Assembly (NCBI RefSeq): GCF_964213995.1 | Contig: NW_027590120.1 | Span: forward strand, 1,860,001-1,924,000 | Reading direction: 5' to 3' | Length of the DNA: 64,000 bases | Origin: Mustelus asterias | Taxonomy: Eukaryota | In this document: positions 1 to 64,000 of the stretch, one piece after another | Position numbering within the stretch: the first letter of the stretch is position 1 | Layout: each line of letters opens with the position of its first letter | The notes under the pieces: model-generated | Database searches by the model: none | The model's input: the letters and a program-made list of their open reading frames with translations, nothing else | What the model was told of the DNA's origin: nothing | Translations under genes and position numbers: made by a program

Positions 1-202
1 GGTACACTGAAGGAAAATTTAGCATGGCCAATGCACCTAACCAGCATGTCTTTCGGACTGTGGGAGGAAACCAGAGAACCCAGAGGAAACCCACGCAGAC
101 ATGGGGAGAATGTGCAGACTCCATGCAGAAAGTGACCAAAGCCAGGATTCAAACCCAGGTCCCTAGCGCTGTGAGGCAGCAGTGCTAACCACTGTGCCAC
201 CC
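1..202 (-). mobile_element. HE1-type V-SINE, 5' part (runs off the window edge)
   Basis: Reverse complement gives tRNA-like head GGTGGCACAGTGGTTAGCACTGCTGCCTCACAGC and the V-domain TTCTCCCCATGTCTGCGTGGGTTTCCTC; same family recurs more than 12 times in the window. Confidence 0.85.
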
Positions 203-248
203 AATCTAGAATGTAACCTCAATGGGAGGAGGAGAGTTGGGGTGGGGG

Positions 249-336
249 AGAGGGCCTGGGTAAGACACTCTGTCACAAAGTCGGTGCAGACTTGATGGGC
301 TGAATAGCCTCCTTCTGCACTGTAGGGATTCTATGA
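249..336 (+). mobile_element. HE1-type SINE 3' tail
   Basis: GGTGCAGACTTGATGGGCTGAATAGCCTCCTTCTGCACTGTAGGGATTCTATGA matches the tails of full copies such as 35368-35705. Confidence 0.7.
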
Positions 337-552
337 ATGGACTCGAGGCTGGGTGAAGCATATTTTTAACCCACACGGGAGCCAAGGGTTACCAGTGGTG
401 TGGGTATGCAGGGCAGGGTCAGGAAAGTTGTGTGCACACAAGCCATGATCTTGTTGAATTGAAAGTATTATTGATGGACCGAATGGCCTCTTCCTGATCC
501 TAATTCTGATGTTCCTCTGATGGAGGGATACATGGCCATGAGCAGATGGTGA

Positions 553-3500
553 CCCTGAGCCCGGACCCGTCGCCACGTCCTGAGCCCGGGCCCGTCGCCG
601 TGCCCTGAACCCGGGCCTGTCACCGCACCCTGAACCCAGGCCCTGAACCCAGGCCCATCACCGCGCCCTGAACCCAAGCCTGTCGCCGCGCCCTGAACCC
701 AAGCCTGTCGCCGCGCCCTGAACCCGGGCCTGTCACTGCGCCCTGAACCCAGGCCCCGAACCCGGGCCCATCACCGCGCCCTGAACCTGAGCCTGTTGCC
801 GCGCCCTGAACCCAGGCCTGTCACCGCGCCCTGAACCCGGGCCCATCACCGCGCCCTGAACCCAAGCCTGTCGCCGCGCCCTGAACCCAAGCCTGTCGCC
901 GCGCCCTGAACCCGGGCCTGTCACTGCGCCCTGAACCCAGGCCCCGAACCCGGGCCCATCACCGCGCCCTGAACCTGAGCCTGTTGCCGCGCCCTGAACC
1001 CAGGCCTGTCACCGCGCCCTGAACCCGAGCCTGTCACCGTGCCCCGAACCCGGGCCTGTCGCCGCGCCCTGAACCCGGGCCTGTCGCCGCGCCCTGAACC
1101 CGGGCCCATCACCGCGCCCTGAACCCGGGCCTGTCACCGCGCCCTGAACCCGGGCCTGTCACCGCGCCCTGAACCCGAGCCTGTCACCGTGCCCTGAACC
1201 CGGGCCTGTCGCCGCGCCCTGAACCCGGGCCCATCACCGCACCCTGAACCCGGGCCTGTCACCGCGCCCTGAACCCGGGCCTGTCACCGCGCCCTGAACC
1301 CGGGCCCATCACCGCGCCCTGAACCCGGGCCCATCACCGCGCCCTGAACCCGGGCCTGTCACCGCGCCCTGAACCCGGGCCTGTCACCGCGCCCTGAACC
1401 CGGGCCTGTCACCGCGCCCTGAACCCGGGCCCATCACCGCGCCCTGAACCCGGGCCCATCACCGCGCCCTGAACCCGGGCCTGTCACCGCGCCCTGAACC
1501 CGGGCCCGTCACCGCGCCCTGAACCCGGGCTGTCACCGCGCCCTGAACCTGAGCCTGTCGCCGCGCCCTGAACCTGAGCCTGTCGCCGCGCCCTGAACCC
1601 GGGCTGTCACCGCGCCCTGAACCTGAGCCTGTCGCCGCGCCCTGAACCCGGGCCCCGAACCTGGGCCCATCACCGTGCCCTGAACCCGAGCCTGTCGCCG
1701 CGCCCTGAACCCGAGCCTGTCGCCGCGCCCTGAACCCGAGCCTGTCGCCACGTCCTGAACCCGAGCCTGTCGCCCTGCCCTGAACCCGAGCCTGTCGCCG
1801 CGCCCTGAACCCGAGCCTGTCGCCCTGCCCTGAACCCGAGCCTGTCGCCGCACCCTGAACCCGAGCCTGTCGCCGCGCCCTGAACCCGAGCCTGTCGCCG
1901 CGCCCTGAACCCGGGCCTGTCGCCGCGTCCTGAACCCGGGCCTGTCGCCGTGCCCTGAACCCGGGCTCGTCGCCGCGCCCTGAACCCGAGCCTGTCGCCG
2001 CGCCCTGAACCCGAGCCTGTCGCCGTGCCCTGAACCCGGGCCTGTCGCCGCGTCCTGAACCCGGGCCCGTCACCGCGCCCTGAACCTGAGCCTGTTGCCG
2101 CGCCCTGAACCCAGGCCTGTCACCGCGCCCTGAACCCGGGCCCGTCACTGCGCCCTGAACCCGAGCCTGTCGCCGCGCCCTGAACCCGGGCCCATCACCG
2201 CACCCTGAACCCGGGCCTGTCGCCGCGCCCTGAACCCGGGCCCATCACCGCACCCTGAACCCGGGCCTGTCACCGCGCCCTGAACCCGGGCCTGTCACCG
2301 CGCCCTGAACCCGGGCCTGTCGCCGTGCCCTGAACCCGGGCTCGTCGCCGCGCCCTGAACCCGAGCCTGTCGCCGTGCCCTGAACCCGGGCCTGTCGCCG
2401 CGTCCTGAACCCGGGCCTGTCACCGCGCCCTGAACCCGGGCCCATCACCGCGCCCTGAACCCGGGCCTGTCACCGCGCCCTGAACCCGGGCCTGTCACCG
2501 CGCCCTGAACCCGGGCCCGTCACCGCGCCCTGAACCCGGGCCTGTCACCGCGCCCTGAACCTGAGCCTGTCGCCGCGCCCTGAACCCGGGCCTGTCACCG
2601 CGCCCTGAACCCGGGCCTGTCACCGCGCCCTGAACCCGGGCCCGTCACCGCGCCCTGAACCCGGGCCTGTCACCGCGCCCTGAACCTGAGCCTGTCGCCG
2701 CGCCCTGAACCCGGGCCCGTCACCGCGCCCTGAACCCGGGCCTGTCGCCGCGCCCTGAACCCGGGCCTGTTACCGCGCCCTGAACCCGGGCCCCGAACCT
2801 GGGCCCATCACCGTGCCCTGAACCTGAGCCTGTCGCCGCGCCCTGAACCCGAGCCTGTCGCCGCGCCCTGAACCCGAGCCTGTCGCCCTGCCCTGAACCC
2901 GAGCCTGTCGCCGCGCCCTGAACCCGAGCCTGTCGCCGCGCCCTGAACCCGGGCCTGTCGCCGCGTCCTGAACCCGGGCCTGTCGCCGCGCCCTGAACCC
3001 GGGCCTGTCGCCGCGTCCTGAACCCGGGCCCGTCACCGCGCCCTGAACCTGAGCCTGTCGCCGCGCCCTGAACCCGAGCCTGTCGCCGTGCCCTGAACCC
3101 GGGCCTGTCGCCGCGTCCTGAACCCGGGCCTGTCACCGCGCCCTGAACCCGGGCCCATCACCGCGCCCTGAACCCGGGCCTGTCACCGCGCCCTGAACCC
3201 GGGCCTGTCACCGCGCCCTGAACCCGGGCCTGTCACCGCGCCCTGAACCCGGGCCTGTCACCGCGCCCTGAACCTGAGCCTGTCGCCGCGCCCTGAACCC
3301 GGGCCTGTCACCGCGCCCTGAACCCGGGCCTGTCACCGCGCCCTGAACCCGGGCCCGTCACCGCGCCCTGAACCCGGGCCTGTCACCGCGCCCTGAACCT
3401 GAGCCTGTCGCCGCGCCCTGAACCCGGGCCCGTCACCGCGCCCTGAACCCGGGCCTGTTACCGCGCCCTGAACCCGGGCCCCGAACCTGGGCCCATCACC

Positions 3501-6500
3501 GTGCCCTGAACCTGAGCCTGTCGCCGCGCCCTGAACCCGAGCCTGTCGCCACGTCCTGAACCCGAGCCTGTCGCCCTGCCCTGAACCCGAGCCTGTCGCC
3601 GCGCCCTGAACCCGAGCCTGTCGCCCTGCCCTGAACCCGAGCCTGTCGCCGTGCCCTGAACCCGAGCCTGTCGCCGCGCCCTGAACCCGGGCCTGTCGCC
3701 GCGTCCTGAACCCGGGCCTGTCGCCGCGCCCTGAACCCGGGCCTGTCGCCGCGTCCTGAACCCGGGCCCGTCACCGCGCCCTGAACCTGAGCCTGTTGCC
3801 GCGCCCTGAACCCAGGCCTGTCACCGCGCCCTGAACCCGGGCCCATCACCGCGCCCTGAACCTGAGCCTGTTGCCGCGCCCTGAACCCGAGCCTGTCGCC
3901 GCGCCCTGAACCCGGGCCCATCACCGCACCCTGAACCCGGGCCTGTCGCCGCGCCCTGAACCCGGGCCCATCACCGCACCCTGAACCCGGGCCTGTCACC
4001 GCGCCCTGAACCCGGGCCTGTCACCGCGCCCTGAACCCGGGCCTGTCGCCGTGCCCTGAACCCGGGCTCGTCGCCGCGCCCTGAACCCGAGCCTGTCGCC
4101 GCGCCCTGAACCCGAGCCTGTCGCCGTGCCCTGAACCCGGGCCTGTCGCCGCGTCCTGAACCCGGGCCTGTCACCGCGCCCTGAACCCGGGCCCATCACC
4201 GCGCCCTGAACCCGGGCCTGTCACCGCGCCCTGAACCCGGGCCTGTCACCGCGCCCTGAACCCGGGCCCGTCACCGCGCCCTGAACCCGGGCCTGTCACC
4301 GCGCCCTGAACCTGAGCCTGTCGCCGCGCCCTGAACCCGGGCCTGTCACCGCGCCCTGAACCCGGGCCTGTCACCGCGCCCTGAACCCGGGCCCGTCACC
4401 GCGCCCTGAACCCGGGCCTGTCACCGCGCCCTGAACCTGAGCCTGTCGCCGCGCCCTGAACCCGGGCCCGTCACCGCGCCCTGAACCCGGGCCTGTTACC
4501 GCGCCCTGAACCCGGGCCCCGAACCTGGGCCCATCACCGTGCCCTGAACCTGAGCCTGTCGCCGCGCCCTGAACCCGAGCCTGTCGCCACGTCCTGAACC
4601 CGAGCCTGTCGCCCTGCCCTGAACCCGAGCCTGTCGCCGCGCCCTGAACCCGAGCCTGTCGCCGCGCCCTGAACCCGAGCCTGTCGCCCTGCCCTGAACC
4701 CGAGCCTGTCGCCGCGCCCTGAACCCGAGCCTGTCGCCGCGCCCTGAACCCGGGCCTGTCGCCGCGTCCTGAACCCGGGCCTGTCGCCGCGCCCTGAACC
4801 CGGGCTCGTCGCCGCGCCCTGAACCCGAGCCTGTCGCCGTGCCCTGAACCCGGGCCTGTCGCCGCGTCCTGAACCCCGGCCTGTCACCGCGCCCTGAACC
4901 CGAGCCTGTCGCCATGCCCTGAACCCGAGCCTGTCGCCGCGTCCTGAACCCGAGCCTGTCGCTGTGCCCTGAACCCGAGCCTGTCGCCGTGCCCTGAACC
5001 CGAGCCTGTCGCCGCGCCCTGAACCCGGGCCTGTCGCCGCGTCCTGAACCCGGGCCTGTCGCCGTGCCCTGAACCCGGGCTCGTCGCCGCGCCCTGAACC
5101 CGAGCCTGTCGCCGCGCCCTGAACCCGAGCCTGTCGCCGTGCCCTGAACCCGGGCCTGTCGCCGCGTCCTGAACCCCGGCCTGTCACCGCGCCCTGAACC
5201 CGAGCCTGTCGCCATGCCCTGAACCCGAGCCTGTCGCCGCGTCCTGAACCCGAGCCTGTCGCTGTGCCCTGAACCCGAGCCTGTCGCCGTGCCCTGAACC
5301 CGAGCCTGTCGCTGTGCCCTGAACCCGAGCCTGTCGCTGTGCCCTGAACCCGAGCCTGTCGCCGTGCCCTGAACCCGAGCCTGTCGCCGTGCCCTGAACC
5401 CGGGCCTGACACCGTGCCCTGAACCCGGGCCTGTCACCGCGCCCTGAACCTGGGCCCCGAACCCGGGTCCTGAACCCGGGCCCGTCACCGTGCCCTGAAC
5501 CCGAGCCTGTCACCGCGCCCTGAACCTGGGCCCGTCACCGCGCCCTGAACCTGGGCCCCGAACCCGGGTCCTGAACCCAGGTCCTGAACCCGGGCCCATC
5601 ACCGTGCCCTGAACCCGAGCCTGTCGCCGGGTCCTGAACCCGAGCCTGTCGCCGCGTCCTGAACCCGAGCCTGTCGCCGCGTCCTGAACCCGAGCCTGTC
5701 GCCGTGCCCTGAACCCGGGCCTGTCACCGCGCCCTGAACCTGGGCCCCGAACCCGGGTCCTGAACCCGGGCCCGTCACCGGGCCCTGAACCCGAGCCTGT
5801 CGCCGCGCCCTGAACCCGAGCCTGTCGCCGCGTCCTGAACCCGAGCCTGTCGCCGCGTCCTGAACCCGGGCCTGTCGCCGCGTCCTGAACCTGGGCCCCG
5901 AACCCGGGTCCTGAACCCGGGCCCGTCACCGTGCCCTGAACCCGGGCCCGTCACCGTGCCCTGAACCCGGGCCTGTCGCCGCACCCTGAACCTGGGCCCC
6001 GAACCCGGGTCCTGAACCCGGGCCCATCACCGTGCCCTGAACCCGAGCCTGTCGCCGCGCCCTGAACCCGAGCCTGTCGCTGTGCCCTGAACCCGGGCCT
6101 GTCACCGCGTCCTGAACCCGAGCCTGTCGCCGCGTCCTGAACCCGAGCCTGTCGCCGCGTCCTGAACCCGAGCCTGTCGCCGTGCCCTGAACCCGGGCCT
6201 GTCACCGCGCCCTGAACCTGGGCCCCGAACCCGGGTCCTGAACCCGGGCCCGTCACCGTGCCCTGAACCCGAGCCTGTCACCGCGTCCTGAACCCGGGCC
6301 CGTCACCGCGCCCTGAACCCGGGCCTGTCGCCGCGTCCTGAACCTGGGCCCCGAACCCGGGTCCTGAACCCGGGCCCATCACCGTGCCCTGAACCCGAGC
6401 CTGTCGCCACGTCCTGAACCCGAGCCTGTCGTCGCGCCCTGAACCCGAGCCTGTCGCTGTGCCCTGAACCCGGGCCTGTCACCGCGTCCTGAACCCGAGC

Positions 6501-6941
6501 CTGTCGCCGCGTCCTGAACCCGAGCCTGTCGCCGCGTCCTGAACCCGAGCCTGTCGCCGTGCCCTGAACCCGGGCCTGTCACCGCGCCCTGAACCTGGGC
6601 CCCGAACCCGGGTCCTGAACCCGGGCCCGTCACCGTGCCCTGAACCCGAGCCTGTCACCGCGTCCTGAACCCGGGCCCGTCACCGCGCCCTGAACCTGGG
6701 CCCCGAACCCGGGCCCGTCACCGTGCCCTGAACCCGAGCCTGTCGCCGCGTCCCGAACCCGGGCCTGTCACCGCGCCCTGAACCCGGGCCCCGAACCCGG
6801 GCCCGTCACCGTGCCCTGAACCTGGGCCCCGAACCCGGGTCCTGAACCCGGGCCCGTCACCGTGCCCTGAACCCGAGCCTGTCGCTGCGTCCTGAACCCG
6901 GGCCCGTCACCGTGCCCTGAACCTGAGCCTGTCACCGCGCC
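553..6941. repeat. GC/CpG-rich 25-bp tandem satellite, about 250 units (consensus CCCTGAACCCGGGCCTGTCACCGCG)
   Basis: Directly visible 25-bp period with occasional 13-bp half-units and higher-order blocks (188-bp offset near 733/921; 300-bp offset near 4861/5161). Confidence 0.98.
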
Positions 6942-6960
6942 TTGTGCTCAGACTGAGGAG

Positions 6961-7383
6961 ACAATCAATGATTTTCTCTCCTGGTCACTGGGACCCTGAA
7001 ACCCCGCCCACTATCTATTGCATCACGGGGATAGCCACGCATGCGCCCTGCTGAACAAAGATGGCGGCGGCGGCACTGGGCCTGATCCCGGGAAAATCAC
7101 CTCTGCTAAACACCCGAGACCCGCAGGCTCTTATTCCAGCCTTGCGGCCTACAGTGGGTGTTTGTGAAGCCTCCGCTCCCTCCCCACCCCGAATCCCAGC
7201 TCCATTCCTCCCTCCGCCCCACCGACTCTCACCACCTGAAAAAACGCGTCTCATACACTCGGAGCAAAGTGATACCGCGCATGCATCCGAAAAGAGCACC
7301 ACGCCTGCGCACTGGACTCCTGTGGAATGAATAGGGCACTTTCACATCCGCAACGAATGTTGGGTAATAGCAGCGCCATTGAA
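6961..7383. promoter_or_regulatory. ZNF-family promoter module (GC box, NRF1-like, YY1-like)
   Basis: CCCCGCCC, CGCATGCGC (7038) and AAGATGGCGGC (7058); aligns over about 400 bp with 45880-46300. Confidence 0.65.
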
Positions 7384-7454
7384 TAATGAACTTGAGGATC
7401 AAAATAACGTCACCCAATTAAGAAAAATTACTTTTTAAAAACTCACACATTTCG

Positions 7455-7760
7455 GCAATTAAGGACCCCACGCACCCCAGACATTCTCTCTTCCACCTTC
7501 TTCCGTCGGGAAAAGATACAAAAGTCTGAGGTCACGTACCATCCGACTCAAGAACAGCTTCTTCCCTGCTGCTGTCAGACTTTTGCATGGACCTACCTCG
7601 CATTAAGTTGATCTTTCTCTACACCCGAGCTATGACTGTAATACTAGAGTCTGCACTCTCTCCTTTCCTTCTCTATGAACGGTATGCTTTGTCTGTATAG
7701 CCGCACAAGAAGCAATACTTTTCACTGTATCCCAATACATGTGACAATCAAATCAAATCA
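7455..7760 (+). mobile_element. Rex1/Babar LINE 3' end
   Basis: Translates IKDPTHPRHSLFHLLPSGKRYKSLRSRTIRLKNSFFPAAVRLL, the typical Rex1/Babar C-terminus, followed by an (AATCA)n tail. Confidence 0.8.
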
Positions 7761-8293
7761 CCCACTGCTTCCTCACGGCAGAAAGGAAACCACTCGCTCA
7801 CTAATTCAAACTCTAAGTGATTATAGGTATTGCCAGTAAGAGTCCAGGATAAATTGTTATTTGTAAAGTGAAAATACATGAGCAGCAGGAGTTAGTGAGG
7901 AGGGTGATGGTAATAACCAAGAAAAAGTGTTTCAGAGGGGATTCCTTGGTATCCACCCAAAACAGTCATTGTCACAGTTAAACCTTATTTAAACACTTGT
8001 CAGGCCATGGACCCTGGTGTGACTGTGGTCAAAGAGACTGTATACCATTGGAAAGACTTTCCCTCATCGTTCACAGCAAATAAGGACTTACCCGTCCTGC
8101 CCGATGAGAGTTTCTATCACAAAGCTATCTCTAATTTGACTTGGGCCACACCTTAGAAAATAATTAATTTTGTTTATGCATCAAATTGAACAGATTTCTC
8201 TTTCCAGTCTTCAATATGTTAGATGATTATTGTTGTAGATAAAGATACCTCTGTCTATTCGTAGGTCAAAATACATTGGTTTATTTTCACAAT

Positions 8294-8893
8294 TGTGGGA
8301 GACCGTCCGATGCCTAACACGGCCGCAGACCTCTCAGCAAATACAGGTTAAGAACATACATTTATACCCTTCCTTGCACGTCCGCAGTTTCCCAGGCCTC
8401 ACAGGTTCCCAGGCTGTTGCTTGTGAACCTTGCTGCCTTGGGGTTTTCTTCACGGTTATCCCAAGGCCGTGAGTGTTGTTGTTCTCTGTGAGCACAGGTG
8501 GGGTATCTTACTAACGTACAAGGTTCCAGTCTTCGTACAAACAAGTTAATTGGCATACAACAATTTATATACATTCGTAGGTACTTGTATAATGTATATC
8601 GGTACAGGCTATGAATATATATGAAGATATCATTATACGTCACAGAAGGCCGACATGTAGGTTTCCACTGTTACACAGCAATACGTAATTAAAGAATACA
8701 AAATGGTGGGTTAGCCACATTCTTGAACAGAAAAACTTACAACAGCTGTGCTCTTATCTGTTCTTGGATACATGTGCATGAAAACACCCGAACGTAAACA
8801 TGAGTTTGACAGTATTTCTCACAATCCCTAAATATCACAGAATTCACTTTGACACTGTAGGTATTAGAGTTCATTAACCCATTCCCGACTTCA
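8294..8893 (-). mobile_element. ERV 3' LTR (left boundary uncertain)
   Basis: Begins TGAAG immediately after polypurine tract AAAAGGGGGGAG (8905-8894) downstream of env; plausible end ...CTCCCACA at 8294, alternative ...CTAACA at 8217. Confidence 0.6.
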
Positions 8894-8946
8894 CTCCCCC
8901 CTTTTGGTCGGGTGCCAGGTGGTCCACACATGGCCCCATGACCAAT

Positions 8947-9550
8947 TCAGAACCACATGTTATCGGCGAATCGGCTTAGCTCCAGCTCCTTTGTCGGGGG
9001 GCCTGCCCCCTCTGCCTGTACACTGGTGCCCGCTGTTACTGTTTTGCAACAGGCGTTCAATAATGCCATACAAACACAGCAAGTAATTACAAATATAATT
9101 AATACAATCAATCCATGCACCAGGTACGCACCCCACGACCCGAACCATTGCCCCAGCCATCCCAGAAGGTTATAATTGTGATATTGGTTCCTCTCAGCCT
9201 GTATTGTTTTCGCCACGTGTTTAATATGATCTGCTAAGTGAGTTATATTCTGCGAAGCATCGGAAATATACGTACACCATTCCAAGCCAACTATATTCCA
9301 CCTTGGGAGGCGAGCACATAATCGAGTGCCAATCGGTTCTGTAACGCCACAGTCTGAATAGCTACGACCACTGCTGATGTTTCAGAGACGGCCGTGCTCA
9401 CCTCCTCCAACCCGTCCTTAGTCGCATTAGCAATTCTCTCTAGGGTCGAGGCCATCCGTATAAGTTCTTGTGCTGCCTTTGCTGTCCCACAAAGTGGGTA
9501 GGCTATCATGATGAACTGTTCTGTCTCACAAATGGCTCGCTTCGCCCCAA
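8947..9550 (-). pseudogene. env: Endogenous retrovirus env, TM subunit only, frameshifted
   Basis: GAKR cleavage-like site, heptad region, immunosuppressive motif LQNRLALDYVLASQGG, broken CX6CC (frameshift at about 9290), hydrophobic membrane anchor and cytoplasmic tail. Confidence 0.9.
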
Positions 9551-10320
9551 GGGTGTTGGGGCCTCCAGAGGGTGTTTGTGAATCCTCCCCGCCCACCTCC
9601 CAGGGTTTCCTTCCTTCCCAGAGATCAGAATCCTCATTGATTTGAGGCCAAAGTGTAACCTCTTATTTATTGTCCCCCTCCCCCATCCTCTGATGTGAAC
9701 CATCCTCCAGTGGCTGAGCCAGGATGGGGCCGTTAACCTGGGCCTGTTCCCAGGAGGGAGGGAGGGAGAAGCCCCACAGCTGCAAACCAGGGAGCTGACA
9801 ATGATTCTGAAGGGTTTGCGGATCCACAAAGTGTTTCCAAATCCTCCCAGCCACCGCCTAACGCTGACTCCGCTTCTCCGGGACAAACAAGCGCCAAGGC
9901 CAGCAATGACACTGCGCATGCTCCACATCACAATGCCCGGGGACTGATTGACGGCAGCTCGGACCAATAGGAAAAGGGGGCGGGGGTGGAGAACCAAGCG
10001 GGAGTGGCTGGTCCTCCAACCAATCAGAGTGAATGAGGGGCGGGACCTGAAGCATGCGCAGTGCGGGTAATGGCGCGGACGGTCGGTTTTAATTTGGAAG
10101 CGAGATCAATACGAGGTAGAGGGCGGCGTTCGGGGAATGATAAATGTGGCGGGTGGGTGGAGAGGCTTTGTAAACATGTTGTTCAAACCCAAACCCCGGA
10201 AATGAACTTCCCGGTCCCCCCTTTGTACCAAATGGAGTGGCGGCTTGTAGTGTTAGACCCGGGCTGACTGCCGCCATAGAGGCTGCATGTGGGAGGCCGG
10301 CAGGGATTGTGATCGGAGAG
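9551..10320 (-). promoter_or_regulatory. ZNF-family promoter/5' module, paralog of 31990-32563
   Basis: Near-identical reverse complement of 32010-32563; CCAAT boxes, GC boxes, TGCGCATGC. Confidence 0.7.
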
Positions 10321-10328
10321 TGAAGCCC

Positions 10329-11110
10329 TGACGTCACAATGGAATGGGTGGGGGTGTGACGTCACAATGGAATGGGTGAGGGTGTGACGTCACAATGGAA
10401 TGGGCGATGGTGTGACGTCACAATGGAATGGGCGATAGTGTGACGTCACAATGGAATGGGCGATAGTGTGACGTCACAATGGAATGGGCGATAGTGTGAC
10501 GTCACAATGGAATGGGCGATAGTGTGACGTCACAATGGAATGGGCGATAGTGTGACGTCACAATGGAATGGGCGATGGTGTGACGTCACAATGGAATGGG
10601 CGAGGGTGGGACGTCACAATGGAATGGGCGAGGGTGGGACGTCACAATGGAATGGGCGAGGGTGGGACATCACAATGGAATGGGCGAGGGTGGGACGTCA
10701 CAATGGAATGGGCGAGGGTGGGACGTCACAATGGAATGGGCGAGGGTGGGACGTCACAATGGAATGGGCGAGGGTGGGACGTCACAATGGAATGGGCGAG
10801 GGTGGGACGTCACAATGGAATGGGCGAGGGTGGGACGTCACAATGGAATGGGCGAGGGTGGGACGTCACAATGGAATGGGCGAGGGTGGGACGTCACAAT
10901 GGAATGGGCGAGGGTGGGACGTCACAATGGAATGGGCGAGGGTGGGACATCACAATGGAATGGGCGAGGGTGGGACGTCACAATGGAATGGGTGAGGGTG
11001 GGACGTCACAATGGAATGGGAGAGGGTGTGACGTCACAATGGAAATGGGAGAGGGTGTGACGTCACAATGGAATGGGCGATAGTGTGACGTCACAATGGA
11101 ATGGGTGAGA
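10329..11110. repeat. 28-bp minisatellite, about 28 units (TGACGTCACAATGGAATGGGCGAGGGTG)
   Basis: Directly visible; 13 units keep the perfect TGACGTCA palindrome. Confidence 0.97.
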
Positions 11111-11161
11111 GTTCCAGATGAGCTGAGACTGGGCTGGAGTCGGGTGATGACACTGACATGT

Positions 11162-11460
11162 GGCCCGGTGGCACAGTGGTTAGTGCAGCTGCCTAACAGC
11201 GCCAGGGACCCGGGTTCAATTCCAGCCTCGGGTCGCTGTCTGTGCAGAGTTTCTACATTCTCCCCGTGTCTGTGTGGGTTTCCTCCGGGTGTTCCGGTTT
11301 CCTTCCACAGTCTAAAGATGTGCCGGTTAGACGGATTGGCCATGATAAATTGCCACTTGGTATCAGAGGGATTAACAGGGTAAATACGTGGATAGGGCCT
11401 GGATGGGATTGTTGTCGGTGCAGGTTCGATGGGCTGAATGGCCTCCTTCTACACTGTATT
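11162..11460 (+). mobile_element. HE1-type V-SINE
   Basis: tRNA-like head, V-domain and CR1-like tail. Confidence 0.85.
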
Positions 11461-11489
11461 TTATTATTCATTATTATTAATTAATTACT

Positions 11490-11745
11490 GTTAATGCTTG
11501 TGTGAATGAAGGTGGTCTTGATGATGATGTGGACATGTGGCTGGAAGCTCATGTTGGGATGAACTATTTCACCCTGGTTGTGAACAGCCTGGTTCAGCCC
11601 CAGACAGTTGCCAGGTGGAGAGATAAAGTTGTTGGCGAGGGAGTGGAGTTTGTAGTGGGGACTGAACACAATGGGTTCAGTCTTCCCAGTATTTATATGA
11701 AATAAATTTCTGTTCTTTCAGTACTGGATGTCAGACAAGTCAGGA
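11490..11745 (-). mobile_element. Degenerate L2-like LINE RT fragment
   Basis: Minus strand reads as decayed LSDIQY...NTGKTEPIVFSP, resembling the L2 RT C-terminal region. Confidence 0.5.
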
Positions 11746-11888
11746 TGGTGTGCGAGTTGGAGAGGAACTTGGAGCTGATGATGTTCACAGGGTTTGGAAA
11801 TTCTGTCAAAGTTCCTGTTGAGTTGTAGATGTATAAAATCTCTCTCCTCACCTCCGGCCTCTCCTACTTCTCTCTGTTTCCACTCAGG

Positions 11889-12276
11889 GTGGAGATGCCA
11901 GCATTGGACTGGGGTAAGCACAGTAAGAAGTCTCACAACACCAGGTTAAAATCCAACAGGTTAATTTGGTAGAATAAGCCACAGGCTTTCGGAGCGCTGC
12001 CCCTTCATCAGGTGAGTGAGAGTTCTGTTCACAAACAGGGCATATAAAGACACAAACTCAATTTACAAGATAATGGTTGCAATGTGAGTCTTTACAGGTA
12101 ATTAAGTCTTAAACGTACTGACAATGTGAGTGGAGAGAGGGTTAAGCACAGGTTAAAGAGATGTGTATTGTCTCCAGCCAGGACAGTTAGTGAGATTTTG
12201 CAAGCCCAGGCAAGTCGTGGGGGTTACAGATAGTGTGACATGAACTCAAGATCCCGGTTGAGGCCGTCCTCATGTG
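11889..12276 (-). mobile_element. Penelope-like element 3' end
   Basis: HEDGLNRDLEFMSHYL* (end of the GIY-YIG region of vertebrate Penelope elements) followed by a pseudo-LTR containing a hammerhead core. Confidence 0.8.
11980..12014 (-). ncRNA. Minimal hammerhead ribozyme motif in Penelope pseudo-LTR
   Basis: CACCTGATGAAGGGGCAGCGCTCCGAAAGCCTGTG: CUGAUGA core, stem II GGGGC/GCTCC, GAAA. Confidence 0.6.
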
Positions 12277-13125
12277 TGATTGACAGATCCATGCTCACTG
12301 CTTCCTGCCCTGGACGCAGAGAGCTGAAAATTTCCATGCAGGCTGCCAGACAGATAAATGTCTACATTACTGGAGTAAAAATGTGTGGAATATACAGACC
12401 AAATTCACTTCATTCCCTACAGTTGCTGCAAGTCCCCAATTTCCCCCAGAATGAGAAAAGAAATGGAAAGGGGGAAACATTGATTTCCTCCCAGATGTTG
12501 TCCAGAGGAGGAAGTTTCACTCTGAACCTCATTGGACAACGTCCGCATTGTGACGGCACAATGGAGCCCTGCCTGAATCAGCCAATAGGAATCACTCTGC
12601 TCCGCGGTGATGTCTCCGGGTTCCAGTCCGCAGGCCCGGGCGCGCGGACCCAGGAGCCCCGCCCCCACCCATTGTTCCCCTCCCCCTGCACCTCCTCGAG
12701 CCAAGATTTCCAGGCAACCGGCTGACGGCTCCGGACAGAGCGAGAAGCCGCTCGGTGATCTCCCCCTCCCGCCGGCCCTGGACTGTAAATGTGCGGGGGA
12801 AGGGAAGCTGCGCATGTGCGGGGGAGAGAGGAAGCTGTGCATGTGCAGGGGAGAGCCCACCCTCTGATCTTCATGCTGAGGTGTTGACCAATGGGAAGAG
12901 TTGGAGGACCGGAAGGACTCTGGTCCTCCAGCCAATCAGAGCGTGGGCTTTGTGTGAATGAAGATTGATCTTCAGACAGACTCAAACCTCCTCCTGTCTC
13001 AAACATCGGAGTTTGTTTCTGTAGTGAAGTGGCTTCACGTTCGCCTGAAACGCAGAAGTCCCCGGGTCAGAACCGGGCAGAAACTTGGACTTGTTTCTCT
13101 GATACATCTGTGAGTAACACACTTT
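12277..13125. promoter_or_regulatory. Probable bidirectional ZNF promoter with a leftward 5' exon module and a rightward first exon ending in GTGAGT
   Basis: 12277-12610 is the reverse-complement paralog of 41010-41348; GC box, TGCGCATGTGCG, and GTCCTCCAGCCAATCAGAG shared with 10011-10030; donor GTGAGT at 13110. Confidence 0.6.
13015..13085 (+). pseudogene. tRNA-Val-derived sequence with altered loops
   Basis: GTTTCTGTAGTGAAGTGGCTTCACGTTCGCCTGAAACGCAGAAGTCCCCGGGTCAGAACCGGGCAGAAAC aligns end to end with vertebrate tRNA-Val; T-loop/B-box is broken. Confidence 0.8.
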
Positions 13126-13659
13126 CTTTTTCCACCACAGTTTGTTCACAGGTTTTTGGCTTCCTGCAGGGAGGAAGGGAAGGGGGAAGGAAGGTGGGAG
13201 GTGAACTGTTGCCTGCCTGCCTGCCGCCTGGCCTGCCTGCCTCTGGAGGGTGTGCTCTCCCCGGAGGGAGGGAGGAAGAGAGGACGAGGAGTGACTGGAG
13301 AGGAGAGGGGGGCAAAGTCATTTCAGACCGTCTAATTTTTCCATCTGCAGTGGGGGGTGGGGTGAAGATAACACAGACTTGAAATGTTTGCGCCCAACAG
13401 CGCCCCAAGGCCCAAGTCCCCCACCCACTGCTGCTGACCCCAACACCGGCACCCCCTCCCCTCCTGACTGGGGCACCGGCCCCCCTCCGTGCCTTGTCAC
13501 TAGTCTTCCTCCTGCTCCTCTGACCTCCTCTCTCACTCCAGGGAGAGAGCACCTAGACCCCCATCCACCTACCCCACCCTCCCTTACTTTTCCCTCCTCT
13601 TATACACCCTGCCGTACATCTGGGCAGTCTCAGGATGAGTGTAGCACTCCCTTGAAAGG

Positions 13660-14493
13660 ATGGCAACATCGCCAGCGTCGCCGGTGGCAGGGCCTTCTCG
13701 GCCCACCTATGCGGGCGTGGCGGCTGCCAGAGCCCCCGCCGCTCCCAAGGCCCTGCCGCCATTCTCCCTAATCACGCGGCAGCTCGGGGTGAAGTGCTAC
13801 GCCCACCCCGACATGTCTATCGAGGCCTGCGTTAAGGCAATGGCTGGGGTTGTCGGCCCCTCAGCCATTGTCGCGGCCTCAAAGATGTACGGCCGGGCCG
13901 TATTCTTTTTGAAGGCCGAGCGGGCGGTCCACCTCACCCTGGAGAGGGGGCTCACTGTGGGCGGGACGTTCCTGGCGGTGGACCCATTGGAGGCCACTGC
14001 CCATAATATCATAATATCAAACATCCCGCCCTTCCTACCGAGTGAGCTCCTCCTCCCCCACCTCCATCTACTGGGGGAGGTCAGGTCCGGGGTGCAGCCG
14101 ATCCCGCTCGGCCTTAGGGACCCCTCCCTGCACCACATATACTCCTTCCGGCGCCAGGTTTTTGTCCGCCTGGCCCGGGAGGAGGAACTGGAGGGAGGTT
14201 TCAGTATCCCCCATGAGGGGACCACGTATCGGGTCTTTTGGTCCGCGGACGGTGTGCGGTGCCATGCCTGTAAGGAGGCGGGGCACGTGCGGAAAAACTG
14301 CCCCGTCTCCAAGGCCGCCGACCGCCAACCCAAGGCAGCCGCAGCTGGCACCGCAGCCCCCTCTCCCCCCAAACCAGTACCATCTGCCCCCCCGCGAGGG
14401 GAGGCCACGCCGGCAGCAGCTGTCACCTCAGCTGCCGGCGGGGGGGGGGAGCGGAGCCTCCGCGTGGCCAAAAGGCCCAGAAGGGCGCAATAA
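13660..14493 (+). CDS. Tx1 ORF1 protein (RRM-like regions plus CCHC knuckle), probably cut short at a homopolymer frameshift
   Basis: VGPSAIVAASKMYGRAVFFL, IISNIPPFL, SFRRQVF and CHACKEAGHVRKNCP are Tx1 ORF1/ZCCHC3-like motifs. Confidence 0.85.
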   Translation: MATSPASPVAGPSRPTYAGVAAARAPAAPKALPPFSLITRQLGVKCYAHPDMSIEACVKAMAGVVGPSAIVAASKMYGRAVFFLKAERAVHLTLERGLTVGGTFLAVDPLEATAHNIIISNIPPFLPSELLLPHLHLLGEVRSGVQPIPLGLRDPSLHHIYSFRRQVFVRLAREEELEGGFSIPHEGTTYRVFWSADGVRCHACKEAGHVRKNCPVSKAADRQPKAAAAGTAAPSPPKPVPSAPPRGEATPAAAVTSAAGGGGERSLRVAKRPRRAQ

Positions 14494-15110
14494 AAAAAGA
14501 AGGGGGGTACCGGAATCCCGGCCCCCAAGAAAGACACCCCAACCACCCCGGCAGCCGGCTCGGGGACTGCCTCAGTCTCCACCTGCGCCCCCCCCCCCCC
14601 ACCACCATCTGCCGGGCCCGTGGGCTCTCCGGGGCCAAGTGCTGGGTCCGGCGCTGCGGATGCCCAGGATCATGGGCCCGAGCATGGGGGGGGTTAGCGA
14701 CCCCGAGCCGGCAAAACTGGCGACACCGCCACCTCGGGGGGACGTGATGGGGGGTCAGGGGGGGTGCGGCAAGGCGAAGAGGGGCCTCACTTGCCCGAGA
14801 GCAGGTTAACAAAAAGAGGCGGGGCCCCTCGGGCACCGTGGAGTTCGAGGTCTGCATGCCCCTCCCCCCTTGTGAGTCATCTCCTGCCGTGCCCCCACCT
14901 GTCTTTGTGCCTTGTCCCCAGAAAAAAGGGGGCAAGGCACCCTATAAATCGAAACGTGTGCTGCCTCAGTCCCCCGGCGAGGAGTCCCCGGGGCTGGGTG
15001 GCAGCGGGGCCCCCACGGCTCTGTTCCACCCGGTCGATTACAACCCGGACTTCTTCTTTAGTATGTCGGGGGACTGGGGCAACACCCCAATGTTCGTGTC
15101 CCTATCATCA

Positions 15111-17279
15111 GGTGGTCCACGGGAGGAGGCCAAGTGGGTGACGGCCAGGAAGTAAAGCTCGGGTGATTGAGAGCACCCCGGTGGATGTGCCCCTACACAA
15201 CAAGTACTCCTGCCTGAGTACTGTTGGGAGGGACAGCCCACCTGGGGGAAGCAGCAGTGGCCGGGCCTCCGGAGTGGAGTCCGGCCCTGTAACTCAGAGG
15301 GCTAAAGAGGGGAAGGCGGTATTAATCGGGGACTCGGCAGTCAGGGGGACGGACAGGCGATTTTGCGGAGGCAGGTGGGAGTCTCGCATGGTGGTCTGCC
15401 TCCCTGGGGCTGGGATTCAGGATGTCGCTGGGCGAGTCCCAGAAATCCTGAGGGGGGAGGGAGAGGAGCCGGAGGTAGCGGTACATATTGGTACCGCTGA
15501 TGTGGGAAGGAAGGGGGAAGGGGTCATGAAAAAAGAGTATAGGGAATTAGGGAGACAGCTGAGGAGGAGGAAAGCAAAGGTAGTAATCTCAGGATTGCTG
15601 CCTGTGCCATGGGAAGGCGAGGACAGGAATGGAATGAGGTGGAGGATGAATATGTGGCTGAGGGACTGGTGCAGGGGACAGGGATTCAGGTTCCTGGACC
15701 ATTGGGACCTCTTCAGGGGCAGGTGTGGGCTGCACACAAAAAATGGGTGGCACTTGAATCCCAGGGGGACCAATATCCTGGCAGGAAGGTTGGCTAAGGC
15801 TACTGGGGAGAGTTTAAACTCAATAGGTTGGGGGGAGGGGATCAGAGTGAGGAAGTTAGCTCACAAACAGAGAAGGGTTATAGGCAGTGCAAGAGGATGG
15901 ATGGACAGGGAATAGAGAAGGGGAGAGCTCAGACCAAAGGATTGAGATGTGTTTACTTCAATGCCAGGAGTATAGTGAATAAAGGGGATGAGCTCAGAGC
16001 GTGGATCGATGCCTGGAAGTATGATGTGGTGGCCATTACGGAGACTTGGATGTCTCAGGGACAGGACTGGATACTCCAGGTGCCGGGATTCAGATGTTTC
16101 AGGAAGGACAGGGAGGGAGGCAAGAGAGGGGGTGGAGTGGCACTGCTGATCAGGGATAGTGTCACAGCTTTAGATAAGGTGTATGCTGTGGAGGGATTGT
16201 CCACCGAGTCTCTGTGGGTGGAGGTACAGAGTGCAAAGGGGCCGGTCACTTTGCTGGGAGTTTTCTATAGGCCGCCTAATAGTAACAGGGAGGTGGAGGA
16301 GCAGATAGGGTAACAGATCCTGGAGAGATGCAGTAATAGCAGAGTTGTTGTGATGGGAGACTTTAATTTCCCAAACATAGATTGGAATATCCCGAGGGTA
16401 AGGGGATTGGATGGGGAAGAGTTCATTAGGTGTTCAGGAGGGTTTCCTGACACAGCATGTGGACAAGCCTACTAGAGGAGAGGCTGTACTTGATCTGATA
16501 CTGACCAATGAACCTGGACAGGTGTCAGATCTCTGTGGGAGAGCATCTTGGGGATAGCGATCATAACTCTATCTCCTTTAGGCTTGCATTAGAAAAAGAG
16601 GGGATCAGGCAAGCTAGGAAAGTGTTTATATGGAGTAAGGGGAAATATGAAGACATTAGACAGCAAATTAGAGGAGTAAATTGGAAGGAGGTATTCTCAG
16701 GGAAATGTACTGAAGAGAGGTGGCAGTTTTTCAAGGAATGTCTGTCTAGAGTTCTACAGAACAACGTTCCGAGCAGACAGGGAGGTGTTGGTCGGTTAAA
16801 GGAACCATGGTGCACGAAAGCTGTGCGGGACCTAGTCGAGAAGAAAAGGAAAGCGTACAAAAGACTCAGAGCTTGGCGAAGATAGGGATTTAGAAGAGTA
16901 TACGACTTGTAGGAAGGGACTAAAGAAGGAAATTAGGAGAGCCAGAAGGGGTCACGAGAAGGCCCTGGCAGGTAGGATTAAGGAGAACCCTAAGGCGTTC
17001 TATAAATATGTGAAGAGTAAAAGGATGAGACGTGATGGAATAGGGCCTATTAAAGGTGAAGGCGGGAAAATCTGTACAGAACCAGTAGAAATGGCAGAGG
17101 TGCTCAATGAGTATTTTGCCTCGGTTTTCAGAGAAGGACCTGGGTGGATGTACTGCGGGCTTGTGGTGGACTGAAAAGATTGAGTATGTGGGCTTTAAGA
17201 AAGAGGTTGTGCTGGAATCTTTGAATGGCATCAAGACAGATAAGTCGCTGGGTCCGGATGGGATGTACCCCAGGTTCCT
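15111..17279 (+). mobile_element. CR1 LINE copy a, first segment (ORF1 SGNH esterase, ORF2 APE endonuclease), defective
   Basis: LIGDS..VRG, CLPGA, HIGT esterase motifs; YFNARS, VAITETW, YRPP endonuclease motifs; breaks at GMYPRFL. Confidence 0.9.
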
Positions 17280-19345
17280 CGGCCTGGGGAGGTTTGTTGC
17301 TGGCTTTAAAAAGGGATTGCCTTGGAGGTTTCAGCCTCTGTTCCACAGAGAGAGCTGAGGGTAAGAGAGAGTGTTTTTTAGTGGAGATTTATTTATTTTT
17401 CAGTTAATTTTGTGCGTAAAATCTGAGGTTTTTTTTTTCAAAACCGGAAGTAGGCCTGGGGAGGTTTGTTGCTGGCTTTAAAAGGCAGGCAGCACTTACG
17501 AGCGGGCAGTGGAGCAAGTGAAGTAGAGTGGCAGCTGTCAGGGCTTTGGCTCACAGGGCTTGTGGGAAGCAGAGTGAGAGCTGTCAGGGCTTTGGCTCAG
17601 AGGGCTTAGGTGGTAAGGGTGAGGCAGGGCAAGTTATTTTTATCCAAACCTATATAGGAAAAGGGTAACTATGAATGATAGGCCAGTTCTGTGCTTCCAG
17701 TGTGGGATGTGGGAGTTCCTGGAAACACCTAGCCTCCCGGGAGGACCACATTTGCGCCAGGTGCGTGGAACTGCAGCTCCTGAGGGACCGTGTCACAGAA
17801 CTGGAGCTGCAGATTGCTGACCTTGGTCAAGTCAGGGAGAATGAGAATAATTGACACGAGTTATAGGAAACTAGTTACACCGGGGCATCGGGAGGAAGAC
17901 ACGTGGGTCACAGTTAGGAGGAGTAAAGGTCAGAAGGGTAATGTATCAGAGAGTACTCCAGTGGCTGTCTCTCATAATAGGAAGGGCTCGGCGACAGGTG
18001 TGAGAGGGGAGGGGAGGGGAGTGAGCAATTAGTGGAGGGGTCACCTGTGGTTGTCCCACTCCAAAACAAGTATATTGTTTTGGATAGTGTGGAGGAGGAT
18101 GACTCTCCAGGGGTAAGCCACAGTGACCAGGTCACTGGCACAGAGTCAGGCTCTGTGGCCCGGAAAGGAAAGAGAGGGGTTAGGAGACAAATAGTGGTGG
18201 GGGATGCGTCGGTTAGAGGCACGGACAGGCGATTCTGTGGGTGCAAACAGGACTCCAGGATGGTAGTCTGCCTACCTGGTGCTGGGGTACTGGATGTCTC
18301 CAAGCGGATAGGAGGCATCTTAAAAAGCGGAAGATAAAGAAACGGATGTCATTGTACACATTGGTGCAAATGACGTAGATAGGAAGAGCAGGGGGATCCT
18401 ACGAGAGCAATTCAGGGAGTTGGGAAATAGACTAAAAAGTAGGGCCTCCAGGGTGGCCATCTCTGGGCTGCTCCCAATGCCTCGTGCCAGTGAGGCTAAG
18501 AATAGGGAGTTAGTACAATTGAATGCTTGGCTAAAGGACTGGTCCAGGAGGGAGGGCTTCATTTTCCTAGTTCAATGGGAAGTTTTCAGGAGAGGATGGC
18601 ACCTGTACAAGGAGGACGGGTCACAACTAAGTTGGAAGGGCACGAATATCCTGGCTGGGAGTTTTGCTAGTGCAGTTCGGGGGGGTTTAAACTAGTATGG
18701 CAGGGGGGTGGGGATCAAAATATTAGGTCTACAAGTGTAGAGGCTGGAGACGAGATTGGGGCTGGGACAAGGCTGGCAAAGAAGAAGTGCACTCTGGGGG
18801 AGGATGACCTCACTGGGCCTGGAGGTCTGGAGTGCTTATACTTCAACGCAAGGAGCGTAGCAGGTAAGACAGACGAACTGAGGGCCTTAATGCTCACGAG
18901 GAATTTGGATGTGGTTGCAGTGACAGAGACTTGGTTGAAAGAGGGACAGGACTGGCAGCTGAACATTCCGGGGTACAAGTGTTTTAGGTGAGACAGAGGA
19001 GGGGCCAAAAGAGGTGGGGGAGTAGCAGTATTAGTTGGAGAGCATATTACAGCGGTGCAGAGGGAGGACAATTCAGAGGGGTTGTGTAACAAGTCACTCT
19101 GGGTGGAACTTAGAAACAGGAAGGGTGCAGTCACTGTGTTGGGAGTATACTACAGGCCCCCCAACAGCCCAAGGGAAGTGGAAGAACGGATATGTCAGGA
19201 GATACTGGATAGGTGCAGGAAAAATAGGGTGGTTGTAGTGGGAGACTTCAATTTCCCTGGTATAAACTGGAAATCGCTGAGAGCAGGGACTCTGAATGGG
19301 GAGGAATTTGTGAAATGCGTACAGGAGAGTTCTTTGGAACAATAT
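17280..19345 (+). mobile_element. CR1 LINE copy b, 5' portion (5'UTR, ORF1, start of ORF2)
   Basis: CFQCGMW zinc motif, esterase and endonuclease motifs; closely similar to copy c from about 17500 onward. Confidence 0.9.
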
Positions 19346-22300
19346 GGCAGGGGGGTGGGGATCGACCTCTTTGTTTGACTGGGGGAGAGAGTCTTAGCAG
19401 GAGTGCTGAGAGTAAGCAAAGAAGTGATTTAATTATTCATTTATGGGTATTCCTAGTATATTTTGCGTGCTTTTTTCAGGGTTTTGAATTGAGGAAGTGA
19501 GGTCAGCTGAAGGGGATTCTGGGAGGTTGAGTCTTAGTATAAAAGGCAGTTACCTGGGGGGTTCGCCGGGAGCATAAAAAGCCGGCTGCACTATACAGCG
19601 GGCAGCGTCGGGAGCGGGCAGTGGAGTGAGTGGGTAGCAGAGTGTGAACTATAAGGGTTTTGGCTCACAGGGCTTAGGCTGAAAGGGCGAGGCAAGGCTA
19701 GTTATTTTTTACCCAACCCTATAAAGGATAAGGGCAGGTATGAGTGATTGGCCAGTTCAGTGCTTCCGATGTGGGATGTGGGAGTTCCTGCAAACACCTA
19801 GCTTCCCAGAGGTTCACATATGTGCCAGGTGCGTGGAACTGCAGCTCTTGAGGGACCGTGTCATGGAACTGGAGCTGCAGATCGCTGACCTTAGTCTAGT
19901 CAGGGAAAATGGGAGAAAAATTGACAGGAGTTATAGGCAACTAGTTACACCGGGGCATCAGGAGAATGACACGTGGGTCACAGTTAGGAGGAGTAAAGGG
20001 CAGAAGGGTAAAGTACAAGGGAGGACTCCAGTGGTGGTCTCTCAAAATAGGAAGGGCTTGGTGACAGGTGTGAGAGGGGAGGGGAGTGAACAGTTAGAGG
20101 AGGGGTCACCTGTGGTTGTCCCACTCCAAAACAGGTATATTGTTTTAGATAGTGTGGAGGAGTGTGCCTCTCCAGGGGTAAGCCACAGTGACCAGGTCAC
20201 TGGCACACAGTCAGGCTCTGTGGCCCAGAAAGGGAAGAGAGGGGTTAGGAGAGCGATAGTGGTGGGGGATGCATCAGTTAGAGGCAGACAGGTGATTCTG
20301 TGGGGGCGAATGGGACTCCAGGATGGTAGTCTGCCTACCTGGTGCTGGGGTCACGGATGTCTCCGAGCGGATAGCAGGCATATTAAAAGGGGAAGATAAA
20401 GAAACGGATGTCATTATACACATTGGTGGAAATGACGTAGATAGGAAGAGTAGGGGGGTCCTAAGAGAGCAATTCAGGGAGTTGGGAAATAGGTTAAAAA
20501 GTAGGGTCACTAGGGTGGCAATCTCTGGGCTGCTCCCAATGCCTCGTGCCAGTGAGGCTAAGAATAGGGAGTTGGTACAAATGAATGCCTGGCTAAAGGA
20601 CTGGTCCAGGAGGGAGGGCTTCATTTTCCTAGATCAATGGGAGGTTTTCAGGAGAGGATGGCACCTGTACAAGAGGGAGGGGTCACAACTAAGTTGGAAG
20701 GGCACAAATATCCTGGCTGGGAGCTTTGCTAGTGCAGTTCGGGGGGGTTTAAACTAGTATGGCAGGGGGGTGGGGATCAAACTATTAGGTCTATAAGTGT
20801 GGAGGCTGGGGACGAGCTTGGGGCTGGGACAAGGCTGGCAAAGAAGAAGAGCACTCTGGGGGAGGACGACCTCACTGAGCCTGGAGGTCTGGAGTGCTTA
20901 TACTTCAATGCAAGGAGCGTAGCAGGTAAGACAGACGAACTTGGGGCCTTAATGCGCACGAGGAATTTGGATGTGGTTGCGGTGACAGAGACTTGGTTGA
21001 AAGAGGGACAGGACTGGCAGCTGAATATTCCAGGGTACAAGTGTTTTAGGTGAGACAGAGGAGGGGCCAAAAGAGGTGGGGGAGTAGCGGTATTAGTTGG
21101 AGAGCATATTACAGCGGTGCAGAGGGAGGACAATTCAGAGGGGTCGTGTAACGAGTCACTCTGGGTGGAGCTTAGAAACAGGAAAGGCGCAGTCACTATG
21201 TTGGGGGTGTACTACAGGCCCCCCAACAGCCCAAGGGAAGTGGAAGAATGGATATGTCAGGAGATACTGGATAGGTGCAGGAAAAATAGGGTTGTTGTAG
21301 TGGGAGACTTCAATTTCCCTGGTATGGACTGGAAATTGCTGAGGGCAGGTACTCTGGATGGGGAGGAATTTGTAAAATGTGTACTGGAGGGTTCGTTGGA
21401 ACAATATGTAGACAGCCCGACGAGAGAGGGGGCTATACTGGACCTGGTACTGGGGAATGAGCCCGGTCAGGTCTTCAAAGTTTTGGTAGGGGAACATGTG
21501 GCAAATAGTGACCACAATTCTGTTAGCTTTAGGATAGTGATGGAAAAGGATGAGTGGTGTCCCAAGGGTAAGGTGTTGGATTGGGGGAAGGCTAACTTTA
21601 GTGGGATTATGCAGAAATTGGCAGCTGTTGATTGGGAGAGGCTGTTTGAGGATAAATCCACATCTGGCATGTGGGAGTCTTTTAAGGAACAGTTGTTAGG
21701 GCCACAGGACAGGCATGTGCCTGTAAAAAAGGATTGGATTCGAGAACTGTGGATAACCAGGGAAATTGAGGGACTGGTCAAAAAGAAAAGAGGCGCATGT
21801 TAGGTCCAGGCAGCTAAAAACGGAGGGAGCTCTGGAGGAGTACAAAGAAAGTAGGAAAGAACTCAAACAGGGAATTAGAAGGGCAAAAAGGGGTCACGAA
21901 ATGTCCTTGGCAGACAGGATTAAGGAGAATCCAAAGGCATTTTATTCATACGTTAGGAACAAAAGGGTAGTCAGGGGAAAAAAAAAAATCAGACCTCAGG
22001 GACAAAAGTGGGGAATTATGCTTGGAGCCCAAAGTAGTAGGGGAGATCCTAAATGAATACTTTGCGTCGGTATTCACAATGGAGAGGGATGTGTTGACTG
22101 GGAGTGTCTCAGAGGGGAGTGTTGAACCGTTGGAGAAAATCTCCATTACAAGGGAGGAAGTGTTAGGTTTGTTAGAGAATATAAAGACTGACAAATCCCC
22201 AGGGCCTGATGGAATCTATCCAAGGCTGCTCAGGGAGACGAGAGATGAAATCGCTGGGCCTCTGACGCAAATCTTTGTCTCGTCACTGGGCACAGGCGAG

Positions 22301-23690
22301 GTCCCAGAGGATTGGAGGATAGCTAATGTGGTCCCGTTAGTTAACCCGGGTAATTATAGGCCGGTGAGCTTGACGTCCGTGGTGGGGAAGTTGTTGGAGA
22401 AGATTCTTAGAGATAGGATGTATGTGCATTTAGAAAGGAATAAACTCATTAACGATAGTCAGCATGGTTTTGAGAGGAGGTCATGCCTCACTAACCTGGT
22501 GGAGTTTTTTGAAGAAGTGACCAGAATGGTTGACGAGGGAAGGGCCGTGGATGCCATCTATATGGACTTTAATAAAGCATTTGACAAAGTCCCTCATGGT
22601 AGGTTGGTGAAAAAGGTTGGATCTCATGGGATAAAGGGGGAGGTGGCTAGATGGGTGGAGAACTGGCTTGGTCACAGAAGACAGAGGGTGGTAGTGGAAG
22701 GGTCTTTTTCCGGCTGGAGGCCTGTGACTAGTGGTGTTCCGCAGGGCTCTGTATTGGGACCTCTGCTGTTTGTGATTTATATAAACGATCTGGAAGAAGG
22801 TGTAACTAGGGTGATCAGTAAGTTTGTGGACGACACAAAATTGGCAGGACTTGCAGATAGTGAGGAGCATTGTCAGAGGCTACAGAAGGATATAGATAGG
22901 CTGGAAATTTGGGCAAAGAAATGGCAGATGGAGTTCAATCCTGATGAATGCGAAGTGATGCATTTTGGTAGAAATAATGTAAGGAGGAGCTATACGATAA
23001 ATGGCAGAACCATAAAGGGTGTAGATATGCAGAGGGACCTGGGTGTGCAAGTCCACAGATCCTTGAAGGTGACGTCACTGGTGGAGAAGGTGGTGAAGGA
23101 GGCATATGGCAAGTTGGGGTCTGATGTTGCAGATGTATAGAACGTTGGTTCGGCTGCATTTGGAATAATGTGTCCAGTTCTGGTCGCCACACTACCAGAA
23201 GGACATGGAGGCTTTGGAGAGAGCACAGAGGAGGTTTACCAGGATGTTGCTTGGTATGGAGGGGCTTAGTTCTGAGGAGAGATTGGGTAAACTGGGGTTG
23301 TTCTCCCTGGAAAGATGGAGGATGAGGGGAGACTTAATAGAGGTGTATAACATTATGAAAAAGGCATAGATAGGGTAAACGCTGGGAAGCTTTTCCCCAG
23401 GTCGGTGGTGACGTTCACGAGGGGTCATAGGTTCAAGGTGAAGGGGGGGGGGGCGGTTTAACACAGATATCAGAAGGACATATTTTACAGAGGGTGGTGG
23501 GGGCCTGGAATGCACTGCTAGGCAAGGTGGTGGAGGCAGACACACTGGTAACGTTTAAGACTTATCTAGATAGCCACATGAACGGAGTGGGAATGGAGGG
23601 ATACAAAAGAATGGTCTAGTTTGGACCAGGGAGCGGCACGGGCTTGGGGGGCCGAAGGGCCTGTTCTTGTGCTGTATTGTTCTTTGTTCT
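19346..23690 (+). mobile_element. CR1 LINE copy c, essentially full length with frameshifts and stops
   Basis: ORF1 19740-20757; ORF2 with NYRPVSLTS, QHGF, GVPQGSVLGP, KFVDD; 3' tail TGTATTGTTCTTTGTTCT. Confidence 0.92.
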
Positions 23691-23841
23691 GTGGGAGACG
23701 AGGGAAGAGATTGCAGAGCCTCTGGCGATGATCTTTGCGTCGTCGATGGAGACGGGAGAGGTGCCGGAGGATTGCAGATGTGGTTCCTATTTTCAAGGGG
23801 AATAGGGATAGCCCAGCTAATTACCGACCGGTGAGTCTAAC
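23691..23841 (+). mobile_element. CR1 copy a, continuation
   Basis: Resumes at WETREEIAEPL, directly continuing MYPRFL from 17279. Confidence 0.8.
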
Positions 23842-23892
23842 CTGGCTGTTCACTGGAAAACTCATTCGGTTGTGTGTGTGTCTGTGCTTTTC

Positions 23893-24586
23893 CGCGGGGC
23901 CGGCCATCCGGCGCGCGGCCAAAGCCGTCCCAGACCTTAGGACGGACGTGCTCGGCCCCGAAACTGCACGCAAACTCGAGGCGGCGCAGGCGTGCGGTGG
24001 GATCCCGCCCGAGCGTTGGCCGGCCTTGTTGCCGCCGGGTGGCGGAGGTCCCCGCTGGAGGTCCCTCTACGGAGGGATCTCCCCCAATTACGTCGGGGAC
24101 CTGGGGTGGAGGGTGATGCATGCAGCAGTTCCGCACAACCGTAGGATTCACTGGTTCACAGGCTCCGAAGACTGCCCTTTCTGTGGCCTTGTGGAGTCCG
24201 TGGACCATGTCTATGTTGTGTGTCTTAGGCTGCACTCCCTTTATGTTTTCCTGAAGAACCTTTTATTGATGTTCTGTTTGCACTTCAGTCCCACGCTCCT
24301 GATCTACGGACACCCGGTGCGGAGAGGGGAGGGTCAGGATGGCGACCTCCTCGTGAACCTGCTCCTGGGCCTGGCGAAACGCGCCATTTACCGGTCCAGG
24401 CAGCGGGCGATCGAGGGGGCCGTCCATCCTGACTGTCTGCCCCTCTACCGCGGCTACGTTCGCGGCCAGGTGTCCCTGGAGAGGAAGCATGCGGTGTCCA
24501 CGGGCAAGGTTGACACCTTCCACGTCCATTGGGCACCGCAGGGGTTGGGGTGCGTTATTGACCCTAATAATCACATTTTAATTTGA
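23893..24586 (+). pseudogene. Tx1 ORF2 C-terminal region (zf-RVT)
   Basis: WRSLY..GDLGWRVMH..CPFCGLVESVDHVYVVC..LLLGLAKRAIY. Confidence 0.85.
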
Positions 24587-24735
24587 TGTTTAAGTTTCCT
24601 TTGTACTTTGATTTCTGTTCGGGCTGTTCCCCTTCCTTCTGGGGAGCTGCCCCTTTTACTTTGTCCTGATTTAACCCGAGTTTGTTTATTTGGTTTGACC
24701 TAAAAAGAGGCCAACATCTGTGAGTAACACACTTT

Positions 24736-25238
24736 AGAGCTTGCTTGCTGGAGACGCCCGTTTTCTATCGTTTCTGCCAATTTGTTGGCTTCCTGCAAGA
24801 AGGAGGGAGGAAGGTGAGCTATCGCCTGCCTGCCGTCTGCTGGAGGGTGCTCTCTCCCTGGAGGGAGAGAGGGAAAGAGGACACGAAGACACTTTCTTTG
24901 TTTACTTTTTTCCACCTACGGGAGGGAAGAGTGCACAGCCTACTCATAAACATCAGGGGACTGAGTGGGGCTGATGCCCTCATCAGAAGGTCGGTGCCTG
25001 AAAGGGAGGTTTGCGGGGGGGAGAAAATTTAGACTGTTTTCCATCTGCAGTGGGTGGGTGGGGGGGGGTGAAGACACCCTGGACTTAGTTTGCGCCCAAG
25101 AGAGCTGGAAGAGTAAAGTCCCCCCACCCACTGCTGCTGCCCCCAACACCGACACCCACCCCCCCCTCCCCCCTCCTTCCTCCTGACTGGGGCACCGGCC
25201 CTCCTCAGTGCCCTGTCCCTCCTCAGTGCCCTGTCCCT
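24736..25238 (+). mobile_element. Second Tx1 element (B), 5'UTR only
   Basis: Colinear similarity to 13150-13500 (TTGGCTTCCTGCA, CTGGAGGGTG, TTTTCCATCTGCAGTGGG, CCTCCTGACTGGGGCACCGGCC). Confidence 0.75.
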
Positions 25239-25669
25239 TGGGTGCGATCTACACCTGCGTCCTTGCAGATTGCCACTTTACTGAAACCCGGGAATGGCGG
25301 TGATCCGCTTTGCTCCCAAAACAGGTGCAATGGCGATTTAAATTGAATTAATGAACTGCCCGCCCAACTTTCAGCATTTCCCCCTTTACCACCGCGTTTG
25401 CCAATCCGGAACCGCGCCGTAATGGACCTGCTCAATAAAAGTCTGAATCGGGGCTCCAGCTTCTGAAGAGTGCGTTCAGTGTTTCCAACGGCTCTCTGAC
25501 TCAGATCAGTGGTGTGGGGGGGGGGGGGGGGGAGGAGGGTCAGATCATTCTCTGGTTGGGGGGGGGGGGGTGGTGGAGGGTCAGATCATTCTCTGGTTGG
25601 GGGGGGGGGGGTGGAGGAGGAGGACGATCGGTCTGGGTAACGGGGTGGTGGGGGGGGGGGAGGGTGTTT

Positions 25670-25880
25670 GATTCTTTACTCAGGAGAGTGGTTGGGGTGT
25701 GGAATGGACTACCTGCTGTGCTAGTGGAGTTGGACACTTTAGGAACTTTCAAGCGGTTATTGGATAGGCTCATGGAGCACACCAGGATGACAGAGAGTGA
25801 GATAGCTTGATTTTGGTTTTGGACAAAGCTCAGCACAACATCGAGGGCCGAAGGGCCTGTACTGTACTATGTTCTATATA
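25670..25880 (+). mobile_element. CR1 3' end
   Basis: RVVGVWNGLP..TFKRLLD followed by GGGCCGAAGGGCCTGT tail. Confidence 0.75.
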
Positions 25881-26539
25881 ATCCAAGGTTGTCCTCCTCG
25901 CTATTTACCACACCACCAATGACAATTTGTTCAATTATATCACACACCCGTCCCTGCTTTCTGTACCTACATTGTCCTTCCACACAGTGAACACAGATGC
26001 AAAATACTAATTTAGTACCTCAAATACATCTTCGATTTTTTCTTTAGTTCTAACCTTCTGTGGCAACGCACTGCCTCAATCAGACATTGGGACTCAGAGT
26101 TGATGCAGTTTGATGGACAAGTTGTCTCCATTCTGAACAATGGGGAACAAGCTCCTCCCATTCACTGACAATTTGCCCCTTACAAAGATGGTGATCGCCC
26201 ATCCACACATCACCATCTTTATTGGGGGCAGTCATTAAGATCTCAGGGATCTTTGACCTGCTTGATGCAAATGAGGGAACTGGTGAATTTTCTTTCTGCA
26301 CTGTGAAGAAGCTGTGATGTGAGTTCCTGACTGATGGGGAATGATCACAGACAGCAGTTCTTAAAGGGAAATGGCAACCCTGAAAACACAATCAGCTCTA
26401 GATCCAGAATATTAAACTCCAGCCCAGTTACAGGGGTTGTTAACATCAGCAGAAACAAACCTCAGATGTCAGAATGAATGTGGCTCACTCCTGGATGTGA
26501 TTAACAGCAGCAGCTACAGCAGAATCCACTCCCTGCACT

Positions 26540-27350
<811 letters not shown>

Positions 27351-27490
27351 AAAGGAGTTTACAAAACTACTGTCAGTCCAGGATTGAAATTCTGATCAGA
27401 CAAGTCTAATTTCAAAAAGGAACAACTTTTCTGTTCCTGTTGCCCAAAACAGTAAATCTATGTCCCACTCACTCTCCCTCCTCCGAGTTG

Positions 27491-27790
27491 AGGGCAGCAC
27501 GGTGGCAGTGGTTGGCACTGCTGCCTCACAGCACCACAGACCCAAGTTTGATTCCCAGCTTGGGTCACTGTCTGTTTGCACAGTCTCCCCGTGTCTGCAT
27601 GGGTTTTCTCCAAGTGCTCTGGTTTCCTCCCACAGTCCAAACAGGTGCAGGTTAGGTGGATTGGCTATGCTAAATTACCCTTAGTGTCAGGGGGACTAGC
27701 TAGGGTAATGGGGATAGGGTGTGGACGGGATTGTGGTCAGTGCAGACTCGATGGGCTGAATGGCCCCCTTCTGCACTGTCAGATTCTATG
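27491..27790 (+). mobile_element. HE1-type V-SINE
   Basis: Head, V-domain and tail. Confidence 0.8.
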
Positions 27791-27984
27791 AGATCTAAAT
27801 GAAATGTTGCATATTTTTCATGCATCCCAACTACTAATTTTTCCAAATCACTCCAAGGCCTGTTCTTCCCCATCTCTGGAATCACCTCCAGCATTGCTCC
27901 GATTCTGGCTTCCTGCACATTCCCTATTTTAATCACTCCGCCATTAGTGACTAGACCTTCAGTGCACAGGGATGACTTCTCAAA

Positions 27985-28303
27985 GAATTCCTACAGTGCA
28001 GAAGGAAAGCATTTGGCCCATCAAGTCTGCACCAACTCTGAATATTTTACCCCTGATCTACACTTGTAACCCACATTTTTAACCCCACTAATCCACCTTA
28101 CCTGTACATCTTTGTACACGAAGGGGCAATATAGCATGGCCAATCCCCCCAAGCATCACATCTTTGGACAGTGGGAGGCAACTGGAGCATCCAGAGGAAA
28201 CCCACAGTCACAGGGATAACGTGCAAACTCCACACAGACAGTGACCCAGGGCTGGAATCGAACCTGGGTCCCTGGAGCTGTGAGGCAGCAGTGTTAACCA
28301 CCC
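27985..28303 (-). mobile_element. HE1-type V-SINE
   Basis: Reverse-complement head, V-domain and tail. Confidence 0.8.
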
Positions 28304-28489
28304 TGATATTAATGGTGTTTTATCAATAGAAGTTGTTGTTGGCTGTAACCCTAAATTCCAGTTTTACACACAGTTTGTTATTAAATCAATCTGATTTTTT
28401 TTGTCCCCTGTGGGTTATTCATTTGGTTTCACCCCCAAGAAATACAGTGGCTGTGCATGTGTTGTTCCAAATTACCCTCAATAAAGATA

Positions 28490-28690
28490 GCGGATGCGCA
28501 TGCGCTTTGCAGTACGTGGATTCCTATAAAGATGGCGGATATTAACTCGGTCCTGAAGCCTTCGGAAGGCCCAAGGAATTTGCTTTGCTAATTGAGGCCA
28601 ACACCGGGTGTTTATAAAGCCTCGCCACCCACCCAACTCCATTTATGTTTCCAGTTTTATTTCGGGCTCTGCATCCGCACTCAGTCTTTG
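28490..28690. promoter_or_regulatory. Truncated NRF1/YY1 promoter module
   Basis: TGCGCATGCGC (28495) and AAGATGGCGG (28529), upstream of the minus-strand ZNF pseudogene. Confidence 0.5.
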
Positions 28691-30470
28691 TAAACACATT
28701 CCTCTTAGAGTGAAGGGCAAGGCTGGCAGAAGTCAGGAACCCTGGATGACTCGGGTTATTGAGGCCCTGGTCAAGAAGAAGAAAGAGGCACATGACATGC
28801 ATAGGGAGCTGGGATCAAGTGAATCCCTTGGCGTATAGGGGATGTAGGAGTAGAGTTAAGCGATAAATCAGGAGGGCAAAAGGGGGACACAAGATTGTTT
28901 TGGCAGATAAGGCAAAGGAGAATCCAAAGAGCTTCTACAAATACATAAAGGGCAAAAGAGTAACAAGGGAGAGAGTAGGGCCTCTTCAGGATCAACAAGG
29001 TCACCTATGTGAGGATCCACAAGAGACGGGTGAGATCCTATATGAATATTTCTCATCAGTATTTACTGTTGAGAAAAGCATGGAACTTGGGGAAATAGTG
29101 ATGTCTTGAGGAGTGTACATATTACAGAGAAGGAGGTGCTCGAAGTCTTAAAGTGCATCAAGGTAGATAAATCCCCAGGACCTGAAGAAGAGTATCCCAG
29201 AACATTGTGCGAGGCTAGGGAGGAAATTGCAGTTCCCCTAGCTGAGATATTTGAATCATCGATAGTCACGGGTGAGGTGCCTGAAGATTGGAGTGTGGCA
29301 AATGTTGTGCCTTTGTTTAAAAAGGGCTGCAGGGAAAAGCCTGGGAACTACAGGCCAGTGAGCCTCACATCTGTGGTGGGTAAATTGTTGGAAGGTATTT
29401 TGATCCACAGGCATTTAGAGACGCAAGGACTGATTAGGGACAGTTCTGCATAGCTTTGAGTGGAAAATCATGTCTCACAAACTTGACTGAGTTTTTTTGA
29501 AGGGGTAACCAAGAAGGTAGATGAGGGGAGTGCAGTTGATGTTATCGACAAAGACTTTAAAGCAAGGCCTTTGACAAGGTACCACACGGTAGGTTGTTAC
29601 ACAAGGTTAAATCTCACGGGATCCAGGGTGAGGTGTCTAAATGGATACAAAATTGGCTTCTTGACAGAATAAGAAGTCTCACAACACCAGGTTAAAGTCC
29701 AACAGGTTTATTTGGTAGCCAATACCATAAGCTTTCGGAGCACTGCTCCTTCGTGGAGCAGTGCTCCGAAAGCTTATGGTATTTGCTACCAAATAAACCT
29801 GTTGGACTTTAACCTGGTGTTGTGAGACTTCTTATTGTGTTCACCCCAGTCCAACGCCAGCATCTCCACATCATGACTTCTTGACAGAAGCCAGAGGATG
29901 GGTTGTAGTGAATTGTTTTTCAAACGGGAGGACTGTGACCAGCGGTGTGCCTCAGGGATCAGTGCTGGGTCCACTGTTATTTGTCATTTATATTCATGAT
30001 TTGGATGAGAATATGGGCGGCGTGGTTAGTAAGTTTGCAGATGACACTAAGATTAGTGGCATAATGGACAGTGAAGAGAGTTATCTTGATCAATTGGACC
30101 AGTGGGCTGACGAATGGCAGATGGAGTTTAATTTGGAGAAATGCGAGGTGATGCATCTTGGTAGATCGAACCAGGGCAGGACTTACTCAGTTCAGGAGAG
30201 TTATAGAACAAAGATCATGGGGTACAGGTTCATAGCTCCTCGAAAGTGGAGTCACAGATGGACAGAGTGGTGAAGAAGGCATTTGGCATGCTTGGTTTCA
30301 TCGGTCAGAACATTGAATGCAGAAGTTGGCACAATTTGTTGAAGTTGTACAAGACATTGGTAAGACCACATTTGGAATACTGTGTACAGTTGTGGTCACC
30401 CTATTATAGGAAGGATAATATTAAACTAGAAAGTGTGCAGAGAAGTTTTACGAGGATGCTACCAGGACTT
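28690..30470 (+). mobile_element. CR1 ORF2 fragment, defective
   Basis: KENPKSFYKY, KSPGP, NYRPVSLTS, GVPQGSVLGP, KFADD, RPHLEY motifs. Confidence 0.9.
29670..29876. mobile_element. Penelope-derived fold-back insertion with 13-bp target duplication
   Basis: Same sequence family as 11889-12010; CTTCTTGACAGAA at 29657-29669 and 29877-29889. Confidence 0.85.
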
Positions 30471-31196
30471 GGTGTGAATGACAAGGAGGCGCTGGATTGA
30501 GGGAGGGGAGAGGAGGGTAGGGAAGGCAGGCCCCAGCTCCCCCACTCTCAGGGCACTGAGCTGCGCCTGCCTCCCCACAGGCAGCACTAACTCCAGGCCC
30601 AAGTGGGCAGGAGGCGGTGAAGCGGATCCTTACCTGGGAGGCACTGACACATTTCCCCCAGGGCTGTGCAGGGCAGGATATCTCAGTGCAGGGGGCCCCA
30701 CTCTCTGAGCCACAGCCCAAGGCACTGACCAGTCCTTCCACACCAACCTAACCTGCTGGCACCAGAGGACCTGCAATTTTCTCCCGAGCCTCCCACTCCA
30801 TCAAGTCCTGGGGATTTATCTACCTTGATGTACTTTAAGACTTCCAGCACCTCCTTCTCTGCAGCACTATTTTAACCTCAATGAATATAAAATAACATTG
30901 TTAGCTATTGAGATAAATTAATTTTAAAAAAAACACAAATTGCAAATTGATGATCTGCTATGTTAAATTCTCCTGTGGGACTAGAGATTTAGAAACTTTT
31001 ACTTTATCTCCTCTCTCTCCCCTTGACTCTGGCTGGATTCAATCACAGTCACTGGTTCCTCTCATTCTGTCTTTCCCTGATTCTGAATATTCATTGTTTT
31101 ACAGAATGATACAGCACAGATTGAAACCATTCAGCTCAGCATGCCTGGAAGATCTATCCAATAAATTCAATAGCCCTGTTGGCAAAGTCAGAATAA

Positions 31197-31740
31197 TAAG
31201 GCCACACTTGGAATACTGTGTGCAGTTCTGGTCACGCTATTATAGAAAGGATATTAAACTAGAAAGAGTGCAGAAGAGATTTACTAGGATGCTACCAGGA
31301 CTTGATGGTTTGAGTTATAAGGATAGACTGGGACTTTTTTCTCTGGAGCATAGGAGGCTGAGGGGTGATCTTATAGAGGTCTATAAAATAATGAGGGACA
31401 CAGATCAGCGAGATAGTCAATATCTTTTCCCAAAGGTAGGGGAGTCTAAAACTAGAGGGCATAGGTTTAAGGTGAGAGGGGAGAGATACAGAAGTGTCCA
31501 GAGGGACATTTTTTTCACAGAGGGTGGTGAGTGTCTGGAACAAGCTGCCAGAGGCAGTAGTAGAGGTGGGTACAAATTTATCTTTTAAAAAGCATTGAGA
31601 CAGTGACATGGGTACAATGGGTACAGAGGGATATGGGCCAAACACGGGCAATTGGGACTAGCTTAGGGGTTTTAAAAAGTGCAGCATGGACAAGTTGGGC
31701 CGAAGGGCCTGTTTCCAGGCTGTAAACCTCTGACTCTATA
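31197..31740 (+). mobile_element. CR1 3' end
   Basis: RPHLEYCVQFWS..LERVQKRFTRM..RLRGDLIEVYKI and tail. Confidence 0.85.
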
Positions 31741-32835
31741 AAAATCCCCATTTAAAACCCGCTCGCTCGAGCCGCCTTACCGTCTGCCGCAGGCACTGCG
31801 CATGCTCCAGCTCCCAAACCAGGATGGGGCCGTTAACCTGGGCCTGTTCCCGGGAGGGAGGGAGGGAGAAGCCCCGCAGCTGCAAACCAGGGAGCTGACA
31901 ATGATTCTGAAGGGTTTGCGGATCCTCCCCAATCTCCAACCGCCGGCTCCGCCGCTGCGATATTGACTCCGCCCCCACCAGGTTTTATCTGAGTGTTGGG
32001 CCTCCAGCCCCGCCCCTCATTCACTCTGATTGGTTGGAGGACCAGCCACTCCCGCTCGGTCCTCCAGCCCCGCCCCTCATTCACTCCGATTGGTTGGAGG
32101 ACCAGCCGCTCCCGCTCGGTCCTCCAGCCCCGCCCCCTCTTCCTATTGGTCCGGAGTTGCCGTCAATCAGTCCCCGGGCATTGTGATGTGGAGCATGCGC
32201 AGTGTCATTGCTGTCCTTGGCGCTTGTTTGTCCCGGAGAAGCGGAGTCAGCGTTAGGCGGTGGCTGGGAGGATTTGGAAACACTTTGTGGATCCGCAAAC
32301 CCTTCAGAATCATTGTCAGCTCCCTGGTTTGCAGCTGCGGGGCTTCTCCCTCCCTCCCTCCCGGGAACAGGCCCAGGTTAACGGCCCCATCCTGGCTCAG
32401 CCACTGGAGGATGGTTCACATCAGAGGATGGGGGAGGGGGACAATAAATAAGAGGTTACACTTTGGCCTCAAATCAATGAGGACTCTGATCTCTGGGAAG
32501 GAAGGAAACCCTGGGAGGTGGGCGGGGAGGATTCACAAACACCCGCTGGAGGCCCCAACACCCCCACTAAGACCCATTGGTTTTATTGTCAGTCTGCAGA
32601 CAGGAGCTGGAGAACTGAACCCAGACAGAGGAGAGGGAGGGAGAAAACTGGGAGTGAAGGAAAGAAATGGTGAGATGGGTTTGGATTTCAGCCCAGGGAG
32701 GAGGGAGAGTGTGTGGGACGGGGATTTACAGATTTGGGGGAACAAGAGAGAAAAAATGTTCCAGAGAAACTAGAATTATCTGTTTTGATTTGTTTTCCTA
32801 TACTGACAGTGGTTTTGTAAACTTCTTTCGCAGAA
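31740..32835 (+). promoter_or_regulatory. Promoter and 5' exon/intron region of the ZNF gene at 33198
   Basis: CpG-rich; GC boxes, ATTGG boxes, GCATGCGCA; donor-like G|GTGAGA near 32670, branch TACTGAC and acceptor TTTCGCAG ending at 32833. Confidence 0.65.
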
Positions 32836-33197
32836 TATTTGAAGTGGAAGTTTTACAGACAGGAAACTCAAATCAAAATTCTTACTAATATTTCACAGTT
32901 GCTCAATTTATTAGCATATGAACACCTTCAACCTTTGAATGTGGGAGGAGAAATGTTTCTCTGTTCTGTCTGTGGGAAAAGATTTCAAACATCAGTGTGA
33001 CTGGAAAAGCACCGAGACACATGCACACACTGGAGTGAGCGCGTTCCAGTGAACTGACTGTGGAAAGAGCTTTAACCAGTTACACAGCTTGAAAAAATAT
33101 CGCACCACTCAAAGTGAGGTGAAACTGTACATGTTCTGTGTACAGATGAATCTTGAACTGATTGTCCAACCCGGAGAGACACAAGGATACTGGCACC

Positions 33198-33788
33198 ATG
33201 GAGAAAAGATGGAAATGTGCGGACTGTGGGAAGGGATTCCGTTGCCCGTCTGACCTAGAAACTCATCAACGGGTTCACACTGGGGAGAGACCATTCACCT
33301 GTTCCACGTGTGGGCAGGGATTTAGCAAGTCATCCACACTGCAGTCACACCTGCGTGTTCACACTGGAGAGAGGCCATTCATCTGCTCTGTGTGTGGGAA
33401 AGGATTCACTCAGTCAACCAACTTGCTGACACACCATCGAGTTCACACCAAGGAGAGACCATTTACTTGCTCTGAGTGTGGGAAGGGATTCACTCAGTCA
33501 TCCAACCTGCTAATACACCAGCGAGTTCACACTGGAGAGAAGTCATTCACCTGCTTTGAGTGTGGGAAGAGATTCACACAGTCATCCAACCTGCTGATAC
33601 ACCAGCGAATTCACACTGGAGAGAGACCGTTCCCCTGCTCTGCATGCGGGAAGGGATTCAGCAGATTATCTATCCTGCAGGAGCACCAGCGCGTTCACAC
33701 CAGGGAGAGGCCATTCACCTGCTCTGTTTGTGGGCAGAGATTTACTTGGTCCTCCCTGCTGCTGAGACACAGGCGAGTTCACAAGTGA
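33198..33788 (+). CDS. C2H2 zinc-finger protein, 7 fingers, no effector domain seen
   Basis: Kozak CACCATGG; seven intact CxxC..HxxxH units with TGERP-type linkers. Confidence 0.85.
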
Positions 33789-34084
33789 CTGCATGAGTTG
33801 GATTCTGTTGTTATTGCTGCTGCTAATCGCATCCAGGACTGAAACATGTTTATTCATACAGGATGTTGATGGGAAGTGTGTGTCTGCCCCATTGTTTGGA
33901 GTGAATTGAAATTATGAGTTGAACCATCGAATCCCTATGGTGCAGAAGGAGGCCTTTCAGCCCATCAAATCTGCACTGACTCTTTGGTAAAGGAATCTGT
34001 TATTGTTCGTGTTGTTTCCAAGTTACCCATTAGTCATGTAGATTTTATACTGGGAAATGACATAGTTCACAGTATAGTGTTTAG

Positions 34085-34505
34085 AAACAGAGAAAATAGA
34101 AACAGGAATAAGTCATTCGGCCCTTCGAGCCTGCTCCACCATTCATTTTGATCATAGCTGATCATCAATTTCAATATCCTGATCCCGCCTTGCTCCCTTT
34201 AGCCCCAAGAGCTATATCTAATTTCTTCTTGAAATCACGCAATGTTTTGGCCTCAACTACTTTCTATGGTAATGAATTCCACAGATTCACCACCCTCTGG
34301 ATGAAGATGTTTCTCTTCACCTCAGTCCCGTTCTGGACTCCCCCACCATCCGGAACATGCTTCCTGAATCTACCCTGTCTAATCCTGTTAGAATTTTATA
34401 TGTTTCTATGAGATCCCCTTTCACTTTTCTAAACCCCAATGAATATCATCCTAACCGACTTAATCTCTCCTCATATGACAGACCTGCCATCCCAGGAATC
34501 AGCCT
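34085..34505 (-). mobile_element. CR1 3' end
   Basis: Reverse-complement C-terminal motifs and tail. Confidence 0.7.
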
Positions 34506-34727
34506 GATAAACCACAACCAGAAACAGTGTACCATTGTTCAGAAGTTATCCATGAGTAAAAACTCCTCAACGATTTGTATTCCAGTTAAAGAATTGATTC
34601 AAATAAAAATGCTGATGTATCCACCCCAGTAATAGACAAAGGACTTAAGGCCTCATCGTGACTTTGAAGGGTTATTAACACTAAACATTGAATTAAATGT
34701 GCTTGTTAGTGCTGAGATAATATAGGA

Positions 34728-35008
34728 TCAGAATTGAACACTATATTCCAAGTGCGGCCTAACTAAGGTTCTATAAAGCTGCAACATGACTTGCCAATTT
34801 TTAAACTCAATACCCCGGCCGATGAAGGCAAGCATGCCGTATGCCTTCTTGACTACCTTCTCCACCTGCATTGCCACTTTCAATGACCTGTGTACCTGTA
34901 TACCCAGATCCCTTTGCCTTTCAATACTCTTAAGGGTTCTGCCATTTACTGTATATTTCCTATCTGTATTAGACCTTCCAAAATGCATTACCTCACATTT
35001 GTCCGGAA
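34728..35008 (-). mobile_element. CR1 ORF2 fragment
   Basis: PDKCEVMHFG..RDLGIQV..RPHLEY. Confidence 0.85.
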
Positions 35009-35367
35009 TAATAAAGGATAACATTCCATTTGTCAGAACTTTTATTTATTTGAAATAAGATTTATGTTTACAATAACCTCCCTAATAGTAAATCACACCA
35101 GGTTCCAGTGTCTTAACCATATGGCAAGAAAGAACACTTTAAATGGTGAATTCAGAAACTTTATTAATCATTAAAAATGTAACAAGTCAGAAAGATAAAA
35201 AACAGAGTGTCGATTAACAGTTAATAGAGAAAGTTTAACATTAACAATTGAACAGACTTCCCTCCATCCCTCTCAGACCAGGACATGAAATGACCGCTCC
35301 AAAAACATGGATAACTTGTAAAACCAACAGCTCTCCACATCTCTCTGTAAACATCTCTCCCTCCCTT

Positions 35368-35705
35368 AGGGCGGCACGGTAGCACAGTGGTTAGCACTGC
35401 TGCTTCACAGCTCCAGGGTCCCGGGTTTGATTCTCGGCTCAGGTCACTGTCTGTGTGGAGTTTGCACATTCTCCTCGTGTCTGTGTGGGTTTCCTCCGGG
35501 TGCTCCGGTTTCCTCCCACAGTCCAAAGATGTGCGGGTTAGGTTGATTGGCCAGGTTAAAAAAAAATTGTCCCTGAGATGCGTAGTTAGAGGGATTAGCG
35601 GGTAAATATGTGGGGGTAGGGCCTGGGTGGGATTGTGGTTGGTGCAGACTCGATGGGCCAAATGGCCTCCTTCTGCACTGTAGGGTTTCTATGATTCTAT
35701 GATTC
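35368..35705 (+). mobile_element. HE1-type V-SINE, young full-length copy
   Basis: Complete head to (ATTCTATG)n tail. Confidence 0.9.
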
Positions 35706-36009
35706 CACCTCTCTTGACCAAATTGCCTTCTCAAGACCACTTTTTTATACTTTAAAAATGTTAAAAAGCCCATCTTAGCCAATTCCCATAAATCTTCAAT
35801 TATAAACTAAAATAGACACATGAGTTTTCAGGCGATTTAAAAACAAATGAACTGTCTGCTGAAAGGGTTAACTTTTCTACAGAACCTAAAGGGGTGGGGA
35901 GTGAGCAGCAAAAACTTGGCACACAATTACATCACTTTACACAAGTTTAAAACAAAACAAATGATTTTAAACTTCATCTATTAATTTTTTTTGTTTTTTT
36001 TTTGTTATA

Positions 36010-36263
36010 TCCCGGCTCGGGTCACTGTCTGTGTGGAGTTTGCACATTCTCCCTGTGTCTGCGTGGGTTTCCTCCGGGTGCTCCGGTTTCCTCCCACAGT
36101 CCAAAGATGTGCGGGCGAGGTTGATTGGCCATTCTAAACTGCATAGGTTAGAGGGGTTAGTGGGTAAATATGTAGGGATATGGGGGTAGGGCCTGGGTGG
36201 GATTGTGGTTGGTGCAGACTCGATGGGCCGAATGGCCTCTTTCTGCACTGTAGGATTCTATGA
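36010..36263 (+). mobile_element. HE1-type V-SINE, 5' truncated
   Basis: V-domain and tail. Confidence 0.85.
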
Positions 36264-36476
36264 TATTCCTCAATCTATTTAATTTGATCAGTTTTTGTGA
36301 GGGATGGTAACTTCTGTTCTTTATAAACTGATTCACTCATTTTGTTTATTCTACATGGGCTCAGAGAATCAGAACCCAGACTTTATCATCCTTATCCTTT
36401 TTCTCCCTTTGCCACCACTCCCTCTGTTTTGCGGGAGGGTCGTGGGGATTCCAATCAGACTTAATCATTTTATCAT

Positions 36477-36653
36477 AAAAGTGAAATACTGCGGATACTG
36501 GAATCTGAAACAAAACAGAAAATGCTGGAAAATCTCAGCAGGTCTGACAGTATCTGTGGAGAGAGAATAGAGCCAATGTTTCGAGTCTGGATGACCCTTT
36601 ATAAGAGCTTTTATGAAGTGTCATCCAGACTCGAAAGATTGGCTCTATTCTCT
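36477..36653. mobile_element. Penelope-type terminal fragment with palindromic double hammerhead relic
   Basis: 92-bp imperfect palindrome 36562-36653 centred on GAGCT; each arm is a decayed CTGATGA-GGGTC..GACTC-GAAAC. Confidence 0.55.
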
Positions 36654-37023
36654 AATAATTTTAATCGATAAGTTTCTTGTTCTTAGTTTCCAAATGGCAG
36701 GTAAGAGACCTGTCCGGTCCCCACTTGAGCTCTGATTTTTCACTGGCCATGCTTGGGTAAGATTATAACCATTAGAATCTACTCTCAGAGATCTGCTTTT
36801 CAGTCCAGTGCTACTTGGAGTATACCATCACTTCACCGACTATCAGGTCACAAGTCCCTCACAGTTCTTATCACAAATTTATGATAAAATAATTTAAACA
36901 TGCCTGAGAACGCTTCTTGACTTCTTAGTCAGCTACCTACCACCGTTTGTTGATTAGTCAGACCCCATTTTTACAGATTCCAGGTTTCTCAGCCGCTGAA
37001 CACCAGCCGGTCCTGCAATAATC

Positions 37024-37346
37024 TCATAGAATCTCCACAGTGCAGGAGGAGGCCATTCGGCCCATCAAGTCTGCACCAACCACAATCCTACCGACCTTAT
37101 CCCCATAACCCCATGCATTTACCCCAGCCTGTCCCCCTGACACTAAGGGGCAATTTATCATGGCAAATCCACCTAACCCACACATCTTTGTACTGTGGGA
37201 GGAAACTGGAGCACCCGGAGGAAACCTACACAGACACGGGGAGAATGTGCAAACTCCACACAGACAGTGACCCAAGCCGGGAATCAAACCCAGGTCCCTG
37301 GCGCTGTGAGGCAGCAGTGCTAACCACTGGACCACAATCCTGCCCC
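37024..37346 (-). mobile_element. HE1-type V-SINE
   Basis: Full copy; absent from the duplicated segment at about 47232. Confidence 0.88.
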
Positions 37347-38394
37347 AGTTTAATTCTAACTCATTCTGAGTAAATATTCTCACCAGGTCCTCTGTTGGGC
37401 CCCTGCTAAGCAGCTTTAATGGTCCATGATTGGAGAAACTGAGCAGTCACAGGAATGTGGTCAAGATAGTCATGTCCCATAATGCCTCACATTCAATCTG
37501 CTGTCCTTCAGTTATAACATAATATGTGGCTGTATGTAGCTGCCTCGGCCATGGTCAACCCCAACACTGCCTTCCTGAACTGCAACAATGCCTGAGGTGT
37601 AAGTACACCCGCAGTGCTGTTAGGGAGGGATTTCCAGCTACACATTCCAGACTTTCACTAGACTGTAGGTGGATACCAGATTGATATATTCCATTCAACC
37701 ACTCCCAAGGTGAGTTATTCCAATTCCTTTATTGTCCAGGACAATATATTCACAATATCTTTAAAACAGAAATTAAACATTCCCATTTGATTTCAGGTAT
37801 TAACATATTCTGTTAGTTTGTTCTTTATTGTCGATGTCAGGCTGGGGTTGTTTCTCTTGGAGCAAAGGAGGTTGAGGGGAGATTTGATAGAGGTGGACAA
37901 GACTCTGACAGGTTTAGATAAGGTGGACAAAGAAAAGCTGTTCCCATTAGCTGATGGGACAAGGATGAGGGGGGCACAGAATTAAGGTTTTGGATCAGAG
38001 ATGCAGCGGGGGGGTGGGGGGAGAATATTTTGATGCAGCGAATGGGAATGACCTGGAACCCGCTGCCTACGAGGGTGGAGGAAGTGGAGACAATAAACAA
38101 TTACAAAGGAAATTGGATGGGGCATCTGGGGGAGTTTCAAACAGAAATGCTGACTAAATATCTCTGAACTTCCTCACACCCTGTCACTCTGTGATCCTTG
38201 TGAAATTTGAAACTAGGTATTCGCAACAAGACTCAAAGAGCATCAGCCCACTGGAGGCAAAGTCGTGAGACCGGCCAGTCCAGCAGAAAGAAACCCTCTG
38301 ACCCTCCCCATTGACCAACTGTGAGAATGAACAAAATGCAGTCCTGGATGTAATTGAGAGCAGAAACAATAACAGCAGAATCCAACCCCTGGAA

Positions 38395-39321
38395 TCACTC
38401 GTGAACTTGTTGGTGTCTCAGCAGGTGGGATGAAAGACTGAATCTCTTCTCACATTGAGAGCAGGTGAACGGCTTCTCCCCAGTGTGAACTCGCTGGTGT
38501 CTCTGCAGGTGGGAGGACCGAGTGAATCCCTTCCCACATTGAGAGCAGGTGAACGGCCTCTCCCCAGTGTGAACTCGCTGGTGTCTCAGCAGCCTGGATG
38601 ACTCACAGAATCCCTTCCCACACTGAGAGCAGGTGAATGGCCTCTCCCCAGTGTGAACTCGCTGGTGTCTCCGCAGGGCGGATAAATCAATGAATCCCTT
38701 CTCACACTGAGAGCAGGTGAACGGTCTCTCCCCAGTGTGAACTCGCTGGTGTGTCTGCAGGCTGGATAACCGAGTGAATCCCACCCCACACTGAGAGCAG
38801 GTGAACGGCCTCTCCCCAGTGTGAACTCGCTGGTGTGTCTGCAGGTTGGATAACTGAGTGAATCCCTTCCCACACCGAGAGCAGGTGAATGGCCTCTCCC
38901 CAGTGTGAACTCGCTGGTGTCTCTGAAGGCTGGATGACTGAGTGAATCCCTTCCCACACTGAGAGCAGGTGAAGGGCCCCTCCCCAGTGTGAACTCGCTG
39001 GTGTCTCTGCAGGGTGGATAACTGAGTGAATCCCTTCCCACACTGAGAGCAGGTGAACGGTCTCTCCCCAGTGTGAACTCGCTGGTGTCTCCGCAGGCTG
39101 GATAACCGAGTGAATCCCGTCCCACACTGAGAGCAGGTGAATGGTTTCTCCCCAGTGTGAACTCGCTGGTGTGTCTGCAGGCTGGATAACTGAGTGAATC
39201 CCGCCCCACACTGAGAGCAGGTGAATGGTCTCTCCCCTGTGTGGCTGCGCCGATGAGCTTCCAGTTCAGAGGGGTATTTGTATCTCTTCCCACAGTCTGC
39301 ACATTTCCATGGTTTCTCCAT
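38395..39321 (-). CDS. C2H2 zinc-finger protein, 11 fingers
   Basis: Starts CACCATGGAGAAACCATGG (MEKPW); eleven intact, highly homogeneous 84-bp finger units. Confidence 0.88.
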
Positions 39322-40314
39322 GGTGCAGGTGTTCTTGCCTCTCTTCAGTTGAAGACTCGTCCACACCCCCGCTGTGAATGGTGTGATATTTATTCAGGCT
39401 GTGTAACTGGTTCAAGCTCAGTGCACTGGAACACTCTCACTCCAGTGTGGCAGTGTGTTGGCGCTTTTCCAGTCACACTAATATTTGAAATCTTTTCAAG
39501 TCATCAGACCGGACAATCATTTCTCCTCGATTCAAAGGCCGATGATATTCAGGTCCTAAGGAATATGACTCTGTCAGATCGAGATGTGACGTTTGAGATT
39601 TCGGCCTGTGATTCCTCTTTCAGTATCCTGTAAAACAAGTTTACAGAAGTCATCAGTGTCAGTGCAGGATAGAAATTCAGAACAGACAATTCTAGTTTCT
39701 GTGGAACATTCTTTCCTCTCTCCAGACTCGAAACATTGGCTCTATTCTCTCTCTATCTGGGGGATAAATTGGGAAATGATGCTGCGGTAGATCAGCCAAT
39801 TCTCAATGAATGGTTGAGGCAGTTCGATGGGCTGAATGGCCAACTGCAGCTCCTGTTTCTTATGATTTGTGTGTGGTGGACAGGAAGCAGTGAGCATGGA
39901 TCTGTCAATCAGCCTCAATCAGCACCTTCAGGAGAATTGGGAGGGTGAATATTAGATACAGCAGAGTGAGAATGGAGGGAGAGTGAGTGGGATGGAGATT
40001 CACAGCTCTTGGGGAATGGGAGAGGAACGAATGTTCTTTAGAATCATAGAATTGCTGCATCTTATCAACCGTCCCTGAGCCTTCACAATGAATCTCTCTT
40101 CTCAGGACATTCTTATCTCTGACTTGTCTGTACTGCTCGCAGTCTCACAAAGCAGCTGCCTGTGTGTTGATACAAGGGGCCCTGTGAGGCAAGTTTAATG
40201 CTCCATGACTGTGTCTTTAATGACTGAATAACTATAGGAATATGGTCAAGTCAGCTAAACCACATGATGCTTTATATTTCGGTTAGTAACTGTTGATTTT
40301 GTTAACGTAGCACG

Positions 40315-40670
40315 TCAGAGGATGACCTGGGTCCCGCCCCCTCCTCCCACCCACTCCCCCCACTGATCAGAGGATGACCTGGGTCCCGCCCCCTCCACCC
40401 ACCCACTCCCCCCACTGATCAGAGGATGACCTGGGTCCCACCCCCTCCCCCCACCGATCAGAGGATGACCTGGGTCCCGCCCCCTCCTCCCACCCACTGA
40501 TCAGAGGATGACCTGGGTCCCGCCCCCTCCTCCCACCCACTCCTCCCACCGATAAGAGGATCACCTGGGTCCCGCCCCCTCCTCCCACCACTCCCCCCCC
40601 CCGATCAGAGGATGACCTGGGTCCCGCCCCCTCCTCCCACCAGCCCCCCTGATCACAGGATGACCTGGGT
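40315..40670. repeat. Irregular 39-53-bp tandem repeat, 8 copies (GATCAGAGGATGACCTGGGTCCCGCCCCCTCCTCCCACC...)
   Basis: Directly visible; GC box and TGACCT in most units. Confidence 0.9.
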
Positions 40671-41009
40671 TCTTTTTCTGTAACATCAGAACCACTTGCG
40701 GGACAGCTGCACAGGGTTTCTCCTTGTGCACAAGTCATTAAAGGCCCCACATTGGATTATGCCTGGTGTCCAGTGCTGTTTGTACTCAAGTCGACTCAGA
40801 GTGCCTAAAGTTGCTGGTACCCAGGATCTCTGACAACTCTCCCTAACCGGACCTTGATTATCCAAAGGTTGGCCAGAATCTTCTCCAGTAACTTACCCGC
40901 CACTGTTGTCAGGTTCACCGGCCTGTAATTACCAGGCTTCTCTTTGCAGCCCTTCTTAAACAGCGGAACAACATGAGCCACACTCTCGTCTTCCAGAACT
41001 TCCAGAACT

Positions 41010-41548
41010 AGTCATCGCGGAAGAGACTGATTAATATTGGCTGATTCAGGCAGGGCTCCATTGTGATGTCACAATGTGGAAGTTGTCCATTGAGCTTCAG
41101 AGTGAAACTCCCTCCTCTGGACAACATCTGGGAGGAAATCAATGTTTCCCCCTTTCCATTTCTTTTCTCATTCTGGGGGAAATTGGGGACTTGCAGCAAC
41201 TGAAGGGAAAGGAAGTGAATTTGGTCTGTACATTCCACACATTTTTACTCCAGTAATGTAGACATTTATCTGTCTGGCAGCCTGCATGGAAATTTTCAGC
41301 TCCCTCTGTGCCCAGGACAGGAAGCAGTGAGCGTGGATCTGTCAATCAGCCTCAATCAGCACCTTCAGGAGAATTGGGAGGGTGAATATTAGATACAGCA
41401 GAGTGAGAATGGAGGGAGAGTGTGTGGGATGGAGATTTACAGCTTTGGGGAGTGAGAGAGGAACGAATGTTCCATAGAAACTAGAATTGTCTGTTCTGAA
41501 TTTCTATCCTGTACTGACACTGATGACTTTTGTAAATTCCTTTTGCAG
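41010..41548 (+). promoter_or_regulatory. ZNF 5' module: CCAAT and CRE-like palindrome, exon ending GGGAGG|GTGAAT, intron with TACTGAC and TTTTGCAG
   Basis: Paralogous to 12277-12610, 39878-40053 and 49465-49685. Confidence 0.65.
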
Positions 41549-41889
41549 GATATCAGAAGGTGAAGATTTAAAAACGATTATCAAACCAAACTTCACATCA
41601 AAATCTAACATAGTCACTCAGTTCATTGGGACCTGAATATCATCGACCTTTGAATCTAGAATGGAAATGTTTCTCTGCTCTGTCTGCTTCAGGAGATTTT
41701 AAACATCAGTGTGACTGGAAAAGCACCGAGACACACACACACTGAAACATGCACACACCTGAGTGACTGTGGAAAGAACTTTAACCAGTTAAACAGCCTG
41801 AAAATACATTGCAGCAGAGAGACCGCACCCATGTTATGTTGTAACTGAACTGATTGTCAAGCCTGGAGAGTCACAAGGACACCCGCACC

Positions 41890-42250
41890 ATGGAGAAATT
41901 GTGTAAATGTGGGGACTGTGGGAAAGGATTCAGGTTCCCATCTGCACTGGAAACTCATCAGCGCAGTCACACTGGAGAGAGACATTCACCTGCTGTGTGT
42001 GTGGGAAGGGATTCACTCAGTTATCCCATTTACAAACACACCAGGGAGTTCACACCAGGGAGAGGCCATTCACCTGCTCTATGTGTGGGAAGGGATTCAC
42101 TCAGTTGCTCAACCTGTTGAGCCACAAGGTCACTCACACCCAAGACAGACCCTTTAAATGCTCTGACTGTGGGAGTGGCTTCATAAGCTCTCGGGAATTG
42201 ATGGTCCACCAGCGCATTCACACTGACGAGAGACCGTTTAGCTGCTCTCA
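41890..42250 (+). pseudogene. C2H2 zinc-finger pseudogene
   Basis: MEKL start, frameshift near 41982, truncated after about 4 fingers. Confidence 0.8.
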
Positions 42251-42351
42251 GGGGTTTACAGGGTTGATTACAGGGGTTGGATTCTTTCTCTCTCAATCTT
42301 TCTCTTTCCCACCCTGCTCTCCCCCCCCCTGCTCTTTCCCCACCCCCACCC

Positions 42352-42583
42352 CCTGCAGAGTGGATGAATCTCTGAATCCCTTCCCACACTGTGAGCAGGT
42401 GACTAGCCTCTCCTCAGTGTGAATTCGCTGGTGTCTCAGCAGATTCGATGAATGATTGAATCCCTTCCCACAAGTGGAGCATATGAACGGTCTCTCCCCG
42501 GTGTGACTGCGTCGATGAGATTCCACCTCAGATGGGGCTCTGAATCCCTCCCCACAGTCTCCACATTTCCATGGTTTCTCCAT
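42352..42583 (-). pseudogene. C2H2 zinc-finger pseudogene, 3' truncated
   Basis: MEKPW start, 2.5 fingers, then low-complexity sequence. Confidence 0.8.
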
Positions 42584-42907
42584 GGTGTCGGAGTCCTTGT
42601 GTCTCTCCACAATCAGTGCGCTGGAACACTCTGATACGGGTGTGTGAATCTCAGTGCTTTTCCAGTCACACTGATGTTAAAAAGGCTGATGATTTTCATG
42701 TCCTTATGAATCAAGTGACTCTTTTGAGATTTCCATTTTCCAAACCTCTCCTTCCAATATCCACTGAAAGCAGTTTACAAAAATCATCACTGTCAGCACA
42801 TGATAGAAATTCAAAACAGACAATTGTAGTTTCTATGGAACATTCTTTAAATCTTCACCCACGCCCCTCACACATACACTCTCTCTCTCTCATTCCATTT
42901 AGCATTC

Positions 42908-43175
42908 TGCAGCATGGTAGCACAGTGGTTAGCACTGCTGCCTCACAGTGCCAGGGACCTGGGTTCGATTTCCGGCTTGGGTCACTGTGTGTGTGGAGTT
43001 TGCACGTTCTCCCCGTGTCTGCATGAGTTTCCTCCCACATTCTGAAAGACGTGCTGGTTCGGTGCATTGACCCGAACAGGTGCCGGAGTGTGACAACTAG
43101 GGGAATTTCACACTAACTTCATTGCAGTGTTAATATAAGCCTTACTTGTGACTATTAAATAAACTTTAAACTTTA
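42908..43175 (+). mobile_element. V-SINE with an alternative 3' tail
   Basis: Same head and partial V-domain, but tail CTTCATTGCAGTGTTAAT..TAAATAAACTTT differs from HE1. Confidence 0.7.
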
Positions 43176-43299
43176 ATATACACTACTCAATTCTCCTGAA
43201 GGTGCTAATTAATGCTGATCGACACTCACCATTTCATGTTCCTGACAGATCGTAAGAAATAGTTAGAAATTCAGCCCACCAAGCTGTTCAATTGAATTC

Positions 43300-43737
43300 T
43301 TTTTATTCATTTATGGGACATGGATGTTGCTGGCTGGCCAGCATTTATTACCCATCCCTAGTTGCCATTGGAGGGCAGTTGAGAGTCAACCACATTGTTG
43401 TGGCTTTGGAGTCACATGTTGGCCAGACCAGTTAAGGATGGCAGATTCCATTCCCTAAAGGACATCAGTGAACCAGATGGATTTTTCCAACAATCGACAA
43501 GGGTTTCATGGTCATCAGGAATTTCTTAATTCCAGATATTTTTTGTTGAATTCAAATTCCACCAGCTGCTATGGGGTGGGATTGTTGTTGGTGCAGACTC
43601 GATGGGCTGAATGGCCTCCTTCTGCACTGTAGGGTTTCTATGATTCTATGACAGGATTCAAACCCGGGACCCCAGAACATCAGCTGAGTTTCTGAATTAA
43701 TAGTCCAGCAATAATACCACAAGGCCATCGTCTCCCC
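43300..43737 (-). mobile_element. Second tRNA-derived SINE-like repeat, with an HE1 tail inserted at about 43575-43650
   Basis: Reverse complement matches 54986-55340. Confidence 0.65.
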
Positions 43738-44536
43738 ATCAAGATCATGGCTGATCTGATTGTGATCTGAACTCCACTTTTCTTCCTGTCACCCGTAACT
43801 CCCTTTTCGATCAAAAATCTCTGTGTTTTGAGTATATTTAATGATGCAGCCTCCACTGCTCTCTGGGGAAGAGAATTGCAAAGACTAACGGCCCTCTGAG
43901 GGAAGACATTTCTCCTCCTCACCATCAGAAATGGGGGACTCTTTATTTTGACAATCTGCCGACAAATTCTGGAATCCCCAACATTGGAAACATCCTCTCT
44001 TCATCTACACTAATCACTACCTCACAATCTGATGTCAATACTATGATCACCTCTAAACTCCAGTCAATACAGGCCCAAACTTTCCTCACAAAACAACGCC
44101 TTCATCCCAGCTATCAGCCTGCAGATCCTTCTCTGAACTGACAATGACAGAGAGGTGATCAGGGAGGGCAGGGGTGAAACAAAGCAATGGATGGACATGG
44201 ATTCAGATCCACAGTAATGGAGTCACACCAGCCACAGAGATGTGGAACCAGAGCACAGATAACAGAACACAGCACAAAAACTCAAAATTATAGGTAAATG
44301 TTCAATAATACTCACCTCTGAAACAATTTCACTGTTTTCTAATTTAAAACCTGCGGCTGGAAAGATGTCAGAAGCACTGGAATCAGAGAAAAATTGCAAT
44401 CTTCAAATATTCTAACTCCCTGCAAAAGGAGATTACAAGAGTCATGTGTTAATTGTAGCTTGAAATTAAGAGATACACATTTTTTGGGGGTTTGAGATTG
44501 CTTGAAAATTCTCTTCGAACCAAGGAGATTCCAAAT

Positions 44537-44873
44537 GCGGCACGGTAGCACAGTGGTTAGCACTGCTGCTTCACAGCTCCAGGGCCCCGGGTTCGATTCC
44601 CGGCTCGGGTCACTGTCTGTGTGGAGTTTGCACATTCTCCTCGTGTCTGCGTGGGTTTCCTCCGGGTGCTCTGGTTTCCTCCCACAGTCCAAAGATGTGC
44701 GGGTTAGGTTGATTGGCCAGGTTAAAAAAAGAAAAATTGCCCCTTGGAGTCCTGAGATGCGTAGGTTAGAGGGATTAGCAGGTAAATATGTCGGGGTAGG
44801 GCCTGGGTGGGATTGTGGTCGGTGCAGACTCGATGGGCCGAATGGCCTCTTTCTGCACTGTAGGGTTTCTATG
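44537..44873 (+). mobile_element. HE1-type V-SINE, young full-length copy
   Basis: Nearly identical to 35368-35705. Confidence 0.9.
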
Positions 44874-44877
44874 AAAA

Positions 44878-45225
44878 TCACAGAATCTCTGCAGTGCAGA
44901 AGGAGGCCTTTTAGCCCATCGAGTCTGCACCAAGTTTCTAACAGAGCACCTTTACTCAGACCCTATCCCTGTAACCTGATGTACGTACATCACTAATCCT
45001 TCCCTTTCCTCCCCCCTCATCTTGGGACACAGAGGGACAATTTAGCACTGTCGATCAACCTAACCTGCACATCTTTGGAGTGTGGGAGGAAACCAGAGCA
45101 CCCGGAGGAAACCCACACAGACAGAGGGAGAATGTGCAAACTCCATACAGACAATCGCCCGAGGCTGGAATTGAACCGGGTCTCTGGCGCTATGAGACAG
45201 AACTGCTAACCACTGTGTCACCCCC
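44878..45225 (-). mobile_element. HE1-type V-SINE
   Basis: Tail-to-tail with the previous copy. Confidence 0.82.
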
Positions 45226-45309
45226 AACAGTCATTTGTCAGTCCTGAATATAAATCCATAACATTCTCCCCTCCTGTTTTCTAGCATAAGATTACTTAAG
45301 ATGGAATAT

Positions 45310-45810
45310 ACTTACATTGGAAACAATTCAGACAAGGTTCACTCGCTGATTTTGGGCATGAAGGGGTCTGTTTTATGAGGAAAGGTTCGGCAGGGTGCAT
45401 CTATGCTCATTGGATTTTAGATAAATGAGATGTGATCTTACTGAAACATATGAGATTCTGAAGGTGCTTGACAGAGTGAATGCTGAAAGGGTTTACCCCT
45501 CAACACGGAATCTGGAACTGCGAGAACAATTTAAAAATAATGATCTAAGACAGAGATGAGGAGAAATTGCTTCTCTCAGAAGTTCAGTAAGCTGTGAAAT
45601 TCTCTCCCTCATTGAACAATAGAGGCCGGCTCATTGAGTATATTCAAAGCTGTGTTATTTACAATTTTACCTACCAGGAGGTGATGAGTTAGAGAGGTTG
45701 AGGCTGGAGGAAAATTGAGTTAAGCCATGTGTTTACTGAATGGCGGAGCAGCCTCGATGGGTCTAGATGCCTCCTCCTGCTCCTAATTTTGATCATGTTT
45801 TTGTTCTGTT
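45310..45810 (+). mobile_element. Old CR1 3' end
   Basis: Decayed RFTRLI..GDLTETYEIL region and tail. Confidence 0.6.
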
Positions 45811-45859
45811 ATTCGAATGGCCGCACATTCCCCCTGCAGCACCTTCCCCCGGGAAAGGC

Positions 45860-46300
45860 AGCATCCATGAACCCGGCCTGTCAGTCAATGACTCAAACAT
45901 TGTCTCTCCTGGTCACCCAAATCCTGAAGCTCCGCCCACTGGCCGCGCATGCGCTCTGCTCCCCGCTAAACAAAGATGGCGGCCACGGCACTGGGCCTGA
46001 CCCCGGATAAAATCCCCGGAGCGGCAAACCCGGGACCGGAAGGCTCTTATTCAGGCCTTGCGGCCTACAGCAGATGTTTGTGAAGCCTCTGTTCCCTCCC
46101 CACCCCGACTCCATTCCTCCGGCCGCCCTACCGATTCTCACCCCTTGAAACCAGCATCTCCCGCACTCGCAGGCCTCCGAGCAAAGTGACACTGCGCATG
46201 CCCCAGCTACAGCGCTGCGCCTGCGCACTGGGCTCCTGTGAAGTGAGTAGGGCACTTTCACACCCGCAGCGAATGCTGGGTAATAACCGCCATTGAAACC
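45860..46300. promoter_or_regulatory. ZNF-family NRF1/YY1 promoter module
   Basis: CCGCCC, GCGCATGCGC (45945), AAGATGGCGGC (45973), CCGGAAG; paralog of 6961-7383. Confidence 0.65.
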
Positions 46301-46648
46301 TCATACAATTAATTCATAATAACATTGTTCGCACTTGAGGTAAATTAATGAAATATTGAGAATTGGTGATCTCCTGTGCTCCATTTCTCAAAGTTCTGCT
46401 GCAGGACCATGCAATGGTTTCAAAGCTTTCACACCGTTTCCCTCTCACTCCTCCCTTTATGGTGCTGATTCTGACTGGGTTCAATCGCACAGTCACTGGT
46501 TCTTCTCTCTGTCCCTGATACTGAATATTCACTGTTTTAGAGAATGATACAGCATAAATAGAAATCATTTGGCCCATTATGTCTCTGCTGGCTCTCTGGA
46601 AGATCTATCCAATTAATTCCACAGCCCAGCTGGTAGAGTCAGAACAAT

Positions 46649-49560
46649 GCGGGAGGGTTGTGGGGATTCCAATCAGACCAAATCATTTTATCATAAAAGT
46701 GAAATACTGTGGATGCTGGAATCTGAAAAAAACCCAGAAAATGCTGGAAAATCTCAGCGGGTCTGATAGCATCTGTGGAGAGAGAATAGAGCCAATATTT
46801 CGAGTCTAGATGTCCCTTCATAAGAGCTCTTACGAAGTGTCATTCAGACTCAAAACGTTGGCTCTATTCTCTAATTATTTTATCAATATGTTTCTTGTTC
46901 TTAGTTTCCAAATGGCAGGTAAGAGACCTCTCCGGTCCCCACTTGAGCTCTGATTTTTCACTGACCATGCTTGGGTAGGATTATAACCATTATAATCTAC
47001 TCTCAGAGGTCTGCTTTTCAGTCCAGTGCTACTTGGAGTATACCGTCACCTCGCCGACTATCAGGTTACAAGTCCCTCACAGTTCTTATCACAAATTTAT
47101 GATGAAATAATTTAAACAATGCCTGAGAACGCTTCTTAACCGACTACCTACCATGGTTTGTTGATTGGTCAGACCCTCTTTTTACAAATTCGGGTATATC
47201 AGCTGCTGAACACCAGCCGGTGTTCTGGAATAAGTTTAATTCTAACTCATTCTGAGTAAATATTCCCACCACGTCCTCTATCGGGGCCCTGCTAAGCAGC
47301 TTTAATGGTCCGTGATTGCAGAAACTGAGCAGCCACAGGAATGTGGTCAAGATAGTCCAGTCCCACAATGCCTCACATTCAATCTGCAGTCCTTCAATTA
47401 TAACAGAATATGTGGCTGTTTGTAGCTGCCTCGGCCATGGTCAACCCCAACACTGCCTTCCTGAACTGCTACAATGCCTGAGGTGTAAGTACACCCACAG
47501 TCCTGTTAGGGAGGGTTTTCCAGCTACACATTCCATACTTTCACCAGAATGAAGGTGGATACCAGATTGTCTATTCCATTCAACCACACCCAAGGTGAGT
47601 TGTTCAAATTCCTTGATTGTCCAGGACAATATATTCACAATATCTTTAAATCAGAAATTAAACATTCCCATTTGATTTCAGGCATTAACATATTCTATTA
47701 GTTTGTTCCTTATTGTCAATGTCAGGCTGGGGTTCTCCTTGGAGCAAAGGAGGTTGAGGGAGATTTGATAGAGGTGGACAAGATTCTGACAGGTTTGGAT
47801 AAGGTGGACAAAGAAAAGCTGTTCCCATTAGCTGATGAGACAAGGACGAGGGGGACACAGATTTAAGGTTTTGGGTCAGAGATGCAGGGGGGGGGATGTG
47901 AGGGAGAATATTTTGATGCAGCGAATGGTAATGTTCTGGAACTCGCTGCCTACGAGGGTGGAGGAAGTGGAGACAACAAACTATTGCAAAGGAAATTCGA
48001 TTGGCATTCAGGCAGTGTTTCAAATAGAAATGCTGACTCAACATGTCTTAACTTCCGATCGCTCGGTCACTCTGTGATCCGTGTGAAATTTGAAACCAGG
48101 TATTCGCAACAAGACTCAGCCCACTGGAGGCAAAGTCGTGAGACCGGCCAGTCCAGTAGAAAGAACCCCTCCGACCCTCCCCATTGACCAACTGGGAAAA
48201 TGAACAAAATGCAGTCCTGGATGTAACTGAGAGCAGAAACAATGACAGCAGAATCCAACCCCTGGAATCACTTGTGAATTGGTTGGTGTCTCAGCAGGTG
48301 GGATGAAGTTCTGAAACTCTTCCCACACTGAGAGCAGATGAATGGCCTCCCCCAGTGTGAACTCGCTGGTGTCTCCGCAGGCTGGATGACTGAGTGAATC
48401 CCTTCCCACACTGAGAGCAGGTGAATGGTTTCTCCCCAGTGTGAACTCGCTGGTGTGTCTGCAGGTTGGATAAGTCAGTGAATCCCTTCCCACACTGAGA
48501 GCAGGTGAATGGCCTCTCCCCAGTGTGAACTCGCTGGTGTGTCTGCAGGTGGGATAATTGAGTGAATCCCTTTAAACACTGAGAGCAAGTGAACAGCTTC
48601 TCTCCAGTGTGAACTCGCTGGTGTCTCCGCAGGGCGGATGACTGAGTGAATCCCTCCCCACACTGAGAGCAGGTGAATGGTCTCTCCCCAGTGTGAATTC
48701 GCTGGTGTCCCCGCAGGCTGGATAAGTCAGTGAATCCCTTCCCACACACAGAGCAGGTGAATGGTCTCTCCCCAGTGTGAACCCGCTGGTGCGTTTGCAG
48801 GTGGGATGTCTGAATGAATCTCTTCCCACACTGAGAGCAGGTGAATGGCCTCTCCCCAGTGTGAACTCGCTGATGAGTCTGCAGGCTGGATAACCGAGTG
48901 AATCCCTCCCCACACTGAGAGCAGGTGAACGGCCTCTCCCCAGTGTGAACACGCTGGTGTGTCCGCAGATTCGATAACTGACTGAATCCCTTGCCACACA
49001 CACAGCAAGTGAATGGTCTCTCCCCAGTGTGACTGCGTCGATGAGCTTCCAGCTGAGATGGGGAAATGAATCCCTTCCCACAGTCCCCACATTTCCACGG
49101 TTTCTCCATGGTGCGGGTGTCCTTGTGACTCTCCAGGTTAAACAATCAGTTAAATCTCACACACAACACGGGTACAGTCTCTGCCCACTGTGAAAGCTGT
49201 GATGTATTTTCAGGCTGTGTAACTGGTTAAAGCTCTTTCCACACTCAGTGCACTGGAACACTCTCACTCAGCTGCGTGTGTGTCTCGGTGCTTTTCAAGT
49301 CACACAAATGATTAAAGTTTTTGAAGCAGACAGAACAGAGAAACATTTCTCCTTTGAGAATCAAAGGTCGAAATATTCAGGTCCCGATGAATTGAGTGAG
49401 GATGTCAGATGTTGATGTGACGTTTGGTTTGAAATTTGTCTGTAAATCCTCCCCTTCCAATATCCTGTAAAAAGAATTTACAAAAGTGATCACTGTCAGC
49501 ACAGGATAGAAATTCAGAAATTCAGGACAATTCTAGTTTCTCTGGAACATTCTTTCCTCT
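46649..49560. repeat. Direct segmental duplication of 36430-39720 (ZNF gene plus 3' flank)
   Basis: Colinear similarity from GCGGGAGGGT..GGGGATTCCAATCAGAC through the Penelope hairpin (46696-46872), CR1 fragment, 3'UTR and finger exon. Confidence 0.9.
48291..49109 (-). CDS. C2H2 zinc-finger protein, 9 intact fingers; 10th lost to a frameshift near 48350
   Basis: MEKPW start; 1-nt deletion in the TGERP linker; out-of-frame [23 protein letters not shown] follows. Confidence 0.75.
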
Positions 49561-49939
49561 CCCATTCCCCAAAAGCTGTGAATCTCCATCCCACACACTC
49601 TCCCTCCATTCTCACTCTGCTGTATCTAATATTCACCCTCCCAATTCTCCTGAAGTTGCTGGTTGAGGCTGATTGACAGATCCATAGAACATAGAACATT
49701 ACAGCGCAGTCCAGGCCCTTCGGCCCTCGAACAAAGAACAATACAGCACAGGAACAGGCCTTTCGGCCCTTTATTCCCTGTGATGAATTCTCCCATTTCT
49801 AACATTGTGTCAATCATTTTGTCTTTATAAATCTATAGAAATTGTTACAGTCAGTTTTTATATCCCTGCCAGCTTACTTTCATACTCCATGTTTCCCTGG
49901 GAGTGGGTGAAGCTGTTGAAAACCTGTTGCTCAGTTTGC

Positions 49940-50380
49940 GATACTTTCCGGTCACTCGGACCCGGTTGGGAGCAGAAAACGCTGAAGCCCCGCCCACTCG
50001 CTGTTGCGTCACCAAGACACCAGCGCATGCGCTCTGCTCCCTGCTGAATCAAGATGGCGGCTGTTAACCTGAGTCTCGTCTCGAGAAAAAGACCTGAAGC
50101 TGCAAACACGGGACTTGCGGATTACTATTAGAGGTTTGAGACCTTCACCAGATATTTAGAAACCCTCTCCGTCCATCTGCCGGTTCCAATCCTCCCTCCA
50201 TGTCTACGCATCCTTACCGGTTGCTGATGAGACAGAGGAACGTCTCTCCCCATTGCCATCATCCACGCTGCACATGCGCCAAACACGGCCTGACTGCGCA
50301 TGTGCACCTCTCTCCCGTGCTGTGGATAGGGAACATTCCCCACCGCGAGGAATGTTGGGTAAAGCGCACGCCATAGAAAT
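49940..50380. promoter_or_regulatory. NRF1/YY1 promoter module upstream of the 48-49 kb ZNF gene
   Basis: TTCCGG, CCCCGCCC, TGCGTCA, GCGCATGCGC (50023), AAGATGGCGGC (50051). Confidence 0.65.
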
Positions 50381-50478
50381 TCCTCATTTAGGAACGGTGA
50401 GCTTTTTCTGCTGCGATGTGAAAATTAGGGATACGGGTGCAGTCAATAACATTAGGAATCAAATTATACTGTAACCTA

Positions 50479-50805
50479 TGCGGCACAATAGCACAGTGGT
50501 TAGCACTGCTGCTTCACAGCTCCAATGGACCTGGGTTCAAATCCCGGATCGGGTCACTGTCTGTGTGGAGTTTGCACATTCTCCTCGTGTCTGTGTGGGT
50601 TTCTTCCCACAGTCCAAAGATGTGCAGGTTAGGATGATTGGCCATTCTAAAAATTGCCCGTTAGTGTCCTGAGATGCGTAGGTTAGAGGGATTAGCGGGT
50701 AAAATATGTAGGAATATGGGGGTAGGGCCTGGGTAGGATTGTGGTTGGTGCAGACTCGATGGGCTGAATGGCCTCTTTCTGCACTGTAGGGTTTCTATGA
50801 TTTCT
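50479..50805 (+). mobile_element. HE1-type V-SINE
   Basis: Head, partly deleted V-domain and tail. Confidence 0.85.
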
Positions 50806-51642
50806 AAGTACTCAAGGCATTCATTATCCAACAGAAAGTAGGGGAATGGAAATTCTCAACCGAAGTATCTGAAATTGATACATAATGAGGGGGAAGTCGA
50901 ACTGTATCTTTAATGAACATGAACACGCAAAAATGGAACTTGACAACTTTTAAACAGCGCATCTTCTTGACACAGAAATGTCATAATGGGAAATGTGTGT
51001 GATGGATAGAGTGGTTTCTGGGGCACATGGGATTGTAGGATCCATGGCCCCATTAAACAGCAGCTATTGGTCTGTGTTTTATTCGAGGAGCATCAGTGAC
51101 TGCAACATTAATTCTGTTTCTGTCTCCATTGATGCTGTCTAACCTGATGAGTATTTACAACGTTTTCTCTTTTCATTTCAGATTTCCAGCAGCTGCAGTG
51201 TTTCGATTTTGTTTAGTTGAAGGCGTTGCTCATGGAACCGACTCTAGAAACAAACGGACCATTTAAAGCTGTGTTTCAAGTAAGGAAAAAGTAGTTCTGT
51301 CGGGGATTTTCATTAAATTTACATTTAGAAAAATTTCAAATTTTTCAGTGTGTGGGAACGGATTCAGTCGTTCATCCACTCTGCTGAGGCACCAGCAAGT
51401 TCACAACTGGAACATGTACATTACTAGAATTACCAGCAATTGGCTAAACCTCCTTTGACAGCACCTTCCAAAACTACAAACCTCTCCTCCAACATGGATA
51501 AGGGCAGTTTGTGCACAGAAACCCCACTACCTGCATTTACTCTTCAGAATCACGCACTATTCTGACTTGGTAGTTTACTGCTTTGCCTTCGCTATCACTC
51601 GGCCAAAATTCTAAAACTTATTTCCGAGCAACGCAGTACAGT

Positions 51643-51842
51643 GGCACAGGGTGGCACAGTGGTCAGCACTGCTGTCTCACAGCACCAGGGACCCGGGTTC
51701 GATTCCAGCTTTGGGTGACTGTCTGTGTGGAATTTGCACGTTCTCTCTGTGACTGCATGAGTTTCCTTCAGGTGCTCCGGTTTCCTCCCACACCCCAAAG
51801 GTGTACAGGTTAGGTGGATTAGCTATGCTAAATTGCCCCTTA
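51643..51842 (+). mobile_element. V-SINE, 3' truncated
   Basis: Head and V-domain. Confidence 0.8.
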
Positions 51843-52319
51843 AATGCAGGAGGATACAGGTTACCTCAGGATTACAAGTTGTTTTGAGACTTGAGATTGA
51901 AAACGACATTTGGAGGTGAATTTTCCTGCATCCTTTGAGTTGGTGAAGGTTGTGGTTTGGCAGGTTCTGTCAGTTCTTGTCCAGTTGTAGACGTATAAAG
52001 TCCTTACCGTTCATTCCCTCCCTGTTTCATCTCTATCTTTCTCCTCCCATTGAGGCTGAATTCTTGTGTCGATCTGGATGGGTGACAGGTTTCCTGCATT
52101 GAAGGACATTAACAAACCATTTGGGTTTTTAATCACAATCCAGCAGCTTCCGGAGTCACTTCTTCCTTGTGCCGGCTCCACAAATGACCAGATTCATTCA
52201 GCTCAATTTCACAACCTGCCTTTGTGTTCATCACTGTTTTTTCCTCTTTAAATTGCAGCCTCGAGAAATCCGTGAGCCATGTACATATTCAGTGTGAGAG
52301 GTTGCAGCCCCTGAAGGAG

Positions 52320-52650
52320 CTGCTTCTCCACTTTTAGTTATACTTCTGTTCTGCCCCACGCTCCTGTTCGTTGGCTGCCCAGTGTGGAGGAGACTGGGGA
52401 GGGCAGAGGATCTTTTCCTGGACCTGTTCTTGGGGCTGGTTAAAACAGTAATTTGTAGTTCAGCAGAGGGTAACTTGGCTGTGGGCCCCTCTTCTGTGGT
52501 TTCACAGTAACTTCATTACAGTGTTACTGTCAGCCTTCCCTGTGACTAATAAAAATAAACTTTAACTTTCTTGTCCGTGCTCGTGTGGTCCTGGAGAGGG
52601 AGCAGACAGTGTCGACTGGAACACTCAATATCTTCCACAACTCAGGGGAC
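52320..52650 (+). mobile_element. Old Tx1 ORF2 C-terminal fragment with a SINE tail inserted
   Basis: CCCCACGCTCCTG, GACCTGTTCTTGGGGCTGG and CCTGGAGAGGGAGCA..GTGTC align with 24285-24530. Confidence 0.55.
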
Positions 52651-53300
52651 AGAGTGTCTCACAAACACTGGAAACAAAGTTCTGGTTTAGTTCAGATGGA
52701 AGTTCGATTGGTTCACAAGATTTGGGGAAACAAGATTTGAAATAATATTCCGTGGAAACGAGAATTGTTTGTTGTGATTTTCTGTCCTGTGCTGGCAGCG
52801 ATACTGACTCTGTCAATGTCTTTTACAAGGTCCACGAGGACGATGAATTGCAGATGGGAAACTGAAACCAAACATTACATCAAGATCTGACAGAGTCACT
52901 CAATTCATCAGAAACTGAATATCATCGACCTTTAAATGTGGAAGGAGAAATGTTTGTCTATTCTGGCGGTGGGGAACAATTTCAAACATGAGTGTGACTG
53001 GAAAAGCACCGAGACACAGACCTGAGTGAGAGTGAACTGACTGGAAAGAGCTTTGACCAGTTACACAGCCTGAAAAAAACATCACACCATTCACAGCAGA
53101 GAACAATAAGACCATGAGAACTAGGATCAGAATTAGGCCATTGGACTCATCGAGTCTGCTCCTCCATTCAATGAGATCACGGCTGATATGATATGACAAT
53201 CCAATTTTCTGCCTTGTCCCATAACCCTTAATAGCCTTACTTCGAAGCAATACACATGTTGTGTGTGGACAAGGCTTGACCAGACAAGAACACCTGCACC

Positions 53301-54290
53301 ATGGAGAAACCATGGAAATGTGGGGACTGTGGGAAGGGATTCAGTTACCCATCGCTGCTGGAAATGCATCGGTGCAGTCACACTGGGGAGAGACCATTCA
53401 CCTGCTCCATGTGCGGGAAAGGATTCATTCAGTCATCCCACCTGCTGGCCCACCAGCAAGTTCACATTGAAGAGAGGCTTTTTAACCATGCTGACGGTGA
53501 TCCCAACTCTAAAAGCCCTGAGGACCTGGTCACGCACCAATCTATTCACACCGAGAAACAGTTCTGCTGCTCTTACTGTGGGAAGTTATTTAAGCGATCA
53601 CAGAATCTCATTGAACACAAACGCACTCACACTGGGGAAAGGCCGTTCACCTGCTCTGTGTGTGGGAAGGGATTTACACGATCATCCCACCTCGCTACAC
53701 ACCGACTGGTTCACACTGATAACAGACCTTTCAAATGTTCCGAATGTGAGAAGAGTTATAAAACCACAAGTGATCTGCTGATACACTAGCGAGTTCACAA
53801 CAAGGAGAGGCCATTCAGATGTACAGTGTGTGGGAAGGGATTCACTCTGTTATCCAGCCTCCAGAAACATCAGCGAGTTCACACTGGGGAGAGGTCATTC
53901 ACTTGTTCCTTGTGTGGAAAAGGATTCATTTATTTAACCAGCCTCAGATCACACCAACTTGTTCACTCAGATAAGAAACCTTTCAAATGTTCTGAATGTG
54001 AGAAGAGCTTTAAGGCCTCAAGTGTTCTGCTGAGACACCAGCAAGTTCAGACCAGGGAGAGACTGTTCACCTGCTCTGACTGTGGAAAGGGATTCACTCG
54101 CTCATCCAACCTGCGAACACACCAGCACATTCACACCGGGGAGAAACCGTTCACTTGCTCTGAGTGCGGGAAGGGATTTTCTCACTCATCCCACCTGCTG
54201 AGACACCAACACACTCACAATGGAGAGAGACCATTCACCTTCTCTGAGTGTGAGATGGGATTCACTCAGTCAACCCATCTTCTAAATTGA
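53301..54290 (+). pseudogene. C2H2 zinc-finger gene, about 12 finger units, one in-frame TAG at 53787
   Basis: MEKPW start; LLIH*RVH (CAG to TAG) with the frame otherwise continuous to 54290; fingers 3, 9 and 12 degenerate. Confidence 0.8.
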
Positions 54291-54985
54291 CAAGTGTCTG
54301 CAGGGGTTGGATTCTGTTGCTATTGCGGCTGTTAATCACATCCAGGACTGAACCGTGTTCATTCTGACAGTTGGAGTTTGTTTTTGCTGATGTTAGTGAT
54401 CGCTATAACTGGGCTGGAGTTTAATACTCTGGATAAATGTCAACTGAACTAATATTGTTGAAGACACAAAGCCGGCATCTTCATTTCTCCAGGATAAGAA
54501 CAGATTAATCAATGTCTTGTTGCATTTCTGTGGCCTTTTCTCCTTTCTAACTCTATATTATTTCAGTTCTCAGACCTTCAGTTACTCTCCTGGGCAAGTC
54601 CCAGCTCCCCATACTTTCCAGAGCATCTTTCCTGGCATCGGAATCCAGGGAAGGTATCAGTAACACATCCGCGGTCACAAAAGATAAATCACAGTTGTTT
54701 GCACTGATCCACTGTTGCCCCAATCATTGAGGATGGTGATATTTGTGGAGCTTTCTCTCTCTGTGATTTGTTTAATTGTCCCCCACCATTCACGACTGGA
54801 TGTGGGGGGACTGCAGCTTTGATCTGATCCGTTGTTTGTGGGATCGCTTGGCCCTGCCTGGAACATGCTGCTTCTGCTGTTTAGCATGTTTATAGTCTCA
54901 TGTTACAGAGTAACCAGGTTGGAATCTCAGTTTTAGGGTGCCCAGTGCTGCTCCTGACTTGTTCTCCTACACTCCATGTTGAACG

Positions 54986-55340
54986 AGGGGAGGTGATGAC
55001 TGGTGGTATTATTGCTGAACTATTAATCCAGAAACTCAGCTAATGATTTGGGGACCGGGTTTCGAATCCTGCCACATCAGTTGGTGGAATTTGAATTCAA
55101 TAAAAAATCTGGAATTAAGAATTTACTGATGACCATAAAACCATTGTTGATTATCGTAAAAAACCCATCTGGTTCACTAATGCCCTTTAGGGAAGGAAAT
55201 CTGCTATCCTTACCCGGTCTGGCCTACATGTGACTCCCTCTGAAATGGCCTCGCAAGTCACTCAGTTCAAGGGCAACAAGGACTGGGCCATAAATGCTGG
55301 CCATCCAGCAATGCCCATTTCCCACGAATGAATAAAAAAG
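54986..55340 (+). mobile_element. Second tRNA-derived SINE-like repeat
   Basis: TGGTGGTATT..GGTTTCGAATCC head and GAATGAATAAAAAA tail; paralog at 43300. Confidence 0.65.
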
Positions 55341-55424
55341 AATTTCAAGTTGAGGACTCCCAGGATGACTCACTTGCACTGTCCACCTCTGTGCTGCTCC
55401 CTCTACTCAGGTCTGAACTGCTGG

Positions 55425-56582
55425 TAGGACAGCACATTTTGGCAGGAAGAATAAAAGGGAAGCAGATTATCTAAATGGTGAGAGATTGTAGAGCTCTGAG
55501 ATGCAGAGGGATCTGAGTGTTCTGGAGATTGAATAACCTGGGATTGTTCTCCCTGGAAAGATGGAGGCTGAGGCTCGACCTGATAGACGTTTATAAAATT
55601 ATGAGGGGTGTGGATAGGGTGAACAGTTGGGAGCTTTTTTCCAGGGCAGAAATGACAATTACAAGGCGGCACAAGTTCAAGATAAGGGGGAAAGGTTCAG
55701 TGGAGATGTGCGGGGGAAGTCTTTTTACACAGAGGGTGGTGGGGGCCTGGAATGCACTGCCAAGTGAGGTGGTTGAGGCAGATACGTTAGCGACATTTAA
55801 GACTTATCTGGATAGACACATGAACAGGCGGGAATAGTGGGATATAAGTGGTTGGTCTCGCTAGGACAATGTGATCAGCGTTGGCCGAAGGGCCTGTTCC
55901 TGTGCTGTTCTTTGTTTTTTGCATGAATCACAAAAAGCGAGTAAGCAGGTAAAGCAAGTAATTAGGAAAGCTATCATTTGTGAGGGGAATTGATTACATA
56001 AATATGGAGGTTATGCTTCAGTTATCCAGAACACCAGTGAGACCACATCTGGAGTACGGTGTACAGTATTGGTCATCTTGTTTAAGCAAGGATGTAAATA
56101 CATTAGTCTGGTCAATCGACTGCTTCCAATGTCAGAAATGTGTGGATTATGGGTAAAGCTTGGACAGGCTAGGTTTGTGTCTGCTGGAGTTTAGAAGAGT
56201 AAGATAAATTTGATCGAAACATAGAAGATCCTGAAGGTTCTTGACAGGTTGATGTGGAAAGGATGTTTCCTCTTCTGTGAGAATCTAGAGCTCGGGGTCC
56301 CTGTTTAAAAATAAGGGTTCACACATTTAAAACGGAGATGAAGTGAAATATTTTCTTTCAGAGGGTCGTGAACCTCTGGAACGCCTCTGAAAAGGCAGTG
56401 GAAGCAGAATCTTTGAAAATTTTTAAGGCAGATGTCGATAGATTCTTGGCAAGCAAGTGGGTGATAGATTACTGGGGGTAGGCAGGATGCAGATTTAAGG
56501 TTACTATCAGATCAGCCCTGATCTGATTAAATGGTGGAGCAGACTCGAGGGACCAAATAGCCAAATCCTGCTCCTTGTTCCT
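55425..56582 (+). mobile_element. Old CR1 3' region with a younger CR1 3' end (about 55520-55920) nested in it
   Basis: LGLFSLERWRLR.DLIDVYKI plus tail, flanked by decayed QRDLGV and RPHLEY segments. Confidence 0.75.
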
Positions 56583-59500
56583 GTGAGACATTGGCAGTAA
56601 GATATGATTCAAAGTATGACTGTGTCAGCCTGTTGCTTGACTGGACTGTTTGACTGTAGGAACGGTCATGTTAATAGTTTGTAGCTTAGTTATGTGTAAT
56701 GATCAAGTAATTGAAGCTTATTAATCAATTAACCTGATACGATATTCTGCTTAATTATAATACATTCGTATCATGTAACTGGCTTTGTCTGTCGCTGCAT
56801 CCTTATTTGACAAGTGAAATACATCACATGACCCGAGGCCGGTGTAAACCTACACTTTTATACTTTAATTACAGAGTCCTGTGGATCCCATCAAATCTGG
56901 ATGAGCTGAGGTCTGGAACTGTTAACTCCTCAGCCATTGACAACAACAGTTATACTTGAATTAGAGGCCATATTGTGTGAAGAAACCAGCTGTGAAGTTT
57001 CAAACCTTCAGCACCGTCGTAAATTAGTTTAAACTTTTAACTTGTAATATCTTAAAAGAAGCAATCACTTTCCTTCACACTATATAACTATCATTGGTTT
57101 GAAAAATTAAAGGTTTCAGTTTAATTTTCATAGTGCAGTAGTTATTCTGACTCATTAGTTTTGAACATTTATCAATTGAATGTATCATACTGTATTTGTG
57201 TTTCCTGCTATCTCACCTTTTACACACTGATTTGATGCCCACTTTCTTTGGATTTTAGATCTGAAGTAACTTTGTAATTTCTGTATTAGTTTAAGGCTGT
57301 GTGTCACTTTGTGTCCTTTTAATTAACTGTGTTCCAAGCTCTGGCAACCACTACAAAAACCAGCAAGCACTTTCTTTAACCAAAATATACTGATAGTCAC
57401 CTGCCCCAATGAGAACTCTACAGGATTTCTACACATCAATGAGACATTTGAGACAATGAACCCAAATGTTAACCATTAGGATCTGACACCATAAACTTGC
57501 TTTTCTCAATTAAGTGACAAAGAAGATGTCTTTAGGCCTCCATTATCTCAGTACAAAGCCATAAAATTTAATGAAATCACAGAAAAGGCATGTGGGGCAA
57601 ACTCTGAAAGTAACTGACACATTAGAAAACCAGTCGGGAGATTGCAGGAAATGGTCAGTAGATGACCATCACCATTAAGAAACCAATCAGAAACTGATTA
57701 CACACCACCTAAATCAATCAGGGACTGATCATGGTGAACCAGAGTTCAGGAACACCATTGATCGTGCACAGGGGCTGTGTCTAGAAAGGGTTAATAACCA
57801 TCAGCTTGCAGCTGCCCAGTTCACAGCTCAGAGAAGCTGAGCAGGAAGAAGATAGACGACGTCAACAGAACAAGAAACAGCGCCTCAGTCGGCTGGAAGT
57901 TGTGAGCCAGCGTTACAAAGTGAACTGACTGCTTCCACTGCCTTTGTTAAGTTTTGCATTTTGTACTTATGTGATTAACTTAGTAAATTCTGTAAAGCTT
58001 GTAACAAGATTTGCACCCAGTATGGTCCTGTAGCTAGTTGTAAATGAAAGTCCCTTTTAGATCAGCTCTCCCAACTAAACCCAACAATTGTAATTGACTT
58101 TAAGTCTTACATTTAAGTTGAGGTGAACCCACATCTTTCAGAAAATCTCTGCCAACTTTGGCACAAGCCCCCAGCTGTTAGCCAGGAATTCTTTGCAGGA
58201 TTAACTTGGGAACAGTGTGCTTTTATCATTTCTGGAACCTAGGTCAATGCGGGGTGGTCAGTCTGGTTTTATCATTGACTCTTCTGTAGCAATTTGACAC
58301 AACTGAATAGCTTGCTCAGGATAGAGAGCTCTGAATCTAGGATATTGCCTCTGTTCTGCAGACAAGTAACTATACTCTGTCTATTATTGCAGTGCTGTAA
58401 TAAAGTCAGTTAAAGACAATCTGTTGTTGGGAGTTTGATTATCTGATGTATGAAACCACAAGATTCAATATTTAGAGTCAACAAGATGAACAAGGAAACA
58501 CATCAGGGCCCAAAACTACAGCTGGATATTCACAGGAGAAAGTCTGTTACCCAACATCTTGAGTGGACAGAACAGAGAAAGGTCCCAACTGTAAGAAACC
58601 CTCCAAACATTTGTAAATATATTTCAAATGTTGACAGGTCCCAATCCCCAGTTTCCATTAAATTGAAATCAATGAAAGATCTGAGACAGACAGATGGGTT
58701 GAAAGCAGTGCAGGGCCCACATGTACTGAGAAACCAAATCCAGGGACCACTTACACCGAGACACCAAATCCAGGCAGCATTTGCGCTTTGATGTTGATTT
58801 ATCAGGTAGAAGTTGTTTGCAATAAATCCCCAATTTTAAATTAAATCTACAAGATTTAACTATCTGGCCAGAATGAACATTCTAATTGGTAAATTCAAAA
58901 GATTTATTAACCATTAAAAGGTAGAAAGGTAACAAGTTAGAAAGATAAAAAGCAAAGTTTGAATCAACAGTGATTGACAGGAGGAGGAGAAAGCTCATCT
59001 TTAACAATAAAACAGACGTCTCACAACTTTCACGGTTGATCAGGCCAAAGAAGTGAAATGATAATCAGACAAGGTGGATAACATGTTAACAGAATGGTGA
59101 CTCAAACCTTTATTTTTACCCCTTCAACTCACATTTCCTTAACTCAGATTAGCCACAGTATTGAATGATAATTGATTAACTTAATTGTCTGATTGGCCCC
59201 TGACACCTCCGAGCATCTCCTGATGTCTGAGTACAAAGGTCTCCTGAATAAATGAGACAACTTGGGTAAGGTCCCATTTATTCCCCAACTTAATGTAACT
59301 TGTCAAAGCCATAAATGTTTTGTGAGCTCTACCTTATCTTTCTAGATTGGCTGGAAAACATAATTTGACAGTTCTCATGATTTATGACCAGTGTACGTAA
59401 AATCATATTATTTATTATAATAAAACATTACAAACTTGTGTTACAGGTTATTTTTAACACACTCAATGAGTGCCTTATTCGAGTCTTTACGTCGCTTGTT

Positions 59501-59728
59501 GACGTTTTTGTCAACCTCTAGTGGAACCACAGTCGAGGTCCCACCGATCTAAATTGAGGAACGTGAGCTGAGGTCAGCTGATGGTCACAAAGTATGCCGT
59601 CCATAAGTCATCCCAGATCTAACTGGGCCTAATGAGCCAAGTTGTCGGTACCCATTGAACCATGCTCCACCATAACTGGGGGTGGAATTTGGAATATTGC
59701 AAACATGCCAGATTAAGTATATTGAATT

Positions 59729-59933
59729 AAGGGACAATTTCGTGTCACCAATCGGCCAACATACCCGTTTTTGGAATGTGGGAGGAAACCGGAGAACCCG
59801 GAGAAAACCCACGCAACCACAGGGAGAATGTGCAAACTCCCACAGGCATTGACCCAAACCGTGGATACGATTCAGGCCTCTGTATCTGCACAGCACAGCA
59901 AACAGTGGTTGTCACTGAGCTGACGTGTTGCCC
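59729..59933 (-). mobile_element. Diverged V-SINE inside the R2 3'UTR
   Basis: V-domain GGGAGTTTGCACATTCTCCCTGTGGTTGCGTGGGTTTTCTCCGGG. Confidence 0.7.
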
Positions 59934-60108
59934 ATTGGTCACCTGCAGATGTAAAAGGTGCCTTTAATAAACATAAGCATAAACATACAGACAACGAGCC
60001 AAACATACAATGATGGAGTGTTCCATACAAGTCCATATGGCCTCCTGGCAGGCTGCGAGCCCCATGGTCTGACAAGCTCCAAGCTTGTATTGCGGTAGTA
60101 ATCATCTC

Positions 60109-61059
60109 TCACCTGTTATTGAAGATCCCCAACAGCTCCAACGTGAGTGACAGGGTGAGTCTTGAAATTTGTTGGGCGAATGACTGGTATCTCTTTATTC
60201 CCAGGTACGTCATGAGGCTGTTGTTCTTCTCCAGCCATTTTCCCCTGGCGCCAACAACAAATCCAAAGAAACGGGGATCCAGGCATCCAGTCAACTTTTC
60301 AACTTCAGGTCCAAGATGTTGGTACTTCATGCACTTTTCATTCCACGTCTTTTCCAGACTGCCGCAATTGTCCTCAAAACGAACTGTCACATCCACCACT
60401 GCAACCCTTTGATCCTTCTCCCTCTTGAAGATGACGTCTGGCTTCCAGAGGGTACCGTTTTTGCCAATGAGTCTTGGTTCGAGGTAAGATGTCCAGCCGT
60501 ATTTTCCAACATAATTGCGCAGCTGTTCCAAGATCGTATTATGGCGTTTGATCCTGCGGTTCTTTACAAATGGGCAGAAGCCAGAAATATGACCGAGAGT
60601 TTCACATCTTCGACAGGTTTTTGTGGCAAAGGGTTGCCCTCTTGACAGGGTCACCCTCGCGGGATACAGATTACATCTTAACAGGTTATTAATGTAACAA
60701 TGAGATTTAAGTTGGTCCACAGCCTTCATCCAACTGTTTGATATCTTATCATGATTGTAATAGTGTATACCAATGACTTGACAGGTTAGCCGTCTCCATT
60801 TGTCGAATTCCCAATCTCTCCAACCCGCATACTTGTTTTGTGGTTTGCTGGAATCTGCCTCTTCCACACCAATCATTGGTATCGCAGCCCTGATCATATC
60901 CATCTCCTCATTGCTGCTCTCTTCTGGAGTTGGCATGAAGTCCTCGATTTCCCTCAGTGCCTTGAGAGATCTCAGATCTTCGATGTTTTCGCCAACGTTC
61001 TGCTCACAGAACCGGAAGGAAGCCCGAATGACTCGGTCTGACCAGTCTGACAAGTACAT
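60109..61059 (-). pseudogene. R2-type CCHC plus restriction-like endonuclease domain
   Basis: DKISNSW, NLYPARVTLSRG, CRRC-ETLGHISGFC, RIKRHN, EP..KPD..VVDVTVRFE..K..KY, GARGKW; small internal deletion in the CCHC motif. Confidence 0.88.
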
Positions 61060-61468
61060 CTATTGATTAAGTGCTGATTCTTCAATTGTCTCAGAATGAA
61101 GGTTCTTCACTTCACCGATATGAGGATGTTAACCCGAGGGTCCCGTCTGCTCTCTCAGGCAGAGGTGAAAGATCACACGGCTTCTATTTGGAAGGAGAGG
61201 AGGGAGCTCACCCTGCTGAGACCAATATTACCCCATACCCAATCTCACTGAAAACAGGTCACTGCCCCGAACCACATTGCTGTTTGTGGAGGCTGACTGT
61301 ACACAGAGATGTCCTGAGGTTGTGAAAGGTGCTACATGAATGCAAATTCTGTCAACTCCAGCCCAGTTACTGTACTTTGCAGCAACATCATCAACACTTT
61401 CCCAATGTCAGAACGAACAATGTTCAGTCCTGAATCTGATTAACAACAGCAGAATCAGAGCAGAGCCG

Positions 61469-62338
61469 TCATCTGTGAACTCGCTGGTGTTTCACCAGAT
61501 TGGATGATTCGGTAAATCTCTTCCCGCACTCGGAGCAGGTGAACGGCCTCTCCCCAGTGTGAATGCGCTGGTGTGTCAGCAGGTGGGATGATCGTGCGAA
61601 TCCCTTTCCACACTCGGAGCAGGTGAACGGCCTCACCTCAGTGTGAATTTGTTGGTGTGTCAGCAGGTTGGAGGACTGACTGAATCCCTTCCCACACTTG
61701 GAGCAGATGAATGGCTTCTCCCCAGTGTGAATTCGCTGGTGTACAGTGAGATGAGATGATCGCCTGAACCCAGTCCCACAGTGAGAGCACTTGAACGGTC
61801 TCTCCTCAGTGTGAACAAGCTGATGGGACATCAGTTCACCAGAACTTTTAAAGCACTTCCCACACTCTGGACATTGAAAAGGTCTCTTGTCAGTGTGAAC
61901 TCGTTGGTGTGTCTGAAGGTGGGTTGCTGTCCTGAAACTCTTCCCGCACAGTGAGCAGCTGAACATTGTGTACTCGGTGTGAATGAGCTGGTGCTCCCTC
62001 AGTCCGTGTGGGCTTTTAAAGCTCTTCTCACACTTGGAGCATTGAAACTCTCTCTTGTCAGTGTGAACTTGCTGGTGTTTCAGCAGGTGGGATGAGCGAG
62101 TGAATCCGTTTCCACACACCGAGCAGGTGAACGGCCTCTCCCCGGTGTGGAGTCGCTCATGCAGCTGAAGGCAGATGAACTGAGCGAATCTCTTCCCACA
62201 TACGGAACAAATGAACGGCCTCTCCCCGGTGTGTCTGCGTCGATGAATTTCCAGCTCAGATGGGGATCTGAATCCCTTCCCACAGTCCACACATTCCCAT
62301 GGTTTCTCCCTGGTGTGAACGGTGCTTTTTGCTTCCAT
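61469..62338 (-). CDS. C2H2 zinc-finger protein, 10 fingers; frame stays open upstream to the splice acceptor at about 62443
   Basis: [14 protein letters not shown] start; ten intact fingers; in-frame [17 protein letters not shown] leader. Confidence 0.88.
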
Positions 62339-62799
62339 GTTCAAAGGCTGATGATTTTCAAGTCCTGATGAATCGAGTGACTCTGTCAGATTTTGATGTG
62401 ATGTTTGGTTTGACTTTCCTGATTGTGAACCTTTCAAATATTCTGTAAAATGAATTTAAGACAGAATCAAGGAAATGTAAAAGAGAACCCAGAAAAACAC
62501 AAAGGCAGGTTGTGAAATTGAGCTAAATTAATCTTGTAATTTGTGGGGCCAGCGCTAGGAAAAAGTGACCCTGAAAACTGCTGGCATCTCATAAAAACCC
62601 AACTGGTTCACTAATGTCCTTGAGGGAAGGGAACCTGCCACCCAGTCGGGGCTTACACAAGACTCTGGCTTCCATGGGAGGAGAGAGAGAGGTGAAGGAG
62701 GGTAAAAAAGATGAACTTCATAGATCTGCAACTGAATTTGAATTTTGAAAGAATCTCCCAAACCCATAACTCCATCCACTGGAAAGACAAGAGCAGCTG

Positions 62800-62935
62800 A
62801 TGCCTGGAAAAACCATCACCTCCAAGACACACACCAGCGAGTTCAGACTGGGGAGAGACCAGACTCCTGCTCCACATGTGAGAAAGATAGAATCGATCAT
62901 CCAATCAGCTGACACACCGGCGAGTTCAGCAGTGA
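62800..62935 (+). pseudogene. ZNF 3' remnant followed by the family 3'UTR
   Basis: HQRVQTGERPDSCSTCEK..LTHRRVQQ*; AATAAA near 63109. Confidence 0.55.
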
Positions 62936-63162
62936 TTACTGGGCTTGGATTCTGCTGTTGTTGCTGCTGTTAATGACATCCAAGACTGAACTCTGTTCAT
63001 TCTGATAGTTTGGGTTTGTTTCTGTTGATGTTTATAATCTCTATAACTGGACTGGATGTTTAATATTCTGGAACTTGGCTTGTTTTACCTTGTGACCCTT
63101 ACTCTTCTAATAAAGTATCTTTCTTTGGTCTGTAGCAAATAGTGATTTACTTGTAATTTTTT

Positions 63163-63830
<668 letters not shown>

Positions 63831-64000
63831 CTGAATTTAAAAGAAAAAAAAAGTGAGAGAGAACCCACAAAAACACAAAGGCAGGTTGTGAAATTGAGCT
63901 GAATGAATCTGGTAATTTCTGGGGCCGGCACTGGGAAAAAGTGACCATGAAAATTCTGGAGTGTCATAAAAACCCAAGTGATTCACTGATGTCCTGCAGG

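Follow-up and report, generated by a model that had tools for sequence, protein, structure and literature searches.

The element in the window (the whole 64,000-nt stretch of DNA analysed here) is, judged by its sequence, a broken remnant of a Tx1-clade LINE. Its family probably (we put the probability at about 0.7) has its repeated insertions 8 nt ahead of a splice donor that zinc-finger (ZNF) genes use, retains the majority of its long copies within the clusters of these genes, and likely relies on the ZNF promoter to be transcribed. Ends of the family were found 8 nt before a ZNF 5′ UTR donor at 430 places (a pattern search for ends at AAAGAGG-V-CAACATCTG, control 0). The target family comprises several hundred C2H2 zinc-finger genes, with the donor in a non-coding 5′ exon, and the CCAAT and ETS motifs together with the head-to-head layout suggest that this is the first exon.

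Structure of the window locus

The locus and its empty counterpart comprise the following features (window positions):

12277..12610, minus strand: mirror-facing ZNF 5′ module, the head-to-head partner; 93% identical to 41012-41348, GG at the donor position
12700..13011, plus strand: ZNF promoter-like sequence with the non-coding 5′ exon, as far as the insertion site; CCAAT at 12888 and 12932, CCGGAAG at 12909
13000..13011, plus strand: left target-site duplication, decayed, CAAACATCGGAG; clean 14-bp versions in copies L263 and L276
13012..13103, plus strand: element head, with a 3-nt leader, a tRNA-Val-derived body (13015-13085) and a T-rich trailer
13104..13125, plus strand: left 22-mer, a captured target exon end with donor (GT at 13110) within the element leader
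13126..13659, plus strand: remainder of the Tx1 5′ UTR, TGCC repeats
13660..15102, plus strand: what remains of the Tx1 ORF1, with a frame break at about 14490; 83% to the full-length copy L171
15103..23892, plus strand: nested CR1-type LINE pieces replacing about 3.6 kb of Tx1, including EN and RT
23893..24710, plus strand: Tx1 ORF2 C-terminus (stop at 24586) and 3′ UTR ending AAAAAGAGG, without poly(A)
24711..24724, plus strand: right target duplication, CCAACATCT/GTGAG, across the exon-intron boundary
24714..25238, plus strand: right 22-mer with leader and 5′ UTR of a second Tx1 copy, which is truncated and has no own tRNA head
41012..42221, plus strand: empty comparison locus, a second type of 5′ module with GG at 41130, acceptor at 41549 and a broken ZNF exon

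The assignment to the Tx1 clade is based on ORF2 similarity ranking, domains and architecture, and not on an RT tree against other clades. In family copy L177, ORF2 carries an N-terminal APE domain (PF03372) and an RT domain (PF00078), both of which were lost from the window copy. The family ORF2 matched YTX2_XENLA with 48% identity over the first 500 aa (E 4e-140, third of 215 matches), and the remaining ORF2 C-terminus in the window did so with 42% over 177 aa, while Pfam gave no match for Tx1 ORF1 or for the ORF2 C-terminus. The family also shows two ORFs, 5′ truncation and target-site duplications, as expected of the Tx1 clade.

The original prediction described one Tx1 element bounded by a 22-bp target-site duplication. 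The exact direct repeat is present at 13104-13125 and 24714-24735 and can be extended on neither side, and the 22-mer has 40 exact copies genome-wide (reversed-sequence control 0). The predicted stacking was likewise confirmed, with a second, diverged Tx1 5′ UTR directly after the right 22-mer, cut off at about 25238. The repeat is, however, not the boundary of the element: the tRNA-like sequence and the left 22-mer match the leader of other full-length copies collinearly, which places the start of the element at about 13012 and makes the left 22-mer an internal part of its own 5′ leader, and a target duplication of 22 bp was rejected on these grounds. At its real ends the element has a decayed duplication (CAAACATCGGAG at 13000-13011 versus CCAACATCTGTGAG at 24711-24724), and in other copies duplications measure 8–15 bp on target and 10–17 bp off target. 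Nor is the 11.6 kb between the repeats a single Tx1, as about 8.8 kb (15103-23892) in place of about 3.6 kb of Tx1 is made of pieces which, on the strength of an esterase ORF1, we take to be CR1-type (SGNH esterase 15142-15912, APE 21054-21800, RT 21971-23137, and a 1.8-kb internal duplication). The right junction represents one event present in at least 11 copies through segmental duplication, and the match past this junction in paralogues of the locus is 21, 22 or 25 bp.

A nested insertion could also give this layout, if the left element went into the donor copy that the right element carries in its leader; the 22-mer would then be a real duplication, and the tRNA head now on the left would belong to the right element. 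We consider this unlikely: it accounts for the single tRNA head of two elements and for the right 22-mer running on into a standard leader, but the left tRNA, donor copy and 5′ UTR are collinear as in the single copies L262 and L263, headless copies starting directly at the site exist (L163, L169, L180), and the family-level result would be unaffected even if it were right.

The left flank had been likened to a ZNF 5′ module with a CCAAT motif. Its CCAAT motifs (12888 and 12932) bear this out, but the module chosen for comparison (41091-41145) has GG, not GT, at donor position 41130. The sequence of 12700..13011 also precedes empty donors. No same-strand ZNF exon follows the window site before 33216, which lies beyond an opposite-strand ZNF exon, and no RNA record was listed for the window stretch.

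The tRNA-like sequence at 13015-13085, which the original prediction had overlooked, scored 41.6 bits against Rfam RF00005, Val-GAC was called in 9/30 related heads, and all 30 tRNA-head loci (30/30) are at the ZNF donor site. The leader of tRNA-Val head and captured donor is a heritable part of the family. A tRNA as insertion target, of the Dewa type, was rejected, since the tRNA is located between the two copies of the duplication, moves together with the element and has no counterpart at empty sites. A conserved intron in the leader is a weak proposition, with the acceptor-like CAG often being CGG (12 of the 24 heads where an acceptor was found); one event (L278-L280) is without exactly the donor-to-CAG stretch, which is at most suggestive.

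The zinc-finger splice donor as target

One base has been hit independently many times, and copies stack there. The fixed on-target 3′ junction is AAAAGAGG/CCAACATCT-GT, and the 59 on-target loci (60 collected, with L160 left out as a chance match) have 47 distinct junctions, different truncations and stacked mini-copies. A hand calculation from off-target base frequencies gave about 0.4 expected on-target 3′ ends versus 121 seen, and in two placed clusters 22 of the 49 intact sites (about 45%) are occupied. The multicopy target foreseen for the element, the splice donor of ZNF genes, is supported, and empty sites proved to be used donors in contig joints of related species: contigs of three runs join the donor to a ZNF exon, with one canonical 398-nt joint and loose ends, where the runs are guessed to be RNA, the organisms are others than the window's, and the exact joint is seen in a single contig, whose shorter arm has 20 letters. 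Whole-gene comparison showed no donor joint, being swamped by finger repeats. Same-strand fingers lie downstream of 25/30 empty and 20/30 filled sites.

The preference for the ZNF donor is strong, but not strict as originally proposed, with 121 of 1407 marked 3′ ends on target (8.6%) and 1286 (91%) off target. The on-target share is about 5% for the CCTA end type of the window copy (~62/1187) and about 27% for CCTT (~59/220, scaled from 49/100 among the matches listed). The rule stated in the text of PMC4494074 calls a Tx1 family target-specific when >20% of its flanks are of one type; all ends together (8.6%) and the CCTA ends fall below this value, and the CCTT ends and the tRNA-headed copies (30/30) above it. 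For a short-A end type, a search pattern whose last letter excludes on-target ends gave 7 off-target ones.

Copy length also differs between the two settings. Most of the sampled off-target copies are short stubs that sit at a VCA(A) motif, and ORF1-bearing copies make up 12/41 on target versus 0/40 off target (p = 2e-4). ORF1 markers lie in ZNF-cluster regions in 94 of the 100 listed, and up to 6/100 lie outside known clusters, one of them with an off-target 3′ end 5.9 kb downstream; C1-C3 hold 113 3′ ends and 1 ORF1 marker. Segmental duplication inflates the copy counts, and selective loss of long off-target copies could be an alternative source of the length contrast.

Proposed mechanism and alternatives

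We propose that the APE/RT protein of the element acts by target-primed reverse transcription, in which a long matched site would favour full integration, and 3–4 matching bases (through a lax endonuclease, or through pairing by a read-through RNA tail) would yield truncated stubs. The donor would be retained upstream of ORF1, via the left duplication or the leader copy, which could let the host remove most of the element by splicing, and transcription would likely start from borrowed ZNF promoters. Long insertions are probably still costly, so that the ZNF family would be tolerated as a redundant target without being a clean safe haven. Possibly, although we hold this only tentatively, the family is an autonomous LINE of a vertebrate that has its main productive niche in the 5′ exon of a protein-coding family, with transcription from ZNF promoters, a pre-tRNA-Val and a host donor copy fixed as a leader that lets the host splice past it, passengers at the same base, and elsewhere nearly all copies dead stubs.

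It is improbable that integration is nearly unspecific (VCA motif), and that the pile-up goes back to a few insertions multiplied through segmental duplication or gene conversion, with long copies surviving only in redundant clusters. Duplicates are indeed clear, with 18/59 on-target loci in 6 groups and 7 near-identical left junctions at the window locus, and off-target ends are in the majority, but the 47 distinct junctions with their differing truncations and stacked mini-copies argue against such spreading. The tree of copies is star-like (10/64 branches starred) with on- and off-target copies intermixed, and a single on-target clade was rejected (AU test, p = 0.004, 3′ 375 columns). Moreover, an unrelated 3′ end, AAAAGAAA, was found at the same target base, and CCAAT-box-type motifs, which also begin CCAA, were almost never hit (3 ends, control 1), leaving general promoter accessibility unsupported as a cause.

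More doubtful still is counter-defence, by which the element would target ZNF genes since disabling them lifts its repression, as the original prediction had considered. When insertions were split by length post hoc, intact finger frames were present behind 3/16 long insertions (1 of the 16 unscorable, as another element follows) versus 15/30 empty sites (p = 0.058), but frames of at least 4 fingers follow 9/30 filled versus 15/30 empty sites (p = 0.19), the empty sites having been picked by a stricter pattern, and these counts establish neither the disabling of candidate repressor ZNFs nor a safe haven. Intact frames also follow 6/12 short insertions and some long copies (L286, L300).

A strictly site-specific LINE (R2 or Keno type) with a 22-bp duplication regenerating its site, as first predicted, would fit the exact repeat, the fixed base hit hundreds of times and the CCTT share, but is very hard to credit given heterogeneous 3′ flanks (91% of marked ends off target; 99 of the first 100 ends listed, on C1-C4, without the site), a left 22-mer collinear with the leader of other copies and a longest duplication elsewhere of 17 bp, and could hold at most for a young family of its own that the 3′-end pattern used does not capture.

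Comparison with known target-selective elements

In the portions of the literature compared here, sequence-specific LINEs target RNA genes, spliced-leader exons, repeats and other transposons, and the splice donor of a protein-coding family would be a new target class. No title or abstract listed in the literature searches describes a Tx1 that carries a tRNA head or targets ZNF genes, although one may be described in subscription journals, Repbase or the PMC4494074 supplements. The element may influence how ZNF genes turn over in this lineage, given an occupancy of about 45% of the intact sites in two clusters. The split between long on-target and short off-target copies within one family makes a standing question testable, namely to what extent LINE specificity arises from the first nick and to what extent from later pairing and 5′ joining.

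As described in the available parts of the cited papers, Tx1L of Xenopus laevis, whose ORF2 is YTX2_XENLA, inserts into a repeated target, the DNA transposon Tx1D (PMC4494074, PMC6719617). It shares with the window family an ORF2 with APE and RT and the use of a repeated target, which for the window family is the splice donor of protein-coding genes rather than a transposon, and the window family differs in its leader with tRNA-Val head and donor copy. The Tx1-Mar/SINEU elements of crocodilians resemble the window family in target preference rather than strict specificity, in non-coding passengers at the same site, in small-RNA sequence at 5′ ends and in the proposed transcription from flanking DNA (PMC4494074). 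Their reported targets are Mariner, Harbinger and LTR elements and microsatellites, unlike the ZNF donor, and their small-RNA heads are on non-autonomous SINEs (PMC4494074). The tRNA-derived head of the window family is on an ORF1-ORF2 LINE, which bears on the origin of SINE heads.

Among fish elements, Keno (U2 snRNA), Kibi and Koshi (microsatellites) are target-specific members of the Tx1 clade (PMC4494074), and Dewa is specific for a tRNA-Leu spacer (PMC3706591). In the accounts compared, these likewise use multicopy targets, but the tRNA of the window family moves with the element and is not its target, which is the exon of a Pol II gene. NeSL and Utopia, which are of the RLE type, insert in spliced-leader exons and U2 genes, thus sharing a multicopy exon target, and some Utopia families also occur off target at short look-alike motifs; they differ in endonuclease class and in their RNA-gene targets (PMC4640811). 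Tf1, P, Mutator and mPing favour the upstream regions of protein-coding genes (PMC6719617) and so, like the window family, use gene 5′ regions, but theirs is a regional preference across unrelated genes, whereas the window family uses one base in one gene family and spares CCAAT-type motifs.

The window locus and the start of the element

The 22-mer containing the GTGAGT donor was identical at 13104-13125 and 24714-24735, and a second Tx1 5′UTR followed the right copy and ended at 25238, which confirmed both the direct repeat and the stacked insertion of the original prediction. Several arrays of C2H2 fingers also occur across the two strands of the window, G000:C88:1860001-1924000, and the features in and around the locus were as follows:

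450-6940: 25-bp minisatellite of ~6.4 kb, rich in GC and CpG
8947-9560 (-): broken remnant with an immunosuppressive-domain-like motif, presumably retroviral env-like
10330-11109: 27.8 tandem copies of a 28-bp unit, every one bearing a CRE-like GACGTCA motif, adjoining a promoter-like region
12277-13011: head-to-head ZNF 5′ modules
13015-13085: tRNA-like sequence
Between the 22-mers, up to 15102: Tx1 5′UTR and ORF1 remnant
Between the Tx1 ORF1 remnant and ORF2 C-terminus, ~8.8 kb: CR1-type pieces
23893-24710: Tx1 ORF2 C-terminus with 3′UTR
41902-42565: pair of broken ZNF exons in tail-to-tail orientation, separated by little sequence

The proposal that the 22-mer is the target duplication bounding the element had to be abandoned, as other full-length copies share the collinear order of target, short leader, tRNA body, T-rich trailer, GTGAGTAA-type donor copy and 5′UTR. 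This order, together with a clean 14-bp left duplication copy ahead of the head at two loci (L263 and L276; CCAACATCTGTGAG or near it), identifies the left 22-mer as leader and, judging from sequence, the true target duplication as 13000-13011 versus 24711-24724. The exact 22-mer occurs 40 times in the 3.68 Gb genome searched, and a search with the head (13015-13130) gave 201 candidates and 40 scored matches. The best 30 of these 40 were read and collapse to ~18 distinct junctions; by eye, 27/30 lie behind a ZNF 5′ module and 3/30 behind the 3′ end of a Tx1 already present at that site, with ORF1 within 1.6 kb of the head in 26/30. ARAGORN called Val(GAC) in 9 of these heads, Phe in 7 (the duplicates of the window locus) and His in 1, with no call in 13; GAC is an unusual Val anticodon for vertebrates. 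Headless copies starting directly at the donor copy were found at L163, L169 and L180, which the right-hand window element resembles. A donor-like octamer is retained in 27/30 heads. From the leaders of the other three (L278-L280, a single event) precisely the donor-to-CAG stretch is missing, and they are possibly copies of a spliced RNA; against this reading, the downstream acceptor is not conserved among leaders.

Several of the 40 exact 22-mers are duplicates of the window locus: seven left junctions are near-identical, and its right junction and downstream DNA are common to at least 11 loci (82-100%). The nine 3′ pieces closest to it form a single starred clade; the locus is therefore a single old event that was duplicated afterwards.

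The ZNF donor as preferred target

The target core (CAACATCT/GTGAGTAA[A/C]AC) occurs 712 times, clustered on contigs C12, C23, C71 and C75 and on smaller contigs, and the empty site reads CCTCCTGTC[G/T]CCAACATCT/GTGAGT. Contigs from related organisms, guessed to be RNA, were aligned to an empty gene (L123), and set X3 gave a canonical 398-nt joint from the target donor to the ZNF exon. Loose ends at the target donor reading into the ZNF exon start were found in five contigs of X3 and four of X8, a spliced junction was found on the same gene in X5, and X1 uses a second donor 233 nt downstream of the target donor. Fingers on the same strand are found no further than 5.3 kb from 25/30 empty and 20/30 filled sites, and the predicted ZNF donor target was thus upheld; from promoter motifs we infer that the target exon is probably the first exon. 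ZNF 5′ modules are often arranged head to head around a shared promoter, with a few hundred bases between them (also at L156, L175, L187, L271 and L276).

Genome-wide, 121 of the 1407 marked 3′ ends (220 + 1187) run on into V-CAACATCTG (V = A, C or G), so that the predicted site-specific Tx1 survives as a strong preference and not as strict specificity. Uniform 3′ flanks were likewise not found, as 99 of the first 100 listed ends were off target. The 100 listed on-target ends of the 121 comprised 49 of CCTT type and 51 of CCTA type, giving scaled on-target shares of ~27% and ~5%, respectively. Off-target flanks (n=47) begin with V, C (45), A (46) and A (33) and are near random thereafter, and left copies of off-target duplications show this VCA(A) motif to be target DNA; a hand calculation from these base frequencies predicts ~0.4 matches to the long site by chance. 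Shortening the end marker, so that tiny stubs are included too, gives an on-target count of 430 ends, versus 3 at CCAAT-type motifs. A hand tally of the 49 core sites on C12 and C23 gave 20 filled by this family, 2 by a second 3′ end, 25 empty and 2 unresolved. This second 3′ end (…GTAATAAACAAAAAGAAA) abuts the identical target base at 6/100 listed target sites (L134, L139, L155, L166, L169 and L176, on C12 and C23), with a duplication of 14-15 bp at L155, and may mark a putative passenger element.

Length, independence and age of the insertions

Of the on-target loci retaining 22 nt or more of the element, 21/41 reach 1.5 kb by hand classification versus 2/40 off target (p=3e-6), and 12/41 versus 0/40 carry ORF1 (p=2e-4). 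The ORF1-start marker occurs 210 times, and 94 of the 100 listed map, as judged by position alone, to known modules or to contigs or regions with ZNF clusters. Contigs C1-C3 hold 113 3′ ends versus a single ORF1-start marker, and an off-target end follows that marker at a distance of 5.9 kb; long off-target copies therefore exist. Many off-target copies keep only about the last 400 nt, their truncation falling immediately ahead of a G-rich run (L055, L061, L075, L079, L222, L234, L240, L242 and L248); reverse transcription may have stalled there, or these copies may represent a short derivative.

After removal of one chance match from 60 on-target places (of the 430, among 100 listed in contig order), 59 loci showed 47 distinct junctions, and all 28 sampled on C12 and C23 differed. 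Stacked mini-copies occur at the target at L104 and L107, and ORF1 markers at ~7.1-7.4 kb intervals suggest tandem stacks of full-length copies. Locus L209 (G000:C71:14938282-14948015) carries ~17 tandem 257-bp units from the element 3′ end at the target site. A tree of 3′ pieces (39 on target, 28 off target) contained 13 label changes, and a single on-target clade was rejected (AU p=0.004). The family is not very young, since off-target copies are mutually ~95% identical and none of 100 loci has an intact ORF2.

Mechanism, host genes and relation to known elements

The 3′ junction is at a fixed base without poly(A), and target duplications are short and can straddle the exon-intron boundary. 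Integration would proceed by target-primed reverse transcription, which is established for APE LINEs. The ZNF promoter may drive Tx1 transcription: exon and donor sequence are part of the element, and its long copies lie downstream of the promoter in forward orientation. VCA(A) stubs could arise from pairing of a read-through tail or from endonuclease slack, as CCTT-type off-target flanks start with CCA (9/9) and CCTA-type flanks with G (23/38). The donor retained upstream of ORF1 could permit host splicing past the element.

Frames with at least four fingers lie behind 9/30 filled versus 15/30 empty sites (p=0.19, the empty sites being chosen by a stricter pattern), which does not demonstrate the suggestion that ZNF genes are a safe haven or are disabled by Tx1. 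A post hoc length split, excluding two filled sites of unknown length, gave 3/16 for long insertions (one long locus being unscorable) and 6/12 for short ones, with p=0.058 for long insertions versus empty sites. These counts fit a tolerated cost, and establish neither harmlessness nor counter-defence.

The domains and the similarity to Tx1L place the family in the Tx1 clade, and its ORF2 match of highest identity is from Heterodontus (62%), pointing to a cartilaginous-fish genome. Neither a ZNF-exon target nor a tRNA-headed Tx1 was found in titles and abstracts of the literature searched. A look-up with the leader sequence gave no match. Comparison was made with PMC4494074, PMC3706591, PMC4640811 and PMC6719617; by the rule of PMC4494074, target-specific families have more than 20% of flanks at the target, a share that only one end type and the long copies reach, and the family as a whole is not strictly site-specific. 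With its anatomy corrected, this Tx1 family shows a real and strong target preference, and is a known kind of element with an unusual target.
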